This document shows, one piece after another, positions 1 through 64,000 of a DNA stretch of 64,000 nucleotides. Each line of letters starts with the position of its first letter. Within the stretch, counting starts at the first letter, position 1. Source of the DNA: Candidatus Sungiibacteriota bacterium. Its GTDB lineage: Bacteria; Patescibacteriota; Minisyncoccia; Sungbacterales; JACQCQ01. The position numbers were made by a program, and so were the translations under genes. The notes under the pieces were generated by a model. The model did not search any database and was not told the DNA's origin. It saw only the letters and a program-made list of their open reading frames with translations. The stretch is taken from NCBI GenBank assembly GCA_016201505.1, contig JACQCQ010000013.1, forward strand, positions 5,285 to 69,284, read 5' to 3'.

Positions 1-552
1 ATCAAGATTGGTGCAGATCGCGGCATAAGGATGATAGTTAAGAAATGATCGGTGGTATTCATCGGCTTCTAACACCAGCCATTCAGATTTCCCGGCTCGA
101 AAATTGTTATTTTTTAATTCCGGCATGCGTGTGCCGATAATGATCGTGGGATCAAAACCGGCAGCCATTAAAATCCGAGAAACGACAGCCGTTGTTGTTG
201 ACTTGCCATGCGCGCCCGAAACAGCAATTGTTTTATACTGCTTGGTTAACTCACCTAAGGCCTCGGCGTAGGATTTTTGCGGAAGGCGGCGTCTGTCGGC
301 TTCGCGCCGCTCCGGATTATTTTTTTGAATTGCCGCACTATAAATAAGCAGATCCAGGTCTTTCGACAGGTTCGCAGCTTTCTGCGGTCCGATTGAAATT
401 TTTATGCCGCGCTTTTTAAGATCGCGGGTGATGAGAGATTGTTTGGCGTCCGACCCAAAAACCAGCCAACCCATCGAAAGATACCATTGAGCTAGCGCCG
501 ACAGGCCGATGCCGCCGATGCCGACAAAATGAACGGTCTGCATTTCTGGCAT
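1..552 (-). CDS. murC: UDP-N-acetylmuramate--L-alanine ligase, N-terminal part (gene continues beyond window start)
   Basis: Reverse translation from ATG near 543-552 gives MQTVHFVGIGGIGLSALAQ...AVSGAHGKSTTTA, i.e. the MurC N-terminal GIGG motif and Mur ligase P-loop. No stop codon before position 1. Confidence 0.8.
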   Translation of the reverse strand, partial: MPEMQTVHFVGIGGIGLSALAQWYLSMGWLVFGSDAKQSLITRDLKKRGIKISIGPQKAANLSKDLDLLIYSAAIQKNNPERREADRRRLPQKSYAEALGELTKQYKTIAVSGAHGKSTTTAVVSRILMAAGFDPTIIIGTRMPELKNNNFRAGKSEWLVLEADEYHRSFLNYHPYAAICTNLD

Positions 553-554
553 AA

Positions 555-2078
555 TTAAAAGCTACGCAAAACTTTAATTTTAGCACCCAGTTTTTGCAGC
601 CGCTCGGTTAGATCTTCATATCCCCGATTAATCGAGTAAACATTTCTCAAGATAGAAGTGCCAGTAGCAGCCAGCATAGCAATTAAAATCAAGGCCGAAG
701 GACGCAAGGCCGGCGGGCAGATGACTTCGGCCGCAGTCAATTTCGTTGGCCCCTTAATAAATACACGGTGGGGATCGGCCATGGTAACCGAAGCCCCAAG
801 TTTCGTCAGTTCTAGATAATAAACGGCGCGATTTTCAAAGACCCAGTCGTGGATTAAGGTTTCGCCGCGGGCCTGCGTCGCAATCGGCACAAAAAACGGC
901 AGGTTGTCGATATTGATCCCGGGGAAGGGGCGGGCATAAATTTTTTCGGGGAGAGCGGTAAGCCTTGATAGAAATGTTTTAATATCAACCAATTTTGTGC
1001 GCCCATTCGATGATACATAGCGCTTTAAAATTTTATACCGAAATCCCATTTCTTTTAGCTTCAGTAGTTCAAGTTCTAAAAAGTCAATCGGGCAGCGCTC
1101 GATGGTAATTGGTGAATTCGTTGTCGCCGCGATCGAAAGAAACAGCATCGATTCAATCGGATCTTCGGCCAGATGATAGCTGACATCTTTTTGAATAGTT
1201 TCTATTCCCTCAACTGTCAGCGTTGAGGTACCGATGCCCTCAATTTTGACCCCAAGAAGCTCTAAGAAAAAACAAAGCTCCTGGCCCATATAATTGGCCG
1301 AAGCGAACTTAATCATTGTTTTGCCGGGAATCCCGGCTGCGGCCATAATCGCATTTTCGGTCACCGTATCACCTGATTCGTAGAGAACCACCTCGGCCGG
1401 ATGCAAGTTTTTGGCTACCACATCATATTGGTATTCATGAGAGGAAATATTGACTCCGAACTCGCGCAGGGCTAAAAAGTGCGGCCGCGCGGTCCGGAGA
1501 CCGAGCCGGCATCCCCCGGGCTCGGGAATAGAAAACTGCCGGGCCAAATGAATCAGCGGACCCAAAAATAACAGTATGCTGCGAGTTTTTTTCGCGGCCT
1601 CGATGTTTAAATTTTTTAAATTCAGCCTTTGGGGCGGGATAATCTCAAGATCCTTCTCGTTCTGCCAGCGAACATAAACACCGAGACTTTCCAAAATTTC
1701 AATTAACCTGCGCACCTCTTCAATTTTAGGCATGGACCGAAGAACCGTCCGGCCGCGATTTAAAAGTGATGCGGCCAGCAACACCACTGCGCTGTTTTTT
1801 GCCGAATTTGTTTTAATCTTTCCTGAAAGTCTATGTCCTCCCTCGATTTCAAAATTGAGCGATGCTCCAGAAACAGAAATGATACTTTTCGCCAAGACTT
1901 TGCTGATACGCAAGAGCATCACAGTCGAAAAATTCTGATCACCGCGCTCCATGCGGGCCACGGCGCTTTGGCTGGTTTTAAGTCGCCGCGCTAGGTCTTT
2001 TTGCGTCAGGCCCAGCGTCTCGCGCCGACTCGCAATCATCGATCCGATTTTAACTCGTTCATGAGATAACGGCCGCAT
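555..2078 (-). CDS. murA: UDP-N-acetylglucosamine 1-carboxyvinyltransferase with an N-terminal XRE-type HTH domain in the same frame
   Basis: Residues 14-70 are HTH-like (LGLTQKDLARRL...SQSAVARMERG). The remainder is MurA-like (LSGKIKTNSAKNSAVVLLAASLL, PGGCRLGLRTARPH with the active-site Cys). No internal Met or stop separates the two domains. Confidence 0.8.
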   Translation of the reverse strand: MRPLSHERVKIGSMIASRRETLGLTQKDLARRLKTSQSAVARMERGDQNFSTVMLLRISKVLAKSIISVSGASLNFEIEGGHRLSGKIKTNSAKNSAVVLLAASLLNRGRTVLRSMPKIEEVRRLIEILESLGVYVRWQNEKDLEIIPPQRLNLKNLNIEAAKKTRSILLFLGPLIHLARQFSIPEPGGCRLGLRTARPHFLALREFGVNISSHEYQYDVVAKNLHPAEVVLYESGDTVTENAIMAAAGIPGKTMIKFASANYMGQELCFFLELLGVKIEGIGTSTLTVEGIETIQKDVSYHLAEDPIESMLFLSIAATTNSPITIERCPIDFLELELLKLKEMGFRYKILKRYVSSNGRTKLVDIKTFLSRLTALPEKIYARPFPGINIDNLPFFVPIATQARGETLIHDWVFENRAVYYLELTKLGASVTMADPHRVFIKGPTKLTAAEVICPPALRPSALILIAMLAATGTSILRNVYSINRGYEDLTERLQKLGAKIKVLRSF

Positions 2079-2086
2079 GAAAAAAA

Positions 2087-2106
2087 TATATCACATGTGA
2101 TATATA
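2087..2106. promoter_or_regulatory. 20-bp perfect palindrome atatatcacatgtgatatat in the divergent murA/priA promoter region; candidate operator for the HTH domain of the MurA fusion
   Basis: Seen directly in the 40-bp intergenic gap between 2078 and 2119. Coordinates are +/-1. Confidence 0.35.
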
Positions 2107-2118
2107 ATTCAATAATAG

Positions 2119-4110
2119 ATGCGCTGGCTAGATCCGCGACCTCAACGGCGAGGCCCTATTCCGTGGTATTATACTGGCGTTATTATGTATTTAATTGAAG
2201 TTGTGGCCTTAGCGCGCCTGCCCCGGACTCTCCCTCAATCATTTTCTTATTTCTCTTTGGAGTCACTCGAAGAAGGGGCGGTGGTTGAAATTGAATTAAA
2301 TCACCGCCGCCTTTTCGCCATGGTTACGCGCTCGATTGGCGTCAAACAGGCAAAACAGGATCTACGCTCTCGCGCGTTTCAACTAAAAAAAATCCAAAAC
2401 ATCATATCGCGCGCCTCTATCATCAATGCGCGTGATCGAGCTCTGCTCCAGTGGATTTCTGAATATTATCTGGCTCAGCCCTCAACCGTTTTAAAATTGA
2501 TTTTGCCTTCATTCATTACTGATACATTTGAGGTTAGCTCCTGGCCGGCTCGTCATGAAATTGAGCCGTACCCGCGAATGATTGAAGTCGTTCCCGAAGA
2601 ATATCCGATAGAACGCTACCAGAAAGCTGTCGAACATGCTTTACAAAATGGACGCCAAGCCTTAATCCTCGTCCCTGAAATCGAGCGGGCTGAGACTCTG
2701 GCTGATGTGATCAGCGAAATTGTGCCCAAAGAGCGCCTGCTTGTTGTGACAAGTTCCAAAACACCACGTGAACTCCGCACCTCCTGGCATCGAGTGAGGA
2801 ACGGCGAGCCGTTGATTATTGTAGGTACTCGGACGAGTCTCTTCTTCCCGTTTACCAATTTGGGGCTCATCATCATCGATCGGGAATCTTCACCCGCGCA
2901 TAAATCCTGGGACCAGGAGCCGCGATACGACGGCCGCGAAGTTGCGGCGAAATTGCATAGCCTCCACGGCGGCCAGATGATACTTGCCGGCTATCCTCCC
3001 TCACTTAACAGCTACCACCTCGCCAAAGACGAACAAGTAGCACGGCTTATTCCCTCCCGCGAACTCGTAACCTCTCCGCTTTCGCTGTTTGTTGACATGG
3101 CGCGCGAAATCAAAGAGCAAAACGAGTTTGTGGTTTTTTCTCAAGTCTTAAAAGATAAATTGCGAAACGTTATTCAAGATGGCGGCCGAGCTTTTTTATT
3201 CGTAAATCGAAAAGGTTTTGCGCCGTTTATTTTATGCCAGCAATGCGGCTTTATATTCCGCTGTAGCGAGTGTTCCGTACCGCTCGTCTATCACGTTCAA
3301 GAAAGCTTAGCTTCAGCCACCCTCCTCTGCCACCATTGCGGATCGAAAAATAAGCCGCCGGATGTCTGCTTAGAATGCGGCTCGCATAAATTAAAAGCCT
3401 ACGGCATCGGCATCGAACGCGTGGCCAAAGACTTAAAAAAAATGTTCCCCAATGTTCCGGTTTTATCGCTCTTACATGGCGAGCCAAAGGAAACCAAAAA
3501 CGCAAAAACTGCGCTCGAGAAGCTGAAAAAAATGTCTTGCTACATCGCCATCGGAACCGAATTTGCCATTCCACTGCGCTTGCCCCGTATGGAGCTCGCG
3601 GCTATTATAAGCATTGACAGCGCCCTGTCGCTGCCCGATTTTATGCAGACCGAGCGCCTATTTCGCTCCCTGTCGCTCATTCGGAGACTGTCGAGCAAGA
3701 TCTTTATTTTGCAAAGCTATGCCAAAGAACCTGAGATGCTGATTGATCTCTTCCACGGAAGTTTTGAACATTTTGCCGAAAAGGAATTAAAAGAAAGGAG
3801 ACGTTTTCACTATCCCCCCTTTGGCGAGCTGATTAAGCTGACCGTGCAAGATTCATCACGCGAAGAAGCCTTAACACAAGTGAAGCGCCTCTACGCGGGA
3901 CTTCGAATCGTGCCGCATTATTTCGGACCCGAAGCCGTTGAGGTCACGAATCCTTATCCCGCCTATATCGAAAAGAAAAAAGGGAATTTTATTTTCCACA
4001 TCTTGATCAAAATTATGGATGCGTCGAAATCTCGCGACATGAAATTGTTGATTGCGGAGCACACCCCCGACACGGTTCAAGTTGACGTCGGCCCGCAAAG
4101 TCTTTTATGA
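2119..4110 (+). CDS. priA: Primosomal protein N' (PriA) homolog with degenerate helicase motifs
   Basis: PriA-like core (QALILVPEIERAETL, IVGTRTSLFFPF) and Cys-rich zinc region (CQQCGFIFRCSECSVPLVYH...CHHCGS...CLECGS). The Walker A position reads VPEEYPI where GxTGSGKT is expected, and DRESS replaces the DEAH box. Confidence 0.8.
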   Translation: MRWLDPRPQRRGPIPWYYTGVIMYLIEVVALARLPRTLPQSFSYFSLESLEEGAVVEIELNHRRLFAMVTRSIGVKQAKQDLRSRAFQLKKIQNIISRASIINARDRALLQWISEYYLAQPSTVLKLILPSFITDTFEVSSWPARHEIEPYPRMIEVVPEEYPIERYQKAVEHALQNGRQALILVPEIERAETLADVISEIVPKERLLVVTSSKTPRELRTSWHRVRNGEPLIIVGTRTSLFFPFTNLGLIIIDRESSPAHKSWDQEPRYDGREVAAKLHSLHGGQMILAGYPPSLNSYHLAKDEQVARLIPSRELVTSPLSLFVDMAREIKEQNEFVVFSQVLKDKLRNVIQDGGRAFLFVNRKGFAPFILCQQCGFIFRCSECSVPLVYHVQESLASATLLCHHCGSKNKPPDVCLECGSHKLKAYGIGIERVAKDLKKMFPNVPVLSLLHGEPKETKNAKTALEKLKKMSCYIAIGTEFAIPLRLPRMELAAIISIDSALSLPDFMQTERLFRSLSLIRRLSSKIFILQSYAKEPEMLIDLFHGSFEHFAEKELKERRRFHYPPFGELIKLTVQDSSREEALTQVKRLYAGLRIVPHYFGPEAVEVTNPYPAYIEKKKGNFIFHILIKIMDASKSRDMKLLIAEHTPDTVQVDVGPQSLL

Positions 4111-4646
4111 CTATGAGCCGCAGCCGCACGATTTTAACGAACCCTAATCCCCTATTGCGAAAGCGAGCTAAGGAAGTTTCGGCGGCTGCTTTTAAGACCG
4201 CGGCATTGAAACACGCGATCCGCGATTTAATTGCGACACTCAAGGTTTCGGAAGACGGTATCGGCATCGCCGCGCCTCAAATCGGCATTGCTTGGCGGAT
4301 TTTTATTGTGTCAGAAGAAGCCAAACATTTGAGCCAGAGCCGGGCCAAAGAGAACCGCGAATGGAAACAGCTGGTGTATATTAATCCTGTCATCACCAAA
4401 TTTTCGACCAAAAAGGCGGAAGGCGTCGAAGGCTGCCTCTCTGTTCCCGGCAAATACGGCTTTGTGACAAGACCTGAAAAAGTCCAGGTCGAGGCATTCG
4501 ATGAAAAAGGAAAGAAATTCTCGCACGGCGCCTCGAAATTTTTTGCCCGCGTGATCCAACATGAAACAGACCACTTGGACGGAATTTTATTCATTGATAA
4601 AGTAACGCGCTACATTGAGCCGAAAAAAAGCGATTCGAAACTTTAG
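4107..4646 (+). CDS. def: Peptide deformylase
   Basis: Motifs GIGIAAPQIG, EGCLSVPG and QHETDHLDG. ATGA overlap with the priA stop. Confidence 0.9.
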   Translation: MTMSRSRTILTNPNPLLRKRAKEVSAAAFKTAALKHAIRDLIATLKVSEDGIGIAAPQIGIAWRIFIVSEEAKHLSQSRAKENREWKQLVYINPVITKFSTKKAEGVEGCLSVPGKYGFVTRPEKVQVEAFDEKGKKFSHGASKFFARVIQHETDHLDGILFIDKVTRYIEPKKSDSKL

Positions 4647-4648
4647 CT

Positions 4649-4978
4649 ATGCGCCTTCTTTATTTAAATCTTCTCCTGATTTCTGCGGCTGCGGTTTCAA
4701 TCACTGGCGATATATTTTCCAAAACATGGACGCTGCATAAGAGTTTTTGGTTTTTTATTGGGGCCCTTATTGCATATAACATCTCATCGATCATTTGGCT
4801 ATTTTTTCTAAAAGACTTGAGGCTTTCCATTGCCATACCCTGGTGGCAGGCTATGGTTGCCGTACCAGCAATTCTTGCAGGAATAATTTATTTTCGCGAG
4901 CGACTTTCAATTTGGGACATTTTAGCGATAGTTTTTATTGTTATCGGAGTTTTAATTCTCAATTTCAGACATGCCTAA
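4649..4978 (+). CDS. Small 4-TM membrane protein, SMR/EamA-like
   Basis: 109 aa with four hydrophobic helices. Sits between def and fmt. Confidence 0.5.
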   Translation: MRLLYLNLLLISAAAVSITGDIFSKTWTLHKSFWFFIGALIAYNISSIIWLFFLKDLRLSIAIPWWQAMVAVPAILAGIIYFRERLSIWDILAIVFIVIGVLILNFRHA

Positions 4979-5936
4979 TTTCTCTATCGTGCCGCGAATT
5001 CTTTTTTGGGGGACGCCGGAGTTTGCGGTGCCGGTGTTAAAACGACTGCTGGATGAAAAATATAATGTCATCGGTGTAGTGACGAATCCTGATCGAGCGT
5101 GGGGCCGATCAAAGACGCCGGGACCATCACCGGTTAAAATATGCGCCCTGCGTCATAACATCCCCGTCCTGCAACCCGAGACCTTGAAAGACCCTGGGTT
5201 TGTAAAGGCTCTGCGAGAACATGATCCCGATTGCTTTATCGTTGTCGCCTACGGGAAAATAATTCCTGATGAAATTTTACGGATTGCCAAACGCGGCGCA
5301 CTGAATGTTCACCCTGCGCTGCTCCCCAGATGGCGCGGCCCTTCGCCTATCGAAACTGCCATTTTGCAGGGTGAGAACATGACGGGTGTCTCCCTCATGG
5401 AGCTAGACCAGCAAATGGATCACGGACCGATTATTGCGCGCGAAGAAGTCTCCATCCAAAAAGACGAAACTGCACTCGCGCTTTCGGCAAAACTGAGTCT
5501 CGTGGGAGCTCGAATGCTTGTCCGCTTTTTGCCGGATTATCTATCGGGCAAGGCGAAGCCTCATCCGCAAAATGACGCGGAGGCCACGTTTTCCAAAATA
5601 TTAACCAAAGAAGACGGGCATCTCTTGTGGGATCGGCCGGCTACTATGCTTGAGCGCCAAATCCGCGCCTTCATCCGCTGGCCGGAGTCATACTGCTTTT
5701 GGCAACGGGGCGAAAATTCAATACGATTAAAGATAGAAAAAGCCGAGGTGTTGCCAAAAACGCAGGAGACCAAGCCCCTCGGGACCGTATATGAGACAAA
5801 GTTAAGTCCCCTGACCGTCGAGACCATAGATGGAGCGCTCGGGGTTTTGGCGCTGACCCCCGAAGCCAAGTCCTCAATGTCTGCGGCTGAATTTATCCGC
5901 GGGCATCCGGAGATTATTGGAGCAGAGCTCGTCTAG
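4971..5936 (+). CDS. fmt: Methionyl-tRNA formyltransferase
   Basis: ILFWGTPEFAVPVLKRL at the N-terminus and NVHPALLPRWRGPSPIETAIL (formyltransferase motif). Forms a def-fmt operon. Confidence 0.9.
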   Translation: MPNFSIVPRILFWGTPEFAVPVLKRLLDEKYNVIGVVTNPDRAWGRSKTPGPSPVKICALRHNIPVLQPETLKDPGFVKALREHDPDCFIVVAYGKIIPDEILRIAKRGALNVHPALLPRWRGPSPIETAILQGENMTGVSLMELDQQMDHGPIIAREEVSIQKDETALALSAKLSLVGARMLVRFLPDYLSGKAKPHPQNDAEATFSKILTKEDGHLLWDRPATMLERQIRAFIRWPESYCFWQRGENSIRLKIEKAEVLPKTQETKPLGTVYETKLSPLTVETIDGALGVLALTPEAKSSMSAAEFIRGHPEIIGAELV

Positions 5937-5965
5937 CTCCGCGAAAATCCGAAGCACGAAATCCG

Positions 5966-6050
5966 AAATCCTAAACAAATCCCAATGACTAAAATTCAAA
6001 ATACAAAACGTTTAGAATGTAACTATTCGAATTTTGAATTTGTTTAGGGT
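5966..6050 (+). terminator. Imperfect long hairpin (cctaaacaaat...aattcaaaat paired with attttgaatttgtttagg) followed by a T-rich tract; probable fmt terminator or structured intergenic element
   Basis: Inverted repeats at 5970-6002 and 6031-6048, seen directly. Confidence 0.35.
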
Positions 6051-6080
6051 TTAGTATTTTGAATTTAGAGTTTAATTAAC

Positions 6081-6974
6081 GTGAACGTCATTCTGTTTAT
6101 CATCGGTATCATTGTCGTCATCGCCATTGTGGCCACCGGCGGCTTTGGCATACTGCAAAATAATTCTTTTGGCCTTCACCTTTTCTCATCCGGACCCCTT
6201 TCTTCCGGACCGGGTAGCGGCGGATGGTTCGGCGGATTCGGTTCATATTCGGGTGGAAACATTCCTGCGACGAATGAAATAAAGTCCGGCAGTTATAATA
6301 ATTCTGCATCATCGAAAAATCTCCCGGCCGATAAAACCCGCATCAGCATCAGTTCCATCACCCATGGCGCCCAGAAGCCCAATGACGAATACGTAACGCT
6401 TTACTACAGTGCCGAATCAAACCGCGCGCCGGTTGATATCACCGGCTGGACGATTGGGAATACCCAGGGACATCGCTATGCCATTGGCGTAGGATATAAA
6501 CTCGCACTCGACTCGGCGGAAAGTTCGGTGTGGCTTTTGCCGGGAGCGACGGCTTACGTCCATTCAGGCAAAAGCCCGATCAATGAGAATTTTTTAGAGA
6601 CGGCCTGCACTGCGTATCTAAATGAAGGCCGCAGTTTCAATCCATCAATCGGCGGATCCTGTCCCAGAATTGACACCCAAAGTCTGGTCTACATGAATGA
6701 CGCCTGTCTTACATTCCTCAACGGCCTTTCGTCCTGCTATCAGGCCAGCATTTCCGGTAATAATGCCGTCGGCATTGGCGATGAGTGCTCCAACTTTGCC
6801 ACCAAGCACTATAGCTATCGCGGCTGCATCGATGATTTTCGCTTTGCCTCTGATTTTTATAAAACGACCTGGCAAGTTTATTTAGGCCGGCCCGAGACAC
6901 TTTGGCGCGCGGGACATGATTTGATTACGCTCTACGATGCCGACGGGCATATTGTCAGCACTTATCAGTATTGA
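6081..6974 (+). CDS. Hypothetical membrane-anchored, Gly/Ser-rich, Cys-rich extracytoplasmic protein
   Basis: N-terminal TM helix (ILFIIGIIVVIAIVATGG), a G/S-rich linker, and eight Cys in the C-terminal half. Confidence 0.6.
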   Translation: MNVILFIIGIIVVIAIVATGGFGILQNNSFGLHLFSSGPLSSGPGSGGWFGGFGSYSGGNIPATNEIKSGSYNNSASSKNLPADKTRISISSITHGAQKPNDEYVTLYYSAESNRAPVDITGWTIGNTQGHRYAIGVGYKLALDSAESSVWLLPGATAYVHSGKSPINENFLETACTAYLNEGRSFNPSIGGSCPRIDTQSLVYMNDACLTFLNGLSSCYQASISGNNAVGIGDECSNFATKHYSYRGCIDDFRFASDFYKTTWQVYLGRPETLWRAGHDLITLYDADGHIVSTYQY

Positions 6975-6994
6975 GATTGATTCATCAAAAAATA

Positions 6995-7050
6995 AAAACA
7001 GAGTTGTGCCATCTTCAAATCTCAAAAATAGCGCAACTCTGTTTTCTTTT
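6995..7050 (+). terminator. Hairpin (aaaacagagttg / caactctgtttt, large loop) followed by cttttaaa
   Basis: Inverted repeat at 6995-7006 and 7034-7045, downstream of the 6974 stop. Confidence 0.4.
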
Positions 7051-7061
7051 AAATGAAATGA

Positions 7062-7559
7062 TTAGGCCAGAAGCGGCGGCAAGCCGCCGCTTCTGGCCAC
7101 GGGTAGTCCACGCGGATCTTTGAAAAGACCGGCGGGACATGTTCCCTCGCCTAACTGCCGACAAAGTCGGCGCAGGCCGGGCTCGGCTTTCCTCGCGATG
7201 ACCCTTGCCTTTGCCAGGTACTCGAATGGGTCGTAGTCCTTCTGATGACTCTCGACCCAAAGAGCTCCCGCATCCCGAATCTCCTCATCGAAGACTCGGA
7301 CGGCTTCCTCGACGGCGACAGGGTCCCTGCCGTAGCGCAGCGCCATCTGCCGAATGAAAACGTCCTCCTGACCGGCGATGGCCGAGAGACTGATGAAAAC
7401 CAGCTTCTCGGTTTCCGAGAGGACGGCGGAGGCGACTTTGGACCTCTTCGGCACTTGGGGTGCTGTATAGAGCACCCAGGAGACGAAGATCATGAGACCA
7501 GCAAACCCTACAAGGACGGCCAGCATGGCTCCTCGCACTTCCTGATCTTGCTTCTTCAA
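7062..7559 (-). CDS. Hypothetical membrane-anchored protein inside a ~600-bp GC-rich patch
   Basis: N-terminal TM helix (AMLAVLVGFAGLMIFVSWVLY). The local GC is far above the flanks. Several overlapping ORFs exist here only because of the GC richness. Confidence 0.4.
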   Translation of the reverse strand: MKKQDQEVRGAMLAVLVGFAGLMIFVSWVLYTAPQVPKRSKVASAVLSETEKLVFISLSAIAGQEDVFIRQMALRYGRDPVAVEEAVRVFDEEIRDAGALWVESHQKDYDPFEYLAKARVIARKAEPGLRRLCRQLGEGTCPAGLFKDPRGLPVARSGGLPPLLA

Positions 7560-7678
7560 TGGCTCCTCCTACGCGCCCCTCGCTTGGGGCGCGTCCTGGG
7601 TTTTGACATCCAAGTCCAAGGGAAAAACGATAAAAGACCTTCATCTTCTATACTATATTATTACTAGTCCGTCAAATG

Positions 7679-8221
7679 CTACTGGCAACTTTTATCAAAT
7701 GTAACCAGAAAGTGAAGTACGGGATTTGATTGGTCGTAATAGGTCAGCTGGCTGATCCCGGTAAACCGTGGATCGAACAATTCATTCTTGCCCGGGTCGA
7801 GGCTGATATATAACGGGCTGGGGTCGGTTTTTTTGTGGTTCGGCGAAATCGCAATGGCCAGTGGCTTATCGCTTTTATTTACAATATTGACAATACAGCC
7901 TAGCCCTTTGGTAATTGAAAGGTTGAGCAAGTTAGGTATAAAGGCGTTTCTAGTATATTCAATACGATTTTCCCTGGCATTATCTTGGGCGCTGGATGGC
8001 GCCGCCGAATTATTTGCCGCGCGGCGCGAATACCACTGGAGTCCGGCATAGGTGAGTCCGGCAAGCAGAAAAATGAATACCGCAACTCCGATAAAAAGTT
8101 TTTTAGTAAACCCCGAGACCACGGGTGTAGACCCGCAGTTTTCGCCCTTCGGCTTGGCATTTTTTGACTCTTCATCCCCGTCTTTAGAAACGGGGCTTTC
8201 TGGTGTTTCGGTAAATGTCAT
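7679..8221 (-). CDS. Hypothetical membrane-anchored protein
   Basis: 180-aa ORF with an internal TM helix (IGVAVFIFLLAGLTYAGL). Confidence 0.5.
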   Translation of the reverse strand: MTFTETPESPVSKDGDEESKNAKPKGENCGSTPVVSGFTKKLFIGVAVFIFLLAGLTYAGLQWYSRRAANNSAAPSSAQDNARENRIEYTRNAFIPNLLNLSITKGLGCIVNIVNKSDKPLAIAISPNHKKTDPSPLYISLDPGKNELFDPRFTGISQLTYYDQSNPVLHFLVTFDKSCQ

Positions 8222-8223
8222 GC

Positions 8224-8562
8224 CTATTGGATGAGTGAACCTGATTCAATTTCTTGATCTGGAGTAAGGAGCGAAATAACCCCACTCGATGAAGCCGCCA
8301 AAACCATGCCCTGGCTTTCGAGCCCCATCAATATCCGCGGCTCCAAATTGGCGACGACCACGATCTCTTTTCCTATAAGATGTTCGGGATCATACGCTTT
8401 CCCGATCCCGGCGATAATTTGGCGTTTCTCGCTCCCGAGGTCAACTTCCAGCCGAATCAATTTATCCGACGCTTCCAGCCGCTCGGCAAAAATGATTTTC
8501 GCAATCTTTAGCTCAACATTCCTAAATTCGGCTATCGAAATCACATCGAATAGTATGGACAA
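8224..8562 (-). CDS. tRNA-binding domain protein (CsaA/Trbp111/MetG C-terminal-like)
   Basis: ELKIAKIIFAERLEASDKLIRLEVDLGSEKRQIIAGIGKAY...GKEIVVVANLEPRILMGLESQGMVLAA matches the OB-fold tRNA-binding domain pattern. Confidence 0.7.
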   Translation of the reverse strand: MSILFDVISIAEFRNVELKIAKIIFAERLEASDKLIRLEVDLGSEKRQIIAGIGKAYDPEHLIGKEIVVVANLEPRILMGLESQGMVLAASSSGVISLLTPDQEIESGSLIQ

Positions 8563-8655
8563 ATCCTAAAATTTTGCAATTCCTATCAATAATACGCGAA
8601 CACGTATCTATGATTGTAATATCGCAAATTAAAATCTATGATACGATAATACATA

Positions 8656-9102
8656 ATGAAAACTCTCGTGGTTCTTGCCTTCATTGTATTGGCCTTTTAC
8701 GGCTATCGCTATTTGCCTGCAAGCATCAAATCAAAAACTGATGCCTTTCTCGCCGCGTCTCATCTTGAGGCCTTCGGACCGAGCCGCTGGCTGCCCGCAC
8801 TTGGGGAAGCATCGGACCCTTACGCCGAAAAATTGCACGAAGGCAGTCCAGTGGTAAAACGCGAAAAGTTAATTCAGGATTTAAAAGGCCAGATTCAAAT
8901 TATGGCCTCAACGCATGATGCCAAAACGAACGCCGAACGCGCTCAATTTACTAAAGCCGGGACTGAAGCCAAGTCACTGCTGGATCAATTGGAGACAGAA
9001 AATCCGAACAGCGGCTTTCTGCGCGACATCGCGTTTAAAATACTAGAAGCCATTTTACCGTCAGCCTCATCAACGGCGATCTGCAACTCGCTAAAATTAT
9101 AG
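8656..9102 (+). CDS. Hypothetical exported or membrane-anchored protein
   Basis: N-terminal hydrophobic segment (MKTLVVLAFIVLAFYGY). Confidence 0.5.
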   Translation: MKTLVVLAFIVLAFYGYRYLPASIKSKTDAFLAASHLEAFGPSRWLPALGEASDPYAEKLHEGSPVVKREKLIQDLKGQIQIMASTHDAKTNAERAQFTKAGTEAKSLLDQLETENPNSGFLRDIAFKILEAILPSASSTAICNSLKL

Positions 9103-9180
9103 TCGATTTTCCTCCCAAAGATGATCCACTCCAATACTTTAAAGTATTGGAGTGGCCTGGTTTTCAAGCATTCGTTAAAT

Positions 9181-9843
9181 CTAGCCGTCACTGTAGCGGT
9201 CTTCTTTCCAGGGACGGGCAGAGTTAGAGTAGCCTCTTTCTTCCCAAAAACCAGGCTGGTCGTGAGTTAAAAACTGAATCTCGGTCAAAAACTTGCATGA
9301 TTTCCAGCCGTATAAATGCGGAATAATCATACGAATCGGCCCGCCGTGCTCCGGCGGAATCTCTTCGCCCTCGAGCAGAGTCGCCACCATTACCTTCTCT
9401 TTTAAAAGTTCAGCATAGGGAACGTTGGTCGTGTATTTATCGAAGGCGTGGAAAACAACGAACTTGGTATCAGACTTGGGGTTTGCGATTTGAATGATTT
9501 TAGAAAACGGTATCCCCTGCCAATGGAGATCAAATCGCGACCAGCGCGTCACACAATGAAAATCAGCGGTGATATTTTGATTCGCCAGTTGTTTCAATTC
9601 ATCCAGCGAGAGAGTTTTAGGGTTTTCGATATTGCCCTTCAGTTCAAGAGACCAGCGCGGGTAAAGCTCCTTTGACGGCCGGATGCCCAAATCTAAAATG
9701 GGGAATGCTTTGGTCAGCATTTGGCCCGGTGGCAAGCGGCTTTCTCCGCCCGCTGGCGGATCGTGCGAAACTGCGGCGTGCTTTTGGGCCTGCGCCTCTT
9801 TAGCTTTGATTAAGGCTTCATTATATTGCGGTTCGTCTGCCAT
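9181..9843 (-). CDS. Molybdopterin-dependent oxidoreductase, sulfite oxidase/MsrP(YedY)-like catalytic subunit
   Basis: LDELKQLANQNITADFHCVTRWSRFDLHWQGIPFSKI matches the HCV..WS molybdopterin-binding signature. Confidence 0.7.
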   Translation of the reverse strand: MADEPQYNEALIKAKEAQAQKHAAVSHDPPAGGESRLPPGQMLTKAFPILDLGIRPSKELYPRWSLELKGNIENPKTLSLDELKQLANQNITADFHCVTRWSRFDLHWQGIPFSKIIQIANPKSDTKFVVFHAFDKYTTNVPYAELLKEKVMVATLLEGEEIPPEHGGPIRMIIPHLYGWKSCKFLTEIQFLTHDQPGFWEERGYSNSARPWKEDRYSDG

Positions 9844-9860
9844 TTTTTGAGAGTAACACC

Positions 9861-11309
9861 TTAGCGAATAAAGAAAATAAGTCCGGTATTGAGACTCGGC
9901 TTTAGAGCTTCATATTGGTTTGGTAGAAGATAATGGAAATGGCGGCGGGCTTGGTCGACCGGTAAAAAGGTGTCGGTGATAAACATCACAGTTTGGGCAG
10001 GCATAGGGATGCCGCGAACCTCAACTCCCCTGGCTTGGACGACGATATATTTGTCTACATTATCCGGAAGCGAATCTAATTGACGCCCCAGTGCCACGTA
10101 ATCGGCGGCATAGGCGTCGGCTACCTCGGGGCGGCTGGCCCAATCAAGAAAATAGGATTTGAAGGTGTAGGCCGAAATGCCCAGCAAAATCAAAACTGAA
10201 ACGATGGCCAGATGACGGGCCGTCAGGCGCAGTTTTATATATTCACAGAGCCACAAGGCACCCGAGGCCGCAAATCCAAAGGCTGGCGGGATCAATAAAA
10301 TTGAGCGCAGTGCGTGTGGCAGGCCTTCGTTGGAAATGACAACCGGCAGCAGCGCCAGCAAAAACATCAGAGTCATCGTCCAGCCAAAAATATTTCTTCG
10401 TTTTACGGCAATACCGATGCCAAGCAAAAATAAAAGTCCGACCGGCCAGAAGAGTTCGGGCCGACCGGAATAATTATGCCGCCAGTTTCCGTCGCCGCGG
10501 ACATTAAACATACCGAGCGTCAGGACAATATTTTTAGCCAAGTCACGCGCAGGAGTTGGCGAATGGAAAATCGAGACCTGGGTCGTGCGGCCCAAGAAAT
10601 CGGCCGGATGCGTGCCGAAGTAATATAAGAGCGGGATAGCCACGATAAGGGCCGAAAGATAAAGGCCAAAGGCCAAATGCCAGAAGCCGCGCCGGCGCCA
10701 AAAATACGGCACAAAAACAAGAAACAAAAACGGCATGATACGGAAAGCAATATAGGTGTAGGCGCCAAGCCCAAGCATCAGGCCGGCCGCTAGACTATAA
10801 CGGAATGAATTTTTACGCAGCGAGACCAGAAAGAAATAAAGCGCGAAGATAAGAAACAGCGGCGCCATAATCGCGCGGAATCCCAGCCGCGAGAAAGTAA
10901 TGTGCCAATAACTGACCGCCAGAAAAAACGAGCCGGAGAAAGCTAAAATCAGTGGAGATTTTAATTTAGCCGAGCCGCCTAATTCAAGCAGCAAAAAGAA
11001 AAATCCTAAAACGGTCAGGACGCCAAAAATCGGGCTGGGCAGGCGCAGTGCCCAAGGCTCGCTGAGGCCAGTCACCATAAGCGAGAGGGCCTGTAGATTC
11101 ATCATCAACCCTTCGCGTCCGTTATTTTCCGGATAAAAAACTTTAAACCCGCCGGCTAGCGGACCAGTCTTGATGGCCTCCAGCGCATTGTTCCCATTCA
11201 TCGCCTCATCGGGGTAAAGGCCGGGGGGCGTCGATTCAAAATGATAAAAACGAAAAAAGATCGCAACCAGCACCACCAGAACCAGCGCCCAAAATTCAAT
11301 TCGCTTCAT
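9861..11309 (-). CDS. Glycosyltransferase family 39 (ArnT/PMT-like) polytopic membrane protein
   Basis: More than 10 TM helices. N-terminal FYHFESTPPGLYPDEAMNGNNALE loop carries the DE motif typical of ArnT/PMT. Confidence 0.7.
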   Translation of the reverse strand: MKRIEFWALVLVVLVAIFFRFYHFESTPPGLYPDEAMNGNNALEAIKTGPLAGGFKVFYPENNGREGLMMNLQALSLMVTGLSEPWALRLPSPIFGVLTVLGFFFLLLELGGSAKLKSPLILAFSGSFFLAVSYWHITFSRLGFRAIMAPLFLIFALYFFLVSLRKNSFRYSLAAGLMLGLGAYTYIAFRIMPFLFLVFVPYFWRRRGFWHLAFGLYLSALIVAIPLLYYFGTHPADFLGRTTQVSIFHSPTPARDLAKNIVLTLGMFNVRGDGNWRHNYSGRPELFWPVGLLFLLGIGIAVKRRNIFGWTMTLMFLLALLPVVISNEGLPHALRSILLIPPAFGFAASGALWLCEYIKLRLTARHLAIVSVLILLGISAYTFKSYFLDWASRPEVADAYAADYVALGRQLDSLPDNVDKYIVVQARGVEVRGIPMPAQTVMFITDTFLPVDQARRHFHYLLPNQYEALKPSLNTGLIFFIR

Positions 11310-11358
11310 TGTATGGTATGCATTGTATGCCGACGGGCGTCGACAAAAAAGGGTCGGG

Positions 11359-11568
11359 CTAGAGCCCCTGAAGATTCTGCGCGCTATAGACGTTTAAAAA
11401 TTGCGGAATAGCCACAATCAGCCCGATCGCCGGCAAGACAATAACGAGCAACGAAATAACGAGCGTCCAAAGAAAATAACGCCGCATCTTTTCGACTGAT
11501 TTCGTCATGATCGCAATTTGATTTGACTGCTCTTCTAATTTTCTTAATATTTCTTGTTCCATAAGCAA
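11359..11568 (-). CDS. Small hypothetical membrane protein
   Basis: 69 aa with one TM helix. Confidence 0.35.
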   Translation of the reverse strand: MLMEQEILRKLEEQSNQIAIMTKSVEKMRRYFLWTLVISLLVIVLPAIGLIVAIPQFLNVYSAQNLQGL

Positions 11569-11640
11569 ATTATACCAGGTACAATGTTTTCTGAATATTG
11601 CCCAAAAGCCAAAACAGGAATATAAATAATTGGGTAAGGA

Positions 11641-11889
11641 ATGAGATTATTCAAACAGTATGGTTGGCTGACGCTCGTAGCCCTGCTCCTCGTTGGGGGA
11701 AGTTTTTGGGCGGGCTTGGAATACCGCCACGCGTATCCGTCGATCAACCATCATACCGGACCCATTCGACTGGCCCAGAATGAGTATCCGCTGATTAACC
11801 CGCTGATTGCCTGCGAGGTTTCTGATCACCGGGTCACCGGGGGCTTATTGAATTCAGCGCGCTCAAGGATGATACTAGTGTCTTCATAA
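11641..11889 (+). CDS. N-terminal fragment (signal-anchor region) of a class A beta-lactamase/PBP-like serine hydrolase, probably one gene with 12009..12668 if a frameshift is real
   Basis: Signal-anchor-like N-terminus. Frame 0 is open from 11826 upstream of 12009 and reads ...ISLYFRDLNSGSWVGENENDTYNPASLLKV. Confidence 0.4.
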   Translation: MRLFKQYGWLTLVALLLVGGSFWAGLEYRHAYPSINHHTGPIRLAQNEYPLINPLIACEVSDHRVTGGLLNSARSRMILVSS

Positions 11890-12008
11890 AAAATGCGATC
11901 TCAGTAAACAAAGCGGACGATATTTCGCTCTACTTCAGGGACTTAAATTCCGGCTCCTGGGTCGGCGAAAACGAAAACGATACCTATAACCCCGCCAGCC
12001 TTTTAAAA

Positions 12009-12668
12009 GTGGCCACATTAATCAGCGTCTTAAAAGTTGCCGAGGCGGATGCGGGAATTTTGAATCGCCAATTAACCTACGATGGAAGTTTTGATGAAAA
12101 TAAGACTGAAAACATCAAGCCGCAAAAAAGCCTTGAGCCGGGGGTAACCTATAGTGTGGATGAACTGCTCACCTATCTGATCGCCTACTCGGACAACAAT
12201 GCGTGCCATTTAATCCACGAGGTATTGGACGACAAAGTCCTGCTTGAGGTCTATTCTGATCTTGGTCTGCCCGTCCCTCCGCAATCAGCCAATGGGCTCA
12301 CGGTTGACTACATGTCGGCTAAGTCATACTCGTTCATGTTTCGCGTGCTATTCTCCAGCACCTATCTTTCCCGAGCTATGTCAGAAAAAGCGCTCGAGCT
12401 CTTGACGACACCTGATTTCCCTCAAGGCATTGAGGCCGGCGTGCCAAAAAACATAACGACCGCGCAGAAATTCGGCGAACGCGGGGTCGTCTCCCCGACC
12501 GGCCAATTGCTTTCGGCCGAACTGCATGACTGCGGTATTATCTATTATCCGAGCCATCCCTATCTTCTTTGTATTATGACGAAAGGAGCTAAATTTGATG
12601 ATTTAACGCGCCTAATCCGCGATCTTTCAACGCTAGTCTATCATGATATAGATTCAAAATATAAATGA
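12009..12668 (+). CDS. Class A beta-lactamase/D-Ala-D-Ala carboxypeptidase-like serine hydrolase (C-terminal part; reading frame is open upstream to 11826)
   Basis: SxxK (SLLK) motif just upstream in the same frame, SDN motif (AYSDNNA), and a KG-containing motif (TKGAK). The GTG start in the ORF track is probably not the true start. Confidence 0.6.
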   Translation: MATLISVLKVAEADAGILNRQLTYDGSFDENKTENIKPQKSLEPGVTYSVDELLTYLIAYSDNNACHLIHEVLDDKVLLEVYSDLGLPVPPQSANGLTVDYMSAKSYSFMFRVLFSSTYLSRAMSEKALELLTTPDFPQGIEAGVPKNITTAQKFGERGVVSPTGQLLSAELHDCGIIYYPSHPYLLCIMTKGAKFDDLTRLIRDLSTLVYHDIDSKYK

Positions 12669-12674
12669 TCAATC

Positions 12675-12698
12675 AAAAAGCCGCGTACGCGGCTTTTT
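12675..12698 (+). terminator. Rho-independent terminator aaaaagccgcgtacgcggcttttt
   Basis: Perfect GC-rich hairpin flanked by A and T runs, immediately after the 12668 stop. Confidence 0.65.
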
Positions 12699-12767
12699 GA
12701 TTGGATCTCTCGGCTGGCGCGTCCGCTAAAAATAAGAAATAGAAGAGGCCTCCACCGAGCGGAGGCC

Positions 12768-13187
12768 TCATGGGAGGGTCATACAGCAACTTGGTACCGG
12801 AACGAACGCGCCCGGCGCCTGGCAAATCAGGAAGAAACTAAAATGCCGACTCGGCCGCGCGTAGCGCCAGGGGAGCTCGTACCACACAACCACAGCATCC
12901 GCAGGCGCTTTTAGTTCAGCCAGCATATGACGAATCGCCTTATGCTTCAGGCAACCGACATGCTCGATAGCGACTACGCGCGAACCTTGCGGGACATTCT
13001 TCACCGTGAAGCGATGAGGAGCGCTTGACGACGAGCTGCCATCAGCCGCAAGATGCCCTGCGTCCACAACAAACGAATAATCACTCGCACGCTGATAGCC
13101 GAGAGTCCGCCGTGCCAGTGGCTGCAATCGGATGACTTCGCTCTCGTCTCTCACCACCAGTTTCTCGGCTCGGCGATAGGGGCTCAT
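12768..13187 (-). CDS. Hypothetical protein in the GC-rich island
   Basis: ORF only. GC-rich DNA generates many overlapping ORFs here. Confidence 0.3.
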   Translation of the reverse strand: MSPYRRAEKLVVRDESEVIRLQPLARRTLGYQRASDYSFVVDAGHLAADGSSSSSAPHRFTVKNVPQGSRVVAIEHVGCLKHKAIRHMLAELKAPADAVVVWYELPWRYARPSRHFSFFLICQAPGAFVPVPSCCMTLP

Positions 13188-14071
13188 CTCCCTCTCCTCC
13201 TTAATTACGAAGTATAGAATGCCAGAAAATAAAAGACCATCACAAAAAATTTGGGAATATCAATTCGGCCGCCGCGAATACGCGGCGGCCCGAGTGCGAG
13301 ACCCTCATCCCCGGGAGAGCACTTCCTCCATTTCGCGATAGCACTCAAGCGCGAATTCACGAACGGTCGGAGCCTTATAGCGTACCGTCCTCGGAACACC
13401 GCGTCCGGGAAGGGCGCGCCAGACGCGTTCGATAGTCTTGACACCCGGAGAATCGGCTCGAATCATCGTTGCCGATGAAATGCCGCTCGGACTGACTCCC
13501 CTTTCTTCGGCCAGGACCCGGCGGATGACAGAGACAATACGCGCTATGGCTTGGCTTTGCATCGCGTCTCCTTTTTCGTTTCTGACTTATGTAACGCCAG
13601 CCAAATAAAAAAGTTTCCAGAGCGATTCCGGCGAAAAAAAGAAACGCCGCGGCCGCGTCATATGCGGCCGCGGCCTGAAAGCCCCGCCTGTTAGCCTCCT
13701 TCCCGAGGCTTTTTTGACTTCCGATAACGGTTGAGATAATCCCCGTGAAGAACTGCGCACCAGGCGCGATTGGAATCGCCGCCTGCTTCCGAACTGCCGG
13801 AAAGAAAGGCTTCCGAATCGACTGCGCCGTCATCGGCGCCCTCACGCGGGGGCTGATGTGCCTCGCACCACCTCGTGTCAAGGATCTCACTGAAAGGATC
13901 TGCATCCGGTTCGCAGCCCGGGCAGTAGGCGCGAACAAATGTTGCGACTGGCGGTGGAAACACGGACATGGGTTCCTCCTTTCAGTCTGGTCTCAAATAC
14001 TGCTCGGACTCATCTACCTTTGAGACTATCGAACATTGGCTCCAGACGCAATGTGCCTTTCTCTCATAAAA

Positions 14072-14260
14072 TCAATTTGAAATTTTAAACGCCAGCCAGA
14101 CGCCGAGAATTGTCCCCACGGCACTTCCAAGAGTTCCGGAGAAAGAAAATATACCGGCGCCCCACAATTCGGGAATAAAACCACCGATCATCGAGCCCAC
14201 AAACAAACCGATCCAAATCAACGATTTCCGACTCATATCACTAGTATAGGCCATATCCAA
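14072..14260 (-). CDS. GlsB/YeaQ/YmgE-family small membrane protein (transglycosylase-associated)
   Basis: 62 aa, two TM helices with glycine-zipper motifs (GSMIGGFIPELWGAG, GTLGSAVGTILG). Confidence 0.65.
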   Translation of the reverse strand: MDMAYTSDMSRKSLIWIGLFVGSMIGGFIPELWGAGIFSFSGTLGSAVGTILGVWLAFKISN

Positions 14261-14305
14261 ATCAAAAAACCGCTCCGACGAATGCCGAGAGCGGTTTTTT
14301 GTAAT

Positions 14306-14506
14306 TTAGGCTTTCGAGACGTTGACGGCATTCGGCCCCTTGGGGCTGTCCTGCACTTCAAACGTTACGCGATCGCCTTCCTGAAGTTCATCAAAGGTTA
14401 CTCCCTTTAATTCCTTCGAGTGGAAAAAGAGATCTTTTTCCTGCCCTTCAACCTTGATGAAGCCGAAGCCTCGATCAGTCTTGCGGGCGACAGTTCCTTC
14501 TTGCAT
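14306..14506 (-). CDS. cspA: Cold-shock protein
   Basis: MQEGTVARKTDRGFGFIKVEGQEKDLFFHSKEL...GDRVTFEVQDSPKGPNAVNV, with RNP1-like GFGFI. The ORF extends upstream, but the internal Met gives a canonical ~66-aa CSP. Confidence 0.85.
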   Translation of the reverse strand: MQEGTVARKTDRGFGFIKVEGQEKDLFFHSKELKGVTFDELQEGDRVTFEVQDSPKGPNAVNVSKA

Positions 14507-14656
14507 GTAACAAAAGAAATATTCGCTTAGTAATGTATCAGTCAGTACCCTGATCTGAAGCCTCGAACATTGGCTCATTTCAGCACTTGATGTGATTTCG
14601 CAACAATATCATACATATTTTTCGTTGTCAATAGATTCATTTTAGCCCTAACAAGG

Positions 14657-15229
14657 CTACTTTCCCACAAGCTTCATCATCTCGCGAATGAAGGCCGCGA
14701 TGTCCATCGGCCAGCGCGAGGTAACTAAATTCCCGTCCACGACCACGTCCTTATCTTCCCAGATGCCGCCGGCTTTTTTAATGTCCTCCGGCACGCCGTC
14801 CCCCCAAAATGAGGCGAGTCGCCTCCCCTTAACCAGGCCAGCCGAAACCAAAAGCCAGGGTCCGTGACAAATCGCAGCCACCGGTTTGTTGCGCGCAAAA
14901 AATGATTTGGCGATGGCCTGCGCTTTTTTTGAATTCTGCACAACCGTTGGCGCCCCGCCCGGCCGGCCACCCGGAATCAAAAGTAAATCGTATTCATCGG
15001 GATTTATTTCATCAATGGTTTTATTCGCCGCGATATAGTACCAGCCGCTTTCGCCGGTGATTTTCCCTTTTTTGGGTGCGGCGATGTCGACGCGCCAGCC
15101 TGCGGCGATTAAACAAAAGACCGGGACGTACAATTCCATATCCTCGAATTTATCGGCGCTTAAAACAAGGGCTTGCTTCGCTCCTTCGCGCGCATCTTGC
15201 GGTATCACTCCATATTCCGGTTCGGGCAT
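14657..15229 (-). CDS. DJ-1/PfpI-family protein (class I glutamine amidotransferase-like)
   Basis: AAICHGPWLL nucleophile-elbow motif plus LLIPGGRPG. Confidence 0.85.
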   Translation of the reverse strand: MPEPEYGVIPQDAREGAKQALVLSADKFEDMELYVPVFCLIAAGWRVDIAAPKKGKITGESGWYYIAANKTIDEINPDEYDLLLIPGGRPGGAPTVVQNSKKAQAIAKSFFARNKPVAAICHGPWLLVSAGLVKGRRLASFWGDGVPEDIKKAGGIWEDKDVVVDGNLVTSRWPMDIAAFIREMMKLVGK

Positions 15230-15336
15230 ACTGTTTCCACATTATACACGAAGCCTCGCATCCCAACCAAAAAAGAAACCGCCCCGTGCCATTTGTAGCA
15301 CACGGGGCGGAGAAACCCTTCTGGCTGCGGGTATCA

Positions 15337-16086
15337 TCACCACACAGCCAGCCGAGCAGTGATCCGTAGCAGCCGCAGGGACGCGAGGACCTTGATCACC
15401 GGCCATGACGGATCGACCTCACCGCGCCGTACGGCAAATCGCGGTGAACGCTGATGCGCGTGATGATTGTTGTGCAGACTCTCGCCGGCGGTAAACCAGG
15501 CGAGGAGTTTTGAGTTCGTCGCCGTCTGGTCCAGGTAATTCCGTGCGCCGTTGCGCCGATGGCCGACGGCATTGATCAGTGGCGCCACGACAAAGACGTA
15601 GAGCACCCCATGCAGAAACGCGATGGAAATGGCCGGCCAGAGGCCGAAGATCCAGCAAAGGCCGAGGGTGCCGAGCACCGGCCCAGCCAGATCAAACAGA
15701 GAACCGACTATCGGTTTTGCCAGCAGCCGATCCCACCAGTCGACCCGCATTCCCTTGGTGTACTTTGCGATAGTCTCGTGATTTCGCGCCTCGCGGATGT
15801 AGTAGTAAACATTCCACAACTGCACGCGCCAGAATCCGAGGAGCAGCGGACTATGCGGATCGCCGGGCACATCGGTGAATGCGTGGTGCTTCCGATGCAC
15901 AGCAACCCACTCACGCCGATCCTGCCCCGTGGTGACCCACAGAATGACCCGAAATACGGCGCTCATGAATCGGCCGACTTTGAGCGAACCGTGCGTCAGA
16001 CCGCGATGCAGATAGATCGACGTTGTGAAGGTTGCAATCGTAGTGATCGAGAGTGCAACCAGGATTACGACAAGCGCCGTAGCCAT
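15337..16086 (-). CDS. Membrane fatty-acid (acyl-CoA/acyl-lipid) desaturase
   Basis: Histidine boxes HRGLTH, HRKHHAF and HNNHHAHQ, with TM segments. Confidence 0.8.
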   Translation of the reverse strand: MATALVVILVALSITTIATFTTSIYLHRGLTHGSLKVGRFMSAVFRVILWVTTGQDRREWVAVHRKHHAFTDVPGDPHSPLLLGFWRVQLWNVYYYIREARNHETIAKYTKGMRVDWWDRLLAKPIVGSLFDLAGPVLGTLGLCWIFGLWPAISIAFLHGVLYVFVVAPLINAVGHRRNGARNYLDQTATNSKLLAWFTAGESLHNNHHAHQRSPRFAVRRGEVDPSWPVIKVLASLRLLRITARLAVW

Positions 16087-16231
16087 GTGCCACCCCTCCC
16101 TCCAGCGAACTTCGTTTTGAAAAAGAACTGCGACTTCTATTTAGTATAGCACTGAAATGAAGATTCTTTTTTAAGACACTGTTTTTGATATTTTTCTCGT
16201 GTCTTTCTGTATAATTGATGAAGTCAAACTA

Positions 16232-16269
16232 CCTATAACGTACTACAGTACGTTATAGGTAGTACGGAC
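16232..16269. repeat. Palindrome cctataacgtact-ac-agtacgttatagg followed by tagtacggac; boundary motif shared with 63873-63900
   Basis: 13-bp inverted arms seen directly. The 16-nt string tataggtagtacggac recurs at 63885-63900. It sits at the junction between GC-rich and AT-rich DNA. Confidence 0.5.
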
Positions 16270-16350
16270 CTATGTATTACGGAATTTCTTTCCTCGTGTT
16301 TAGTTGCATCACATATAATAAGAAGGGGCGCCGCAGACTCGAGCGGCGCC

Positions 16351-16728
16351 CTAGGGGGACGCTCTCCCCTTCTTGATGAGGTGGAGGACGACGCCCTGGA
16401 TATCTTGCTTGTGCCGCAAGGTCTCGTAGACCAGCACTGTGCCCAAGAAAAGCGCCCCAACCTTGATGAGCCTCTTCAAGGTAATGGGCTGGTGATCATC
16501 GCGCTCCGGTTCGTAGACCTCCATACCGTCGAGCAGACCGGCTCGCTGCAACTCGGTGATACTGTCCCCGAACCTTCCCATCTCTGTGCGACTGTTGAGA
16601 ATGTTATTTTTATCTCGGCAGAGATCACAGTAGAGCGAAAAACCGCCATGCTTGCAGGCCGCATAGGCTTCAAATGCCCTGCGCGCTTTGCGGAGACGAT
16701 CCGGATCATGAGCTTCCACGGTCTTCAC
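16351..16728 (-). CDS. Hypothetical protein (C-terminal TM) in the GC-rich island
   Basis: ORF only. Confidence 0.3.
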   Translation of the reverse strand: MKTVEAHDPDRLRKARRAFEAYAACKHGGFSLYCDLCRDKNNILNSRTEMGRFGDSITELQRAGLLDGMEVYEPERDDHQPITLKRLIKVGALFLGTVLVYETLRHKQDIQGVVLHLIKKGRASP

Positions 16729-17035
16729 CTCCTTAAAGAACGTATCTGATTGGTGCTTTATTGTATACCTCTAATAAAAATTAGCCAGTTGTTGAAGCTT
16801 TACGTGGCGGAGGAGGTTACTGTGTCCGTCCAAAGCCTTGGCGAAGGAGGAAAACCTATGCCGAGGAAGCGCTTTGGCTGGAGGACGCCATTAGAAGTTT
16901 TTGCCGACAGTGTTGCACTTACTTGTTGAACCTAATCCTTTGAGAGACAAAACGAGTATATTTACATACCAGATTCAATAACTTGCTCAAACGCATAAAT
17001 TTTTATCTCACCTCGCTACTCACTATTGTTTGGAA

Positions 17036-17066
17036 ACAAAAAGCTCCCATCATGGGAGCTTTTTTG
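17036..17066. terminator. Bidirectional rho-independent terminator aaaaagctcccatcatgggagcttttttg
   Basis: Perfect hairpin with A-run and T-run flanks, 20 bp downstream of the minus-strand gene ending at 17088. Confidence 0.7.
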
Positions 17067-17087
17067 CGGAAGTAGCAAGCAAGAGGC

Positions 17088-17630
17088 TTAGGGATTTAAG
17101 CCGACCTCTATCGGAAGCCCGGTTATAGTATCTACCATTTCTGTTACTCCACCGTCATTGCTCAAGAATACCTTACCGCTATCTTCGGCCAGGGTTACAT
17201 CATCAACTGGCGTGAAGTCAGCTTCACATAAGTTATTTGTTTCTGCAGACAAGTCGAATGCAACATTCCAAAGATATCCTGTATTTTTACCAGGTTTATT
17301 TAACCTTGGATTATAAGCATCAACCTCTTTGTTGGTGTTTACGACAGCTTTCTTATCAACAGTGATAGTTTTTGTACCTTTTTTAGTTATAATGTCCTTT
17401 TGACAGGTTTGCTCGTATTTGGCTTGAGCGTGGAGAAATACCCTCGCTCCATTTTTGTAGGTACCTTTGCCAACAAACCCATTAGCGAATCCATTGCTAT
17501 CTGGTGCGGCTAAGCTGGAAGCATAAACTAAGAGGTCATTTTGAACTGCAGCAAAGACCGCAGTTGTCGTGAGAGCCAAAACCATAGCTGTGATTCCTAA
17601 ACTAGCAGGTATTTTTTGTAATTTTTTCAT
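17088..17630 (-). CDS. Hypothetical secreted protein
   Basis: Signal peptide MKKLQKIPASLGITAMVLALTTTAVFA. Confidence 0.6.
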   Translation of the reverse strand: MKKLQKIPASLGITAMVLALTTTAVFAAVQNDLLVYASSLAAPDSNGFANGFVGKGTYKNGARVFLHAQAKYEQTCQKDIITKKGTKTITVDKKAVVNTNKEVDAYNPRLNKPGKNTGYLWNVAFDLSAETNNLCEADFTPVDDVTLAEDSGKVFLSNDGGVTEMVDTITGLPIEVGLNP

Positions 17631-17840
17631 GATATTTTTCCCAATATTAATGTTTTAGCAAGCTCGACCTTATTATTGGAAGACTATCCAAACTCACTTA
17701 AATTATTAGTAAGAAATATAGCATAAACAATTATTAAGTCAATTTTTTTACCGCACTTTTTCTACCACGCTCCGCCACTCACTATTATTTTCGGAAGGTT
17801 CTAATCCCGCAATGGGTCACGAAAATAACCCCTATAAAAT

Positions 17841-18155
17841 CAGGCTATTTTAAGTGCTCCATACCCTGAACGAAATCCGAACGCATTTTCGGGAAACCCC
17901 CGACGAATGAAGCCGCCCCGCCGCCGCTCGCTACCACTCGCCGCACCACAGAAAAATACTCTTTGCTCTTTTCGTTTTGCGCGCGCCCGATTTTTTCTTC
18001 TCTTAATGAAAAGAGTATTTTTCTGTGGTGCATTGCTTTGACAAGCAAGGCGGCGGGGCTGGCCTCTATTTTTTGCAAGAACACGGCGGAATTCCCCCCA
18101 CACCCCCCTTCCGCCGTGTTCTTGCGGGGACGGACGGAATTTTTGGCGGCGGCTA
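17841..18155. repeat. GC-rich repeat R1 copy A (inverted partner at 21998..22203), carrying a nested 107-bp insertion
   Basis: Sequence from 17841 onward equals the reverse complement of 22203 downward, except for an insert at 17926-18032. Contains long internal hairpins (gcaagaacacggcggaa...ttccgccgtgttcttgc and ccgccgccttgc-tttgacaa-gcaaggcggcgg). Confidence 0.75.
17946..18028. mobile_element. MITE-like 83-bp element with 19-bp terminal inverted repeats (ccacagaaaaatactcttt ... aaagagtatttttctgtgg), nested in R1 copy A only
   Basis: Perfect terminal inverted repeats seen directly. Absent from R1 copy B. Confidence 0.45.
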
Positions 18156-18163
18156 ATCAAGTA

Positions 18164-19222
18164 TTAAGATTGCTTAAAATACTCATTCAACTGATTGACA
18201 AATTCCTTTGTGTCTAAAAAATAATTTGGGTATGCTTTCCTTAACTCTTTTGCTGTGTCTGCAGATACAAGCACTATATCCCTATCTTCTTTATTTTTTA
18301 ACATCCTCTCTTCAAGCTTTGAGTATTCTGAGTTTGCAAATTCTTCTTGAGATTTTTTAAAAGCTGAAATTTTCAATTCTCTTGTTGTGAGGTCTAGGTT
18401 TAGAAGATAGAAATCAAATTTATCTTTAGCCTCTTTCTCAAAGTTCTCGATTATTTTATGAATTCTCGCCCACTCGTTCATTTTTTTAACAACTTTTAAT
18501 TGTCTCGCCAATGCCTGGACTTGTTCTCGTAACTCGGCTTTATCGGTGGGTGTATTCGGCACCGAGGGCGTGTTTTCCATATTCGCAAATGCAGAGCTAA
18601 CCAATCTGAAGAAATCCATCCACTCTTTTTGACCTTCGTTTGATTTAATTGCTTGTCTAGTAAAATGGTCAACTGTTTCAACGGCTGTAGCCCAATAGTG
18701 CTGTAAATATGTTCTTATTTGTATTTCAATTAGTAGTCCATCATATGCATTACTTTTATCGCTGTAATATTTATAAACAAAATGGAAACTTCTATATCCG
18801 TCAGGTTTTGGATTCGTTATATAATCTTTCTTATTTGATAATTTATGTTTCAGGCCCCTGCTTTTTTCGTAAAGTCCAACAAGTTCATTAACTTTCTGAA
18901 GGTTTGGCAAAACCGATCTGCAGCCGCCAACATCTTGCATTCTTGACATCTTCATTTTGCTAGTCTGATCACGCTTGAGCTTCTTAATTATTGATGAGAC
19001 GCGCTTGAGCCGCCGCGTAACTATTGCCGATGAATCAACTCGTTTTGAAATTCGTTTTAGTCTCACGGCAAACGTATGCAGTGGAAAACTATGAGATGAA
19101 CGCCAATTAGTCAAGATATCGAGAGCATTGCTTATTTCTTCGGACGAGCTACTCGAAGAAATAAGCACATCTCCCGCTTTATTTACCTGATTCTTCGAAA
19201 AATTTAATTTGGTCCATCCCAT
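18164..19222 (-). CDS. RelA/SpoT-domain nucleotide pyrophosphokinase (toxSAS-like) with a ~150-aa C-terminal helical extension; candidate CapRel-type fused toxin-antitoxin
   Basis: RelA/SpoT synthetase motifs: ISNALDILTNWRSSHSFPL, RLKRISKRVDSSAIVTRRLKR, MQDVGGCRSVL (DxxGxR), PKPDGYRSFHFV, EIQIRTYLQHYWATAVE. 352 aa, versus ~210 aa for housekeeping SAS. Confidence 0.7.
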   Translation of the reverse strand: MGWTKLNFSKNQVNKAGDVLISSSSSSEEISNALDILTNWRSSHSFPLHTFAVRLKRISKRVDSSAIVTRRLKRVSSIIKKLKRDQTSKMKMSRMQDVGGCRSVLPNLQKVNELVGLYEKSRGLKHKLSNKKDYITNPKPDGYRSFHFVYKYYSDKSNAYDGLLIEIQIRTYLQHYWATAVETVDHFTRQAIKSNEGQKEWMDFFRLVSSAFANMENTPSVPNTPTDKAELREQVQALARQLKVVKKMNEWARIHKIIENFEKEAKDKFDFYLLNLDLTTRELKISAFKKSQEEFANSEYSKLEERMLKNKEDRDIVLVSADTAKELRKAYPNYFLDTKEFVNQLNEYFKQS

Positions 19223-19261
19223 AACATTACTTTATTTTCCAGTTTTAATTCGGTTAGCTTT

Positions 19262-20431
19262 TTACCGATTTCCTTTTGCTCGATTGTGGGTCTTGCACAA
19301 CATCTCACAATTTTTCGTTGAAGTAGCACCACCCTTACTCCACGCTGATACATGATCTGCTTCCATTTCGCTAAAACTCCAAACCTTGCTCTTATTGGCG
19401 TCATGTCCTATCGCGCAATGTGAACAATTTGATTTCTCTTTAGTTTCCGCCTCACTTGTTTGTTTCGCGTAGACAGATCTCTTGGTCGCCTCATCAAAAA
19501 TTCGGACATCTAGCAATTTCGTATCAACTGAGCCGCCGAAAATATATTCAAAAATACCTTTTCGGTTTTTTACATACGGATCGCTATAAAGTTTTTGCAC
19601 CGCCTTTGAAATTTTAGCTGGGTCGTAAGACTTCTTGTGATACTCCTCATACAAGCGCCCCCACTCTAGGCCGCACATCTCGCTCTCTACATCTGTAAAT
19701 ACACTCGAAACCCAATCAATCACGCTATTGAAATATGTTTTTAGCTCTTTAATGTTTGTATCTTTGCGGTGACGACTCATGTAATCGTCAATATTCCCCT
19801 TACTTACCCAATCTAGCGCTCTCTCAAAAAATGCCTGTCGAGCCGCACTACCCTTTATGTATACGCTCCATTTTTGGATATTGGCATTTTGACTATTACT
19901 AAACTCCTCCTTGCCGAGCGTAACGAATGGCCCAGAATAGATAGCATTTAACAACTCTTGTGGAACGAGAGGTACTCCAGCGATATTTATAGTTTTGAAC
20001 CACTCCTTTATTTCACTTTCTGCGCCCTCGCATTCGTAAATAAGCAAAGGAGTTTTCAAAATTCTACTCTGCTTGTCTTTTGCCATGCCGCTAAAATATT
20101 GTTCCATTCCATTTTCGTCTTTTATGGCAAACTTGTCAGTTACAAACCGTCCGAGACTAGTGATGCGTTGTTGGCCGTCTAAAACTTCTAGATTGTCGGC
20201 AGAAACTTTATTGAAATAAATTAATCCTATCGGGTATTCTTTGAGGACTGATTCAATAACAGCTATTTCTCTTTTACCGCCATCAGACGCATAAATATAA
20301 TTTCGCTGGTACTCCGGCTGAATGGTGAGTTTGCCAGACAAACCAAATAAACCCTTGCCCTCGAGTTGGTTATAGATAAATCCATCGCAGATCTCTTTGA
20401 CAGTTATATTAGTTTTTAAAATTGTCTTCAT
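19262..20431 (-). CDS. DUF262 (ParB/GmrS-like NTPase) fused to a C-terminal HNH/His-Me finger nuclease; GmrSD-family type IV-like restriction endonuclease
   Basis: [15 protein letters not shown] motif. C-terminal CSHCAIGH...[11 protein letters not shown]...[18 protein letters not shown] motif. Confidence 0.75.
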
Positions 20432-20432
20432 A

Positions 20433-21647
20433 CTATTTTTTCTTATGTCTTATAAAAATTCTTTGGTAAGCAGACTGGACGATTCGACCTTCTTTGTTAA
20501 TAAAGTAGTTCTTTTTTTCATCATTTCCAACTAAATTAGCATTTTCATTTGTCTTTCCTCCAGATGATCCTGTTTTCATGCCATCCTGCCTTACCTCCCA
20601 ATAATCATAATAATTTTTTGTGTCAGGAACCTCATCATGGCACCCTCTTTGGGTCGCTCCTAAAATTTCAAACTGGTCCGGATTATATTTATTCAAAAAA
20701 CTAATCGGCACGCCCATCACACCTTTATAGTCGCTGGGAATATTTTTCACTAATGACACTTCTATTACATCATAATTGTCATACTTTTCGAATGGTTTTT
20801 TTGTTACAAACTTTATAACATCAGATTTAGTCATTAGCGGTAGTGACTGATGTCTGCGCCCATGGTCAAGATTCGTAAACCATAAGCAACCTTTCACAAA
20901 TAAAAATTTCTTTCCTTCCTCTATTTTTGAATTTGCGACATTTTCTCTTATCGGGTAATCGTCTGGTACTTGGAACCACTTATTTCGCCCGTCCATTGTG
21001 ACTCCTAGCCACAACTTATTATTCTTGATGAGTGGAAAAATTTCTTTATAAGTAATCGCATTTAAATTACCGATAATGATAAAATTTCTATTGTAATCAA
21101 AAAGCTGCTTAATATATGGTCGAAACAAGCTGAATGGTGGATTTGTTACTACAATGTCTGATTGTTTAAGAAGATTTATACATTCATCACCACGAAAGTC
21201 GCCATCGCCGTCTAGAGGCGTCCATTCGTTGTGTTTGTTTGCCTTTAACTGCTTGGCAACATCTTTCAAATTAAACTCGCCGTCTCCGTCTATATCATGC
21301 ACTTCGTTGATAATAAATTTGTTGGCAGTCACCTTTGGACGGCCTTTTGATTTTGTGAGCGTTTTGTCATCACCAAATAATCCTAGTTGTGTGTTGGCTA
21401 CGGGCGAGGGCTTGTAGCTGGTGGTAATAAGCTGTTTCAATCCGAGCTTGTTGAAATTGAGTACAAAATAGCGAAAGAAATTGCTCTCAAACGGATCGTC
21501 GCAGTTGCAATATACTACCTTACCGCGGAATGTATTAGCATTATATTCTAAATACGCTTCAATTTCTTTTTGAATATCGTCGTACTGAGTATAAAACTCA
21601 TCACTCTTTGCTTTTTTTGCTTTGTTAAAACTACTGCTGTTTGCCAT
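20433..21647 (-). CDS. N6-adenine (or N4-cytosine) DNA methyltransferase, EcoRI-methylase-like family
   Basis: N-terminal [14 protein letters not shown] and catalytic VVTNPPFS (NPPF) motif. Confidence 0.7.
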
Positions 21648-21649
21648 AA

Positions 21650-21865
21650 CTATTTCTGTATTAAATCATCAACGCCAACATTCAATGCCTTTGCAATTTT
21701 AGACATCGTTTCAATGGTCGGATTGATGTTTGCTCCCGATTCAATCTTAATGATTGTATTGTAGGTAACATCAGCAAGTTTCGAGAGCTTATCTTGCGAA
21801 ATACCGAGTTTGTTTCGGTATTTTTTGATATTATCAGCAATTTTTGAGTTGTTGCTTGCGCTCAT
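21650..21865 (-). CDS. XRE/Cro-type HTH regulator (RM controller C-protein-like)
   Basis: 71 aa with KKYRNKLGISQDKLSKLADVTYNTIIKIESG. First gene of the minus-strand cassette. Confidence 0.7.
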   Translation of the reverse strand: MSASNNSKIADNIKKYRNKLGISQDKLSKLADVTYNTIIKIESGANINPTIETMSKIAKALNVGVDDLIQK

Positions 21866-21997
21866 AGTAATATAATACTATAATCAAAGTAATGGCGATT
21901 AAAATTGATTATTATATTACTATGGTATCAAAAAATAACGAATTAGTAAATCTCAAAGGGAGCTCCTTAGCCTTTTCCGCGCACGGGTGGTGGGGCA

Positions 21998-22203
21998 AGG
22001 AAAAGAAATTAGCCGCCGCCAAAAATTCCGTCCGTCCCCGCAAGAACACGGCGGAAGGGGGGTGTGGGGGGAATTCCGCCGTGTTCTTGCAAAAAATAGA
22101 GGCCAGCCCCGCCGCCTTGCTTTGACAAGCAAGGCGGCGGGGCGGCTTCATTCGTCGGGGGTTTCCCGAAAATGCGTTCGGATTTCGTTCAGGGTATGGA
22201 GCC
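21998..22203. repeat. GC-rich repeat R1 copy B (inverted relative to copy A)
   Basis: Reverse complement matches 17841-17925 plus 18033-18155. Confidence 0.75.
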
Positions 22204-22337
22204 AAATTGGATGATACGAGTTCACCGCCTCGTCCCTCGACTTTGCTCGGGACTCGGCGGGCAAATCGGCAAGAATTTTCCACGACTTTTTGGGTTCAAA
22301 ACAAATCGCTTGCGGGCGCAAAACGTGGTTCGCCGCG
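22198..22337. repeat. Inverted repeat IR2, left copy (~140 bp, ~96% identical to the reverse complement of 23804-23940)
   Basis: Alignment done by eye. The ORF-track peptides share MIRVHRLVPRLCSGLGGQIGKNFPRLFGFK on opposite strands. Confidence 0.75.
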
Positions 22338-22451
22338 CGAAGCGCGGAGTAAATGGAAATTTACAGCCAATTCTTTTTCTTCCGCCTTCGGCGGAAAGCA
22401 AAGCGATAATTTTTAGCCCAAAAGCGATAGTTCAATAAATTCACTACAAGT

Positions 22452-24011
22452 ATGAAATACTTTTTATACATCAGAAAATCAACGGACGAGGACGATAGAC
22501 AAGTTTTGTCGCTGGAAGCACAGGAGACGGAACTGAAGGAATTTGCCTTGCGGGAAAATCTTTTTATCGCCGCGACTTTCCGCGAATCGCAAACCGCCAA
22601 AGAGCCAGGCAGACCGATTTTCAACGACATGCTCAAACGAATGGAACGCGGCGAAGCCGAGGGGATTTTAGCGTGGCACCCCGATAGATTGGCGAGAAAC
22701 AGCATAGACGGCGGACGGATAATTTTCTTGATTGATACTGGAAAAATCAAAGCGCTAAAATCCCCGACATTCTGGTTTGAGCCGACCCCGCAAGGCAAAT
22801 TCATGTTGAATATCGCTTTTGGGCAGTCCAAATACTTTGTGGATAATCTTTCAGAGAATACCAAACGAGGGTTGCGTCAAAAATTGCGCCGAGGCGAATT
22901 GCCAGGCTACGCGCCACTTGGCTATTTGAATGACTTGCTAAAGCACACGATGTATAAAGACCCCGAAAGATTTCGCCTCGTTCGCAAGCTTTTTGAATTA
23001 TACGCAACCGGAAATTATTCTCTGAAAGATTTGCGGAAGTTGATAACTTCCGCCGGATTGTTGAGCCGCAAAGGAAATATGCTTTCCGTCTCCAATATCC
23101 AAAGTATACTCTCTACCTCATTTTATTACGGCGTATTCAAATACAACGGCGAACTTTATGACGGAAAGCATGAGCCAATGATTGCAAAGAAACTTTTTGA
23201 AGCGTGCCAAAAAGTGATGGCGGATCGTTCGCGCCCGAAAAAGCCGAGCCAAAAAGAATATCCGTTTAGAAATTTGCTCAAATGCGGCGAATGCGGATGC
23301 GCCATCACTTCTGAAACGCAAAAGGGGCATAACTATTATCGCTGTACGAAAAAGAAAGACAAACAATGTTCGCAAAAATATATCCGGGAGGAAGTTTTGG
23401 CACGCCAGATTTTGGACGAGATTCAAAAAGTTTCTTTGCCTCCCGCTTGGGCGGAATGGATGCTTACGGAATTGAACAAGGAAGAAGCGGAAGCCGCCCA
23501 AGCGGGTGTCGTTTTCGCTCAAAATCTCAAGGACAAAATAAAAGAGCTTGAAGGAAAGCTCGACCTGCTTTTAGACGCTCATTTGGACGGCACGATTTCG
23601 CGCGAGGAATACACCGCCAAGAAAGAAAAATTCATCACCGAAAAGGCCGAGCTTTCCGAAAAATTGAAGGATTTTGAGCGAAGCGGCAATCATTGGCTCG
23701 AACCGGCCCGGCAATTCATTTTAGCGGCTCTACAAGCCAAAAATATCGCTTTGCAAGAAAATCCCGTCGCGGGACGGGATTTTCTCAAAAGAATTGGCTC
23801 GAACCACGTTTTGCGCTCGCAAGCGATATGCTTTGAACCCAAAAAGTCGTGGAAAATTCTTGCCGATTTGCCCGCCGAGTCCCGAGCAAAGTCGAGGGAC
23901 GAGGCGGTGAACTCGTATCATCCAATTTGGCTCCGCGCCTTGACCGACGTTAGAACCGCCTTGATGAGCCTAACGGGCTACTCGCCGTTTACGATTGTGA
24001 GAGGATGGTAA
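22452..24011 (+). CDS. Large serine recombinase (resolvase N-terminal domain, recombinase domain, zinc ribbon, coiled coil)
   Basis: Catalytic YIRKSTDEDDRQ with the Ser nucleophile, CGECGCAITSE...YYRCTKKK zinc ribbon, 519 aa. Confidence 0.85.
   Translation: MKYFLYIRKSTDEDDRQVLSLEAQETELKEFALRENLFIAATFRESQTAKEPGRPIFNDMLKRMERGEAEGILAWHPDRLARNSIDGGRIIFLIDTGKIKALKSPTFWFEPTPQGKFMLNIAFGQSKYFVDNLSENTKRGLRQKLRRGELPGYAPLGYLNDLLKHTMYKDPERFRLVRKLFELYATGNYSLKDLRKLITSAGLLSRKGNMLSVSNIQSILSTSFYYGVFKYNGELYDGKHEPMIAKKLFEACQKVMADRSRPKKPSQKEYPFRNLLKCGECGCAITSETQKGHNYYRCTKKKDKQCSQKYIREEVLARQILDEIQKVSLPPAWAEWMLTELNKEEAEAAQAGVVFAQNLKDKIKELEGKLDLLLDAHLDGTISREEYTAKKEKFITEKAELSEKLKDFERSGNHWLEPARQFILAALQAKNIALQENPVAGRDFLKRIGSNHVLRSQAICFEPKKSWKILADLPAESRAKSRDEAVNSYHPIWLRALTDVRTALMSLTGYSPFTIVRGW
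23804..23940. repeat. Inverted repeat IR2, right copy, lying inside the 3' coding end of recombinase 1
   Basis: Reverse complement of 22198-22337. Confidence 0.75.
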
Positions 24012-24021
24012 ACAGACAATT

Positions 24022-24306
24022 TTAACTAGCGTTGGCTTTAACCAACTTTATAGCTTCGAGGGTCTCCGAAACAGCAGCAGATTTGGCATTAACAATCTTT
24101 ACTTTATCCATACCATATTTCTCATTGAGTTGAGACAATAACTCGTCGGCAAATGATGGGGAGAGAACCTCAACAGCAGAGAAATCTAACACAACATCTT
24201 CTTTGTCAGCACTCCCATTGATAATCTGAAACATTCTCAAAACAGCCTCTCTAGCCGAAGGTCTGCCATTCAGTACAGTTCCAAATTTGGATATTTGAAT
24301 AATCAC
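24022..24306 (-). CDS. STAS-fold (DUF4325-like) small protein, anti-sigma-antagonist-like
   Basis: 94 aa with VVLDFSAVEVLSPSFADELLSQL, resembling SpoIIAA/STAS. Paired with the upstream GHKL ATPase. Confidence 0.55.
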   Translation of the reverse strand: MIIQISKFGTVLNGRPSAREAVLRMFQIINGSADKEDVVLDFSAVEVLSPSFADELLSQLNEKYGMDKVKIVNAKSAAVSETLEAIKLVKANAS

Positions 24307-24314
24307 CGATGTGT

Positions 24315-25178
24315 TTAGTTATATTCTACCACTAACGAGGCTATAGTTCCTAAGGTACGCTTAGCCTGCCTACTTCTTTTACCATCCTTGTCTACCACCA
24401 CAAGACCTGCCCCCGAATGAATCCTTACACTGCCATGAAACTTATTAAGAGTCCAGTCCTGCACCACAAGCAATCCGTTACCACGCTTCTCTGGCATTCT
24501 CCCCGTAATACCGCTTAACCCCAACTCTATTGCTTCTATATCATCCTTAAGATCGGGTTTACTAAGTCTTAGCGAACCGAGGAACCCTCCCCCTGGGTCT
24601 GCCACAGAAATCTCTATGCGCTTTTTCGTGGGATAGTTTTGCGCGGTTATGATAGCTCCTCGAATCTCCGTCGGCCAGAGACCCTCGTTATGATCGAATA
24701 CATTATTCCCTAACTCTCCTACCATAGCCGTAGCTCTTGCCTCATCATCGGCATTCATCCCAAAATTTGTAAACATTTTCCTAATCCTAGACTGTAGTCT
24801 CGCATTGAAGTCATCCCGAAAAGAACAGTGGAGAATTTCATGCAGATTTGGGTTGTCCAACTCATTCATTAGAAGGTCGCTCATTGGCCTCATATCTTCT
24901 GCATACCCTAAATTAGTCATTAGTGAATCAAAGTGCATTCTTTTTAGATAGGCAAGAACATCAGGGCTGTCTGGCAATATAATCTTCTTATTCTGTAGAC
25001 TCTTATTCTCAATAGCTTTTAAGCAAACCAGCCCTATTATCCAAGGATCGCACCAAGTGCATGAACTCAAATCAATAATTTTATCTAGAAATGATTCAGT
25101 CTCCCCGATAGTCTCAAATGTGAAATCCATATCTTCTATAAATGGGCGGCTACTCGCCTCAAACCCCAAAACAATCAA
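24315..25178 (-). CDS. GHKL-family HATPase_c protein (SpoIIAB/RsbW-like kinase fold) with an N-terminal domain of unknown function
   Basis: N-box ELGNNVFDHN, G1 ADPGGGF, G2 GITGRMPEKRGNGL. Confidence 0.65.
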   Translation of the reverse strand: MIVLGFEASSRPFIEDMDFTFETIGETESFLDKIIDLSSCTWCDPWIIGLVCLKAIENKSLQNKKIILPDSPDVLAYLKRMHFDSLMTNLGYAEDMRPMSDLLMNELDNPNLHEILHCSFRDDFNARLQSRIRKMFTNFGMNADDEARATAMVGELGNNVFDHNEGLWPTEIRGAIITAQNYPTKKRIEISVADPGGGFLGSLRLSKPDLKDDIEAIELGLSGITGRMPEKRGNGLLVVQDWTLNKFHGSVRIHSGAGLVVVDKDGKRSRQAKRTLGTIASLVVEYN

Positions 25179-25261
25179 TATAGCTAATTCAATAGCATTC
25201 TATCAGTATTCCCCAAGCTGATCGAAAACATCTTCCAGATTTTGACCGCAGAGCTTAGGTT

Positions 25262-26674
25262 TTACGCCAAAATCATTCTCTCAACTCGCTTTTGCGCGTT
25301 TGCTAAAACTTCGGTCGCCTGAATGCGCAAGGTTCGCATTTTTGAGTAAGACGACCGAACACCGTCTACTATTTTTTCCTGAACTGGCATGGGCGGTAAC
25401 GGGAATTTGAATGATTTGAATTCTTCAGAGTTTATATTTGGCTGACCAGCTGGTCTCTGAATGAGATTTTTCCACAATTCATAATATCGCGTTTGAGTGA
25501 GACAAAAAACGTAATCTGGGATTGCCTTCTGCGAATTTATTTTGAAACGGATCATATAACCAGCAAAAATAGCTTTACCCACCTCGTCCTTATAGATATA
25601 CGTTTTTCCTGCGGTTGCTCCGCTTCTGGCAAACAGTAAATCGTCTTGCTGCAGAATATATCTATCTTCAATTTTCTCTGCTGTTTTCCAGCTATCCGCT
25701 CGTAATTCTCCGTCATCTTCAATATCGGTAATTCTTATATAGCGCATGTCGCGCAATGGATTGCCATCAACAGCTCTCTCGTTTGCACCATATTGTGGTG
25801 GCTCGGATAAAACTTCTTCAAGCGTGGACAAAGAGTATTTCGACTCTAAGTGTGAATAAATGGAATAATCGCGCAAGTAGATCGGGTCGAGACGATTTGT
25901 AACCTCATCACTCCAGACCTCAAATACTCGCCGTACCCCCCCCTCTGGGATTTCTATACCAAGCTCGCCAAGAACGAAGCCGTCAATCGAGGCGATGATT
26001 TTTTGGATTTCTGTTTCTTTCTTTCGTTTTTCTGCATATGCCACTCGTATTGTTTCTACTACTTCCTTTTGAATTTTGATAGACGGAATAGGAAGTTTGA
26101 CTGATCTGATTTCGTCAAGATTGATGTTTGCTTGGACAGATGGCCGAGAAAGGCGATTGGTTTGGATTTTTCCGATTTTTGAATTCAAAACTGTTGCAAT
26201 ATAGTTGTTATCATACCCGTCTTTCAAAACAATTCGGGCAAGCGCCTGATTTATATTTGCTTCGCCTATACCATCTTGAACTATTGCGACTAACCCTATC
26301 GTACCGGCCATCGAGAGTAATAAATCACCCTCTTTGAGTTGTGTTCTTTTAAGAATTCCACTATGAATCTCCGGTTTGATGTAAAGCACATCCGATAAAT
26401 CAATATGCCCATCTTCGAGATTGGTAACACGAATAAAAGGGATGCCACCTTCTTCTTTGGAGATGTAAGCATCGCCACCCGCTAAAGGCGTTGCACCACT
26501 TCCGATATAATTCGCAATTTCTCCGAGTGTTTTTACATCTTTTCTGTTCGAGATTTTTTGTTCGAACTCTGTGAAATATGGCAAATAAAAACGTGGGTCA
26601 AGTCGTTTTTCAACCTTATCGCTCCAAATCGAAAATACCTGTGTCGCTAAATTATTATTTTCTGAATTTTTCAT
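25262..26674 (-). CDS. hsdS: Type I restriction-modification specificity subunit HsdS (two target-recognition domains)
   Basis: Two repeated TRD halves with conserved linker helices (LGEIANYIGSGATP..., LEEVLSEPPQYGAN...). ORF runs to 26749; start chosen at the internal Met closest to the hsdM stop. Confidence 0.8.
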   Translation of the reverse strand: MKNSENNNLATQVFSIWSDKVEKRLDPRFYLPYFTEFEQKISNRKDVKTLGEIANYIGSGATPLAGGDAYISKEEGGIPFIRVTNLEDGHIDLSDVLYIKPEIHSGILKRTQLKEGDLLLSMAGTIGLVAIVQDGIGEANINQALARIVLKDGYDNNYIATVLNSKIGKIQTNRLSRPSVQANINLDEIRSVKLPIPSIKIQKEVVETIRVAYAEKRKKETEIQKIIASIDGFVLGELGIEIPEGGVRRVFEVWSDEVTNRLDPIYLRDYSIYSHLESKYSLSTLEEVLSEPPQYGANERAVDGNPLRDMRYIRITDIEDDGELRADSWKTAEKIEDRYILQQDDLLFARSGATAGKTYIYKDEVGKAIFAGYMIRFKINSQKAIPDYVFCLTQTRYYELWKNLIQRPAGQPNINSEEFKSFKFPLPPMPVQEKIVDGVRSSYSKMRTLRIQATEVLANAQKRVERMILA

Positions 26675-28427
26675 ATTCTTCCAAAATTTTATACAGGTCA
26701 TTTTGTGTTTCGGTTCGTCCTGTCGCGTCATAGCCGATATGCTCAGCAATTGCCATAAAAATTTTATAACGCTTTAGTTTCTCCTTCATACCATTGCGCC
26801 TCACGAAAACAAGCGACGACTTCACGCCCGCGCCAAAGTGAGTAAAAGCAAATTGTGGAAGCGAAACAACGGCTAGAATCTGACATCGCTCCATAAGAAA
26901 ATCGCGGACATATTGGAGTGATGAGTTGGTCAAAATCCCATCCGGCAAAACAATCGCCATTTGGCCAGTTTCCGGCTTCAAAAAATCTACACACCTCTCG
27001 ATGAACAATATCTCGGTTTTTTGGTTGTCGCGGATTTTTTTGCCATTTTGAGCAAGCACAAATTTTTCGAGATAAGGGTGTTCGCTCCGCTTAACCGTAG
27101 CACCGAATGGCGGATTGGTAACGATGAAGTCAAAACGATTTCGTGCAAAGCCAGGATTTTTTGCCTTCATCTTTTCAATATCATTGAGCGCGTCATGGCC
27201 GATGACGTTCGTGTGGCCATCGTCGTGAATAATCATATTCATTTTGGCTACACGCGCGATGGAGTCATTTATTTCAATACCGAAAAGATTGTTTTGCGCA
27301 AAATCATGCCAATACCGCCACTGCTCTTTTTCCTCATTGGGGTAATACTCCGCCGCCTGATGTCGGACTTCGTCGAGCGTATGCAAAAGAAAGCCGCCAG
27401 AACCGCACGCAGGGTCAAGCACAAGGTCGTCATTCTTTATGCTCATCATTTTGACGGCAAAACTAACGATATTGCGCGGGGTGAAAAATTGACCGCTTTT
27501 GCCCTTGAAAAAATCCTCCATAAAATGCTCAAAGGCGACACCTTTGGTATCAAGGTCGGTTTTATCAAGAGAAATGCCCTGTAAGTGCTCGACGACGGTA
27601 TACAATTCTTCCGGCTCGATTTTCAAATCTTCCTTAAAGACTTCGGGATCAATCTTTTTCGCTTCAAGATAAATGGCGTTGATACGCTTATAGACGCTCT
27701 CCGCACTCTCGTGTGTTTTGATCTGAAAATCATAAGGGTCGCCCGTGCGGCGTCCCTTTTTTTCATCGCGAATTTTTACAAAAATAATTTTGGCGAATTC
27801 ATCAAACGCGGTGGTTGGCGCACGCTTGCCGCCCGCCCAAAGTGTATCGTGGCACTTTTGGAATGCCCGTTTTAAGTCCTCTTGGTCAATCGGCTTCAAA
27901 TCCCAATGCTGATCGCCTTTTTTGTAGCGAAATTCCTCAACTTTGCCGTAGGAAATCGGAATATCAGTGATAGTTGCCTTTTCTGGCTCTTTGTCGTTCC
28001 AAACGCCGGTTTCCATCGCGCGACGAGTATTGCCCGCTACACAATTCGAGAATGGAGCACGAAGAACGCGTGCATTGGCAATGGCTTGTTTTGTTGCTTG
28101 TTCAAATTCCGCATCGGAAATGCCATCTTTTTTACACTCAACGACGATGTAGGGCTTACGTTGAGCATTATCTTCATAAATAACAATGTCCGCGTAGCGT
28201 TCTGGTGTGCGGTCTGGCATTTCCACTTCAAGTCCGATACGCGCAGCAGGATAGTTGTATTTTTCGATAAGGTCAAAATAGTATTCAGCACGAACTTTTT
28301 CTTCGGGATCGCTTAGGTTTTCCTTGTGTCCAGACGGCAAGTATTCAATCTTCGCCCCACCGTTATGCAAACGGAAGTACCCCTTTCGTTCTCCATCTTT
28401 TAGAATTTTTTCAAATGCGGACTGCAT
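26655..28427 (-). CDS. hsdM: Type I restriction-modification N6-adenine methyltransferase HsdM
   Basis: LVLDPACGSGGFL (motif I), TNPPFG (motif IV), HsdM N-terminal domain. Confidence 0.85.
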   Translation of the reverse strand: MQSAFEKILKDGERKGYFRLHNGGAKIEYLPSGHKENLSDPEEKVRAEYYFDLIEKYNYPAARIGLEVEMPDRTPERYADIVIYEDNAQRKPYIVVECKKDGISDAEFEQATKQAIANARVLRAPFSNCVAGNTRRAMETGVWNDKEPEKATITDIPISYGKVEEFRYKKGDQHWDLKPIDQEDLKRAFQKCHDTLWAGGKRAPTTAFDEFAKIIFVKIRDEKKGRRTGDPYDFQIKTHESAESVYKRINAIYLEAKKIDPEVFKEDLKIEPEELYTVVEHLQGISLDKTDLDTKGVAFEHFMEDFFKGKSGQFFTPRNIVSFAVKMMSIKNDDLVLDPACGSGGFLLHTLDEVRHQAAEYYPNEEKEQWRYWHDFAQNNLFGIEINDSIARVAKMNMIIHDDGHTNVIGHDALNDIEKMKAKNPGFARNRFDFIVTNPPFGATVKRSEHPYLEKFVLAQNGKKIRDNQKTEILFIERCVDFLKPETGQMAIVLPDGILTNSSLQYVRDFLMERCQILAVVSLPQFAFTHFGAGVKSSLVFVRRNGMKEKLKRYKIFMAIAEHIGYDATGRTETQNDLYKILEEYEKFRK

Positions 28428-28428
28428 A

Positions 28429-28653
28429 TTATTTCTTTTTTAAGAGTTTCAGAATGTCATCTTTTTGATAGCGTCTATCCTTCCTAATTCCAATACGAAT
28501 AGCTTTAAGAATCCCTTTTGTATCCCATTGGCGAAGCGTATTCGGATGACATTTCAGAACGGCGCAAGCCTCTTTAAGCGTTAGAAGTTCGGGGATACCC
28601 CTCTTCTCCTGTTTAGTCCTAGGCATTGATTCTAACTTAACATTTGCTAACAT
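28429..28653 (-). CDS. Excisionase-family/MerR-like HTH DNA-binding protein (Xis-like)
   Basis: IPELLTLKEACAVLKCHPNTLRQWDTKGILKAIRIG. Confidence 0.5.
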   Translation of the reverse strand: MLANVKLESMPRTKQEKRGIPELLTLKEACAVLKCHPNTLRQWDTKGILKAIRIGIRKDRRYQKDDILKLLKKK

Positions 28654-28682
28654 AGGCCGTAAATAGCATCATACCTTAGAAA

Positions 28683-29396
28683 ATGGCCAACGAAGTAGCC
28701 CCTATAGAGAAACTTAGCCAAATAAACTTCCTTAGCGTCTGCGATGTCGCTATGGATATTTTAGAACAGCTCCAGCTTTCTACTGAAGATAAAGTAACTA
28801 TTAAGCTGATACGAAATCTAATAAGATTCTCTATCCTGCTGCCAGCCAAAGCGCCGAACCTTATGGACGAATATGGCGACAACCGGATGAGGGCAGTAAT
28901 TTATCTGGAAGAAATTGGTGTTATTGCACACTATAAAGTCCTTAGTGACTATAACCACTACGAAGCAGAAATCTTAATAGACTTAAATCGAGGATCATTC
29001 AATTCATTCTATGACAAGTTGGGAGAAGTATACGAAAAAAGAGTTGTGGAGCCAGCCAAGAAGAACGAAAGCCAAGGCGATACCTCGCGAATTAAATCCT
29101 CTGATTTCTCATACTCCAAAGATGATGAAGTATGCTTTCGTGGACTTAAGGCAAAAATACCAGGCAATACCAACCAGTCAGGAATATGTAAATTCCTGTT
29201 TGGGCAAAACCTCGGCAGTTGGTTTGATTGGGATACCGTTTATCAAGAGATTAAGGGTGCCGAACCTATGAAAAATGAGAGCAAGGTCATCGCAGATGCA
29301 GTCGAAGCGATAAACCAAAAGACTGAACAAACAATCGGTCTCAAAATTATTGAATTTAAGGATAAAAAGTTGAGATTGAACCCACGATTATCTTGA
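28683..29396 (+). CDS. Hypothetical protein
   Basis: 237-aa ORF with no recognisable motif. Confidence 0.45.
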   Translation: MANEVAPIEKLSQINFLSVCDVAMDILEQLQLSTEDKVTIKLIRNLIRFSILLPAKAPNLMDEYGDNRMRAVIYLEEIGVIAHYKVLSDYNHYEAEILIDLNRGSFNSFYDKLGEVYEKRVVEPAKKNESQGDTSRIKSSDFSYSKDDEVCFRGLKAKIPGNTNQSGICKFLFGQNLGSWFDWDTVYQEIKGAEPMKNESKVIADAVEAINQKTEQTIGLKIIEFKDKKLRLNPRLS

Positions 29397-29459
29397 GTCG
29401 CAAATGACTCACCCGTGAGTCATTTAGCTAAGGAATAGGCTGAAAAAGGCCTATTTTTT

Positions 29460-29642
29460 ATGCTGCCAAAAGTCGCAATCGAAGAATTTAAGAAGCTCTA
29501 TCACGCTAGATTCAAGGTTGAATTAAGCGACGAAGAAGCATCATACCGAGCCAATAACTTGGTGAATTTGTATTCCGCAGTCTATGGCCAGCCCGTCCCT
29601 GGCCGTATCCAGCCGCCCACAAAGGATTCCAAGAAATTTTAG
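29460..29642 (+). CDS. Small hypothetical protein
   Basis: ORF only; its 3' end runs into an 18-bp tandem repeat. Confidence 0.3.
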   Translation: MLPKVAIEEFKKLYHARFKVELSDEEASYRANNLVNLYSAVYGQPVPGRIQPPTKDSKKF

Positions 29643-29662
29643 GATTCCAAGAAATTTTAGGA
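29624..29662 (+). repeat. Tandem direct repeat ggattccaagaaatttta, 2 copies plus a partial third
   Basis: Seen directly. Confidence 0.6.
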
Positions 29663-29678
29663 CAACAAGTTTTAGCAT

Positions 29679-30908
29679 ATGGACACTGTTCAAATACGAA
29701 TCCGAGGACTTAACAAATTCCATGTAGCGACTTGGGCGTTGTTTAACCAGGATTTTCATCCTCGAAAGTTTGCCGAACTCTCGCGCAACGAATTGACCCA
29801 AGCGAGGAACCCAAGAGTCCCGTACTTGCGGCATTTTGTCTTGCACGGAGGAGATGGCGAGCTTTTCCGCCCGAAAGTGGAGATATTTGAATCGGCAAAC
29901 GTAGAAAAAGGCCTAACCGAATATGACCTCGTAATCACGTTCTCTATCCCCCAATTGCTTAATGAGAACAGCCTCCAAGAAATTGCTCCCAGCGATAGTT
30001 ACCGAGTTTTCGATACTCTCCGCGAACGGCTAAGCAACCTTGGAATCTCGACATTAACAGAACATATCAAGAATGGGACTGTATCGGTAGCCCATTTCTG
30101 CAAGAATATCATCCTGCCGCCGGAAATCCGATTCAGGAGTGTCTCGGCGGAACTCTCAAAAACCGACATGGGAAAAGCATACGATACGTCCGAAGAAATC
30201 ATGCAAAGAGGGACTAATAACAACGAAATCGTGCGGATACGTTGCGGCACACGGGAATGGATTTGTTATAACAAGATCGAGGACTTAAAAAACCATAAGG
30301 GCAAAGGCGCGGGGAGAAGGCGCACGCAACTTGAAAAAGACCTTTTTGCGGTTTACGCCCTTGATGGCCTAGAAGTCTTCCGATACGAGTACCGGCTCAA
30401 TAAAGCCCAAACCATAAAAAGCGAAATCAATAGCATCCTCGGAAGGCCATACCCGACGCCAATAGTGTTTAACGATTTATTTACAGAAGGACTTTGGAAA
30501 ACAGTTTTGCTTAACTCTTGGGAAAAGCTAATTATGCGTCCAGAAAACCAGCTTGCCCTCCTTGGGGGCGATGACAAGCTGGCACTATTGCATCACATAC
30601 TCCACAAGGCAGAATCGAAAGAAAGAAGTGCGCATAGCCAAAACCAAGCACTCGTAAGCTACTCACTTGCTGTAGCCATCAAAGACCACGGAGTTAAGAC
30701 GATAAGGCAAGAGCTGGCTAGAGGGTGGTCAAATAAAGCCGATGACAGGCTTACGGAGAAGCTAGAAGCAGCGGCGAGCGCAATGGAGGATTTATCTTTT
30801 TCGGATGGGTTATCTTTTATAGACCGCGAGCTTAGGCGATTTAACAGCACTACCTTGGATTCGTTTCCCAAGAAAATGGCGCTTGATAAGTCCAAAAGAA
30901 CCCTGTAA
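29679..30908 (+). CDS. Hypothetical 409-aa protein of the island; possibly an element replication/maintenance protein (unsupported guess)
   Basis: ORF only; no confident motif. Confidence 0.45.
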   Translation: MDTVQIRIRGLNKFHVATWALFNQDFHPRKFAELSRNELTQARNPRVPYLRHFVLHGGDGELFRPKVEIFESANVEKGLTEYDLVITFSIPQLLNENSLQEIAPSDSYRVFDTLRERLSNLGISTLTEHIKNGTVSVAHFCKNIILPPEIRFRSVSAELSKTDMGKAYDTSEEIMQRGTNNNEIVRIRCGTREWICYNKIEDLKNHKGKGAGRRRTQLEKDLFAVYALDGLEVFRYEYRLNKAQTIKSEINSILGRPYPTPIVFNDLFTEGLWKTVLLNSWEKLIMRPENQLALLGGDDKLALLHHILHKAESKERSAHSQNQALVSYSLAVAIKDHGVKTIRQELARGWSNKADDRLTEKLEAAASAMEDLSFSDGLSFIDRELRRFNSTTLDSFPKKMALDKSKRTL

Positions 30909-31049
30909 AATGATGATGTTGACCCGTCCAAAAGCTATCCGCCACAAAGGTATTTTTATTGGTTTTAGTGTCCCAAAAGGGGCGGTTTCAGCCGGTAGAG
31001 CTACTTCCTTTGTGGAGCAAGCGGACTGGGTCAACCTGAACCGTCCCTT

Positions 31050-32684
31050 TTGTGTTTTATGAAAGAAAATCTTAATAAAATTTCATATTTTATTTATCCC
31101 AGAAAATCTTCCGAGCAGGAAGATAGGCAGGTTGTTTCCATTGAGTCTCAAACTAGAGAACTTCAAGAAGTTGTTGTGAGAGAATCTTTGGCTGTCAAAG
31201 ACACGCTCCCCGAATCTCATTCAGCGAAATCTCCAGGCCGCCCGATTTTTAACAAAATGGTTCAAAGAATCCAGGAGGGAGAGGCAAACGGCCTCTTAGT
31301 CTGGAACGCAAGCCGTATCGCCCGTAATGCGGTTGATACAGGCCAAATTATCCATCTTCTTGATACGGGAAAGCTACTTGAGGTAAGAACCCCTAGCCAG
31401 ATATTCAGAAACACCCCAAATGATAAATTCTTACTCAATCTCTTTTGTAGCCAAGCGAAACTTGAAAATGACAATAAGGGCGTGGATGTAAAACGGGGGC
31501 TTAAAACAAAAGCGCAAATGGGTATGTATCCCTGTCACGCGACGGCAGGATATATGAACGATAAGACTGCCGAGAAGGGCTTTAAGCAATTGCATCCAGA
31601 CCCCGAACGCTTTGAGCTAGTCCGAAAGATTTTTGACCTAATCCTTACCGGAGCGTATTCGCCGATGCACGCCTTAAGAATCGCAAACGAGGATTGGAAA
31701 TTCAAAATGCCGAGCGGCAAACCTATGGGGCGCAGTACCCTGTATAACATTTTGACCCGCCCGATTTATTACGGGATGTACGAATACCCTATCGGTAGTG
31801 GGAATTGGCATCGGGGCATCCACAAGCCAATGATTACGGAAGATGAATATGACAGGATTCAAATGCTCTTAGGCAGGCAGGGTAAGCCGCGCCCTAAGAG
31901 CCACATCTTTGATTTTGCCGGAATGATGCGATGCGGAGAATGCAATGCGATGATTACGGTTGAAGAAAAATACAAACACCAAAAGAACGGAAAAATCCAT
32001 CACTATATTTATTACCATTGCACCAAGCGAAAAAATCCTAACTGCTCTCAAGGCTCAATTGAAGAAGCGGAGCTAAATAGGCAGATAAATGCGGCCATTG
32101 ATAAACTCGTTATCCCGCCCGAATTTCACGATTTTGGCATGAGGTGGTTCAGGGCGCAGAACGAGAATGAGTCATCGAGCAGAAATGCTATCCTCGCTAC
32201 CCGTCAGGAAGCCTATAAGCTCTGTATCAAGAAAATTGACGGGTATATTGATATGCGAGCGGCCAAGGAAATTACAGCAGAGCAGTATGCCCAAAGGATA
32301 GCCCCCTTGGAACGCGAGAAAGCTCAACACGAGGAGTTTTTTGCCGATATGGGTCAAAGGATAGACCAATGGATTCAAACAGCAGACGAGATGTTCACTT
32401 TTTTGGACGATGCAAAGGAAAAGTTCAAAACCGGAACCCTGGAGACAAAAAGGCAGATACTTTCGACTCTTGGTTCGAACCTCGTGATAAAAGACAAAAT
32501 ACTCACACTGGACGTGCAAAATACGCTCTTGCCAATGGAAGTCGTCTCGGAAGAGGCTAAAAAGATTTATGCACGGTTCGAACCTGTCAAAAGTGCCATA
32601 GATAAAAGGAAACTGGAGCTTGCTTACTCCAAGAGTCCACGAATGCTCCGGCGGCAGGACTCGAACCTGCGACCTGGGGATTAA
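31050..32684 (+). CDS. Large serine recombinase, paralog of 22452..24011; its 3' end overlaps tRNA-Asn in antisense
   Basis: YFIYPRKSSEQEDRQVVSIESQ catalytic region, CGECNAMITVEEK...YYHCTKRKNPNC zinc ribbon, 544 aa. Confidence 0.85.
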   Translation: MCFMKENLNKISYFIYPRKSSEQEDRQVVSIESQTRELQEVVVRESLAVKDTLPESHSAKSPGRPIFNKMVQRIQEGEANGLLVWNASRIARNAVDTGQIIHLLDTGKLLEVRTPSQIFRNTPNDKFLLNLFCSQAKLENDNKGVDVKRGLKTKAQMGMYPCHATAGYMNDKTAEKGFKQLHPDPERFELVRKIFDLILTGAYSPMHALRIANEDWKFKMPSGKPMGRSTLYNILTRPIYYGMYEYPIGSGNWHRGIHKPMITEDEYDRIQMLLGRQGKPRPKSHIFDFAGMMRCGECNAMITVEEKYKHQKNGKIHHYIYYHCTKRKNPNCSQGSIEEAELNRQINAAIDKLVIPPEFHDFGMRWFRAQNENESSSRNAILATRQEAYKLCIKKIDGYIDMRAAKEITAEQYAQRIAPLEREKAQHEEFFADMGQRIDQWIQTADEMFTFLDDAKEKFKTGTLETKRQILSTLGSNLVIKDKILTLDVQNTLLPMEVVSEEAKKIYARFEPVKSAIDKRKLELAYSKSPRMLRRQDSNLRPGD

Positions 32685-32717
32685 CAGTCCCTCGCTCTAC
32701 CACTGAGCTACGCCGGA
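32646..32717 (-). tRNA. tRNA-Asn (anticodon GTT)
   Basis: Manual fold: acceptor TCCGGCG/CGCCGGA, D arm GCTCAGTGGTAGAGC, anticodon loop CTGTTAA, T arm GCAGGTTCGAGTCCTGC, discriminator G. Confidence 0.8.
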
Positions 32718-32959
32718 ATATATTTCTTTATAAATTCTCGGCCTCGGAAGCTTTTCAATTGCTTTTCACGCCTTAAAGCCTCCCGTCGAGTAGTTAGATG
32801 TTCAGAGTATATAAGATCCCAATGGCCGTCAAATCTTGAAGTAAAGCTATTTTTAAAAGTTTTTTCCTCATGCAAAGTAAGCCTCTTTTCTAAGTTTTCT
32901 GTTTGACCAACATAAATCTTATCAAACTTTTTATTGTAGAGTGCGTAAACGAAGTACAT
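32708..32959 (-). CDS. GIY-YIG nuclease-superfamily small protein
   Basis: MYFVYALYNKKFDKIYVGQTENLEKRLTLHEE shows the GIY...YIG, R and E motifs. Confidence 0.75.
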   Translation of the reverse strand: MYFVYALYNKKFDKIYVGQTENLEKRLTLHEEKTFKNSFTSRFDGHWDLIYSEHLTTRREALRREKQLKSFRGREFIKKYIPA

Positions 32960-33003
32960 AAGCCCGCTCTACCTCCGCCGGCTGGCGGAGAGCTACGCCG
33001 GAA
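32960..33003. repeat. Partial duplicate of the tRNA-Asn 5' segment (gagctacgccggaata) preceded by the hairpin ctccgccggctggcggag
   Basis: A 16-nt direct repeat lies at 32705-32720 and 32987-33002; the two copies flank the GIY-YIG gene. Confidence 0.5.
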
Positions 33004-33053
33004 TACCAAAAAAGTATAGCCTCAAAGCAAGCTCAAATCAAATCTGGATTTAT

Positions 33054-34271
33054 CTAATACCCTTCTAACTTTCGCGCTAGCGAATGGCCGCGCATTTTTT
33101 CGATGGCTTTGGCTTCAATCTGACGGATGCGTTCGCGCGTCACGCCGAATTCCTTGCCAACTTCTTCCAAGGTATGCGTGATGCCGTCATCCAGCCCGAA
33201 ACGCATGCGCAGGATTCTTTGCTCGCGCGGCGTTAAATCGGAAATAATCCCGCTGACTTGCTCCCGAAGTAATCTCCGCGCGGCCGACTGCACCGGCGAA
33301 AGAGTTTTTTCATCCACGATAAATTCGCCGAGCACCGAATCCCCCTCATCGCTGTCATCCCCCACTGGCGCTTCGAGGCTCACCGTCTCTTGCGAAATCT
33401 TTTGAATGTAATGCACCTTTTCGACATCTACCCCCATTTCAGAGGCGATCTCCTCCGGCAACGGTTCGCGGCCCAAATCTTGCAGGAGCCTTCGTTTTAC
33501 CTGCTGGAACTTTGAGATAGTTTCAACCATATGCACCGGGATGCGAATAGTGCGCGCCTGATCGGCAAGCGCCCGCGTGATGGCTTGCCTAATCCACCAA
33601 GTGGCATAGGTGGAAAATTTAAATCCTTTGCGATAATCGAATTTTTCGACCGCCTTAAAGAGACCGATATTCCCCTCCTGAATTAAATCAAGCAATGTTA
33701 AATGCGGCGATCGGCCGACATATTTTTTGGCGAGCGAAACCACCAGCCGGAGGTTGGCTTGGGTTAACTTTTTTTTAGCCTCCTCATCGCCTTTTTCAAT
33801 TTTTCGCGCCAGATCTTTTTCCTCATCGCCCGTCAGCAAAGAGATCCGGCCAATTTCACGCAGATACATCTGAACCGAGTCAGAGGATAATTGCTCCAAG
33901 TCGGCTTCTTGCTCTCTGCGGCGGCGCTTCATATCGGGTTCTTTTGGCTGCGGAGCGTCTAAAAATTCACGCGCTTCCAAGACTTCAATATTTGCCGCCT
34001 CAAATTTTTGATAGAGCCGTTCTAAGGTCTCCAAATCAGTCTCAATTTGGGGAAATTCAGCCATAATTTCGGCATAGGTCACGAACTCGCGATCACCGCC
34101 CTTCTTCAGCAAATGCTGGATTTTTAATTCAGTTGCGTCTTTTGATTTCGCCGCTTTTCTGAATTTTGATTTCTTTTTGCCAAAACGCGCCGACTTTCTT
34201 TTTTTCAGCTTTTGCGTTTTCCTCATTTTTCTTATTTTTACTTTCTTTCGTTTGATTTTCCTTTTCTTCAT
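33054..34271 (-). CDS. rpoD: RNA polymerase sigma-70 factor
   Basis: Region 2 [39 protein letters not shown] and region 4 [20 protein letters not shown]. Confidence 0.9.
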
Positions 34272-34423
34272 CCCGTTAGAACTATATATTATTTAAAAGC
34301 AATTTAACAAAATTCGATAACAGGTCTTGAGCCACATTGAGTCTTTGCGAAATCAAGTTCTAACGGGACTCATAGAAAAAGTCTCTCAAGTGTGGGATTA
34401 TGATAAAACAGATATAAAAATCG

Positions 34424-36187
34424 CTATCTCTTTTCAAGAGATCGCAACTTTTCAGATGCATCTTTAAAATCATGGAGCAACGCCCCGACGCGCTCCTCGT
34501 CACCGGACCGTTCAGCCTCATTGATCGATTCGGCAATCAATGTCAGGCGCTCTTTTAGGCGTTCTCGTTCAACTTCGCGAATACAAGCGGCAATTTCAAC
34601 CCGGGAGTCTTTAATATTCGAAAAAAGAGACTCAACCTCGAAAATAATCCGATCCACGTACGTTCGCCATTCCTCCGGCAGGCGCTCCAGCATATCCGAA
34701 ACCTCATCTTGAGGCCCAGTCTCGAAGACCTTGATAATTTCGCCGTGCGGACTGATAGCAAAGAGGAGCGAAGTATCATGTTCTTTTAACATGACTCTCG
34801 CCTCGGGGTAGAGGAATAGTGCGCCCAAAATGCGCTCTTCGAGTTGTTGCGTTTTTAACCTTCCGGGCTTCGTTGACTCTATCCTGTTTGACGCGTTTCC
34901 GTCAATTGCCAACAGATAGCGCCGTAACTCAGCCCAGACCGCTTCTTCTTTAATCCCCAAAGTGCCGGCAATTTTTGAAATCCAATGAGCACGCTCAATT
35001 TCATTTTCAATCTTGGCAACTTCCGGAAGCAAGTAACGGCTAAAATCTTTTTTTGATTCGGCCGTTTTCAGATTATATTTTTGTGTGGCTCGCTCACAGT
35101 AAAAATCCATCAAGGATTTTGACCCCTCTACCGCCGCTTGCCAAATTTTCGGATCTTCAAGAATTGCATCCGCCGGATCTTTGCCTTTAGGAATAACCGC
35201 CACCCGCCGGTTAAAATCGTAGGCCGCAGCAAGATCCAAGCTTCGGCGCGTCGCTGTCTCCCCAGCTTCGTCGGCATCAAAGGATGAAATCAGCGTATCG
35301 GTATAGCGCTTTAAATTGATTAAATGTTTATCCGTCATGGCGGTGCCCGAGACGGCGATAGTTTCAGTCAGGCCAGCTTGATGCGACATGATCAAATCCA
35401 TCTGGCCCTCAACCACAATACAGCGATTTTTTTTGCGGATGGCGTCCTTTGCCCTATCGAGGCCAAACAAAACGCGTGACTTATCATAGACCATAGTCTG
35501 CGGCGAGTTCACATACTTGGCCTCATCGGTTTTTCTGCCGCTTTCAAAGATGCGGCCGGAAAAAGCGATGACTTTCCCGTTTACATCAAAAATCGGAAAC
35601 ATGATGCGATTGCGGAATCGGTCATAATAGGAATCGCGCCGCTTTTCGCTCCTGATGCAAAGCCCGGCCGAGACCATCTCAGCAAAAGTATAATTCTTGG
35701 CGCGCAGGTGGTAGGAAAGCTCATCCCAGGCATCGGGCGCATAGCCGATGCGAAAATTGCTCATTGTCTCATCTTTCAGTCCGCGCAGGCGCAAATATTG
35801 AACCACCGCAGGCACTTTTTTTAACTGGCTTTGGTAGAATTTTGTAGCTTCTTCCATGACGGCATACATCCGCTCGCGCTCGGTGCGAAGCCGCGGGTCT
35901 TCGCGCACGAGTTCCACGCCGGTTCGTTCAGCCAGCGTTTTTAAGGCATCGCGAAACTCCACGTTCTCAAGTTCCATCACAAACTTAAACGCATCGCCGC
36001 CTTTTGAACAGCCGAAGCAGTGCCAGGTTTGTCTGGTTGGCGAGACAATAAACGAGGGCGTCTTTTCCGAATGAAACGGGCAGAGCCCCTTCCAATTAAT
36101 CCCGGCGCGCGACAGCTTCACATAGCCTTGGATGAAAGGCACGATATCAAGCCTTGATTTAATTTCCTGGATGACTGGGTCAGACAT
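34424..36187 (-). CDS. dnaG: DNA primase
   Basis: Zinc finger CPFHSEKTPSFIVSPTRQTWHCFGCSKGGD and TOPRIM CIVVEGQMDLI. ORF track runs to 36226; the likely start is the internal Met (MSDPVIQEIKSRLDIV). Confidence 0.85.
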   Translation of the reverse strand: MSDPVIQEIKSRLDIVPFIQGYVKLSRAGINWKGLCPFHSEKTPSFIVSPTRQTWHCFGCSKGGDAFKFVMELENVEFRDALKTLAERTGVELVREDPRLRTERERMYAVMEEATKFYQSQLKKVPAVVQYLRLRGLKDETMSNFRIGYAPDAWDELSYHLRAKNYTFAEMVSAGLCIRSEKRRDSYYDRFRNRIMFPIFDVNGKVIAFSGRIFESGRKTDEAKYVNSPQTMVYDKSRVLFGLDRAKDAIRKKNRCIVVEGQMDLIMSHQAGLTETIAVSGTAMTDKHLINLKRYTDTLISSFDADEAGETATRRSLDLAAAYDFNRRVAVIPKGKDPADAILEDPKIWQAAVEGSKSLMDFYCERATQKYNLKTAESKKDFSRYLLPEVAKIENEIERAHWISKIAGTLGIKEEAVWAELRRYLLAIDGNASNRIESTKPGRLKTQQLEERILGALFLYPEARVMLKEHDTSLLFAISPHGEIIKVFETGPQDEVSDMLERLPEEWRTYVDRIIFEVESLFSNIKDSRVEIAACIREVERERLKERLTLIAESINEAERSGDEERVGALLHDFKDASEKLRSLEKR

Positions 36188-36620
36188 GAGAAGTAATGAG
36201 ATTGCTATCAGTATAAATTTTCCCACTAAGCCAATTATCTATAACGCGCTGGCTGTGCGGAAAAACTGGCACCGGAAGTTTATCGAGAGCGTACCAACGC
36301 CAATTTCTCGAATGCTCGGGCTCGGCGTCGTACGACTCGCCCGAGTGACATTCTGCCAAAAGCCCAATGGAAACATAATGTTTGTCATATAAAATATCAT
36401 TTCCAATCGAGACAACACCACAAAGCGTAATATCCTGGAGTCCGGTTTCTTCAAGCACCTCGCGTTTGGCCGCTTCTTCAAACGTCTCGCCAAATTCTAA
36501 ATGGCCGCCCGGAATTTCAAACGTGCCGGCTCCGTGATTCGAAAGACGTTCGCCCAATAAAATTTTATTGCCGCGCTTTACAATAATCCCAATCCCAACT
36601 TTTGGTCGGTCGCCCTCCAT
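36180..36620 (-). CDS. NUDIX hydrolase
   Basis: Nudix box GGHLEFGETFEEAAKREVLEETGL. ORF track extends to 36848, overlapping the upstream sigma gene; start placed at the internal MEGDRPKV. Confidence 0.75.
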   Translation of the reverse strand: MEGDRPKVGIGIIVKRGNKILLGERLSNHGAGTFEIPGGHLEFGETFEEAAKREVLEETGLQDITLCGVVSIGNDILYDKHYVSIGLLAECHSGESYDAEPEHSRNWRWYALDKLPVPVFPHSQRVIDNWLSGKIYTDSNLITSHV

Positions 36621-36712
36621 AGGTGAGATTATTGTAATCCCCTGCCGCAAACTGTCGAGACTGGAATATGTGCGATAAAAAATGACGCGCCCCGATTCGA
36701 TAGCGGTGCGCG

Positions 36713-37306
36713 TCAACGGGCGGTGAGCCTCCTTAAAAGACGAGCCACATGCATGCGACCGCGAAACAGCCGCGACTTTACAGTGCCTACCGGGATCTTG
36801 AGCCCTCGGGCGATTTCTTCGAGCCCGAGATCGTCCCAATACCGGCATTGCATAACGGACTCGTACTCGCGCGGGAGAAGTGCGAGTATCTTCTCGCCCA
36901 GCTGTCTTAACTCGACTGATTTATCTTCAGGTTCTCTGCCGCCGATTAAGTCCTCCAGCCGCCCATCTTCATACGGCACTTGGCGGGCAGCTTTTTCGAC
37001 ATGCGTGAGCGCAGAATTTCTTACGACCATCCAAGCCCAGTTGAGAAATGAGCTGCCGGGATAGCTATGGAAGCGATGATGAAAAGTCATCATCCGCACG
37101 AAGGCATCCTGCAGTACATCTTCGGCATTCTGATACCCAGCGATGCGGGCAGCCAGACCGAGGAATTTCCCATGATGCCGCACCACAAGCTCCGCGAAAC
37201 ATTCCCGCTCCTTCTCCGACCGAAAGAACAAATCCTCATCCGAGACCCCGAGAAACTGATTCTCAAGGCCGTTTGTTCCAGCCGAGTTCAGTTTCACTAT
37301 GAGCAC
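36713..37306 (-). CDS. ECF-type RNA polymerase sigma factor (sigma-70 regions 2 and 4)
   Basis: DVLQDAFVRMMTFHHRF...FLNWAWMVVRN (region 2) and LGLEEIARGLKIPVGTVKSRLFRGR (region 4). Confidence 0.75.
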   Translation of the reverse strand: MLIVKLNSAGTNGLENQFLGVSDEDLFFRSEKERECFAELVVRHHGKFLGLAARIAGYQNAEDVLQDAFVRMMTFHHRFHSYPGSSFLNWAWMVVRNSALTHVEKAARQVPYEDGRLEDLIGGREPEDKSVELRQLGEKILALLPREYESVMQCRYWDDLGLEEIARGLKIPVGTVKSRLFRGRMHVARLLRRLTAR

Positions 37307-37385
37307 TCCTCGTCTTCAGATTATCGGCATACTAGCGGGCAGAGCCACCGAAGTCAACAAATCTAGGCTGATACAACACTCACCC

Positions 37386-37421
37386 AAACATTCTCATGTT
37401 CTTAAGAACATGAGAATGTTT
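37386..37421. promoter_or_regulatory. 36-bp perfect palindrome aaacattctcatgttcttaagaacatgagaatgttt upstream of the ECF sigma gene; shares its core with the two palindromes flanking the ArsR gene
   Basis: Seen directly. Core gttcttaagaac recurs at 38138-38169 and 38437-38476. Confidence 0.55.
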
Positions 37422-37725
37422 GTTTAATTTCCTTGCGGGAAACCCCGTACGGAGTAAAGCGGAGTGCGGGGAGGACGTCATTTCTATAATATGAAAAGCA
37501 CGAATAAGTTCGATAGACTAGTCTATCGAACTTATAGGATTTTGCTTGCGCATACATTCCGCCAGAAAACGGATCGTGGGTGTACGATCATCGGGCGTTT
37601 CGGCCGTGTAATCGGCTCGGTTGAGGTGGTCTCTTGATAAAAAATGCCTAACACTAGTGGGGATTCTTTAACGGGCAAGCGAACCTATGATACCCGTTAA
37701 AAATATCGAGCCCCCTCCCGCCCAA

Positions 37726-37790
37726 AACGGAAGCGAGAGGATTCGAACCTCTGATACCATTTCTGGTATACCTGCTTTCTCCCGCGCATA
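37726..37790 (-). pseudogene. tRNA 3'-half-like fragment (anticodon-stem-like segment, T arm AGAGGTTCGAATCCTCT, acceptor 3' strand CGCTTCC, discriminator G) lacking a 5' acceptor strand and D arm
   Basis: Manual folding finds no partner for CGCTTCC. The fragment abuts the 3' end of tRNA-Ser. Confidence 0.35.
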
Positions 37791-37876
37791 GCGGAAAGGG
37801 AGGGATTCGAACCCTCGGTGTCATTTCTGGCACACAGTCTTTCCAGGACTGCCGTTTAAACCACTCACGCACCTTT
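37790..37876 (-). tRNA. tRNA-Ser (anticodon GGA), class II with a long variable arm
   Basis: Acceptor GGAAAGG/CCTTTCC, anticodon stem-loop CAGTC-CTGGAAA-GACTG, long variable arm, T arm GAGGGTTCGAATCCCTC, discriminator G. Confidence 0.75.
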
Positions 37877-38137
37877 CCGCTATAAGCGGGATTGCGATTT
37901 GTTCCTCAAAATTCTACGCGGACTTGAATTTTTAGACAAATCGGGAACAAGCTTTCGCACTAGATTTATCCGCCTAATTTTAGCAAACAAATCAGGCGGG
38001 CCACGTCGCCTGCCCCGTAGCCAGCGCGAAGCATTGTGGTACTGGGGCGACCCCCTCCGTCAAACTATGAAGAATAAAGCTACCGTAACCTAACCCCAAG
38101 CTCAAGCAAAGATCTACTCAACTTTAAATAAAAACGT

Positions 38138-38169
38138 TTATTCTAATGTTCTTAAGAACTTGAGAATAA
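38138..38169. promoter_or_regulatory. Imperfect palindrome ttattctaatgttcttaagaacttgagaataa at the 3' side of the ArsR gene
   Basis: Two mismatches relative to perfect symmetry; same core as 37386-37421. Confidence 0.45.
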
Positions 38170-38422
38170 GCTTCCCGCGAGAGGTGAGAGTATGCTCCAC
38201 GGCCGCTCCCCTATTTCGTTTAGAAACAAGACCGGCGATTGCGAGCCGCCTTAAATGGTCGGACACTGTTTTAAAGTTAATCCCAAGGTTCTCGGAAGTC
38301 TGCTGCAGAGTTAACCCGGGCACTCTTTCAAGCAAGGCCATAATCTCAATTCTCCTGTGATTAGAATATCCCTTTGTAATTGTTTCCAATTCTTTAAACA
38401 TCTTCATATGTTTATAACCCAA
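38138..38422 (-). CDS. ArsR/SmtB-family HTH transcriptional regulator
   Basis: HRRIEIMALLERVPGLTLQQTSENLGINFKTVSDHLRRLAIAGLV. Confidence 0.8.
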   Translation of the reverse strand: MGYKHMKMFKELETITKGYSNHRRIEIMALLERVPGLTLQQTSENLGINFKTVSDHLRRLAIAGLVSKRNRGAAVEHTLTSRGKLILKFLRTLE

Positions 38423-38436
38423 GTTTAGTGCACAAA

Positions 38437-38476
38437 GACTTTATTCTCAAGTTCTTAAGAACTTGAGAATAAAGTC
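38437..38476. promoter_or_regulatory. 40-bp perfect palindrome gactttattctcaagttcttaagaacttgagaataaagtc immediately upstream of the ArsR gene; probable autoregulatory operator
   Basis: Seen directly, 15 bp upstream of the ArsR start codon. Confidence 0.6.
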
Positions 38477-38593
38477 TTACATAAAACCCCGAAGTAATGA
38501 ACGAGTAATGAACGAATGGACGGCGGTATTGATTTTCAGTCAAACCCGCTCTACCCCTCACCTTGCGCTAAGGCCGCGATTCTATCCTCCACC

Positions 38594-38813
38594 GGCGGGT
38601 GGGTCACACCCTTCCATTTGGAAAAAACAAGGTCGGGTGCGAGACGTGGTAGTTCCAGCTATTTTACTATCTGCCCTCAAGCGCTTTAATTCGGTCTTCT
38701 ACTGGCGGGTGGGTCACACCCTTCCATTTGGAAAAAACAAGGTCGGGTGCGAGACGTGGTAGTTCCAGCTATTTTACTATCTGCCCTCAAGCGCTTTAAT
38801 TCGGTCTTCTACT
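38594..38813. repeat. Exact 110-bp tandem duplication (2 copies) of the htpX 3' end plus downstream sequence, followed by a diverged native copy
   Basis: Unit ggcgggtgggtcacaccc...cgctttaattcggtcttctact occurs twice. Copy 2 supplies the last ~12 htpX codons and the stop at 38777. Confidence 0.8.
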
Positions 38814-39715
38814 GGTGGATGGGTCATAAACAATTTTACAATCCAGGCGGTTTTGCGCGGGACATGCGAATCGGCTTTGAATGGATTCTCAAAGAAAAGA
38901 TGGGCGGTGGCGTTTGTCGCAGTAGACAAGGGCCGCGGATCGGCGGAGATTTTTTTGAGCGCGGAGATCAGCCCCTCGGGGTATCGAGTCAATAAAGCGC
39001 CGGATGAGTCGGCTAAGAACTCGCGGCGGCGCGAAATGGCGAGTTGCAAAAGCATTGCAATAATCGGCGCCAGGACCGAAAGAATAATGCCAATCAAAAC
39101 CAACGCTCCTCCGCCCTCGCGTTCATCGCTCCGCCGGCTGGCGGACGCAAACCACATCGATCGCAAAAAGATATCGGAAACGATTGAGATAAAACCAACA
39201 AGCACTACTGCGACAGTTGAGACAAGCATGTCGCGGTTGCCTATATGCATCAGCTCATGCGCCAAAACACCCTCCATTTCTGACCTGTCCAGCCGTTCCA
39301 TGATGCCGGTGGTGATACATACGACGGCATGCTTGGGATTTCGACCCGTCGAGAAAGCATTCGGCGCTGGATCATTTATGATATAGAACTTCGGCATGGG
39401 CAGGCCAGCGGCAATGGTCAAGTTTTCTAAGATGCGATAGAGCTCGGGATTGGATTGCATGTTGACGGGTTTGGCGCGGTGCAAGGCCAGCACGATTTTA
39501 TCGGAGAACCAATAGCTGGTGATACTCATCAGAACCGAGAATATGACCGCAACATACAGAATCGAGGGGTTTTGATAAATTTGGGTGAAGATAAACCCGA
39601 TGCCGATGACGATACCGAAAAAAGCCGTCATTAAAAGCCAGGTGCGCCAGATATTTTTTGAGGTTTCGGTGTAGAGGGTCGCCATAGCGGTAAACGCGAG
39701 AACAGTATGAATCAA
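38777..39715 (-). CDS. htpX: M48-family zinc metalloprotease HtpX
   Basis: HELMHIGNRD (HExxH), multiple TM helices, 312 aa. Confidence 0.85.
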   Translation of the reverse strand: MIHTVLAFTAMATLYTETSKNIWRTWLLMTAFFGIVIGIGFIFTQIYQNPSILYVAVIFSVLMSITSYWFSDKIVLALHRAKPVNMQSNPELYRILENLTIAAGLPMPKFYIINDPAPNAFSTGRNPKHAVVCITTGIMERLDRSEMEGVLAHELMHIGNRDMLVSTVAVVLVGFISIVSDIFLRSMWFASASRRSDEREGGGALVLIGIILSVLAPIIAMLLQLAISRRREFLADSSGALLTRYPEGLISALKKISADPRPLSTATNATAHLFFENPFKADSHVPRKTAWIVKLFMTHPPVEDRIKALEGR

Positions 39716-39760
39716 AATTCGCCTTTTTTCAAGCCGGCGCGGCCCGAGGATTGTGCGAGC

Positions 39761-40858
39761 TTATTCTACAGTCATCGGCAGTTGGATCAGATCCGTCACC
39801 GAGCCGGTTCTCGGCGTATACTGGAAGAGCCGCAGCTGAAGTCTTGTCGGAGCCGATGTCGGAATATGAATTTGCGTCTCAAAGGTGCCGAAGCGCTCAC
39901 CAGCACTAGCGGATACGGGAATATTTTTTGAAATAATTTTTGTGCCCTGGTCGGTTACCACGGCAAGCTGAATCGTGCCGTCATAGCTTGCCGCGGTCCC
40001 GCGCAAAATAAAATCCTCGTCCACCGGGACATGCAAAGGAATTTTCGGTGTCAGCAATAATATTCTGGCCGAGCCATTCCGCAGCATAAACGTCACAAGG
40101 ACATCATCGACCGCGCGGATGCAGTTAGTCAGATCTCCACCGGCCAAAGGATTTTTATACTGCGAGACGAAGTCAAATGATGCCCGTTCCAGTTCGCCTC
40201 TGGCGCCATACTTTTCTGCGGCGTCTTCCAGCGTCATCACCCGCAGGACATGCTTGCCATTTATGGTATAGCGGATATCCGCAAAAATATTTCCGCCGAT
40301 GCGGCGCTCGGTCGTGCTTTTGACCCAACTTTGATCAACCCGCGGCGGATTGCCCGAGACATCGAGCGTACACGCTCCTATATCACGCAATTGTAAAACT
40401 TGAGCACCATTCGGTGACCAACGGGCCGGATTATACTGTAGCGAAAAATAATTCCGGCCGATAGTATCTTGCGCTCCCGAAATATTGCCCTGGTCGGCAA
40501 ACGTGAGACTTACCGTAATCAGCGAAGGAATAACCACATTGTTTTTAACACTGCGAATGCCGGCCGCCGATATCGGCATGCCAACTTTAATATCCGAATA
40601 AAATAAGTCCTCGCCGAGTTCGTCGGTAATGGTGGAAGCGTCATTTAAAGATAAAAAAATCTCTGTCCCGTCTGGCTTATGCACTACGACTACCTTGCCC
40701 GAGGGCAAGGTAGTCGAGACCACGCCCCGGATGGTTTCTTGGTCATTTTGATTCTGGCTTTGGCCTATTTTTTGGCTAAAAAACTTATCAAAACCAAAAA
40801 CACCCCCGATAAAGATGAGGACCAGTACAGCTATAAAACCGAGCCTTTTCCCGCTCAT
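39761..40858 (-). CDS. Hypothetical membrane-anchored extracytoplasmic protein
   Basis: N-terminal TM helix (LGFIAVLVLIFIGGVFGF). Confidence 0.5.
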   Translation of the reverse strand: MSGKRLGFIAVLVLIFIGGVFGFDKFFSQKIGQSQNQNDQETIRGVVSTTLPSGKVVVVHKPDGTEIFLSLNDASTITDELGEDLFYSDIKVGMPISAAGIRSVKNNVVIPSLITVSLTFADQGNISGAQDTIGRNYFSLQYNPARWSPNGAQVLQLRDIGACTLDVSGNPPRVDQSWVKSTTERRIGGNIFADIRYTINGKHVLRVMTLEDAAEKYGARGELERASFDFVSQYKNPLAGGDLTNCIRAVDDVLVTFMLRNGSARILLLTPKIPLHVPVDEDFILRGTAASYDGTIQLAVVTDQGTKIISKNIPVSASAGERFGTFETQIHIPTSAPTRLQLRLFQYTPRTGSVTDLIQLPMTVE

Positions 40859-40943
40859 TGCGCTTTATACTAATAGATATATATAAAAACAAAAGGGGTG
40901 AGCCAGATTACTCGTCATGAGAATCCGTCAAGCCATCCCCGGT

Positions 40944-41510
40944 TTATTTGGTAAAGGCGAATGAAGAGAGCATCAGGAAATATACGCGCTTATAATCCGC
41001 GACTGTTGGCTCTATGTAATCAATCGAGACTAAACGGCCAGCTTGGGCGAGCATCGTAAATATCGCATACGAATCTTTGCCGCCCGAAACATCTGCATTT
41101 AAATAACCTGCGATTTGGATACCCGCGAGGCCGCCAATTCGAACCGCAGTTTTTGAGGAGCTGGAGAAACTGGAACCAATCGCGTCGGTGGCTTCTTTAT
41201 AGGGTTCGGCTCCCGTCAAATCGACAGAAATAGGCGCCTGATCCGAGTTCTTCCCATCCGGCGGCAGGAACACATTGACCCCGTCTTGGGTCACGGCGTG
41301 GCTCCAATCGCCGGGGTAGCGAATTAAAAACTGATACTGGCTCGACGTATAGGTTTTCCAATCAGCCGGAATTTGCATCGTTTGATTTGATTCCGATGAC
41401 AAAGACTTCTGGCTGGCAATATCGACGGAAATTTGCGAGGCCGGTTGCAACAGGAAATACCCTCCGACCGCAATAATGGCTAAACACAAAACAGTAATTA
41501 TCCGTTTCAT
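40944..41510 (-). CDS. Hypothetical membrane-anchored extracytoplasmic protein
   Basis: N-terminal TM helix (IITVLCLAIIAVGGYFLL). Confidence 0.5.
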   Translation of the reverse strand: MKRIITVLCLAIIAVGGYFLLQPASQISVDIASQKSLSSESNQTMQIPADWKTYTSSQYQFLIRYPGDWSHAVTQDGVNVFLPPDGKNSDQAPISVDLTGAEPYKEATDAIGSSFSSSSKTAVRIGGLAGIQIAGYLNADVSGGKDSYAIFTMLAQAGRLVSIDYIEPTVADYKRVYFLMLSSFAFTK

Positions 41511-41604
41511 CCCGTTAGAGAATTAATTTGTGTAACTTTTACCAGACTGCGAAGCATATTCTATATACTATTCTCTTTGTCTTTTTGAGATGCAGTTTAA
41601 TTCT

Positions 41605-42465
41605 CTAACGGGATCGGACAAACAGTGAATGCAATATTTCGATATTTTTCTTGTCCGGCCCCGTACCGTCAAACCCGGGAACTTCTAAAATCCAAGCGGC
41701 ATCCGCGAATAGCTTCTCGCGGGCCAAGACTTTAAAACCCTCGAGTCCGATATGGCCCTGGCCGATATTCTCATGCCGGTCGTGGCGCGAATTAAAAGCG
41801 GTTTTTGAATCATTGATATGCATGGCAACCAGCGCGTCCATGCCAAAGGCTTGATCGAGCCGTTTTGCCATTCCTTTGGTTCTTTTGGCATCATACTCCT
41901 CGATGATTCCCGACTCAAAGGCGTGCGCCGTATCCCAACAGACCTTAAGCCGACTGGATTTCACGCGAGATAAAATCTCGCCAATCTCCTCGGGATTTCC
42001 ACCGATCTTCTGTCCCCCGCCGGCAGAGTTTTCAATCACCAACTGTGCGAGACCGGGCACATGTAAAAGAATGCGCTGGATGGATTCGACGACAATGGCG
42101 AGGGCTTTGTCTTTGGGCATTTCTTTGCCGGACCCGATATGAAAAATTAATCCCTCCGCGCCGATGGCTGAAGCAATTTTTAAATGGTCGGCTAAGTTTA
42201 CTTCCGATTTTTGCCGACTCGATGAATCAGGTGAACACAAATTAACCAGATAGGCCGCGTGCAAATAGACCGGGCCGATACCGGCCGCCTCGCGGGCTTT
42301 TTTAAAATCTTCAATGTCACGCGCCTCGTGTCCACGGACTGCCCATTGCTTAGGCGAGGCGCCGAAAATCTGAATGCATTCGGCGCCAATCGATTGTGCC
42401 CGCTCTATCCCGTTTGATAATTTCCCCGCAACCGAGACATGTGCTCCTAGTTTTGGCCGTTTCAT
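41605..42465 (-). CDS. nfo: Endonuclease IV (AP endonuclease family 2)
   Basis: MKRPKLGAHVSVAG...GAECIQIF, HAAYLVNL, CWDTAHAF, HINDSK, all consistent with Nfo metal ligands. Confidence 0.85.
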   Translation of the reverse strand: MKRPKLGAHVSVAGKLSNGIERAQSIGAECIQIFGASPKQWAVRGHEARDIEDFKKAREAAGIGPVYLHAAYLVNLCSPDSSSRQKSEVNLADHLKIASAIGAEGLIFHIGSGKEMPKDKALAIVVESIQRILLHVPGLAQLVIENSAGGGQKIGGNPEEIGEILSRVKSSRLKVCWDTAHAFESGIIEEYDAKRTKGMAKRLDQAFGMDALVAMHINDSKTAFNSRHDRHENIGQGHIGLEGFKVLAREKLFADAAWILEVPGFDGTGPDKKNIEILHSLFVRSR

Positions 42466-42506
42466 CCCTCGTAGCGTACCGCTTTGGGCCGAGAGCGGCT
42501 AGCGGC

Positions 42507-43064
42507 TTATAACTGCATCGCAATCAAAAAGAGTGTGACAACAAAAAGTGAACCCAGCCAGCCAAGCAGAATCATCCATGAAAGATGACGTTCGCGCGCC
42601 TCAACTTCGCGCATGTTGCGTCCGGCCAAAATAAAATAGGCATTATTTTTTGCCGAGGTAATGACGGAGGCAATCCGAACACCGCCTCTTGGCTCCCAGG
42701 TGATGCGATCTTCGCCGTAATTTTTTACATATTCAAATACCCCGTCGGGGGGTTTTGGCGTAGCGCCGTCTAAAATGGCTGACGCAGCAGCCACATTGCC
42801 GCCTGGGTTATAAATAATTAAAAACGGCTTAAGACTCTGCGAGACATCGACTACCGAGGCGGTATCGACAAGGCTCACGGGATCTGCTCCCGTCTCAATC
42901 GCCCGCGCGGCGTCTTCGGCCATTTGAATTTGCGGGTCATTCAAGGTCTGGCGATAGTTTTGCTGGACGGTAGCATAAATAGTAAGAAAAATACCAGAAA
43001 TAAGTGCAGCCAAAAGCCCCCAGCGGATTAAAAAGAGAATCAGTCTCATAGAATCTAGAACCAA
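42507..43064 (-). CDS. Hypothetical membrane protein (TM helices at both ends)
   Basis: ORF with terminal hydrophobic segments. Confidence 0.45.
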   Translation of the reverse strand: MVLDSMRLILFLIRWGLLAALISGIFLTIYATVQQNYRQTLNDPQIQMAEDAARAIETGADPVSLVDTASVVDVSQSLKPFLIIYNPGGNVAAASAILDGATPKPPDGVFEYVKNYGEDRITWEPRGGVRIASVITSAKNNAYFILAGRNMREVEARERHLSWMILLGWLGSLFVVTLFLIAMQL

Positions 43065-43087
43065 TAAGCTAAGACTTCAGTTGCTAG

Positions 43088-43714
43088 TTAAAGACCGCGC
43101 AGAAATATAGCCCGATCTTTTTTGAAAAGAGCGGCAGATATTTTATAGATCGAATAGGTAATGAAAAACGCGGATAACACGTCGATTGAATAATGCAGAT
43201 GGCCGAGCAAGACTACGACCCCGAAAACAAGAGAAAGCAGAATGAAGGTCCAGTGGAGCAAGGGCGTTTCCCAAAAAATTAAAGCCATTAAAAACGGCAG
43301 CCCGGTATGCCCCGAGAAAAAGAGATCACCCCCAAACGACACGCGGCTGATAAGACTGGAGGCGATTTCGGTGTGCGTGGGAAACGGGCCGATATGCGTC
43401 AAGGTTATGAAAATTGACCGAATCAGAATGAATAGGCTAATACTCTTTAGAGTAAAAGGAATTCTCTGCGGCCGGTGCAGACAAACAAGCCCGATAAAAA
43501 TCCAGAAAAGAAACGCGCCGTAAATAAAGACGCCATCGACATCGTAGACACGAATATTATCAAGCACGATATCCGTCACCGGGTTTGAGGCTTCTCTTGT
43601 CGCATATGTTCCGGCATAGAAGTTAATCACCAGCATCAAGAGCAACAGACAAAGCGAAAAAAACGCCGAAAGCAGAAAACTCTTGTCTCGTAAATAGGCT
43701 TGATAGCCTTTCAT
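43088..43714 (-). CDS. PAP2-superfamily integral membrane protein (SGH and HxxxD motifs)
   Basis: FFSGHTGLPF and HLHYSIDVL motifs; six TM helices. Confidence 0.55.
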   Translation of the reverse strand: MKGYQAYLRDKSFLLSAFFSLCLLLLMLVINFYAGTYATREASNPVTDIVLDNIRVYDVDGVFIYGAFLFWIFIGLVCLHRPQRIPFTLKSISLFILIRSIFITLTHIGPFPTHTEIASSLISRVSFGGDLFFSGHTGLPFLMALIFWETPLLHWTFILLSLVFGVVVLLGHLHYSIDVLSAFFITYSIYKISAALFKKDRAIFLRGL

Positions 43715-43829
43715 GTCTGGTCTAATTCTAACACAGGATAGAGCGGCCGCAGCAGGAGAAGGAAAGGAAGAACCAACTCGTCACGACACTTTGAAGCCTA
43801 AGAATCAGAGGAGACAAAGCCGCAGATAT

Positions 43830-44579
43830 TTAGCGAATATCTTTATAGCTTTGCGTAAATGGCCGCCTCAAAAACATTGTCCATAGATAATTCAAGGCGT
43901 AGCGCGCACCCATTGTCAATACGCCTTCGTGAGCCAGACGCCTGCCGGATGAATAAATCGAGAATCGCATATTGAATTTTACTTTGCCGACTTTATGAAG
44001 TCTGCGCGCAAGATCCGTATCCTCTCCATAAAAATAAAAGCGCGGATCAAACCCGCCGATTTTTGTAAGTGCTTCTCGGCACACGATAAAATTTCCTCCT
44101 TGGATCATCGAGCCGACGCGAAAGACGAATCGATTTAAAAGATACAGGATGTACCCAAGCCAGTAAAAGAATCTAACGAAAATATTATGCCAGAGAGAAA
44201 GATCATGATAGATATACGGCCCCGAGAGTGCGACGAGCCTTCTGTCATGCTCAAATTCTTTTAGCGCCATTTCAATCCAGCCAGGCCGCAGAATGGTATC
44301 AGCATCGATATTGGCAATGAGTTCCCCTAAAGATGCAGTAAATCCAGCCTGTCGCGCTCGCGCAAGACCCTTCCCTGGCTCATCGACGACCCTAACGCCA
44401 TGAAATGACCGTGCGATTTCTCCTGTCCGATCACGGCTCGCATTATTTACGACAATGACTTCAACCTTGACATCCACACTCTGCAGTTCCACGAGAACTG
44501 ACCGCAAACACTCACTAATATAATGTTCTTCATTATAGGCTGGAATGACAAAGCTGATTTTGGGTGACATATTACTCAA
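43830..44579 (-). CDS. Family 2 glycosyltransferase
   Basis: SFVIPAYNEE, NNASRDRT, IDADT. Confidence 0.75.
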   Translation of the reverse strand: MSNMSPKISFVIPAYNEEHYISECLRSVLVELQSVDVKVEVIVVNNASRDRTGEIARSFHGVRVVDEPGKGLARARQAGFTASLGELIANIDADTILRPGWIEMALKEFEHDRRLVALSGPYIYHDLSLWHNIFVRFFYWLGYILYLLNRFVFRVGSMIQGGNFIVCREALTKIGGFDPRFYFYGEDTDLARRLHKVGKVKFNMRFSIYSSGRRLAHEGVLTMGARYALNYLWTMFLRRPFTQSYKDIR

Positions 44580-45249
44580 CCCGTAGGATACGCATCAAAA
44601 ATATCTGGCGCAGTACCCCAAGGGGCGATACTGTCTGAAAGATATTCCGCATCATGCGAATATCACCGCGAAGGCCGGACCATAACCCGTATTTTTTATA
44701 TTTATAGGGGCTGGCCACATTCGGCCAGGAAACAATTTTAATCCGAAAGGATTTTTCTACAATAATCGTATTTAAAAAAACTTCCAGTCCAAATCCCGGC
44801 AAGGCCGAAATTTCATTAAGGTGATCTGTCAACATCTGCCGCGGCAGAACTCTTTCGCCTGAAATGTAGTCAAGTCCAATCAGCCGCCAAAGAAAAGGAG
44901 TATTGCCGCGCAGACTGATGCTGACATCGGCGGAATTTGACAGAATTGGCTCTATCAAATCAGTTATATTCTTCTCGGTTAGATTGAGTAAATCGGCATC
45001 AAGAAACAAAATGCATTCGCCGGAAGATGCTCTAACCCCCGTACATACCGCCACATTTTTGCCGCGGTTTAGCGGATGAACGATCAGATGAACATTTGCA
45101 AACTTAGCGGCAACATCCTTCGTGTCGTCTTGAGATCCATCATCAACAACAATTGTCTCGCTAATGAGCGGATGTCTTGAGGCAATCTCAAGAACCGAAC
45201 CGATTCGCTTGTCTTCGTTATAGGCCGGGATGACGCAAGAAATTTTCAT
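44572..45249 (-). CDS. Family 2 glycosyltransferase (polyprenyl-phosphate sugar transferase-like)
   Basis: SCVIPAYNED, VVDDGSQDDT, LDADL. Confidence 0.75.
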   Translation of the reverse strand: MKISCVIPAYNEDKRIGSVLEIASRHPLISETIVVDDGSQDDTKDVAAKFANVHLIVHPLNRGKNVAVCTGVRASSGECILFLDADLLNLTEKNITDLIEPILSNSADVSISLRGNTPFLWRLIGLDYISGERVLPRQMLTDHLNEISALPGFGLEVFLNTIIVEKSFRIKIVSWPNVASPYKYKKYGLWSGLRGDIRMMRNIFQTVSPLGVLRQIFLMRILRVE

Positions 45250-45252
45250 AGC

Positions 45253-45858
45253 TCAATCATTATCACCTTTTCTCCACTTTGCAACGAGCCCTCGAATATA
45301 GCGGGTTAGACCAAAATACGCCCCTGCAAATAGCAGTACGGCAAACGCCATGAAGTAGTAAAACAGGTGAACGTATTGCGCGGCAAGCAGATATGAACTC
45401 CCGACATAATAGCCGATCCCCATAATAACGCCGTACTGAAAAATTGTGACAGGAACAGCATAGATGATAAATTTGCGAAACTGGACGCGGGCAAGCCCGG
45501 CGCTGATTAAAAACGGGATACTCAATCCATAGGCCAACTTACCAAAAATCATCATCTTTCGCGGATGATTTATCCAAAGTTTTTCAACAAATTCAAAATC
45601 AAGCGAAACTGCTTTGAGACTTGATCTGTATTTTTCAATTAATTTTCTTTGGTTCCCGAAGCGCCCCAAATAGTAATACACACTATCAGGAATAAGATCG
45701 CCTAAGATCATAATCCCAAACGCCGGGAGAACTTTGAAATATCCTAAAGACAGCAGAAATCCAACCGCCAAAGCGACAATGGGCCCTTCAAAAAAAGCCA
45801 ACGGAAAAAGCGCCAAATAACGATAGGTGATGAGAATATGCAGCAGGGTGTTAGGCAT
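45253..45858 (-). CDS. DedA/VTT-family membrane protein
   Basis: FFEGPIVALAVGFL...ILGDLIPDSVYYYLGRFG. Confidence 0.7.
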   Translation of the reverse strand: MPNTLLHILITYRYLALFPLAFFEGPIVALAVGFLLSLGYFKVLPAFGIMILGDLIPDSVYYYLGRFGNQRKLIEKYRSSLKAVSLDFEFVEKLWINHPRKMMIFGKLAYGLSIPFLISAGLARVQFRKFIIYAVPVTIFQYGVIMGIGYYVGSSYLLAAQYVHLFYYFMAFAVLLFAGAYFGLTRYIRGLVAKWRKGDND

Positions 45859-45862
45859 ACTA

Positions 45863-47638
45863 TCAATCGATTGACTGACTTTCCAAAAATTTCATGATAG
45901 CGGCGCTTACTTCTTCGATGTTATTTAAGACAAGAATATGATTCGCCTTCTCAAGCAGTGCGATCTTTACTGCGGGAATAAGTTCTTTCGCCTTCAGAGA
46001 ATTCTCTGCGGGAATAATAGTATCTTTCCCTCCATGCATGAGCAAAACAGGTACTTTAATATTTGAGAGACAGTCCTGACAATCAAATTTATACATCTGC
46101 CCAAGGGAGTAGAAATAGACGTGAAAACCCGTGTTTGGGATATCTGCGGCCATTCGGTGGAGATCCCAATCCCCCGTGTTCCTGTATTGCTCATAATGTA
46201 CCTGATAACCGGGGCGGGTTCGAGCGGGCAGGAACTTCAGTAAAACACAAATTGCAGAAATAAATGGGTGAATCACCGCGGCCATCGGCACTCTTTTTAT
46301 GCCAAAAATTGGCGCAAGGAATATCGCCGAAGAAACTTTACTTTGATTCCGTGAAAGAAAATCTAGAGCAATGAGTGTATCGAGAGAATGACTGACCAAT
46401 ATAAATCGGCTGATGTTTAGATATTGAATCAGACCCTCGATATCTCTGACGAAATCCTTTATTTCGTAGTCGTTATAGTTTGGGCGCTTAACAGACTTAC
46501 CATGTCCGCGCAAATCAAAAACGAGCGTATTATATTTATTCTGAAATATTTTTTCGTAGGGAAGCCAGGCTGATGAACTACCGGAAAGTCCATGAACGAA
46601 GATGAGTGTAGGATGCTCGAGCCTAAATTGATTCGTTCGAAAATAAATGCCCCTTCCGGAAATAGACTCCATGCTATCCTTGCGTCTCTGCCCGCCGCTC
46701 GCGTTCTTTTTCTTTTTTTTTTCTAAATCAGCCAGTGATTGATCCAACAGCCTGGCAAACGCTTTCGGATTTTTAAACATCTGATTATGTGTCCCGGCAA
46801 CTGCTAAGGCGCCATCTATTTTCAACGGCCGGCCGGCTTCTCTATCTTCTTTTGATCGAATCGTCTTTGACATGCGGGTAGCCGGAAAGGTTTTATCTTC
46901 AGCGCCGTAAATAACTGTGATGCCGATTCCGTTGTCATGCAGACTTTCGAGCATCGAAACGACGTCCGTGGCGCTAATAGCGCCTATTTCTTTTGCCGAT
47001 CGGATCGGACTTCCGCTAACAGTCAGAATGGCATTTAGTGGGGATGGCTCTTTTGATTTGGCCGTGCCCTCGATTTTAGCGTAGGCTGCTTTTTTCTCTT
47101 TTGACATACCAGTATTCAGCACATGATGAATCATATCTGCACCAAATCGGGCCACAAGAGATAAAGGGTTGTCTTTACCAATCATGCCTGCCGGATTTAC
47201 AAAGACAATATTTCTAAATTTTTCCGGATGCAAACTTGCGGCTATGGCTGTAAAAACTGCCCCCTCGGAATGCGCCACCACATCAACCTTCTCAATTTCC
47301 TTGGTCTCCAGTGTCTGCATCAATCCGGTCATTTTTCTTAGTTCAGCCATGTTATAGTCGAGACCCTCCTCATTCGTCTCGAGGCCGTGCGGCGTATCAG
47401 AAGCAATCACGTGCCTGCCTTCTTCTGCCAGACCAATCAGATTTTCACGAAGCGCCGTTGGAGTTTCTGACCAACCCATGGCAAAATACGTCGGAACTTG
47501 GCTTTTAGGCTGTTCCGGCTTTAAATCATAGATTTTGACCTGACTGCCGGACCCCTCGAGGTCGTAAACCTCCGGATGCAGAAACTGATCCTCAAATGAC
47601 TCTCGCTTGCTTCTGCCGGCTTCCTGAAATTTTTCCAT
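45863..47638 (-). CDS. Protein with two tandem alpha/beta-hydrolase-fold domains
   Basis: Nucleophile-elbow-like VAHSEGA in the first half and LVSHSLD in the second half; 591 aa. Confidence 0.55.
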   Translation of the reverse strand: MEKFQEAGRSKRESFEDQFLHPEVYDLEGSGSQVKIYDLKPEQPKSQVPTYFAMGWSETPTALRENLIGLAEEGRHVIASDTPHGLETNEEGLDYNMAELRKMTGLMQTLETKEIEKVDVVAHSEGAVFTAIAASLHPEKFRNIVFVNPAGMIGKDNPLSLVARFGADMIHHVLNTGMSKEKKAAYAKIEGTAKSKEPSPLNAILTVSGSPIRSAKEIGAISATDVVSMLESLHDNGIGITVIYGAEDKTFPATRMSKTIRSKEDREAGRPLKIDGALAVAGTHNQMFKNPKAFARLLDQSLADLEKKKKKNASGGQRRKDSMESISGRGIYFRTNQFRLEHPTLIFVHGLSGSSSAWLPYEKIFQNKYNTLVFDLRGHGKSVKRPNYNDYEIKDFVRDIEGLIQYLNISRFILVSHSLDTLIALDFLSRNQSKVSSAIFLAPIFGIKRVPMAAVIHPFISAICVLLKFLPARTRPGYQVHYEQYRNTGDWDLHRMAADIPNTGFHVYFYSLGQMYKFDCQDCLSNIKVPVLLMHGGKDTIIPAENSLKAKELIPAVKIALLEKANHILVLNNIEEVSAAIMKFLESQSID

Positions 47639-47660
47639 GGTGATACGCCTTTAGTCTACA

Positions 47661-48317
47661 TCATTTTTTGGTTACCAAGAAATATTCTTTTTTGGGGAAT
47701 CGCTCGACAAACTTTAGCATATATTTGACGTCGCCGATTTGGGACTGGTGCGCCATCATGGCGCGGACTTTTTGATCCCAAACAGAAGAGACATCAACTA
47801 CCAAACCAATATCTTTCTTTTGATACCCCGGCGGGACGTAAATAAAGTAATCTTGCCGGGCCCGATCGCGCTCCGACGGCCGGCATAACTGCAAAATAGT
47901 TTTAATAAACGGCAGACGATGAAACAGATACAGCGAAACCATGGCGATCGTCATGTGATCAATGTGGCCCGAGATGCCGCGCGGCTCGTAGGTCAAAATC
48001 GTCTCCGGTTTTAGTTTTCGCAGTATGACCTCGGTTGTTTGCGCGATTTGGTGGTATAGATTATTGGAGAGGTCGCCGTCTCTAAACCCGAGAAAGAAAA
48101 CTTTTTTAATGCCCAAAATCTTTGCCGCGCGAAGCAGTTCTTGTTCACGGATTTTAGGCAAGTTTTTTGAGGCCTTCCTCCCCTTTTCCAATCCGACCTC
48201 GCCTTTGGTGGCGCAAATTAAATAGACCTCGCTGGTTTTAGCGAGTTTTGCGATCGTGCCTCCCGGCCCGAAGGCCTCATCATCGGGATGCGCGAATATC
48301 GCGACAATGCGTTTCAT
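47661..48317 (-). CDS. PIG-L/LmbE-family N-acetylglucosaminyl deacetylase
   Basis: IVAIFAHPDDEAFGPGGT and HIDH motifs. Confidence 0.75.
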   Translation of the reverse strand: MKRIVAIFAHPDDEAFGPGGTIAKLAKTSEVYLICATKGEVGLEKGRKASKNLPKIREQELLRAAKILGIKKVFFLGFRDGDLSNNLYHQIAQTTEVILRKLKPETILTYEPRGISGHIDHMTIAMVSLYLFHRLPFIKTILQLCRPSERDRARQDYFIYVPPGYQKKDIGLVVDVSSVWDQKVRAMMAHQSQIGDVKYMLKFVERFPKKEYFLVTKK

Positions 48318-48332
48318 ACATGTCTATTTGGT

Positions 48333-48830
48333 TTATAGTTTTAAACTCCCAACAACGGCCGCGGCCATCAAGAGAAGCTGAAGCGAGACGCCAAAAATCG
48401 GCCGATGATCGAGATCGCGGCGCGCATGAATCCAGATATGGAATCTTTGCAGTGTTGTCAGCGGTTGATACCGCCATTTCCAATAGACGAACTGCAGCGG
48501 GTCCGGCAAAATCCCGGCCATCGCGCCAAGCAAAACAATGAATGAGGCACTATGCAACCAGGAATGAAATAACAGGAAACTGATTAGGATCCCGAAAATC
48601 ACATCTAGCCCGATTTTGGCGAAGTCGAATGGAAAGTCGCGGCCAATCTGCATATCGCTTTTTCTAAAATCTTGTTTATTTATTTCAAATGAAGCCACCG
48701 GATAATGCCAATGCGGCATGGCATCAATCATAAAATGCGACAGAAAGCCGGCGGAAAATGCCAGGACAGGGTGCGTGGGGAAGATACTGGCGGCGGCCGC
48801 GCCGACAACGGCGTGAGTCGTAAGCGTCAT
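48333..48830 (-). CDS. Membrane-bound metal-dependent hydrolase, YdjM/DUF457-like
   Basis: MTLTTHAVVGAAAA...SHFMIDAMPHWHYP. Confidence 0.55.
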   Translation of the reverse strand: MTLTTHAVVGAAAASIFPTHPVLAFSAGFLSHFMIDAMPHWHYPVASFEINKQDFRKSDMQIGRDFPFDFAKIGLDVIFGILISFLLFHSWLHSASFIVLLGAMAGILPDPLQFVYWKWRYQPLTTLQRFHIWIHARRDLDHRPIFGVSLQLLLMAAAVVGSLKL

Positions 48831-48920
48831 ATCTTAGATAACGCGTGCTTCATAATAACAAAATAATAAACGAGGAGGCTCTTATCTTTTTCTGGCTCGC
48901 GAGCCGCCAGCCAATAGATT

Positions 48921-50360
48921 TTAAAAGTCTTTGAGACCATTTAACTTGGCGCGGGTTTTAACGCCGACCGACCCGTAGCCCGTGTCGCCTTTTTTGGCGA
49001 TGCCGTATCGCGCCTGGAACCGAATCACCGCGGCTTGAGTCGCCGGGCCGTAATAACCGGAAACTGTTTTTTCCGGATAGAGTGTCGGGTCCTGGCGCAA
49101 GAGCTGCTGCAGGGCCGTTACTTGCTTATTGGATGAGCCCTTTGAAAGATAGAGCGTGAAGGGAATCGTATGGACGACTTTGATTGAACCCTGACTGGCA
49201 GTCCCCGCTCCGGCAGCTCCTGAAGCCTGGCTGGTAGTTGAACTTACAGCGGAAGAGGGGCTCGATCCCGGCGGTAAAATTGTAAGCACAATAGTTTTTG
49301 ACTTCAGGGGGTCATAGGTTCCGGTCAGACTTTCTGGGAGAAGCATAAAAGAGACAGTTTGCGGGATACCGGTGTGATTGGAAAACGCGATTGTGCTGCT
49401 TCCGGTAACCGAAAGGGGCTGGGGGAGAGCAAGCCCGACGCAATGAAGAGCGATGACCGGATCCCAGAGACTGCTGGTCGCAGTGACGGCGTCACTGCAG
49501 GGCAGCTGGATATTCGTGCCCGAGGCGTTTCTCGCATCCCAAGAAAAATAAATCGGCTCACCGGAGAGAGCGATAGTTTTGGAACTGGTAAATGAGAAAA
49601 TAGATTCTGACTGCGGCGGCAGAGCGCCGCCGACTGTGAGTGAAAGCGAGATGCCGTGCGTGCCGTCATAGACGCCGGGTACAATGGCCGGCAAAACACG
49701 AACGCCAAGAGTGGCAGAGGAGTAGGACGCATTGGAAAATGAAATCGTAACCGAGCCCGAACCGGCGAGATCCGAGGTATAGGCCAGGCCGTTGCAGGGC
49801 AGGGCGTTGGTGACTGAAGGACTTTGCGAGAAAACCTGAATACCCGATACGCAATCAAACTGGAGATTGGCGCCTCCAATATCAATCCCCGTCCAGGTGA
49901 GCGTCAGCGCCGTTCCCGGAATCGGATATTGGGTTGAGGCGGAAAAATTACTAATCGGATGCGGTATGGGGCCGACTGTAATGGTTGTACTGACGCCTCC
50001 CGCGTCATAATCGGCGCCGCTCGCGTCCTTTGGAGTCACACGGACAGTTACGGATTGTGTGGCCCCTGTGGCGTTAATGATTTGAAACCCGGCCGAGTCT
50101 GAAGCATAGGAACTTACAGATTGTTTCGTATTGCAGGGGAAGGCCGCGCCCGCGTCGGTCTTTAGACTGATCCCCTGATTACAGAAAAAATAAAGATTAT
50201 GTCCGCTGCCGTTGGTGATAGCCCATGACAGGGCCGTGAACTGGCCGTAGCTGATTGAGGAAGGAGTCGCAGAAAAAGACGTGACTGCCGGATTATCGGC
50301 GCTCGCCACCGCCGGCAGGACACCAAAGATGGTAAACAGAAGCAAAAGATAAAATTTCTT
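48921..50360 (-). CDS. Secreted protein with repeated Ig-like regions and a C-terminal peptidoglycan-binding domain
   Basis: Signal peptide MKKFYLLLLFTIFGVLPAVASA, starting at the internal Met of the ORF that runs to 50420. C-terminal QVTALQQLL...YYGPATQAAVIRFQ (PG_binding_1-like). Confidence 0.6.
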   Translation of the reverse strand, partial: KKFYLLLLFTIFGVLPAVASADNPAVTSFSATPSSISYGQFTALSWAITNGSGHNLYFFCNQGISLKTDAGAAFPCNTKQSVSSYASDSAGFQIINATGATQSVTVRVTPKDASGADYDAGGVSTTITVGPIPHPISNFSASTQYPIPGTALTLTWTGIDIGGANLQFDCVSGIQVFSQSPSVTNALPCNGLAYTSDLAGSGSVTISFSNASYSSATLGVRVLPAIVPGVYDGTHGISLSLTVGGALPPQSESIFSFTSSKTIALSGEPIYFSWDARNASGTNIQLPCSDAVTATSSLWDPVIALHCVGLALPQPLSVTGSSTIAFSNHTGIPQTVSFMLLPESLTGTYDPLKSKTIVLTILPPGSSPSSAVSSTTSQASGAAGAGTASQGSIKVVHTIPFTLYLSKGSSNKQVTALQQLLRQDPTLYPEKTVSGYYGPATQAAVIRFQARYGIAKKGDTGYGSVGVKTRAKLNGLKDF

Positions 50361-50411
50361 CATACTATTATTATATTGATGGTACCATATCAGCCAATCA
50401 TCAAATTTATG

Positions 50412-51059
50412 TATAAGCATGTCAAAACAATAACGGCAGCAGGATTAATGGTTCTCTTCGCAGGAGTTACTGCCTTTATTTTGACAAAGTACCCGACTTT
50501 TTCAACCTCGCCCTCGAGCCGCTCCGCGCAAGGACTGGCGGGATCAAACGCTCTACCTAAAGGGTTACTGCCGCCGATCGATAATGCCCTTTTACGCATC
50601 ACCAAAAAATCATTTGGTGTCTATGTTGCGCCGGCTAACTCGCCGGTAAGCCCCGAGCGATTTAAGGGATACCACACCGGAGTCGATTTTGAAACCTATC
50701 CCGCAGAAAAAGATTTAGATGTTTCAATATACGCCGCCTGCACCGGGCTGCTCCGTCTAAAAAAATGGGCCGCGGGATATGGCGGCGTTTTGCGGGAAGA
50801 ATGCAGGCTCGATAATCAGGCTGTTACGATTGTGTACGGACACGTCAAACTTTCAAGCGTGACAAGCGATGTTGGGAGAACCTTAACCGCGGGAGAAAAA
50901 ATCGCGATTCTTGGCGCGGGATACAGCAGCGAAACTGACGGCGAGCGAAAACATCTGCATTTTGGCATTCACCGAGGTACTGCAATTGATATTCGCGGCT
51001 ACGTACAAAACGAAACTGAATTAAAAAATTGGCTTGATCCGCAAATATTTTTTAGATAA
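50412..51059 (+). CDS. M23-family metallopeptidase, membrane-anchored
   Basis: GYHTGVDF (HxxxD) and HLHFGIH (HxH) motifs. ORF track starts at 50376; an internal Met after it is the more likely start. Confidence 0.75.
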   Translation, partial: YKHVKTITAAGLMVLFAGVTAFILTKYPTFSTSPSSRSAQGLAGSNALPKGLLPPIDNALLRITKKSFGVYVAPANSPVSPERFKGYHTGVDFETYPAEKDLDVSIYAACTGLLRLKKWAAGYGGVLREECRLDNQAVTIVYGHVKLSSVTSDVGRTLTAGEKIAILGAGYSSETDGERKHLHFGIHRGTAIDIRGYVQNETELKNWLDPQIFFR

Positions 51060-51101
51060 TCAGTTAAGCTGAACCTGTTTCAGTCGGAGTTGCAAGTTTG
51101 T

Positions 51102-51177
51102 TGGCTGGGGAGCTAGGGCTCGAACCTAGAGTTTCCTGCTCCAAAGGCAGGCGTGTTGCCAATTACACTACTCCCCA
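51102..51177 (-). tRNA. tRNA-Gln (anticodon TTG), CCA encoded
   Basis: Acceptor TGGGGAG/CTCCCCA with a U1:A72 pair, anticodon stem-loop CCTGC-CTTTGGA-GCAGG, T arm CTAGGTTCGAGCCCTAG, and 3' GCCA. Confidence 0.8.
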
Positions 51178-51184
51178 AATATAT

Positions 51185-51451
51185 TTATTTTCCTTTCTTT
51201 TTTGGCAACGGGCCGATCATAGTTTCGATCTCCTTTACACCCTCGCGTGATAACCAGTATTGTTCCTTCATTTTAACCTGCTTAAAGGACTTTACCGACT
51301 CCTTATGGACCAACTGCATGGGAAGCCTGTATTTTGTACCGCGCTTCGCGCCGGCTTCATGCTCGGCCATGGCAAGAGACAAGTCTTCCGTATGCCCAAT
51401 GTATATACCACCATCGCGCTCGCTTTTCAAAATGTAGACGATGTATTTCAT
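51185..51451 (-). CDS. GIY-YIG nuclease-superfamily small protein (second copy), immediately 5' of tRNA-Gln
   Basis: MKYIVYILKSERDGGIYIGHTEDLSLAMAEHE. Confidence 0.75.
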   Translation of the reverse strand: MKYIVYILKSERDGGIYIGHTEDLSLAMAEHEAGAKRGTKYRLPMQLVHKESVKSFKQVKMKEQYWLSREGVKEIETMIGPLPKKKGK

Positions 51452-51508
51452 ACAATTCCAAATTCCTAATTTCTAATATCTAATGAAAATACGGAAAGAT
51501 TCATGCCC

Positions 51509-51871
51509 TTACTTTAACTGATTCAGTCTAGAATTTTTTATTATTGTAATGAGAATAAGTTGCAATTCATGAGCTTCCTGCGAAAGCCTCTTCGATTTTC
51601 CATCGAGCTCTGGACTAGCCTTAATTACCATTCTCAACCAATGTCTCGACTCCTTAGCTTCTTTCTTTGAAATCCCGAGTTTGTGCTCAAAATCTTTTCT
51701 GGATTCAGCTGAATCGGCTTCGCAATAATTAGCACCCACGCTGGTTCCGGCCCTTATGAGCTGACTAATGAGCGGAATAGTAACAACATTTTTTGGAATT
51801 TCTTTGGCAAACTCAATAATATCTTCACCGAATTTAGCTGTTCTTTCTTCTAGATCATAGTTTCTAGGCAT
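51509..51871 (-). CDS. Four-helix-bundle protein (23S rRNA intervening-sequence protein family)
   Basis: RAGTSVGANYCEADSAESRKDFEHKLGISKKEAKESRHWL. Confidence 0.7.
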   Translation of the reverse strand: MPRNYDLEERTAKFGEDIIEFAKEIPKNVVTIPLISQLIRAGTSVGANYCEADSAESRKDFEHKLGISKKEAKESRHWLRMVIKASPELDGKSKRLSQEAHELQLILITIIKNSRLNQLK

Positions 51872-51882
51872 TGAATTTGGAA

Positions 51883-52629
51883 TTAGAAATTAGATATTAG
51901 TCGTTGAGATTTGGCTTGCCCAAATCTATAAATCACATCTTTCCGCTCAACGACCACTTCCCAATTGTGGGCTCTCGCATAACGAAACAGTTTCATCGAG
52001 GGATTGAAGACTACCGGACGGTCTACCATTTTAAGGAACGGGATGTCAGACTCCGTATCCCCCACCCCGACCGAATTTTTGAGCGTTAAATTATTTTTCT
52101 TCATCGCGCGGCGCAAAGTTTCGGCTTTATTCAAAATAGTCGCCTCATAGAGCACTTTTCCGGTGAAGCGAACCTGACTGTCAACCTCGTAAACCATCGA
52201 ATAGGTTTTATCGAAATGTAGCGACTTGGCAAAGGGTGCGACAATTTCGTAGGGCGAATGTGAAATGGCCAGCAAAAAATGCGTGCGGCGCAGTTTTTGC
52301 ACCAGATCGCGGGTATAGCGATAGAGCCGCACGCGATGAAAGGCCAAAACCTTAGCCGCCACCTTCCAGACATCGGCCCGCCGCACGCCCCGGATATGAT
52401 GTTCGTAGGCCGAGACGACCTTTGAAATATATTCATAATAGGAAAAGCCGGTTTTGACATTGCCTTCGCGGGCGATCCAGCGATTGTAAGCGTCGCTATA
52501 GCTTCGTTTGGCGCCCGGCGGGAAGATGCCCTCTTGAATTAAGGCTTCAACGAGTTCAATCAACAGCGAGGAACGAAAAATTGTGCCGTCGATGTCGAAG
52601 ACCGCAACTTGCAGAGGAGGCTTCGCCAT
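51883..52629 (-). CDS. HAD-superfamily hydrolase
   Basis: VAVFDIDGTIF (DxDGT motif I) and VGVGDTESD (motif IV-like). Confidence 0.7.
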   Translation of the reverse strand: MAKPPLQVAVFDIDGTIFRSSLLIELVEALIQEGIFPPGAKRSYSDAYNRWIAREGNVKTGFSYYEYISKVVSAYEHHIRGVRRADVWKVAAKVLAFHRVRLYRYTRDLVQKLRRTHFLLAISHSPYEIVAPFAKSLHFDKTYSMVYEVDSQVRFTGKVLYEATILNKAETLRRAMKKNNLTLKNSVGVGDTESDIPFLKMVDRPVVFNPSMKLFRYARAHNWEVVVERKDVIYRFGQAKSQRLISNF

Positions 52630-52649
52630 ATTATTTTTCTGCTCTCATC

Positions 52650-53804
52650 TTATGCGGTGATTTCAAGCGCGGCCAATTCAAGCGGCAATCCCGGAACCGG
52701 CGAACGGCGGTATTTTTGCGCAATATCCGAGAGGACCATTAAAATTCGTTTTAAGTGAATGCCGTCCGTAGCGCTGATGACCACATCCAGCGCCTTCATT
52801 TCTTCATCCAAAAGCTCATCGGCGACTGCGGCTTTTAATGCCGGATCGATTTTAGCGAGTATCCCGTTCCGCGCAAGACGCACCAGCGACTTTAAAATCT
52901 GGTGCGCGTCATAACCGGCTTCAACCGCGTTTTTAATCAACTCGATGGCCTTTTTGGCCTCGCGGGCCGCTAGTGCTTGATACATTGATACTATGATTTC
53001 TCTTCTGGGGAGACCTAAAATTTCCTCAACCAGCTCTTTGGTGACGGTACGCTCCTCGATGGCTAAAATTTTTCCCAAAATGCTTTCGGCGTCACGGAGT
53101 GACCCTTCGGCGGAAATGGCGACGAGTCTTGCGGCATCCGAATCCAGTTTTACTTTTTCCTTGGCCGCGATGGATGCGAGTCGTTCTGAAATGACAGCCA
53201 CCGACGGCCGCTTGAATTGATAGTGCTGGGTGCGCGAGATAATCGTCGCGGGCACTTTGTCAATTTCGGTTGTAGCCAAGACAAAAATGGCGTGCTCCGG
53301 CGGCTCCTCGAGCGTTTTCAAAAGCGCATTAAAAGCCGGCGGGGTCAGCATATGCACCTCGTCAATAATGTAGGTTTTCTTGCCGCCTTCGGCCGGAACG
53401 TATCGCACCGCCTCCCTTAACTCGCGGATTTCATCGATGCCGCGATTGGAGGCCGCGTCGATTTCTATAATGTCAAACGACGCGCCGTCATTATAGCGGA
53501 TGCAGGAATCGCAGGTGTTACAAGGGATTTCCAGCCCGCCTTCGCCAAGGCTGCGGCGGGTGCTTAATTTGTCAGCAGAATTTACCATGCGGGACAAATT
53601 GGCACAATTAACGGCTTTGGCAATCAGTCGCGCGACCGTCGTTTTCCCCACGCCATGCGGACCGGAAAATAAATAGGCGTGCGCCACGCGCCCAGTCTCG
53701 ACGGCATTTAAAATCGCGCGCACCGTCGGCTCCTGGCCCACGACTTCAAGAAAACTGGTCGGGCGGTATTTTCGATAGAGTACGAGGTGATCTTGCCGGT
53801 TCAT
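52650..53804 (-). CDS. dnaX: DNA polymerase III subunit gamma/tau
   Basis: YRKYRPTSFLEVVGQEPTV, FSGPHGVGKTT, IDEVHML, and a Cys cluster CNTCDSC. Confidence 0.85.
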   Translation of the reverse strand: MNRQDHLVLYRKYRPTSFLEVVGQEPTVRAILNAVETGRVAHAYLFSGPHGVGKTTVARLIAKAVNCANLSRMVNSADKLSTRRSLGEGGLEIPCNTCDSCIRYNDGASFDIIEIDAASNRGIDEIRELREAVRYVPAEGGKKTYIIDEVHMLTPPAFNALLKTLEEPPEHAIFVLATTEIDKVPATIISRTQHYQFKRPSVAVISERLASIAAKEKVKLDSDAARLVAISAEGSLRDAESILGKILAIEERTVTKELVEEILGLPRREIIVSMYQALAAREAKKAIELIKNAVEAGYDAHQILKSLVRLARNGILAKIDPALKAAVADELLDEEMKALDVVISATDGIHLKRILMVLSDIAQKYRRSPVPGLPLELAALEITA

Positions 53805-53807
53805 CGG

Positions 53808-54419
53808 CTACATCTTCTCACGAAATACCACAAATTTGTAGCCCACAAAATTCCAAACAAAAGAGAATGCGATGGCCATTATTTTAGCAACATTGGCCCA
53901 TTGCGCGGCGGAGACGCCGCCGGGCGGCGCAATATAGCCGGTAAAGAGACCGACAATCAAGCTTGAAATAATGGCCGCCACCACGCTGACCGTCAAGAAC
54001 TCAAAAAACTGTGTGCGGCTCCTTCGCGCTTTACCCTCAAAAACCCATTTTTTATTCCATATGTAACTATTCACAACTGCCACTGTAAAGGAAACGGCGT
54101 TAATCAGGGCAAGCTGCAAACCCTTGTCATAGCCAGTGGCATAAATCAAAACATTATAGACGCCGAGGTCAAGCGCCGTATTCAAAACACCGATGAGCCC
54201 GAATTTAGCAATCTGCCAAATGATAGGCACCATTCGGCCGATGAGACTGGCGACAAAAACGCCCGCGGCCGAGAGAATTGGCAACAAAATCAAAAATGCC
54301 AGATACGGCGAAGGAATTTTAGCGATTAAATTTGTATTCGACAAAATGGGCAGCAAAAGCGCCCCGATGACGACGCCGATTACAAGACCGATAACAATAT
54401 CCCGCCAGACAATACGCAT
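53808..54419 (-). CDS. GtrA-family membrane protein with an N-terminal extension
   Basis: FGLIGVLNTALDLGVYNVL...VWNFVGYKFVVF. Confidence 0.6.
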   Translation of the reverse strand: MRIVWRDIVIGLVIGVVIGALLLPILSNTNLIAKIPSPYLAFLILLPILSAAGVFVASLIGRMVPIIWQIAKFGLIGVLNTALDLGVYNVLIYATGYDKGLQLALINAVSFTVAVVNSYIWNKKWVFEGKARRSRTQFFEFLTVSVVAAIISSLIVGLFTGYIAPPGGVSAAQWANVAKIMAIAFSFVWNFVGYKFVVFREKM

Positions 54420-54491
54420 AAACTTGACAAATTATTTAATAAATGTAAGATGTAACTCCTCAATTCCATCTTACACGAAAGGAGGCGGAGC

Positions 54492-54791
54492 ATGCTCTTT
54501 CTGGGATTGCCGCTGCATGATGAATCAAGAAAAGAACTCTTGCCATTTATTGTAGCTGAAGTCCGAAAATATTTCCCAGGCCTTATCCGCATCGAGCCCA
54601 TGGAGCCGAAGCAAAATTCGGAGAAAACGGGCCCTTCCGGCGAAGTGATGTGCTTTTTCCAGGGTGATCCACCAGCCTGTAAGGCGTACCTAAGAGATTA
54701 TGCCGGATACATCCATGTCTATCTCCTGGGACGGCCGCCGGTCATTCTGCGAAATCCCTATGAAGAGCTCGAGGACCGCCTTGCTGGCTAG
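54492..54791 (+). CDS. Hypothetical small protein
   Basis: ORF in a 385-bp gap between minus-strand genes. Confidence 0.3.
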   Translation: MLFLGLPLHDESRKELLPFIVAEVRKYFPGLIRIEPMEPKQNSEKTGPSGEVMCFFQGDPPACKAYLRDYAGYIHVYLLGRPPVILRNPYEELEDRLAG

Positions 54792-54804
54792 CAGCGCGGT
54801 CCTT

Positions 54805-55560
54805 TTACTTCCCAAAGGGCACGTGCTTCTTTGAACCTTCTGCGATTACCCGATGCCGCACCAGATCATACATTTCTCGGCGTGAATCAGGACGTCCCGC
54901 GGACTCTTCGGCGATTTTTTTTATTTGCTCATCAATCACATCCCGGGCCTTTTTGAAATTTTCCTTGTATTGGGGAAATTTCTCGACTTCATACACCAGA
55001 CTCCGATAGAGACCGGCTAAAATGTTAATCTTGACCGCCAGCTGGTCCTCAACCCAATCGCCAATTTTTCCCTTCTTGCCATTTTCCAGCCAGGCTTTTT
55101 CTGCCTTCTTCCATTCGGCTTCGGCTTTGGGCGCATAGAGCAGCGTAACATGAGGAATTTGTTTCTGGATGACTTTACCCTCTTTATCGTGAACATCTAC
55201 CAGCGGACGTTTGCCGGTAAAATCGATGGATGCATCAAGGTCGCGCATGCGCTTTAACTTGGAAAACTCCTCTTCAGGCGAATGAGTATCGCTGACATCG
55301 ATTGCCATCCAGGCTCCGTTCCCCCAGCGCACGGCAAAATCAAATCCGTGCTGATGATAGGGTTTTCCCAGGTCGTCGTTTCTCTCGGCCTGCCTAATTT
55401 CTTTCACCCCCTCAAAGTGCTCCATCATAAATTCGGCTGTCATCTGCTCCAGGGCGAGACTAAAGTCTTCCGCATACCCGGGGGAATCTTCAAGGGGTTC
55501 GATGCGGGGGTTAATTTCTCTGGCCGCTTGTTCCTCCGGAGACCATTCTACGGATTTCAT
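54805..55560 (-). CDS. Hypothetical protein, first gene upstream of the ATPase
   Basis: ORF, acidic, no motif. Confidence 0.45.
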   Translation of the reverse strand: MKSVEWSPEEQAAREINPRIEPLEDSPGYAEDFSLALEQMTAEFMMEHFEGVKEIRQAERNDDLGKPYHQHGFDFAVRWGNGAWMAIDVSDTHSPEEEFSKLKRMRDLDASIDFTGKRPLVDVHDKEGKVIQKQIPHVTLLYAPKAEAEWKKAEKAWLENGKKGKIGDWVEDQLAVKINILAGLYRSLVYEVEKFPQYKENFKKARDVIDEQIKKIAEESAGRPDSRREMYDLVRHRVIAEGSKKHVPFGK

Positions 55561-57971
55561 ATTTTTGCGTGACGCGCCATAATTTCGGCTTCAACGGCCT
55601 CACGCGACCGGCCGTATTTTGCGCGATTAATTTCTTTAATATGCTCGGCTCGTTCGCGGTCCGGCTTGGGTGCGGGATAGGTGCGCATGGAAAACGGGCG
55701 CGAAGTCTTGCCGGCGATAAGCAGCCTCACGTAGGCCTTGAAATTATCCAGTGAGATCAAATCGCGGCGCGAAAATTCAGGCGCGAATTGGTGTTCCATA
55801 AACTCGCCGTCTTCGGTGCCAATGCGAAATGAGGCCATCGAGCCGACGTTGCCGAATACCGCCTTTTTAATCTCCTCTTCCAATTGACCAATGTACTGAT
55901 GCGTCATGGTCAGGTTTAAACGATACTTTCTGGCTTCCGATAAAATCGTGGCGATGGATCTCGTGGTTACGTTATGGAACTCGTCAATGTACAGGAAAAA
56001 ATCGGGACGCGTTTCTTCAGAGGCGTTGGTCCGCGACAGCGCGGCAATCAAGAGCTTCCCGACTAAAATTAACCCGAGGAGAGAGGAATTTAACTCGCCG
56101 AGCCGGCCCTTGGATAAATTAATCAGCAGAATCTTTTTTTGATCCATCACGTCGCGGAAATTAAATGACGAGGTCTGCTGGACAATAATCGGCCGCATGA
56201 TGTCATTGGAAAGAAAGCCGTCGAACTTGGATGAAATGTAGGGCACCATATTGGCGAGCGAGGATTCGCCGCCGGCTTTTTCCGCTACCTCGGTCCAAAA
56301 GGATTTAACCAGAATATTTTGTGATTTCTCCAATTTCATTTGGCGGAACTCCTTATCGGCCAGCACGCGCCGGATTTCAAGCAAGGTATTGCCTGATGCC
56401 GGATCGTCCATCACGAGGAGCGCCGCATTCCGGAAATACTGCTCAAACTGCGGGCCGCCGGCAATCGACATATTAAAAAGTTTTTCAAAAATTTGCAGCA
56501 GTTCATTGACGAGCAACGTTTTCTGTTCGGGGAAGCGCGCGTCATACTCGAGCATATTAAGCCCCATCGGCCGCGCGATATCGCCCGGGTCGAAATAAAT
56601 CACGTCATCGATCCGTTCATTCGGGATAAAGCCTAAGGCATACTCGGGCAACTCCCCATGCGGGTCAATCACGCAGACGCCCTCGCCGGCTAAAATGTCT
56701 TGGACAATCAGGTTTTTTAAAAACACCGATTTTCCGGTTCCGGTCTGGCCCACGATATAAAAGTGGCGCCTGCGATCTTCGCGGCCAAATCGGATTTCGG
56801 TTTCAACGCCGCGAAAAAGATTATAGCCGAGCAATGTGCCGGTCTTTGGCAAATCAGACGGCGGCGAGGCCTCCTTGGCTTTTACAATTTCAAGCCCCGG
56901 CACATCCAGCGGCGTATTCGGAAAATGGAAAATACTGGTTAATTCAGCGGCAGACAATACCATGAGATGCGCTTGGCTAAAAAGGCGGAACGAATACTCA
57001 AAAATTTCCTCTTTTTGGTGAGACCGTTTGGCTCGGATAAAACGCAGGCTGTTTAGATTGGGGCTCGCGAGCTGGGTAAATGACTGCTCGAGGCTTTGCA
57101 AAATAGTCTCGGCGCGCTCATCAGTCGGCGCGGAGGCGACAATGCGGAGATTCGTTTCAAAAAGAGGCTTACCGGCTTTTTCTTCGAGAATCCGAGCCTT
57201 GTTTTCATCGAGCGGAGAACGAACCACTGGCAACTCCGCTTCTTTTTTGGGGTCCTTTTTCGAGCCCACCAACGCCTCCTTAAGCATACCTCCAACCCCC
57301 GGCGGCTTAGCCTTGCCTTGGTAGTAATTATCCGCCTGTGAAAGCAAAGCCTTTCTCCAGCGTTTGGCAGCCGGGCGAAAAAGGACTTGGATCGCCGCGC
57401 CCTCCGAGACTTCATCCAATTTCGTAAATACCGAGGCGGTTGTTTTTAAGGGATCGGTCTCCAATTCGCGGTAAGTCTTAATCGGCAAGACCTTGTCTTC
57501 GGCAAGTCGTGCATAGGCGATGGCCGAATGACCCGCGGGGGAAAAGATATTATAGTCGGGAGCTTCTGCGACATCTGCCGTCGGGTAATAGGCATGGATT
57601 AGTTTTTCCGCCGTATCTTTAAATTTTTTCGGCACGGCCGCATAAAATGAAAGTTCGGCGTCTTTGGCCGGCACTGTCAACTCAAAGGCGATCCAGGGAC
57701 GTGCAGAAAACCAACCGCGACTCTTCAGATTCGCGAAATTGGCATAGAGCTGTTCCATCACGCCAATTTGCTCACGGATGCGCTCCTGCGGCAGATTCTC
57801 TTCTTTTATTTCCGCCAGCGGTAAGCGCACCAGGAGGAGCGCTAAATTGAGCCCTCGTTCAAGCCTTTTTTTCCGTTTCAACCAGGATACCCCGATGATG
57901 AAAAAACCCGCTGAAAGAAGAAGCAGCAGGATGACGGCAAAAAGCGTGAGCGGAAATAACGAATCATTCAT
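55557..57971 (-). CDS. Membrane-anchored P-loop ATPase of the VirB4/VirD4(TraG)/HerA-FtsK (DUF87-like) superfamily; candidate type IV secretion / DNA translocation ATPase
   Basis: N-terminal TM helix, Walker A YIVGQTGTGKS, Walker B FFLYIDEFH, sensor TMTHQ. Confidence 0.65.
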   Translation of the reverse strand: MNDSLFPLTLFAVILLLLLSAGFFIIGVSWLKRKKRLERGLNLALLLVRLPLAEIKEENLPQERIREQIGVMEQLYANFANLKSRGWFSARPWIAFELTVPAKDAELSFYAAVPKKFKDTAEKLIHAYYPTADVAEAPDYNIFSPAGHSAIAYARLAEDKVLPIKTYRELETDPLKTTASVFTKLDEVSEGAAIQVLFRPAAKRWRKALLSQADNYYQGKAKPPGVGGMLKEALVGSKKDPKKEAELPVVRSPLDENKARILEEKAGKPLFETNLRIVASAPTDERAETILQSLEQSFTQLASPNLNSLRFIRAKRSHQKEEIFEYSFRLFSQAHLMVLSAAELTSIFHFPNTPLDVPGLEIVKAKEASPPSDLPKTGTLLGYNLFRGVETEIRFGREDRRRHFYIVGQTGTGKSVFLKNLIVQDILAGEGVCVIDPHGELPEYALGFIPNERIDDVIYFDPGDIARPMGLNMLEYDARFPEQKTLLVNELLQIFEKLFNMSIAGGPQFEQYFRNAALLVMDDPASGNTLLEIRRVLADKEFRQMKLEKSQNILVKSFWTEVAEKAGGESSLANMVPYISSKFDGFLSNDIMRPIIVQQTSSFNFRDVMDQKKILLINLSKGRLGELNSSLLGLILVGKLLIAALSRTNASEETRPDFFLYIDEFHNVTTRSIATILSEARKYRLNLTMTHQYIGQLEEEIKKAVFGNVGSMASFRIGTEDGEFMEHQFAPEFSRRDLISLDNFKAYVRLLIAGKTSRPFSMRTYPAPKPDRERAEHIKEINRAKYGRSREAVEAEIMARHAKI

Positions 57972-57981
57972 AGAAATAAAT

Positions 57982-58368
57982 CTAAAGGGCGCGAATTTTA
58001 CCCGATGCCACTAACTTATCGAAATAATGATCGGACAGAGCGTCGTGTAAAGAATCGACGAGATACGGCGATTCGGCCGCGGCCTTTTTTACTGCAGACA
58101 TAATTCCCCGACGCAAGGCGATATCAACCAGAATTTTCACAGCTTGATCACTGGCGTCATCATCGGCTTTTTTTATAACCAGGGGCTTGGCGTCTGGGAT
58201 TGGTGCTTGCGGCTGATGCCTGACCGTTTCGCGAAAGGCCTCACGGAATATTTCTTTTCCTTCTCTCTCTTCGCCGGATCCTTCTAAAAGACGCTTTTTT
58301 TCTTCATAGCGGCGAATAACCTCCGCTTCGTCTAATTCCATCCGGGGTTCACCTCCATGTTCAGCCAT
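57982..58368 (-). CDS. Hypothetical protein
   Basis: ORF in an operon arrangement with the ATPase. Confidence 0.4.
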   Translation of the reverse strand: MAEHGGEPRMELDEAEVIRRYEEKKRLLEGSGEEREGKEIFREAFRETVRHQPQAPIPDAKPLVIKKADDDASDQAVKILVDIALRRGIMSAVKKAAAESPYLVDSLHDALSDHYFDKLVASGKIRAL

Positions 58369-58377
58369 ACGAAAGTC

Positions 58378-58698
58378 TTAACTAGATTTTTCCGCTCTTT
58401 CGATCAATTGGGCTTTCACTTTTGCGATCTCTCGGACGAGAAGGTCAGAAAAGGAAATTCCCCGCTGTTCGAGCCAGCCCATAGCTTCGACCTCATTTTG
58501 GTTAAGCACCCGGTCAAACTCGCTCCGCTCTGCTTTTGATAATTTTTCGCCGATATAGACCATGAGCCGCGCCTCAACGAGATCCGCCATCGATTCGAGC
58601 AATGCCTCTTTTTTTTCAAGCGACAGAGATTCGAGCCCGAGCTCTTCGATAATATTTCCCTGAAGCGCCTGACGAAGAGTTTTTTGATCAATGGTCAT
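58378..58698 (-). CDS. Hypothetical protein
   Basis: ORF; 4-bp overlap with the upstream giant gene. Confidence 0.4.
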   Translation of the reverse strand: MTIDQKTLRQALQGNIIEELGLESLSLEKKEALLESMADLVEARLMVYIGEKLSKAERSEFDRVLNQNEVEAMGWLEQRGISFSDLLVREIAKVKAQLIERAEKSS

Positions 58699-61600
58699 AT
58701 CCCAGGAGAAAGTTTAGAAAAATAATGTTTCATAAAATCATTGACAGAAAATTGTCCCGCCGTTTTTCGCTCATCGGCGTCGAGAGACTCAATGGTTTTC
58801 GCAATCAGATTCCGCAGTTTAACGTAGCGCATGGTATCGGCATGATTGGGCCGCACCCCCTCCGGCCAGGGCCATTGCTCGACTTCCTTCAATGGAATAA
58901 ATCTCTTTTTTAAGATATCTTCGACCTTCATACCCTTCACCAGCCGATAGTATCGTTCCGGCATATGGGCCGTCTCGAGCGCCCATTGATCTGCCATTTG
59001 ATGCGCAACTTCTACCGGAGAACCAATCACATTATGCGGTAGGGCTGTCTCGACGATCACTTGACTGTCGGCATTTACGTGAACTGCCTCCGAGATCTCG
59101 CCGAGCACAGACCGATCCGATATCTCCCCTATCGCCCCATTCCGCAATACTTTATCAAAATCGAGACCCTCGCGAAAACTGGCGACAGGAATTTTCGCGC
59201 GAACGCGAACCCCGCTGTCCAATTCCCAGGCGCCATGGCCATTTTGCACGGCATATCGATCCCAGTTTACGTTTTTCGAACCGGCGTAATCTTTCAAATT
59301 TTCAGAAAGTCCCGCAATTTTTTCGGGCGTATTGAATCGTCCTTTCATTTTAGAAAGCACGTCTTCAATTGTCTGATTCTTAAATTCAATCGTATCGCCG
59401 GGATGATAGACGCTTTGGGCTTTGCCCTCACTGACTAACTCTTTGGCTGTTTCTTCCCAAAGTTTTGTCTCGGCATAGACTTTTTCCGCGGGTGAGAGCG
59501 AATCAAAATCCTTATGCGAATCAAAATAGAGCGCCAGCGCCTTTCGTGCTTCATGGATTGGCCCTTCGCCGGATTTTACCGGAATAGAAATCGAGTCTTT
59601 GGCGGACTCAATTGTGCCGCCGGGGACATTTTTCGCCAGCGCAGGTTCTTTGACTGATGCGGCATTGGGATAGTCAAATGGTTCTTGAGGCGTACCAGCG
59701 AGAGACTCTCTAATAAGATTCGGCTCATCTGAAGCGAGCGGATAGTCTGGATAAAATTCACCGCTCGTTTTGGGTGCTACTGGTATAGGGATTGACGCCT
59801 CTTTGAAGCCGAAAAAAACTTTTATGCCAGCCCAGCCGGCCTTCATCTTCGAATCTAAGTCATAGATATGCTTTTCAAAAATAAGATGGCGCAGGGCCGC
59901 GAGCCCGACAAATGTTCCGGCACCCACACCTGCCGCCATGCCGATGCGTTTTAGTCTCTCTCGATTTTCTTCTTTTGCTTTGGCCTCTTTGGTGAGATGG
60001 CCCTCACGAGTCAAGGATCCTGCGGCTTCATGAAAATTTCCTTGAAAGCCCATGGCAATCGCAATCATTTGCTCGCGTTTTTCTTTCAATCTCTGAAAAG
60101 TCGGATCAATCCCCTCCCAGGAATTCGACATGCGAGCCAGAACCGCAAGATGCGTCATGCGCTCTTCCAGTTCCGGATAATTTAAATTCTCCAGCGTTTC
60201 ACCGCTTAGTTCAGTCAGTTTTTTCCCGCGTCTGCCTTCAAGCCAGCGATAGGTGCCGAACGCGGCGCCAATCGAACCAAGAGCTCGCCGCGCTCCCATA
60301 AAAGCCGTACCCAGAACCGGTGTAAGCGTCGTGGCGCCTAATCCGACGAGAGATCCAAGAATAATATTCCGCAGACTTTTTTTAACAAACCCTTCACGTT
60401 TCAAACCGAAATACGTTCCGATGGTCGATTCCCTAAACCGATCCCAAGTTTTTCCCCACGCTGAAACAAAGTCCGGCCCGACGGATTCGGTTCGGGCTTT
60501 CATCAGTGCGATCTCCTCTGCGGCAAATTTTAACGCATCATTACCCGCCCATTCTGCACGGAGTGTATTGTAACTAGTGAGCAGCTTCTCGTAATCCGCC
60601 GTGACGTGCGCTCGCGCCGCATCGATCGGACCGATATCCAAATATTTTTCATGCTCTTTCAAAGCTTCGCGCGCCGCATCTAATTTTTCTTTAAGGGCCG
60701 TCTCTTTTCCGGGACCCAGCATCTCGGCCGTAGGCGCCGCTTCCGACGCGCCGCCGTAGGTTTCAGCCAAGCGTTCGCCATAAAGCTTATCCATCGCCTT
60801 GGCTCGCTCTTTGGCCTCTGTCTCAGCTAAATCTTCAAGTGACTTGGCCTGTTCGGCCACATCGGGCGGCCTGCCTTTCGGCGCTTTTTCCGCCAGCTCT
60901 GTTTCGAATTCTTTAATCTTCCGAGCTTCATCTTCGGGCCCGGTTTTTTCCAGAATGGCTTTGGCCTGATCTTCTAAAAATGCTTCTAAATCGGCCTCCG
61001 CGGTACTTCGCGTTCCGGCCGATACCGGCTCGTCCCTTCTCGCCGTTCGAGCTCGTTCTGCCTCAACCTCTCTCGCAATCAAAGTTGCAGAGTTAGCCGG
61101 ATGATCTTCCAGAAATTGCGGGCGCAGACCAGCTATGGTTTCCCGTGTTCTGTCCCGCCGCTCGTCTTTTGCCTGCTTGCGACGTTCAGCTTTTAAAGAA
61201 CGTTCGGTTTCGCCTGTCGGTTCCTTTCCAGCCTCTCTAGTTGCCGTAGGCTTTTCCGCTTCTTCTGCGAGCGATCCCCAGTAGGCATTCATTGATTGGT
61301 CGGAAATGCCGGCTTCCCGTAGTAGATCGTCTTCAAAAGCTTTAACTTCGCCAGATGATTTTAAATTCATTCGTTCGGTTATTTCTCGAATTTGAAGCGC
61401 CGCGGGAGACCGTAAAATGCGGCGCACGTCATCAGCGCTCATCTCGCCCCCGCGTTTGCCGGCGTTTACCCGTGCTTCTTGGAGAGCCACCATTAAACTA
61501 GTACGCAACTGCGGCAGTACGCCGCCCTGCCGAACTATAGCTTCTAGAGCCCGGCCAAGGAGCTTCTGGTCTTCGGGAGGTAATTGGTCATAAAATGCTG

Positions 61601-62579
61601 TTGCTTTTTGACGAGTAATTTCTACTTGTTCTGGCGTCTTTTTATCTTCGACGGACTTTTCGGGAAGTATTCCACTTTGTCTTTCGACTTCGCGAGCACG
61701 AGCTTCAAGCAAGCCATTTATGGCTGACTCCGGAACTCCGAGTTTTTTTAGTATCTCAATTTCTGTAGCCTGAATCACTCCAGAAGATTTTTTTGCTAAT
61801 TTCTCGCCAACCTCTCGAATGTCACGCGACCAACGAGACCGCGTAATCATTCGCAAGTCTTTGGCATCTAACTGGCTTATTTCTTTGCCTTGATTTTTAA
61901 GATTCTTATGAAGTGCACTTGCCAGAGCACCTCCGAGTTGTTCGCTCAAGGTTTTTCCCCTATCGGCAAGCCGTAAAATCGGACCTATCCGATTTTGATC
62001 CTCCGGCGAAAGGCTTTCAAAATAATCACTTGCCTGCTCGGCAGTATAATCTAATGGTCCCCTGGCTTTTTCAGCTGCTTCACGAGCCTCTTTTCTTACC
62101 TTCGCTTCTTCTCGCCTGCGATCTTTTTCTGCGTCTTCTTTTTGAACTTGTTCCGCTAATTTTTTTGTTCGTTCTTTCCCCGATAATTCCTTGCCCCAAT
62201 CGGGGGCTTGGGGTTCATCATCTTTTTTGGTGGTGTCATCGACTGTCGGTTTTTTTACTTTCTGTCTTTTTTCTTTCGCGCGCTTCTTTTTTTCCGCCGC
62301 TTCGGCTTTCTTCCGGTCAAATGCTGTATTTTCTGCTTTCGCGTCGTCAATCAAAGTTGACTCGGCGCCCACCAGATTCCAGTCGCCAAGCCCTGCTTCA
62401 GGTTTAGCTTTAATCTTGCCTTTATGCTTCCTGATCTCGGCATTCCGGGATCGAGAAAGTTCCTCCTCGGTCGGGAGAGTCATTTCTGCCATTTTGCGCT
62501 TTAATTTGGCTAATTCACTTGGCGGCAAACCTCCAGGCAATTGCTCTTTGCCCGGCTCGCCATTTTTTTGTTCAGCCAC
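58695..62579 (-). CDS. Giant (1294 aa) K/E-rich coiled-coil protein with central TM segments
   Basis: N-terminal ~650 aa are extremely charged. Gly-rich TM helices at LGSLVGLGATTLTPVLGTAFMGA and MAAGVGAGTFVGLAAL. Confidence 0.55.
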   Translation of the reverse strand: MAEQKNGEPGKEQLPGGLPPSELAKLKRKMAEMTLPTEEELSRSRNAEIRKHKGKIKAKPEAGLGDWNLVGAESTLIDDAKAENTAFDRKKAEAAEKKKRAKEKRQKVKKPTVDDTTKKDDEPQAPDWGKELSGKERTKKLAEQVQKEDAEKDRRREEAKVRKEAREAAEKARGPLDYTAEQASDYFESLSPEDQNRIGPILRLADRGKTLSEQLGGALASALHKNLKNQGKEISQLDAKDLRMITRSRWSRDIREVGEKLAKKSSGVIQATEIEILKKLGVPESAINGLLEARAREVERQSGILPEKSVEDKKTPEQVEITRQKATAFYDQLPPEDQKLLGRALEAIVRQGGVLPQLRTSLMVALQEARVNAGKRGGEMSADDVRRILRSPAALQIREITERMNLKSSGEVKAFEDDLLREAGISDQSMNAYWGSLAEEAEKPTATREAGKEPTGETERSLKAERRKQAKDERRDRTRETIAGLRPQFLEDHPANSATLIAREVEAERARTARRDEPVSAGTRSTAEADLEAFLEDQAKAILEKTGPEDEARKIKEFETELAEKAPKGRPPDVAEQAKSLEDLAETEAKERAKAMDKLYGERLAETYGGASEAAPTAEMLGPGKETALKEKLDAAREALKEHEKYLDIGPIDAARAHVTADYEKLLTSYNTLRAEWAGNDALKFAAEEIALMKARTESVGPDFVSAWGKTWDRFRESTIGTYFGLKREGFVKKSLRNIILGSLVGLGATTLTPVLGTAFMGARRALGSIGAAFGTYRWLEGRRGKKLTELSGETLENLNYPELEERMTHLAVLARMSNSWEGIDPTFQRLKEKREQMIAIAMGFQGNFHEAAGSLTREGHLTKEAKAKEENRERLKRIGMAAGVGAGTFVGLAALRHLIFEKHIYDLDSKMKAGWAGIKVFFGFKEASIPIPVAPKTSGEFYPDYPLASDEPNLIRESLAGTPQEPFDYPNAASVKEPALAKNVPGGTIESAKDSISIPVKSGEGPIHEARKALALYFDSHKDFDSLSPAEKVYAETKLWEETAKELVSEGKAQSVYHPGDTIEFKNQTIEDVLSKMKGRFNTPEKIAGLSENLKDYAGSKNVNWDRYAVQNGHGAWELDSGVRVRAKIPVASFREGLDFDKVLRNGAIGEISDRSVLGEISEAVHVNADSQVIVETALPHNVIGSPVEVAHQMADQWALETAHMPERYYRLVKGMKVEDILKKRFIPLKEVEQWPWPEGVRPNHADTMRYVKLRNLIAKTIESLDADERKTAGQFSVNDFMKHYFSKLSPGI

Positions 62580-62642
62580 AGGTTCATGATACTAAAACTA
62601 GCCGATAGGTAACAGTAAACGAGTCCCCCAGATAATAAAACC

Positions 62643-62678
62643 CCAGCCAGGATTTCGGGCCTCCGAAATCCTGGCTGG
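62643..62678 (-). terminator. Perfect 16-bp-stem hairpin ccagccaggatttcgg-gcct-ccgaaatcctggctgg followed (minus strand) by GGGGTTTTATTAT
   Basis: Seen directly, downstream of the minus-strand ORF ending at 62703. Confidence 0.55.
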
Positions 62679-62702
62679 TGATGTGCGTGCCGACAGCGGG
62701 TC

Positions 62703-63374
62703 CTAGACGAGCGAGGCCTCGCGCCGCGGACGCAGGTTATTGTTGAGAGCCCAAGCTCGCGCCTCGGTGACACGAGCCCGGCTGATGGCGCCTGCGGCAG
62801 ACTTCCGGAAGACCCGCTCTCGGATGACAAGGAAGTACTCGGCATCGATCCGGACCGGCATCTTCCGCCCGTCGGAAAAGGTCCAGACCGTGAACGACCG
62901 CTCGGTGTTGAATTCCGAACCGAAACGGTGGCCTCGGGCAAAGTTAGCCGGCAGCCAGTCGTCCCAGTTCGGCTTGGTCTTGACGAACGGCGAGGGGGGC
63001 GGGCAGACGAATTGACGTACTGCTCCCCTCCAGACAAAACCGAACGTCCGAGCGAGCGCCGGATTGGCTTCGCGGCTGGCGGCGAGCGCTTGCTCGACTT
63101 CCGCCAGCATCTGACTTACTGGGATTTTCTCGATCACCGCGAGTAACCGATCCCCCGCCATTAGGCCAGCCTTCAGCTCTTCAGCAGTGATTCCCTCGCA
63201 TTGAGCGTAACCGTCATTCTCGACCAGCGACCCAAATTTCCTTAAGAAGGTAGTCAACTCTGGCTTCTCCAGTCTGGAGTTACGATCTCCAACTGCATTG
63301 GTTATACCTTTAATACTGCAAAAAGGCTTTTGAGTCAATCTAGAAATAGAAGAGGCCGGGAGAGGAACGTACAT
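62703..63374 (-). CDS. Hypothetical protein in the second GC-rich patch
   Basis: 223-aa ORF; the region is ~62% GC, unlike flanking DNA. Confidence 0.4.
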   Translation of the reverse strand: MYVPLPASSISRLTQKPFCSIKGITNAVGDRNSRLEKPELTTFLRKFGSLVENDGYAQCEGITAEELKAGLMAGDRLLAVIEKIPVSQMLAEVEQALAASREANPALARTFGFVWRGAVRQFVCPPPSPFVKTKPNWDDWLPANFARGHRFGSEFNTERSFTVWTFSDGRKMPVRIDAEYFLVIRERVFRKSAAGAISRARVTEARAWALNNNLRPRREASLV

Positions 63375-63399
63375 CGCTCTCTCAACCGGCCTCGGTGCC

Positions 63400-63561
63400 G
63401 CTAGCGGCGAGGAACGCGGACCAGCGCATCGCAGCCCGTTTGGGCCTTGCCGCAGTGGCCCTGGTCATCGCACCGCTTGCACGGGCAGTCGCAGACCCGA
63501 CTGGGTAGCTTCGTCGCGTCGCGGCTACCAAACGTCATGGCGTTAATCTCTTTCTTCGCCA
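63400..63561 (-). CDS. Small Cys-rich protein (53 aa; CDCPCKRC...HCGKAQTGC)
   Basis: Hand-translated short ORF below the ORF-track cutoff; eight Cys residues. Confidence 0.3.
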
Positions 63562-63585
63562 TCTCATCTCCTTCTCATCTCCTTA

Positions 63586-63801
63586 TTATCGGATTGGCGT
63601 TCCTTCGACACACCAGCAGGAATCTTGCGATACCCCGCAGTGCGTCGGACTCCGGTCGCAGTGAAGGCAGCGGCAGATTGGAAACTCCGAGTCTGCCTCG
63701 GCCACGTATGACTCCGTGTCTTTGATGTCATCCCCCACGGTATTCCTCCACGTGTAAATTTCTAGCAGCATTTTATCACAAAATAAAATAAAGTCAAGCA
63801 T
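63586..63801 (-). CDS. Small Cys-rich protein (71 aa; CRCLHCDRSPTHCGVSQDSCWC)
   Basis: ORF track; Cys cluster. Confidence 0.35.
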   Translation of the reverse strand: MLDFILFCDKMLLEIYTWRNTVGDDIKDTESYVAEADSEFPICRCLHCDRSPTHCGVSQDSCWCVEGTPIR

Positions 63802-63872
63802 ACCTGATAATGGTTGAGTAGCTTCGCAATGGTCTACCCGAATGTAACTCCCCCCATGCCTACCGATATCTC

Positions 63873-63900
63873 CCTATAGTACAATATAGGTAGTACGGAC
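63873..63900. repeat. Second copy of the boundary motif cctatagtacaatatagg-tagtacggac
   Basis: Shares tataggtagtacggac with 16254-16269 and has the same palindromic cctata...tatagg arms. Confidence 0.5.
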
Positions 63901-64000
63901 TGACGAGCTGGCGAACGTTAAAAAAATATCCGATTATTGGGTATTCTCAATCAGGCAGGCAGTTGTGCACACGGTCGTGGGTCATCTGGTCTATACTGGA

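What the first reader, a model, noticed from the sequence alone, without database searches (positions are those of the whole stretch)
24022..25178. GHKL ATPase plus STAS(DUF4325-like) gene pair in the hsdR position of a type I RM locus: candidate undescribed partner-switching-like defence module
Two co-oriented minus-strand genes sit immediately downstream of hsdS (25262) with only 8-bp and 83-bp gaps. One is a 287-aa protein with a complete Bergerat ATP-binding fold: N-box ELGNNVFDH, G1 DPGGG, G2 GxGNGL. These are the same motifs as the anti-sigma kinases SpoIIAB/RsbW. The other is a 94-aa STAS-fold protein (VVLDFSAVEVLSPSF) resembling the SpoIIAA anti-sigma antagonist. The locus has hsdM and hsdS but no hsdR. 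Defence genes are commonly embedded in type I RM loci. A kinase/antagonist pair in a defence island, with an extra 130-aa N-terminal domain of unknown function on the ATPase, is not a described system to my knowledge. It could sense infection by partner switching or phosphorylation.
Basis: partly seen in the sequence, partly recalled or inferred. Interest (0 to 1): 0.8.

Follow-up and report, generated by a model that had tools for sequence, protein, structure and literature searches.

The report
CapK/VapK-type kinase–STAS switch, two-gene form
The two genes encode a serine-kinase/STAS-substrate pair of the DNA-damage-sensing CapK–CapS / VapK–VapS family described in 2026, here in a stripped-down two-gene form with no visible output part, sitting in a mobile defence island of a candidate-phyla-radiation bacterium, not acting as a stand-in for a missing restriction subunit.

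Summary

This architecture matches VapK+VapS and, less closely, CapK+CapS (Chambers et al., EMBO J 2026). Those are ssDNA-activated kinases that phosphorylate a STAS partner to release a repressor or a PIN toxin. Homology is supported by profile, BLAST-chain and fold evidence.

The pair here lacks CapK's HTH, CapS's wHTH, VapS's inhibitory tail and VapC. In 26 related loci, mostly Patescibacteria, only the two genes are conserved. None carries this hsdM/hsdS; 4 of 27 loci adjoin some fused nuclease–methylase R-M gene. The "hsdM" has its own HsdR-N-type nuclease-like domain and is closest to type IIB RM.BsaXI, so no hsdR slot is being filled.

Verdict: a new two-gene variant of a known kind, output unknown, moderate interest.

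The parts
24315..25130 (-). Kinase gene 'K' (271 aa; the ORF can be extended to TTG 25178): STAS-like N-domain plus GHKL serine-kinase domain, CapK/VapK superfamily
24831..25130 (-). K N-terminal domain (about residues 1-100). Motifs: IDLS..(W/F)26.D.P29-W30 and Y61-LKRMHF.
   Evidence: Aligns with the STAS domain of CapK (YLNRLGFFD). Position 26 is aromatic in 21/26 homologues; P29 and W30 are invariant. By my own ungapped reading of the motifs (inference, not in the HMMER alignment), position 26 lines up with CapK W68 and VapK F54, the ssDNA-contact residues. hhalign against the S family was not significant (E 0.15).
24318..24818 (-). K GHKL domain (about residues 105-271). N-box codons 24687-24716, G1 box 24585-24599, G2 box 24471-24485.
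24022..24306 (-). STAS gene 'S' (94 aa, GTG start), Pfam DUF4325, bare STAS domain
   Evidence: Pfam 40.4 bits. Model and RsbS/STAS matches. VapS is itself DUF4325 at 62.7 bits. S-family profile against VapS scores 13.8 bits, E 2e-6 for one comparison.
24154..24162 (-). Codons S49-P50-S51: candidate phospho-acceptor at the N-terminus of helix alpha2
   Evidence: [S/T]-P-S-[F/Y] is kept in all 26 S proteins. The helix starts at residue 50 in the model. VapS S48 is followed by Pro, and CapS S54 precedes Phe.
25131..25261 (-). Intergenic region between hsdS-like and K, with a promoter-like site CTGATA-18-TATATT at 25206-25177
   Evidence: The consensus match is no more frequent than in shuffles, so this is only compatible with separate transcription.
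25262..28653 (-). Upstream R-M operon (context, not part of the conserved cassette): HTH 28429-28653, nuclease-like + N6-methylase 26655-28427, specificity subunit 25262-26749
   Evidence: Below the MADS cut-offs. HSDR_N_2 domain with D80...E97-x-K99. Best solved relative is RM.BsaXI.

Best explanation
K (24315-25130) and S (24022-24306) form a self-contained kinase-substrate phospho-switch of the CapK/VapK-CapS/VapS superfamily. It is most like VapK+VapS without the toxin.

Shown here:
- K is an N-terminal STAS-like domain fused to a GHKL domain. That domain keeps every ATP/Mg-binding residue and is structurally closest to the anti-sigma serine kinases.
- S is a DUF4325 STAS protein with an invariant [S/T]-P-S motif at the start of helix 2.
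- The two genes are always adjacent (2-31 nt apart) and diverge together.
- No other gene or flanking DNA element is conserved with them.

Inferred from the characterised relatives:
- Single-stranded DNA, produced by DNA damage, restriction or phage replication, binds between the two K domains and activates the kinase. The aromatic residue at position 26, P29-W30 and the basic hairpin 170-171 would be involved.
- K phosphorylates S on S49 (or S51).
- Phosphorylation changes what S binds.

Because S has neither CapS's DNA-binding domain nor VapS's toxin-blocking tail, its partner is not encoded in the cassette. It must be either a trans-encoded or locus-specific protein, or K itself.

In this window the cassette is cargo of a roughly 15-kb island at tRNA-Asn that also carries two R-M systems. 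It lies next to a type IIB-like R-M operon but does not replace HsdR.

For: Family: S and VapS both belong to Pfam DUF4325.

Homology of K:
- hhalign of the K profile against VapK gives probability 91.5%, E 8.5e-7 over 189 columns.
- hmmsearch of the K profile gives CapK 21.6 bits and VapK 20.1 bits.
- VapK and CapK hit many distant K relatives by BLAST, down to E 7e-17 and 1e-13 across both domains.
- tblastn of K hits a Cytobacillus plasmid 'ATP-binding protein' (E 9e-8) that is followed by a MarR-type gene and then, 0.8 kb on, a ThiF/DUF6527 operon. This is the CapKS-Bub layout.
- A profile of the sister clade pulled bona fide CapK/CapS loci from metagenomes.

Cassette behaviour:
- S follows K in 32 of 32 fetched loci that extend past K, and also in L065 and L067.
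- K and S identities to the window proteins correlate (r = 0.77, p = 3e-5, n = 22).
- Only K and S recur across 25 loci.
- No conserved flanking DNA or small ORF was found.

Functional residues are conserved.

Mechanism of the relatives: PMC13373217.

Defence link:
- Both proteins hit consecutive segments (143-264 and 335-385) of one PADLOC DrmA profile.
- The island also carries a GmrSD_N+HNH/methylase pair and a RelA_SpoT PDC-S33 gene.
- 4 of 27 distinct loci adjoin a fused nuclease-methylase R-M gene.
Against: - No biochemical data exist for this clade.
- Similarity to CapK and VapK is remote (about 24% identity), and K fails Pfam HATPase_c.
- The STAS nature of the K N-domain rests on alignment to CapK and on the authors' annotation. 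A direct profile comparison with the S family was not significant.
- The phospho-acceptor cannot be fixed between S49 and S51 from sequence.
- No output component was found, so the defence role is by analogy only.
- Most relatives lie among housekeeping genes.
- No relative of the K clade was found in viral contigs or phage records.
- ssDNA activation was shown directly only for CapK. For VapK it rests on a prediction and one mutant.
Confidence: 0.7

Rival explanations
1. The pair is a two-gene toxin-antitoxin-like or abortive module in which the kinase itself is the effector. S holds K in check as a pseudo-substrate. ssDNA-triggered phosphorylation of S frees K to phosphorylate or sequester an essential host protein and arrest growth.
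For: The cassette is strictly two genes with no conserved third partner or flanking element. Its distribution is sporadic, in 25 loci found by a pattern scan of 185,579 species genomes. Contexts vary, and one locus shows cassette-like insertion between duplicated segments. The related VapKSC acts as a TA system. Tight coupling and correlated divergence fit this too.
Against: No toxicity data exist. In all characterised relatives the kinase is the sensor, not the effector. The K N-domain and GHKL surfaces show no extra effector domain. GHKL anti-sigma-type kinases are highly substrate-specific.
Confidence: 0.12
2. The pair is a locus-specific regulator of the adjacent restriction-modification enzyme. 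S binds the nuclease-methylase (or its S subunit), and phosphorylation by K gates restriction.
For: In the window the pair follows the R-M operon after 131 nt. In L065 the pair sits within 8-17 nt of an MTase+Mrr_cat fusion. In L010/L006 a type IIG enzyme lies about 1 kb downstream, and in L023 one lies about 0.6 kb upstream. All four R-M partners are fused or type IIB/IIG-like. Of 443 capKS loci, 88 follow an R-M system.
Against: 23 of 27 loci have no R-M neighbour. The four R-M genes belong to different families, so a specific protein contact is unlikely to be conserved. None of the 33 loci L001-L033 has a homologue of this hsdM/hsdS. The methylase already has its own nuclease-like domain.
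Confidence: 0.1
3. The pair is an ordinary housekeeping partner-switching module of the RsbW/RsbV type, in which K acts as an anti-sigma factor for a sigma factor encoded elsewhere.
For: The best structural matches are SpoIIAB and RsbW for K, and RsbS and RsbV-like proteins for S. Many relatives lie among housekeeping genes. JGI labels some homologues 'anti-sigma regulatory factor'. One locus has a PP2C-like gene directly upstream.
Against: No sigma-70 family appears among the 25 most frequent Pfam families of 150 neighbour proteins, which are those matched by two or more members. The pair is patchily distributed and here lies in a low-GC island bounded by a recombinase and tRNA-Asn. K carries the extra N-terminal domain typical of CapK and VapK, which anti-sigma kinases lack. 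Sequence links run to CapK and VapK, and no Pfam HATPase_c_2 hit was found.
Confidence: 0.08

Closest known systems
VapKSC (VapK kinase, VapS STAS antitoxin, VapC PIN toxin; Chambers et al., EMBO J 2026, PMC13373217; PDB 9Z7O)
   Same: The kinase has STAS + GHKL domains without an HTH (VapK 302 aa, K 271 aa). The STAS partner is a Pfam DUF4325 protein encoded immediately downstream. A conserved Ser/Thr followed by Pro sits at the start of helix 2 (VapS S48; S49 here). An aromatic residue lies at the position I align, by inference, with VapK F54..
   Different: There is no VapC or any PIN gene next to the pair in the window, and no third gene is conserved in 26 related loci. S ends with the STAS domain (86-99 aa in the family) and lacks the VapS C-terminal helix (residues 94-116) that blocks VapC. 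Identity is only about 24%. The host range is different (Patescibacteria)..
CapK-CapS (HTH-STAS-GHKL kinase plus STAS-wHTH repressor controlling CBASS, Bub, Thoeris and other operons; same paper)
   Same: The STAS-GHKL core is homologous. The gene order is kinase then STAS protein. The position directly after an R-M operon is seen in 88 of 443 capKS loci.
   Different: K has no N-terminal HTH and S has no winged-helix domain, so S cannot be a DNA-binding repressor. No co-directional immune operon follows; a convergent serine recombinase gene ends 10 nt from S. CapS is not picked up by Pfam DUF4325, whereas S is.
SpoIIAB-SpoIIAA and RsbW-RsbV partner-switching modules
   Different: There is no cognate sigma factor or conserved PP2C phosphatase in the locus. 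K has an additional N-terminal domain of about 100 aa. The pair is mobile-island cargo rather than part of a developmental or stress operon.
MADS (methylation-associated defence system, mad1-8; Maestri et al. 2023/2024)
   Same: The upstream HTH, methylase and specificity genes give their best NCBIfam or PADLOC hits to mad1, mad2 and mad5.
   Different: Scores are far below the NCBIfam cut-offs (318 against 720 bits; 107 against 400). mad6-8, which the authors required for detection, are absent. Mad4 is a DUF4276 Toprim homologue (mad3's domain was not looked up), and neither K nor S hit the PADLOC mad3 or mad4 models, so K-S is not mad3/mad4.
DISARM DrmA variant (PADLOC profile PDLC02567)
   Same: K residues 152-278 and S residues 36-87 match consecutive segments (143-264 and 335-385) of this 1750-position profile, each at E about 7e-5. 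This suggests that some DrmA helicases carry a fused K-S-like module.
   Different: No helicase, DUF1998 or other DISARM gene is present here. The member sequences of the profile could not be inspected.

Membership tests
VapKSC | Kinase with STAS + GHKL domains and no HTH, homologous to VapK | tested here: met
   hhalign probability 91.5%, E 8.5e-7. hmmsearch 20.1 bits. BLAST chain through distant relatives. Model with an N-terminal alpha/beta domain plus GHKL.
VapKSC | DUF4325-type STAS protein encoded directly downstream, with a conserved Ser/Thr at helix 2 | tested here: met
   Pfam DUF4325 for both S (40.4 bits) and VapS (62.7 bits). 8-nt gap. [S/T]49-P-S51 in 26 of 26 sequences.
VapKSC | C-terminal extension of VapS (residues 94-116) that inhibits VapC | tested here: not met
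   S is 94 aa and its last helix (77-93) is the STAS alpha3. Family lengths are 86-99 aa.
VapKSC | VapC-like PIN toxin as third gene | tested here: not met
   No PIN hit on the ORFs scanned around the pair. No conserved third gene in 25 loci. One relative (L001) has a PIN_3 gene two genes downstream, which is not a conserved feature.
VapKSC | ssDNA-contact aromatic residue (VapK F54, CapK W68) | tested here: inconclusive
   Position 26 is W/F in 21 of 26 homologues, P29 and W30 are invariant, and positions 170/171 are basic in 20/26 and 19/26. The alignment in this segment is by motif (my inference), not statistically supported.
VapKSC | Protection against phage; toxin release on phosphorylation | not testable with these tools
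   Needs experiments.
CapK-CapS | N-terminal HTH on the kinase | tested here: not met
   K starts directly with the STAS-like domain, and no HTH was found by Pfam.
CapK-CapS | Winged-helix DNA-binding domain on the STAS protein | tested here: not met
   S is 94 aa, STAS only. CapS (182 aa) shows HTH_24.
CapK-CapS | Encoded upstream of, and regulating, a co-directional immune operon | tested here: not met
   A convergent recombinase gene ends 10 nt after S. Neighbours of relatives are variable and mostly housekeeping.
SpoIIAB/RsbW-type partner switching | GHKL serine-kinase fold with N, G1 and G2 boxes | tested here: met
SpoIIAB/RsbW-type partner switching | Cognate sigma factor (and PP2C phosphatase) in the same operon | tested here: not met
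   None next to the pair in the window; rpoD at 33054-34271 lies outside the island. No sigma-70 family appears among the recurrent neighbour families. A PP2C-like hit was seen only in L065 (21.1 bits).
Type I R-M with K-S replacing HsdR | HsdM + HsdS that depend on a separate translocase-nuclease, with conserved linkage of the substitute to hsdMS | tested here: not met
   None of the 33 loci L001-L033 has homologues of this hsdM/hsdS. The methylase has an HSDR_N_2 domain (49.5 bits) with D80...E97-x-K99. Its best solved match is type IIB RM.BsaXI at E 5.7e-40, against about 1e-20 for HsdM. K-S has no helicase or nuclease domain.
MADS | mad6, mad7 and mad8 present; mad2 and mad5 above family cut-offs | tested here: not met

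The most novel reading that the evidence does not exclude
The bare K-S cassette may be a complete, portable DNA-damage/ssDNA sensor whose output is not a dedicated effector gene. One possibility is that the phospho-state of the minimal STAS protein directly gates whichever nuclease-methylase fusion (type IIB/IIG) it lands next to. That would be phosphorylation control of restriction, here of the BsaXI-like enzyme at 26655-28427. The other possibility is that the kinase itself arrests the cell. Either would be a new output logic for the CapK/VapK family, and a first signalling-type defence module described for Patescibacteria.
Probability: 0.15. Interest if true: 0.7.

Novelty: new variant of a known kind. 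Interest (0 to 1): 0.4.

Why it matters
The CapK/VapK kinase-STAS module was described only in 2026, with two outputs: a repressor and a PIN toxin. A full-library profile search shows that the underlying superfamily is much larger, with 2,799 cluster representatives at E <= 1e-3.

This window shows a third arrangement. The module is reduced to its two core genes and spread through ultra-small Patescibacteria genomes. In a minority of loci it sits beside fused nuclease-methylase R-M enzymes.

Finding what the minimal STAS protein binds would show how this sensor is wired to new outputs. It would also show whether restriction and later responses are coupled by phosphorylation. As it stands, the finding extends a known family and corrects the 'missing hsdR' reading. 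It is not a new category.

Tried and rejected
1. MADS membership. The upstream genes resemble mad1, mad2 and mad5, but scores fall below the cut-offs and mad3/4/6-8 are absent. Mad4 is a DUF4276 Toprim homologue, and K-S did not hit the mad3/mad4 models.

2. HsdR replacement. Rejected on lack of conserved linkage and on the methylase's own nuclease-like domain.

3. A hidden third component. All-against-all clustering of neighbour ORFs, PADLOC and Pfam scans of 150 neighbours, tblastn of individual adjacent unknowns, and blastn/tblastx of 300-350 nt flanks all found nothing recurrent.

4. Phage or plasmid carriage. There was no tblastn hit of K in 50,697 phage records and no close-clade relative in IMG/VR. 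Only remote CapK-like hits appeared on three Cytobacillus plasmids. PHROG 3364 (unknown function) matches K at E 1.7e-20, but I could not inspect its members.

5. Direct sequence proof that the K N-domain is STAS. hhalign against the S family was not significant.

6. Sampling the sister clade's neighbourhoods. The alignment was too divergent for one scan. The metagenome scan returned CapK/CapS loci instead. The only sister-clade contig is 1.9 kb: K-like, then a 117-aa weak DUF4325 protein, then an AlbA_2 fragment.

7. Solved-structure sequence searches with K alone or with its profile gave nothing significant. VapS was seen only at E 0.24.

8. Rfam found nothing in 17-33 kb except tRNA-Asn.
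Full report
**Observation.** The window carries two tightly packed minus-strand ORFs. One spans 24315-25178 (287 aa from a TTG). The other spans 24022-24306 (94 aa from a GTG). They are 8 nt apart.
- The public record of this contig (P0001, 'Candidatus Sungbacteria bacterium', 271 aa) and all 82 homologues start at the ATG at 25130, reading MD[FIL]TF.
- I therefore take the gene as 24315-25130. The gap to the stop of the specificity gene (25262) is then 131 nt.
- No HsdR-like gene was found among the window's ORFs of 450 aa or more.

**What the proteins are.**
- Pfam and NCBIfam do not recognise the large protein. Its AlphaFold2 model is confident (pLDDT 87, pTM 0.87).
- The first 100 or so residues form a separate alpha/beta domain with the motifs IDLS..(W/F).D-P-W and Y-LKRMHF.
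- The small protein is a Pfam DUF4325 'STAS-like' protein (40.4 bits). Its model (pLDDT 81) matches RsbS, TM1442 and prestin STAS domains.
- Helix 2 of the small protein starts at residue 50. The motif [S/T]49-P50-S51-[F/Y] is kept in all 26 partner proteins I aligned.

**The kind is already described.**
- A weak hit of the small protein to PDB 9Z7O 'Escherichia VapS', together with a literature search, led to Chambers et al., EMBO J 2026 (PMC13373217).
- CapK (HTH-STAS-GHKL) is activated by ssDNA. It phosphorylates Ser54 of CapS (STAS-wHTH), which breaks the repressor dimer and de-represses a downstream immune operon.
- In the related VapKSC system, VapK (STAS-GHKL) is proposed to phosphorylate VapS (STAS plus a short C-terminal helix). 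This releases the PIN toxin VapC, and the operon protects against a phage.
- Of 443 capKS loci, 88 lie immediately downstream of an R-M system.

**Homology to that kind.** I took the VapK, VapS, CapK and CapS sequences from the paper's source data.
- The K-family profile aligns to VapK with hhalign probability 91.5%, E 8.5e-7, over 189 columns.
- hmmsearch of the K profile scores CapK at 21.6 bits and VapK at 20.1 bits. The CapK alignment runs from the second half of its STAS domain (YLNRLGFFD against YLKRMHFD) into the N-box and G1 box.
- A full-library profile search found 2,799 cluster representatives at E <= 1e-3, of which only 22 reach E <= 1e-30.
- VapK and CapK hit many of the distant representatives by BLAST, down to E 7e-17 and 1e-13, across both domains.
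- tblastn of K against plasmids finds a Cytobacillus 'ATP-binding protein' (E 9e-8). It is followed by a MarR-type regulator and, 0.8 kb further on, a ThiF/DUF6527 operon. This is the CapKS-Bub layout.
- A profile of the sister clade retrieved bona fide CapK/CapS loci from metagenomes.
- VapS is itself a strong DUF4325 member (62.7 bits). The S-family profile scores VapS at 13.8 bits, which is E 2e-6 for one comparison.
- By my own ungapped reading of the motifs, VapK F54 and CapK W68 (the ssDNA-contact residues) line up with K position 26. That position is W or F in 21 of 26 homologues and is followed by invariant P29-W30. The hairpin equivalent to CapK K237/K239 is basic (K/R at 170 in 20/26 and at 171 in 19/26). 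This last mapping is motif-level and not statistically supported.

**How it differs.**
- K has no HTH. S has no winged helix and ends with the STAS domain (86-99 aa across the family). It therefore lacks both CapS's DNA-binding output and VapS's toxin-blocking tail.
- No PIN gene lies next to the pair in the window.
- I collected 26 further distinct loci of the close clade. They come mostly from Patescibacteria MAGs: Jorgensen-, Saccharibacteria, Paceibacterota, Microgenomates, Falkow-, Berkelbacteria and WWE3. A few are MAGs labelled Gammaproteobacteria.
- S follows K by 2-31 nt wherever the contig continues. K and S identities to the window proteins co-vary (r = 0.77).
- Clustering of neighbour ORFs shows no other gene shared by more than 4 of 25 loci. 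Those that recur are housekeeping: YchF/Obg GTPases, ABC ATPases and DEAD helicases.
- No conserved flanking DNA or small ORF exists.
- The clade is thus a strict two-gene cassette.

**The R-M context.**
- None of the 33 loci L001-L033 contains a homologue of this window's methylase, specificity subunit or HTH.
- The 'hsdM' carries an N-terminal HSDR_N_2 domain (49.5 bits) with a PD-(D/E)xK-like D80...E97-x-K99 (numbering read directly from the sequence).
- Its best solved relative is the type IIB enzyme RM.BsaXI at E 5.7e-40, against about 1e-20 for type I HsdM proteins. A separate HsdR need not be missing.
- The MADS-like hits of the three upstream genes fall far below the family cut-offs. 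Mad4 is a DUF4276 Toprim homologue, and K and S did not hit the mad3/mad4 models, so K-S is not mad3/mad4.
- An R-M gene does neighbour the cassette in 4 of 27 distinct loci:
  - the window itself;
  - L010/L006, with a 1040-aa type IIG enzyme about 1 kb downstream;
  - L023, with a type IIG fragment upstream;
  - L065, where a 750-aa protein with a marginal PP2C hit, K, S and an MTase+Mrr_cat fusion are packed with gaps of 3, 8 and 17 nt.
- All four R-M genes are fused or type IIB/IIG-like, but they belong to different families.
- In the window the cassette lies in a low-GC segment of about 15 kb. On the right, the segment is bounded by a large serine recombinase gene that overlaps tRNA-Asn, with rpoD and dnaG beyond. 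The segment also holds a second R-M-like cassette and a RelA_SpoT (PDC-S33) gene.
- A second serine recombinase gene, bracketed by 148-157-nt inverted repeats, ends 10 nt from the stop of S and is convergent with it. If an effector once followed S, it is no longer there.

**Mechanism.**
- Shown: the domain make-up, the intact catalytic and acceptor motifs, the strict pairing and co-divergence, the membership of the CapK/VapK superfamily, and the absence of any conserved output gene.
- Inferred by homology: activation of K by ssDNA, phosphorylation of S at S49 (aligned with VapS S48-Pro) or S51 (aligned with CapS S54-Phe), and a phosphorylation-dependent change of S's partner.
- Unknown: the partner. 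I put 0.7 on this reading as a whole.
- Rivals are listed in a separate field, with the result that would refute each. They are a TA-like module with K as effector (0.12), a locus-specific gate of the adjacent R-M enzyme (0.10), and a housekeeping anti-sigma switch (0.08).

**A hint at further wiring.** K and S each match consecutive segments (143-264 and 335-385) of one 1750-position PADLOC DrmA profile at E about 7e-5. This suggests that some DISARM helicases carry a fused K-S-like module. I could not retrieve those sequences.

**Verdict.** It is wrong about the hsdR slot and about the system being undescribed. The pair is a new two-gene variant of a kind published in 2026. Interest is 0.4.

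Noticed in passing
window 17856-18157 and 22008-22202: Inverted repeats (128 nt at 96% and 70 nt at 100%) bracket a four-gene minus-strand cassette. The genes are RelA_SpoT/PADLOC PDC-S33 (18164-19222), GmrSD_N+HNH nuclease (19262-20431), type II methylase (20433-21647) and XRE HTH (21650-21865). This could be an invertible or transposable defence cassette.
   Followed up: partly
window 22176-22332 and 23800-23956: An inverted repeat of 157 nt at 92% (148 nt at 95% by BLAST) flanks the large serine recombinase gene 22452-24011. The right arm lies inside the gene's 3' end, 66 nt from the stop of the STAS gene. Possible invertible segment or terminal repeats of a recombinase-borne element.
   Followed up: partly
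window 31050-32717: A second large serine recombinase (544 aa) overlaps tRNA-Asn (32645-32717, minus strand). rpoD (33054-34271) and dnaG (34424-36226) follow. GC is 36-45% across about 17-32 kb against about 50% in the flanks. This points to an integrated island of about 15 kb.
   Followed up: partly
window 26655-28427: The 'hsdM' has an N-terminal HSDR_N_2 PD-(D/E)xK-like domain (D80, E97, K99). It is closer to type IIB RM.BsaXI (E 5.7e-40) than to type I HsdM. With the separate S subunit it looks like a BcgI/BsaXI-type two-subunit enzyme or a MADS-like front end.
   Followed up: partly
window 28683-29396 and 29679-30908 (+ strand): Two island ORFs (237 and 409 aa) have no Pfam or PHROG match and no relative in any fetched locus.
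   Followed up: partly
L010 4887-5186 / 6753-7052, and 2948, 4556, 5397, 7629: In a Saccharibacteria MAG the K-S cassette lies between a complete NYN gene and a 97% identical 300-nt duplicate of its 3' half. A repeated promoter-like element (…AACGTGGTATAAT…) and a repeated hairpin (AACCCCCGAAAGGGGTTTT) bracket successive cassettes. The layout is array-like, with K-S as its own unit.
   Followed up: partly
L065 5745-10632: A tight four-gene operon. A 750-aa protein has a marginal PP2C hit (21.1 bits against a cut-off of 20.3; its top three PDB sequence hits are all PP2C at E about 0.3). It is followed by K, S and an N6_N4 methylase fused to an Mrr_cat nuclease. Possibly a full phosphatase-kinase-STAS set tied to an R-M fusion.
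   Followed up: partly
L004 11337-13803: In one Patescibacteria chromosome the cassette is followed by a diversity-generating retroelement. This comprises a 205-aa target gene whose 3' part is repeated nearby, a bAvd gene and a reverse transcriptase.
   Followed up: no
L067 2002-3327 and L064 1503-1802: Schlafen/AlbA_2-domain genes lie next to the K-S pair in one close-clade locus and in the only sister-clade contig.
   Followed up: no
proteins P0110 and P0115: Distant members of the same GHKL superfamily carry other N-terminal domains: a MerR-type HTH in P0110 and a cytidylyltransferase-like domain in P0115. This indicates further uncharacterised architectures.
   Followed up: no

Follow-up and report, generated by a model that had tools for sequence, protein, structure and literature searches.

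A Chromosomal Locus of Candidatus Sungbacteria Encoding a Hybrid VirB4/VirD4-Like ATPase, Its Putative Small Partner and a Giant Charged Protein

Introduction

The Patescibacteria make up a large share of bacterial diversity, and for most of their conserved genes no role is known. VirD4-like ATPases are near-universal in this group and unlinked from the essential type IV secretion system (T4SS), and their function is an open question: 5,713 VirD4-like homologues were counted in 2,918 of 3,035 Patescibacteria genomes (96%), 148 of them near virB4, and their exaptation was not ruled out by the authors (Quinonero-Coronel et al. 2025, PMC12102498). According to the same work, genes of type IV coupling proteins (T4CPs) are commonly sited away from virB4, and the true patescibacterial VirB4 gene sits near dnaA/dnaN. 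In Saccharibacteria, the T4SS cluster has no recognisable coupling protein or relaxase (PMC10633639). In addition, a "coupling ATPase" in a proposed DNA translocation operon has been described from Bacillus phages, namely 0305phi8-36 orf201, SPO1 gp27.4 and G gp156 (Pathria et al. 2012, PMC3357382); these proteins consist of a non-transmembrane N-terminal domain (NTD) and a VirD4-like ATPase.

The window analysed here is a stretch of 64,000 nucleotides from a Candidatus Sungbacteria MAG, and it encodes an ATPase whose gene very probably belongs among the orphan "T4CP homologues" reported from Patescibacteria (PMC12102498). It shares with them a positive VirD4 profile, a chromosomal site distant from any virB4 gene and near-universal occurrence. 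The published account gives only counts and locations for them, and the VirB4-like NTD predicted here, the split or fused 128-aa partner and the association with DUF5663 and a giant protein are absent from it; no mention of DUF8128 or DUF5663 was found in the literature searched. That this class of ATPase is common and yet unexplained in Patescibacteria is already known. What is new is the partner proteins, that is, an apparently obligate 128-aa partner, split or fused, and a DUF5663 protein with a preceding giant protein, which recur beside the ATPase. The locus thus supplies a defined module of a motor, a small and seemingly obligate subunit, DUF5663 and a putative giant membrane protein, together with a model-based reading of the ATPase NTD (DUF8128 in precomputed annotation) as VirB4-like.

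The Locus and Its Chromosomal Setting

The locus consists of five minus-strand genes for proteins of 1294, 106, 128, 804 and 251 aa, separated by -4, +9, +10 and -4 bp (Table 1), and these form one operon, as their common orientation and minimal spacing had suggested in the original prediction. The same five gene calls are found at NCBI (HY220_03955 to HY220_03975). The 5' boundary is a strong intrinsic-terminator-like hairpin, at which an upstream 223-aa gene ends. The gene arrangement is beyond chance, and the core pair of the 128-aa protein and the ATPase is kept in all informative related loci. These two are the only universally conserved genes among the five; sequence conservation of the giant protein is limited to Sungbacteria, and that of the 251-aa gene to close relatives.

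Table 1. Features of the locus, with positions in the window.
Feature	Position	Strand	Remarks
Intrinsic-terminator-like hairpin	62643..62678	-	16-bp stem, 10 G-C pairs, T-run
Giant 1294-aa protein, HY220_03975	58695..62579	-	GTG start
Giant, tandem duplication, residues 181-303 (61671-62039) and 325-447 (61239-61607)	61239..62039	-	32% identity, E 4e-19
Giant, hydrophobic Gly-rich segment 1, residues 739-762, IILGSLVGLGATTLTPVLGTAFMG	60294..60365	-	candidate TM helix
Giant, hydrophobic Gly/Ala-rich segment 2, residues 878-901	59877..59948	-	candidate TM helix
Giant, conserved C-terminal domain (~330 aa), residues ~957-1287	58719..59711	-	28-34% identity to L003, L006, P0121
106-aa acidic helical DUF5663 protein	58378..58698	-	start overlaps giant gene stop, 4 bp
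128-aa putative ATPase partner	57982..58368	-	split gene or N-terminal fusion in related loci
128-aa protein, conserved C-terminal ~55-aa helical domain	57985-58149	-	D105, H108 invariant; consensus LLDxFHDxLV
804-aa ATPase, HY220_03960	55557..57971	-	
ATPase, N-terminal TM helix, residues 8-31	57879..57950	-	then basic stretch KRKKR
ATPase, N-terminal alpha/beta domain (DUF8128 in precomputed annotation), residues ~42-395	56787..57848	-	predicted fold like VirB4/TrwK NTD
ATPase, Walker A GQTGTGKS, residues 408-415	56727..56750	-	
ATPase, all-alpha insertion, residues ~482-596, Walker A-Walker B interval	56184..56528	-	replaces TrwB all-alpha domain
ATPase, Walker B LYIDEFHN, residues 660-667	55971..55994	-	then EARKYR (679-684), HQ..GQ (691-696)
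251-aa acidic protein	54805..55560	-	start overlaps ATPase stop, 4 bp

The operon is chromosomal, adjoins gtrA and dnaX and has a GC content similar to that of its flanks. The order ATPase-gtrA-dnaX is conserved, and across related loci the conserved synteny involves either gtrA and dnaX or secY, adk and ndk. The dnaX neighbourhood also holds unrelated genes (HAD hydrolase, GtrA) and is absent from the lineages in which the 128-aa protein is fused to the ATPase; in two loci (L033 and L044) the module adjoins a UvrD/PD-(D/E)XK helicase-nuclease. No integrase, relaxase or phage structural gene lies near the operon, and family scans gave no nuclease or relaxase within it. The operon is a fixed chromosomal locus rather than an island of mobile or host-interaction genes. 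Elsewhere in the window, at ~17-32.7 kb, there is a defence and recombinase island.

The locus is also, as predicted, not a canonical T4SS. A Pfam scan that covered all window ORFs of at least 280 aa, the operon neighbours and most of the shorter ORFs elsewhere gave no VirB4, VirB6, pilin or relaxase, and the gene tables of the related loci L001-L007 contain none of these either. VirB3/PrgI, VirB6 and VirB8-like genes are missing from the operon and from the scanned window proteins. None of the three small operon proteins is a pilin, since all of them lack a hydrophobic segment, and the other scanned window proteins match no T4SS family; the search for a nearby pilin or VirB2-like small protein therefore came out negative among the scanned window proteins.

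A Hybrid of VirB4-Type and VirD4-Type Halves

The ATPase is composed, in this order, of one N-terminal transmembrane (TM) helix, a VirB4-NTD-like domain as judged from models, and a VirD4/TrwB-like nucleotide-binding domain (NBD) with an all-alpha insertion; the membrane anchor and the Walker A and Walker B motifs noticed originally are all present. The catalytic motifs are intact: across 69 homologues neither Walker A nor Walker B shows any variation, and the EARKYR and HQ..GQ motifs are likewise invariant. By sequence, the protein matches Pfam T4SS-DNA_transf (39.0 bits, cut-off 20.1, residues 402-701) and TrwB_AAD_bind (30 bits, cut-off 20.5), and its closest PDB sequence relatives are TrwB and DotL. 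The TraD/TraG equivalog and subfamily models of NCBIfam score 12-41 bits against cut-offs of 366-686. The all-alpha insertion was assigned from secondary structure, from superposition on TrwB-deltaN70 and from the TrwB_AAD_bind score above cut-off.

By fold, the AF2 model of the full-length protein (pLDDT 84) has TrwK/VirB4 as its best Foldseek match (E 1.5e-14), TrwB-deltaN70 covers the C-terminal half (E 6e-12, TMt 0.66-0.69, ~445 aligned columns), and the structural matches further include HerA and FtsK. When the NTD was modelled alone (pLDDT 83.9), it gave 14 PDB matches, all of them TrwK (E 1.1e-6 to 3.6e-4); the likeness is moderate, with a TMq of 0.41-0.48 and 8% identity, and the next matches are unrelated (E>=8e-3). 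In sequence searches, TrwK in the PDB was not matched by the profile of the 69 homologues, and the VirB4 profiles VirB4_plasma, CD1110 and TraC-F-type reach 24, 19 and 13 bits against cut-offs of 590, 325 and 567, respectively, on the P-loop only. PF26449 (DUF8128) is given in the precomputed annotation of this exact protein, of every homologue and also for L001-L007; it is missing from the local Pfam scan, whose library copy perhaps lacks the model. Because the C-terminal half is VirD4/TrwB-like in sequence and fold and the NTD model matches only the VirB4 (TrwK) NTD, the ATPase is a hybrid with a VirB4-type front half and a VirD4-type back half, neither a canonical coupling protein nor a VirB4. 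The original label of a VirB4/VirD4-like ATPase is thus borne out, and the hybrid make-up bears on the divergence of VirB4 and VirD4.

The ATPase did not turn out to be an FtsK/SpoIIIE protein or a packaging ATPase among unrelated neighbours, since such matches are below threshold and restricted to the P-loop and the neighbour genes are tied to it by synteny. PF01580 (FtsK_SpoIIIE) reaches 17.9 bits against a cut-off of 24 over residues 402-423 only, and no FtsK alpha or gamma domain was found by the Pfam scan. HerA NF040819 scores 13.8 bits (cut-off 970), the DUF87 match comprises 41 residues around the P-loop, to which the terminase match is confined as well. HerA identity is further rejected by the NTD, which in the model matches VirB4 and not HerA, whose own NTD is a HAS barrel. 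PHROG family phrog_5156 matches the ATPase over its full length (E 2.5e-84), and PADLOC mad8 matches the generic ATPase core (E 9e-13), next to weak HerA matches.

Compared with type IV coupling proteins, the ATPase shares the RecA-like NBD in which an all-alpha domain separates Walker A from Walker B, and in this genome it is predicted to be N-terminally membrane-anchored as well. However, where coupling proteins have a two-helix membrane domain it has a single TM helix, and its fused orthologues have none; its anchor and NBD are separated by a soluble, VirB4-like domain of ~350 aa, it is encoded without adjacent relaxase or T4SS genes, and its seemingly obligate 128-aa partner has no known counterpart among T4CPs. 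Like VirB4/TrwK/TraC, it is a protein of ~800 aa with two domains (N-terminal alpha/beta and C-terminal ATPase). Moreover, its small upstream or fused partner is formally analogous to VirB3 and to VirB3-VirB4 fusions, although the partner is unrelated to VirB3/PrgI and has no TM helix. Unlike in VirB4 systems, no VirB3, VirB6 or VirB8 gene lies near the ATPase gene, and the patescibacterial VirB4 is encoded elsewhere.

The ATPase family comprises 5,312 clusters at 50% identity (E<=1e-30), and homologues are 53-70% identical across candidate phyla. Full-length relatives also occur in lytic Bacillus phages (G gp156 and SPO1 gp27.4); phage G gp156 has 24% identity over 93% of the query and a BFVD Foldseek E of 3e-45. 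The phage genes adjoin a MobC-like relaxase and small phage proteins, unlike the window operon, and no homologue of the 128-aa, DUF5663, giant or 251-aa protein was found among the genes flanking the phage ATPases. In the stretches examined, the only T4SS annotation beside the phage homologues is G gp155, "type IV secretory pathway protein; VirB-like".

The 128-aa Partner Protein

The family of the 128-aa protein was found by profile searches of related loci, using domain envelopes; a word-indexed homologue search returned the query alone, and there are no Pfam or PDB matches. Its gene is directly upstream of the ATPase gene in 39 loci, two further loci carry it at another place (41 split), and in another 39 loci the family is fused to the ATPase as its N-terminal ~135 aa. 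The TM helix of the ATPase follows the same division, being present in 41 of 41 split-type orthologues and in none of the 39 fused-type ones, and both dichotomies may stem from one ancestral event. The C-terminal helical domain is conserved and the N-terminus is variable. The family is unrelated to DUF5663 (hhalign probability 0.1). The protein appears from these gene arrangements to be an obligate partner of the ATPase, and such a natural split/fused pair predicts direct contact between the two proteins.

The Giant Protein, DUF5663 and the 251-aa Protein

The hyper-charged N-terminus noted originally for the giant protein is real, with 39% K, R, D or E over residues 1-700; it contains a tandem duplication (residues 181-303 and 325-447) and so is not purely of low complexity. 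The Gly-rich TM helices of the original prediction are retained in part: two Gly/Ala-rich segments exist and their positions are conserved in three homologues, but both are only moderately hydrophobic and so are regarded as candidates. The C-terminal domain carries an invariant motif, GEGPIHEARKA, at residue 1004. No sequence family in Pfam, NCBIfam, PHROG or PDB matches the giant protein, a homologue search with its C-terminal half returned one protein, and PDB sequence searches with the C-terminal domain gave nothing. Its sequence conservation is confined to Sungbacteria, and it went undetected by a profile built on the analogous large proteins that other lineages encode. As there is no detectable homology outside Sungbacteria, "conservation" of the giant protein there is positional and compositional.

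The 106-aa protein matches Pfam DUF5663 (PF18908) slightly above the cut-off (24.3 bits against 23.7, E 4.9e-5), and precomputed annotation places the syntenic genes of L003, L004, L006 and L090 in this family too. In 14 of 87 loci, a DUF5663 gene lies within 3 kb of the ATPase gene. Directly before it, in the window and in 11 of the 13 distinct DUF5663 loci, comes the gene of a large charged protein (638-1439 aa, 24-43% charged), and most of these large proteins carry central hydrophobic segments; L013 and L044 have smaller charged proteins (231-303 aa) at that position. Three gene orders occur, namely giant-DUF5663-small-ATPase, ATPase-giant-DUF5663 and ATPase-giant-DUF5663-small. The 251-aa gene, conserved only among close Sungbacteria relatives, has no family match, and PDB sequence searches with its product gave nothing. 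The partner proteins are acidic (pI 4.9-5.7) and have no DNA-binding domain.

Possible Functions of the Module

The reading that we tentatively prefer, with somewhat less than even confidence, is that the locus represents a patescibacterial ATPase module fixed in the chromosome, not a T4SS, in which a motor, its partner and an accessory pair act at the membrane. The core would be a motor of hexameric type from the VirB4/VirD4 branch of FtsK-HerA ATPases, in which the 804-aa ATPase acts in complex with the 128-aa protein and, in this lineage, is tethered to the cytoplasmic membrane by its single N-terminal helix. The giant protein, with its putative central hydrophobic hairpin, and DUF5663 would be an accessory pair in contact with the motor, serving as a membrane scaffold or adaptor or possibly as its substrate. 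ATP hydrolysis might then drive the threading or remodelling of a polymer (DNA, or unfolded or extended protein) at the membrane, and the ATPase would work largely alone, apart from the VirB4-based T4SS encoded near the replication origin. The link between the accessory pair and the ATPase is genomic only, in 14 of 87 loci, which counts against this explanation. Furthermore, a strict need for membrane tethering is made less plausible by the fused orthologues, which lack the helix.

A doubtful but possible alternative casts the ATPase as the T4CP that seems to be missing from the patescibacterial VirB4-type T4SS, a system encoded elsewhere in the genome; it would recruit substrates, perhaps the giant protein among them, and pass them to that channel for delivery to host cells. 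A T4CP-like domain with the all-alpha insertion fits a T4SS substrate receptor, and T4CP genes are often unlinked and distant from virB4 (PMC12102498), so a role at a distant T4SS is possible. The VirD4/TrwB-like NBD and all-alpha domain are seen in both sequence and fold, the protein of this genome has a membrane anchor, and patescibacterial T4SS clusters have no T4CP, while 96% of genomes carry T4CP homologues (PMC12102498, PMC10633639). Against this stand the VirB4-like NTD in place of the canonical two-helix membrane domain, the lack of any TM helix in half of the sampled orthologues, a conserved partner set of the ATPase's own that matches no T4SS component, and the absence of a relaxase. 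In addition, one Saccharibacteria T4CP homologue is dispensable whereas the T4SS is essential, and relatives occur in lytic phages, where the "VirB-like" gp155 of phage G is the sole T4SS-like annotation in the flanks. It is unlikely that the ATPase is an FtsK/HerA-type DNA translocase acting on the cell's own or incoming DNA in segregation, repair or uptake, with the dnaX position reflecting this function. It does belong to the FtsK-HerA superfamily, with HerA and FtsK among its structural matches; its phage relatives have been read as part of a "DNA translocation operon" beside a MobC-like relaxase (PMC3357382); and the helicase-nuclease of L033 and L044 and the conserved ATPase-gtrA-dnaX order point the same way. 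However, Saccharibacteria keep a complete and essential FtsK of their own (SEML1_0096), so the ATPase is not an FtsK replacement. The partners are acidic and without DNA-binding domains, the operon has no nuclease or relaxase, and proximity to dnaX is common to unrelated genes and missing in fused-type lineages.

The full-length phrog_5156 match, the mad8 and weak HerA matches and the defence and recombinase island in the window could also be taken to mean that the module was left behind or carried in by a mobile element, or that it is a prophage or an anti-phage defence system built on a HerA/FtsK-like ATPase. This is very improbable, because the housekeeping synteny extends across many candidate phyla, the GC content resembles that of the flanks, no integrase, relaxase or phage structural gene is nearby, and near-universal occurrence at 53-70% identity is at odds with the patchiness typical of defence or mobile genes. 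In addition, what PADLOC matches is limited to the generic ATPase core. Mobile element, prophage and defence island were excluded on this conserved synteny and composition.

Possible Counterparts in Saccharibacteria

In S. epibionticum, a 139-aa hypothetical gene lies 12 bp upstream of that of a 1019-aa T4CP-like ATPase (SEML1_0141/0142), and both were called essential by Tn-seq (Wang et al. 2023, PMC10633639 Tables S1/S2). A 767-aa hypothetical gene directly upstream of two DUF5663 genes (SEML1_0161-0163) gave essential, essential and growth defect, respectively (PMC10633639). Both gene sets have the same gene grammar as the window, a likeness of gene order and annotation alone, and they are ~20 kb apart, unlike the single operon here. 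A bolder and rather improbable proposal is that the ATPase, the 128-aa subunit with its FHD motif, DUF5663 and the giant protein are an unrecognised, Patescibacteria-wide, T4SS-independent machine, that its motor stands, in evolutionary terms, midway from VirB4 to VirD4, and that the Saccharibacteria counterparts (SEML1_0141/0142 and SEML1_0161/0162) are essential for epibiotic growth. If these essential genes are orthologues, the module is testable in the phylum's one genetically tractable member. A second T4CP-like paralogue of S. epibionticum, SEML1_0293 of 921 aa, is non-essential (PMC10633639) and could equally be the orthologue of the window ATPase.

Organization of the Operon and Its Surroundings

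The five co-directional genes under discussion (Table) are separated, gene by gene, by -4, +9, +10 and -4 bp. Because the preceding 223-aa gene is closed off by a terminator-like hairpin (16-bp stem), the operon has its own 5' boundary. NCBI lists the exact proteins as HY220_03955 to HY220_03975, from a Candidatus Sungbacteria MAG. The operon is chromosomally fixed, and no integrase, relaxase, VirB4, VirB6 or pilin families were found among the scanned window proteins, that is, every ORF of at least 280 aa plus the operon neighbours. Upstream of the 223-aa gene are two small Cys-rich ORFs of 53 and 71 aa with CxC or CxxC spacing.

Features of the window (positions in the 64,000-nt stretch)
Feature	Position	Strand	Remarks
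Five-ORF operon	54805-62579	-	1294 (GTG start), 106, 128, 804 and 251 aa; ORF calling
Tandem duplication in the giant protein	61239-62039	-	unit of ~120 aa; residues 181-303 and 325-447; 32% identity, E 4e-19
Terminator-like hairpin	62678-62643	-	end of the 223-aa gene
Cys-rich ORF, 53 aa	63401-63562	-	
Cys-rich ORF, 71 aa	63586-63801	-	
gtrA	53808-54419	-	GtrA-family membrane protein; downstream of the operon after a ~385-bp gap
dnaX	52650-53804		downstream of the operon, beyond gtrA
499-aa protein	48921-50420	-	
Low-GC island	~17000-32720		
RelA_SpoT-domain protein	18164-19222		low-GC island
GmrSD/HNH endonuclease	19262-20431		low-GC island
EcoRI-type adenine methyltransferase	20433-21647		low-GC island
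Large serine recombinase	22452-24011	+	low-GC island
Type I/IIG restriction-modification pair	25262-28427		low-GC island
Large serine recombinase	31050-32684	+	low-GC island
tRNA-Asn	32645-32717		end of the low-GC island

The ATPase

The original prediction of a membrane-anchored ATPase with Walker motifs was borne out: a TM helix (residues 8-31), GQTGTGKS (408-415) and LYIDEFHN (660-667) are present, and these motifs are invariant across an alignment of 69 homologues. The Pfam family T4SS-DNA_transf scores 39 bits over residues 402-701, above its cut-off, and the cut-off of TrwB_AAD_bind is also passed, so that judged by sequence the ATPase is VirD4-like. FtsK_SpoIIIE, HerA, AAA_10 and terminase were rejected as assignments, their matches being sub-threshold and confined to the P-loop. 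Sequence searches of the PDB, with the single sequence or the 69-sequence profile, gave only TrwB, DotL and weakly HerA, all around the P-loop.

Four parts can be told apart in the AlphaFold2 model (pLDDT 84.2), which begins with a long helix and an alpha/beta domain (~42-395) and continues with a RecA-like domain that carries an all-alpha insertion (~482-596). The top Foldseek match in the PDB is TrwK, the VirB4 of R388, over the whole length (E 1.5e-14), followed by TrwB on the C-terminal half (E 6e-12, TMt 0.66-0.69) and then by HerA, DotL and Cag-beta. Modelled separately (pLDDT 83.9), the N-terminal domain, which is DUF8128 in precomputed Pfam annotation, matches TrwK chains only (14 matches, E 1e-6 to 4e-4), all other matches being unrelated proteins at E>=8e-3. 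Taken together, the sequence class and the fold matches make the ATPase a hybrid, with an N-terminal domain of the VirB4 type in front of a VirD4-type motor, and this hybrid is catalytically intact. It differs from both families, lacking the two-helix membrane domain that defines the type IV coupling proteins (T4CPs) and the sequence signature that defines VirB4.

The Small Partner

Profile searches for the 128-aa protein across 87 related loci found it as a separate gene directly upstream of the ATPase gene in 39 loci (gap -19 to +256 bp), elsewhere in the locus in 2 further loci, and fused, as the first ~135 residues of an ATPase of 902-969 aa, in another 39; most of the loci outside these split and fused sets are cut off by the end of a contig. 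Where fused, the partner domain runs straight into the first strand of the N-terminal domain, in place of the TM helix, which is present in 41/41 split-type and 0/39 fused-type ATPases. This clean dichotomy may trace to a single ancestral event. The partner is obligate, and its split and fused occurrence is Rosetta-stone support for a putative physical complex with the ATPase. Within the family the N-terminus varies, and a helical domain of ~55 aa at the C-terminus is conserved, with invariant D105 and H108 (consensus LLDxFHDxLV); no relative was found in Pfam or the PDB. A relationship to DUF5663 was considered and rejected, the two families being unrelated on comparison.

Giant, DUF5663 and 251-aa Proteins

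Conservation of the giant protein is confined to residues ~623-1287, with similar sequences (28-34% identity) in two Sungbacteria loci and in a single metagenomic protein; this part contains a pair of Gly/Ala-rich hydrophobic segments and, towards the C-terminus, a domain with GEGPIHEARKA. Of the first 700 residues 39% are charged, and the tandem duplication inside this "low-complexity" region is genuine. Each copy opens with a (Y/F)(F/Y)(E/D)xLxPEDQ motif.

The DUF5663 gene, which encodes the 106-aa protein, follows the giant gene in the window and in three fetched loci (L003, L004 and L006), and lies within 3 kb of the ATPase gene in 14/87 loci. Directly before it, in the window and in 11 of 13 distinct DUF5663 loci, is a protein of 638-1439 aa with 24-43% charged residues, in most cases with central hydrophobic segments; in the other two (L013 and L044), charged proteins of 231-303 aa take its place. 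The neighbourhood of DUF5663 and a giant protein is recurrent, in three gene orders with respect to the ATPase, one of them being ATPase, giant and DUF5663 with a 4-bp overlap. As similarity among the large proteins is limited to subsets of them and to the stretch just before the hydrophobic segment, the link between giant and ATPase is positional and compositional, and DUF5663 is a genuine family match. The 251-aa gene is limited to close relatives, and its product gave no match in family-profile or PDB sequence searches.

In two loci (L033, 10333-14132, and L044, 10281-13835) the genes for DUF5663 and the small partner come after that of the ATPase, and the next gene encodes an AddA-like UvrD helicase of ~1000 aa that contains a PD-(D/E)XK nuclease domain, an adjacency that could be a hint of a link to DNA or a coincidence.

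Distribution and Genomic Neighbourhood

More than 7,400 word-indexed homologues of the ATPase have 53-70% identity, and a search of 50%-identity cluster representatives gave 21,197 at E<=1e-3 and 5,312 at E<=1e-30. The 87 fetched loci are labelled Sungbacteria, Giovannoni-, Moranii-, Yanofsky-, Niyogi-, Nomura-, Taylor- and Campbellbacteria and Paceibacterota, and in them the ATPase gene is always among housekeeping genes. The split type has the order PMT_2 glycosyltransferases, ATPase, gtrA and dnaX, and the fused type has secY and adk before the ATPase gene and ndk and RNase J after it. A GtrA-family gene follows the ATPase gene in 20/87 loci, and many loci have PMT_2 glycosyltransferases before it, which places the split-type motor within a conserved cell-envelope glycosylation gene neighbourhood.

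A published survey counted 5,713 VirD4-like homologues in 2,918/3,035 Patescibacteria genomes, only 148 of them near virB4, and its authors note exaptation as possible (PMC12102498). The housekeeping context, without T4SS genes among the scanned window proteins, fits this survey, in which the VirB4 cluster of the phylum lies near dnaA/dnaN, a site different from the operon locus. This class of ATPase is already published, orphan status included, and DUF8128 and DUF5663 are already delimited in Pfam. In the searched literature we found no mention of DUF8128 as VirB4-like, of a partner that is split or fused, of the TM/fusion dichotomy, or of the four-part module of ATPase, small partner, DUF5663 and giant protein.

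Relatives in Phages and a Similar Gene Arrangement in Saccharibacteria

Full-length relatives of the ATPase occur in Bacillus phages, namely G gp156 (24% identity over 93% of the query; BFVD E 3e-45), SPO1 gp27.4 and 0305phi8-36 orf201. They have been read as TM-less coupling ATPases in a "DNA translocation operon" beside a MobC-like relaxase (PMC3357382), and no homologues of the Patescibacteria partner proteins were found in those phage loci. Immediately upstream of gp156, the 549-aa gp155 (4294-5943 of the fetched phage G locus), annotated "VirB-like", is a shorter second relative matching the ATPase model (BFVD E 9e-16), so phage G has a tandem pair of related ATPases.

In S. epibionticum ML1, Tn-seq called essential both the 1019-aa T4CP-like ATPase SEML1_0142 and, 12 bp upstream, the 139-aa hypothetical protein SEML1_0141, and a second T4CP-like paralogue, SEML1_0293, non-essential (PMC10633639). 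The gene for the 767-aa hypothetical protein SEML1_0161 is followed directly by two DUF5663 genes; it and SEML1_0162 were called essential, and SEML1_0163 gave a growth defect. This organism also has a complete FtsK, which is essential (PMC10633639). The calls are from Tables S1/S2 of that paper, whose main text does not discuss these gene pairs, and in gene arrangement these loci match the window.

Possible Function

The ATPase would be a hexameric, membrane-tethered motor that threads or remodels DNA or protein at the membrane, with the giant/DUF5663 pair as a scaffold, adaptor or substrate. We tentatively favour, at somewhat less than even chances, an autonomous module over the missing T4CP of the distant T4SS, which we take to be rather unlikely. 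The preference is based on five points: the N-terminus is not of the T4CP type, orthologues without the TM helix exist, the ATPase comes with a partner set of its own, sequence conservation is very high, and relatives occur in phages. A role in transfer to hosts, as first suggested, is neither supported nor refuted by the analysis. Both the autonomous module and the missing T4CP are likelier than a role in DNA processing, which seems improbable, and than a mobile or defence origin, which we regard as very improbable.

Other Features of the Window

The low-GC island, whose GC content is 0.37-0.43 compared with ~0.48 on either side, has the appearance of an integrated defence island. The 499-aa protein has a hydrophobic N-terminal segment, a C-terminal PG_binding_1 domain and, by eye in the translation, internally repetitive Ser/Thr-rich regions, and is probably a cell-wall-anchored surface protein.
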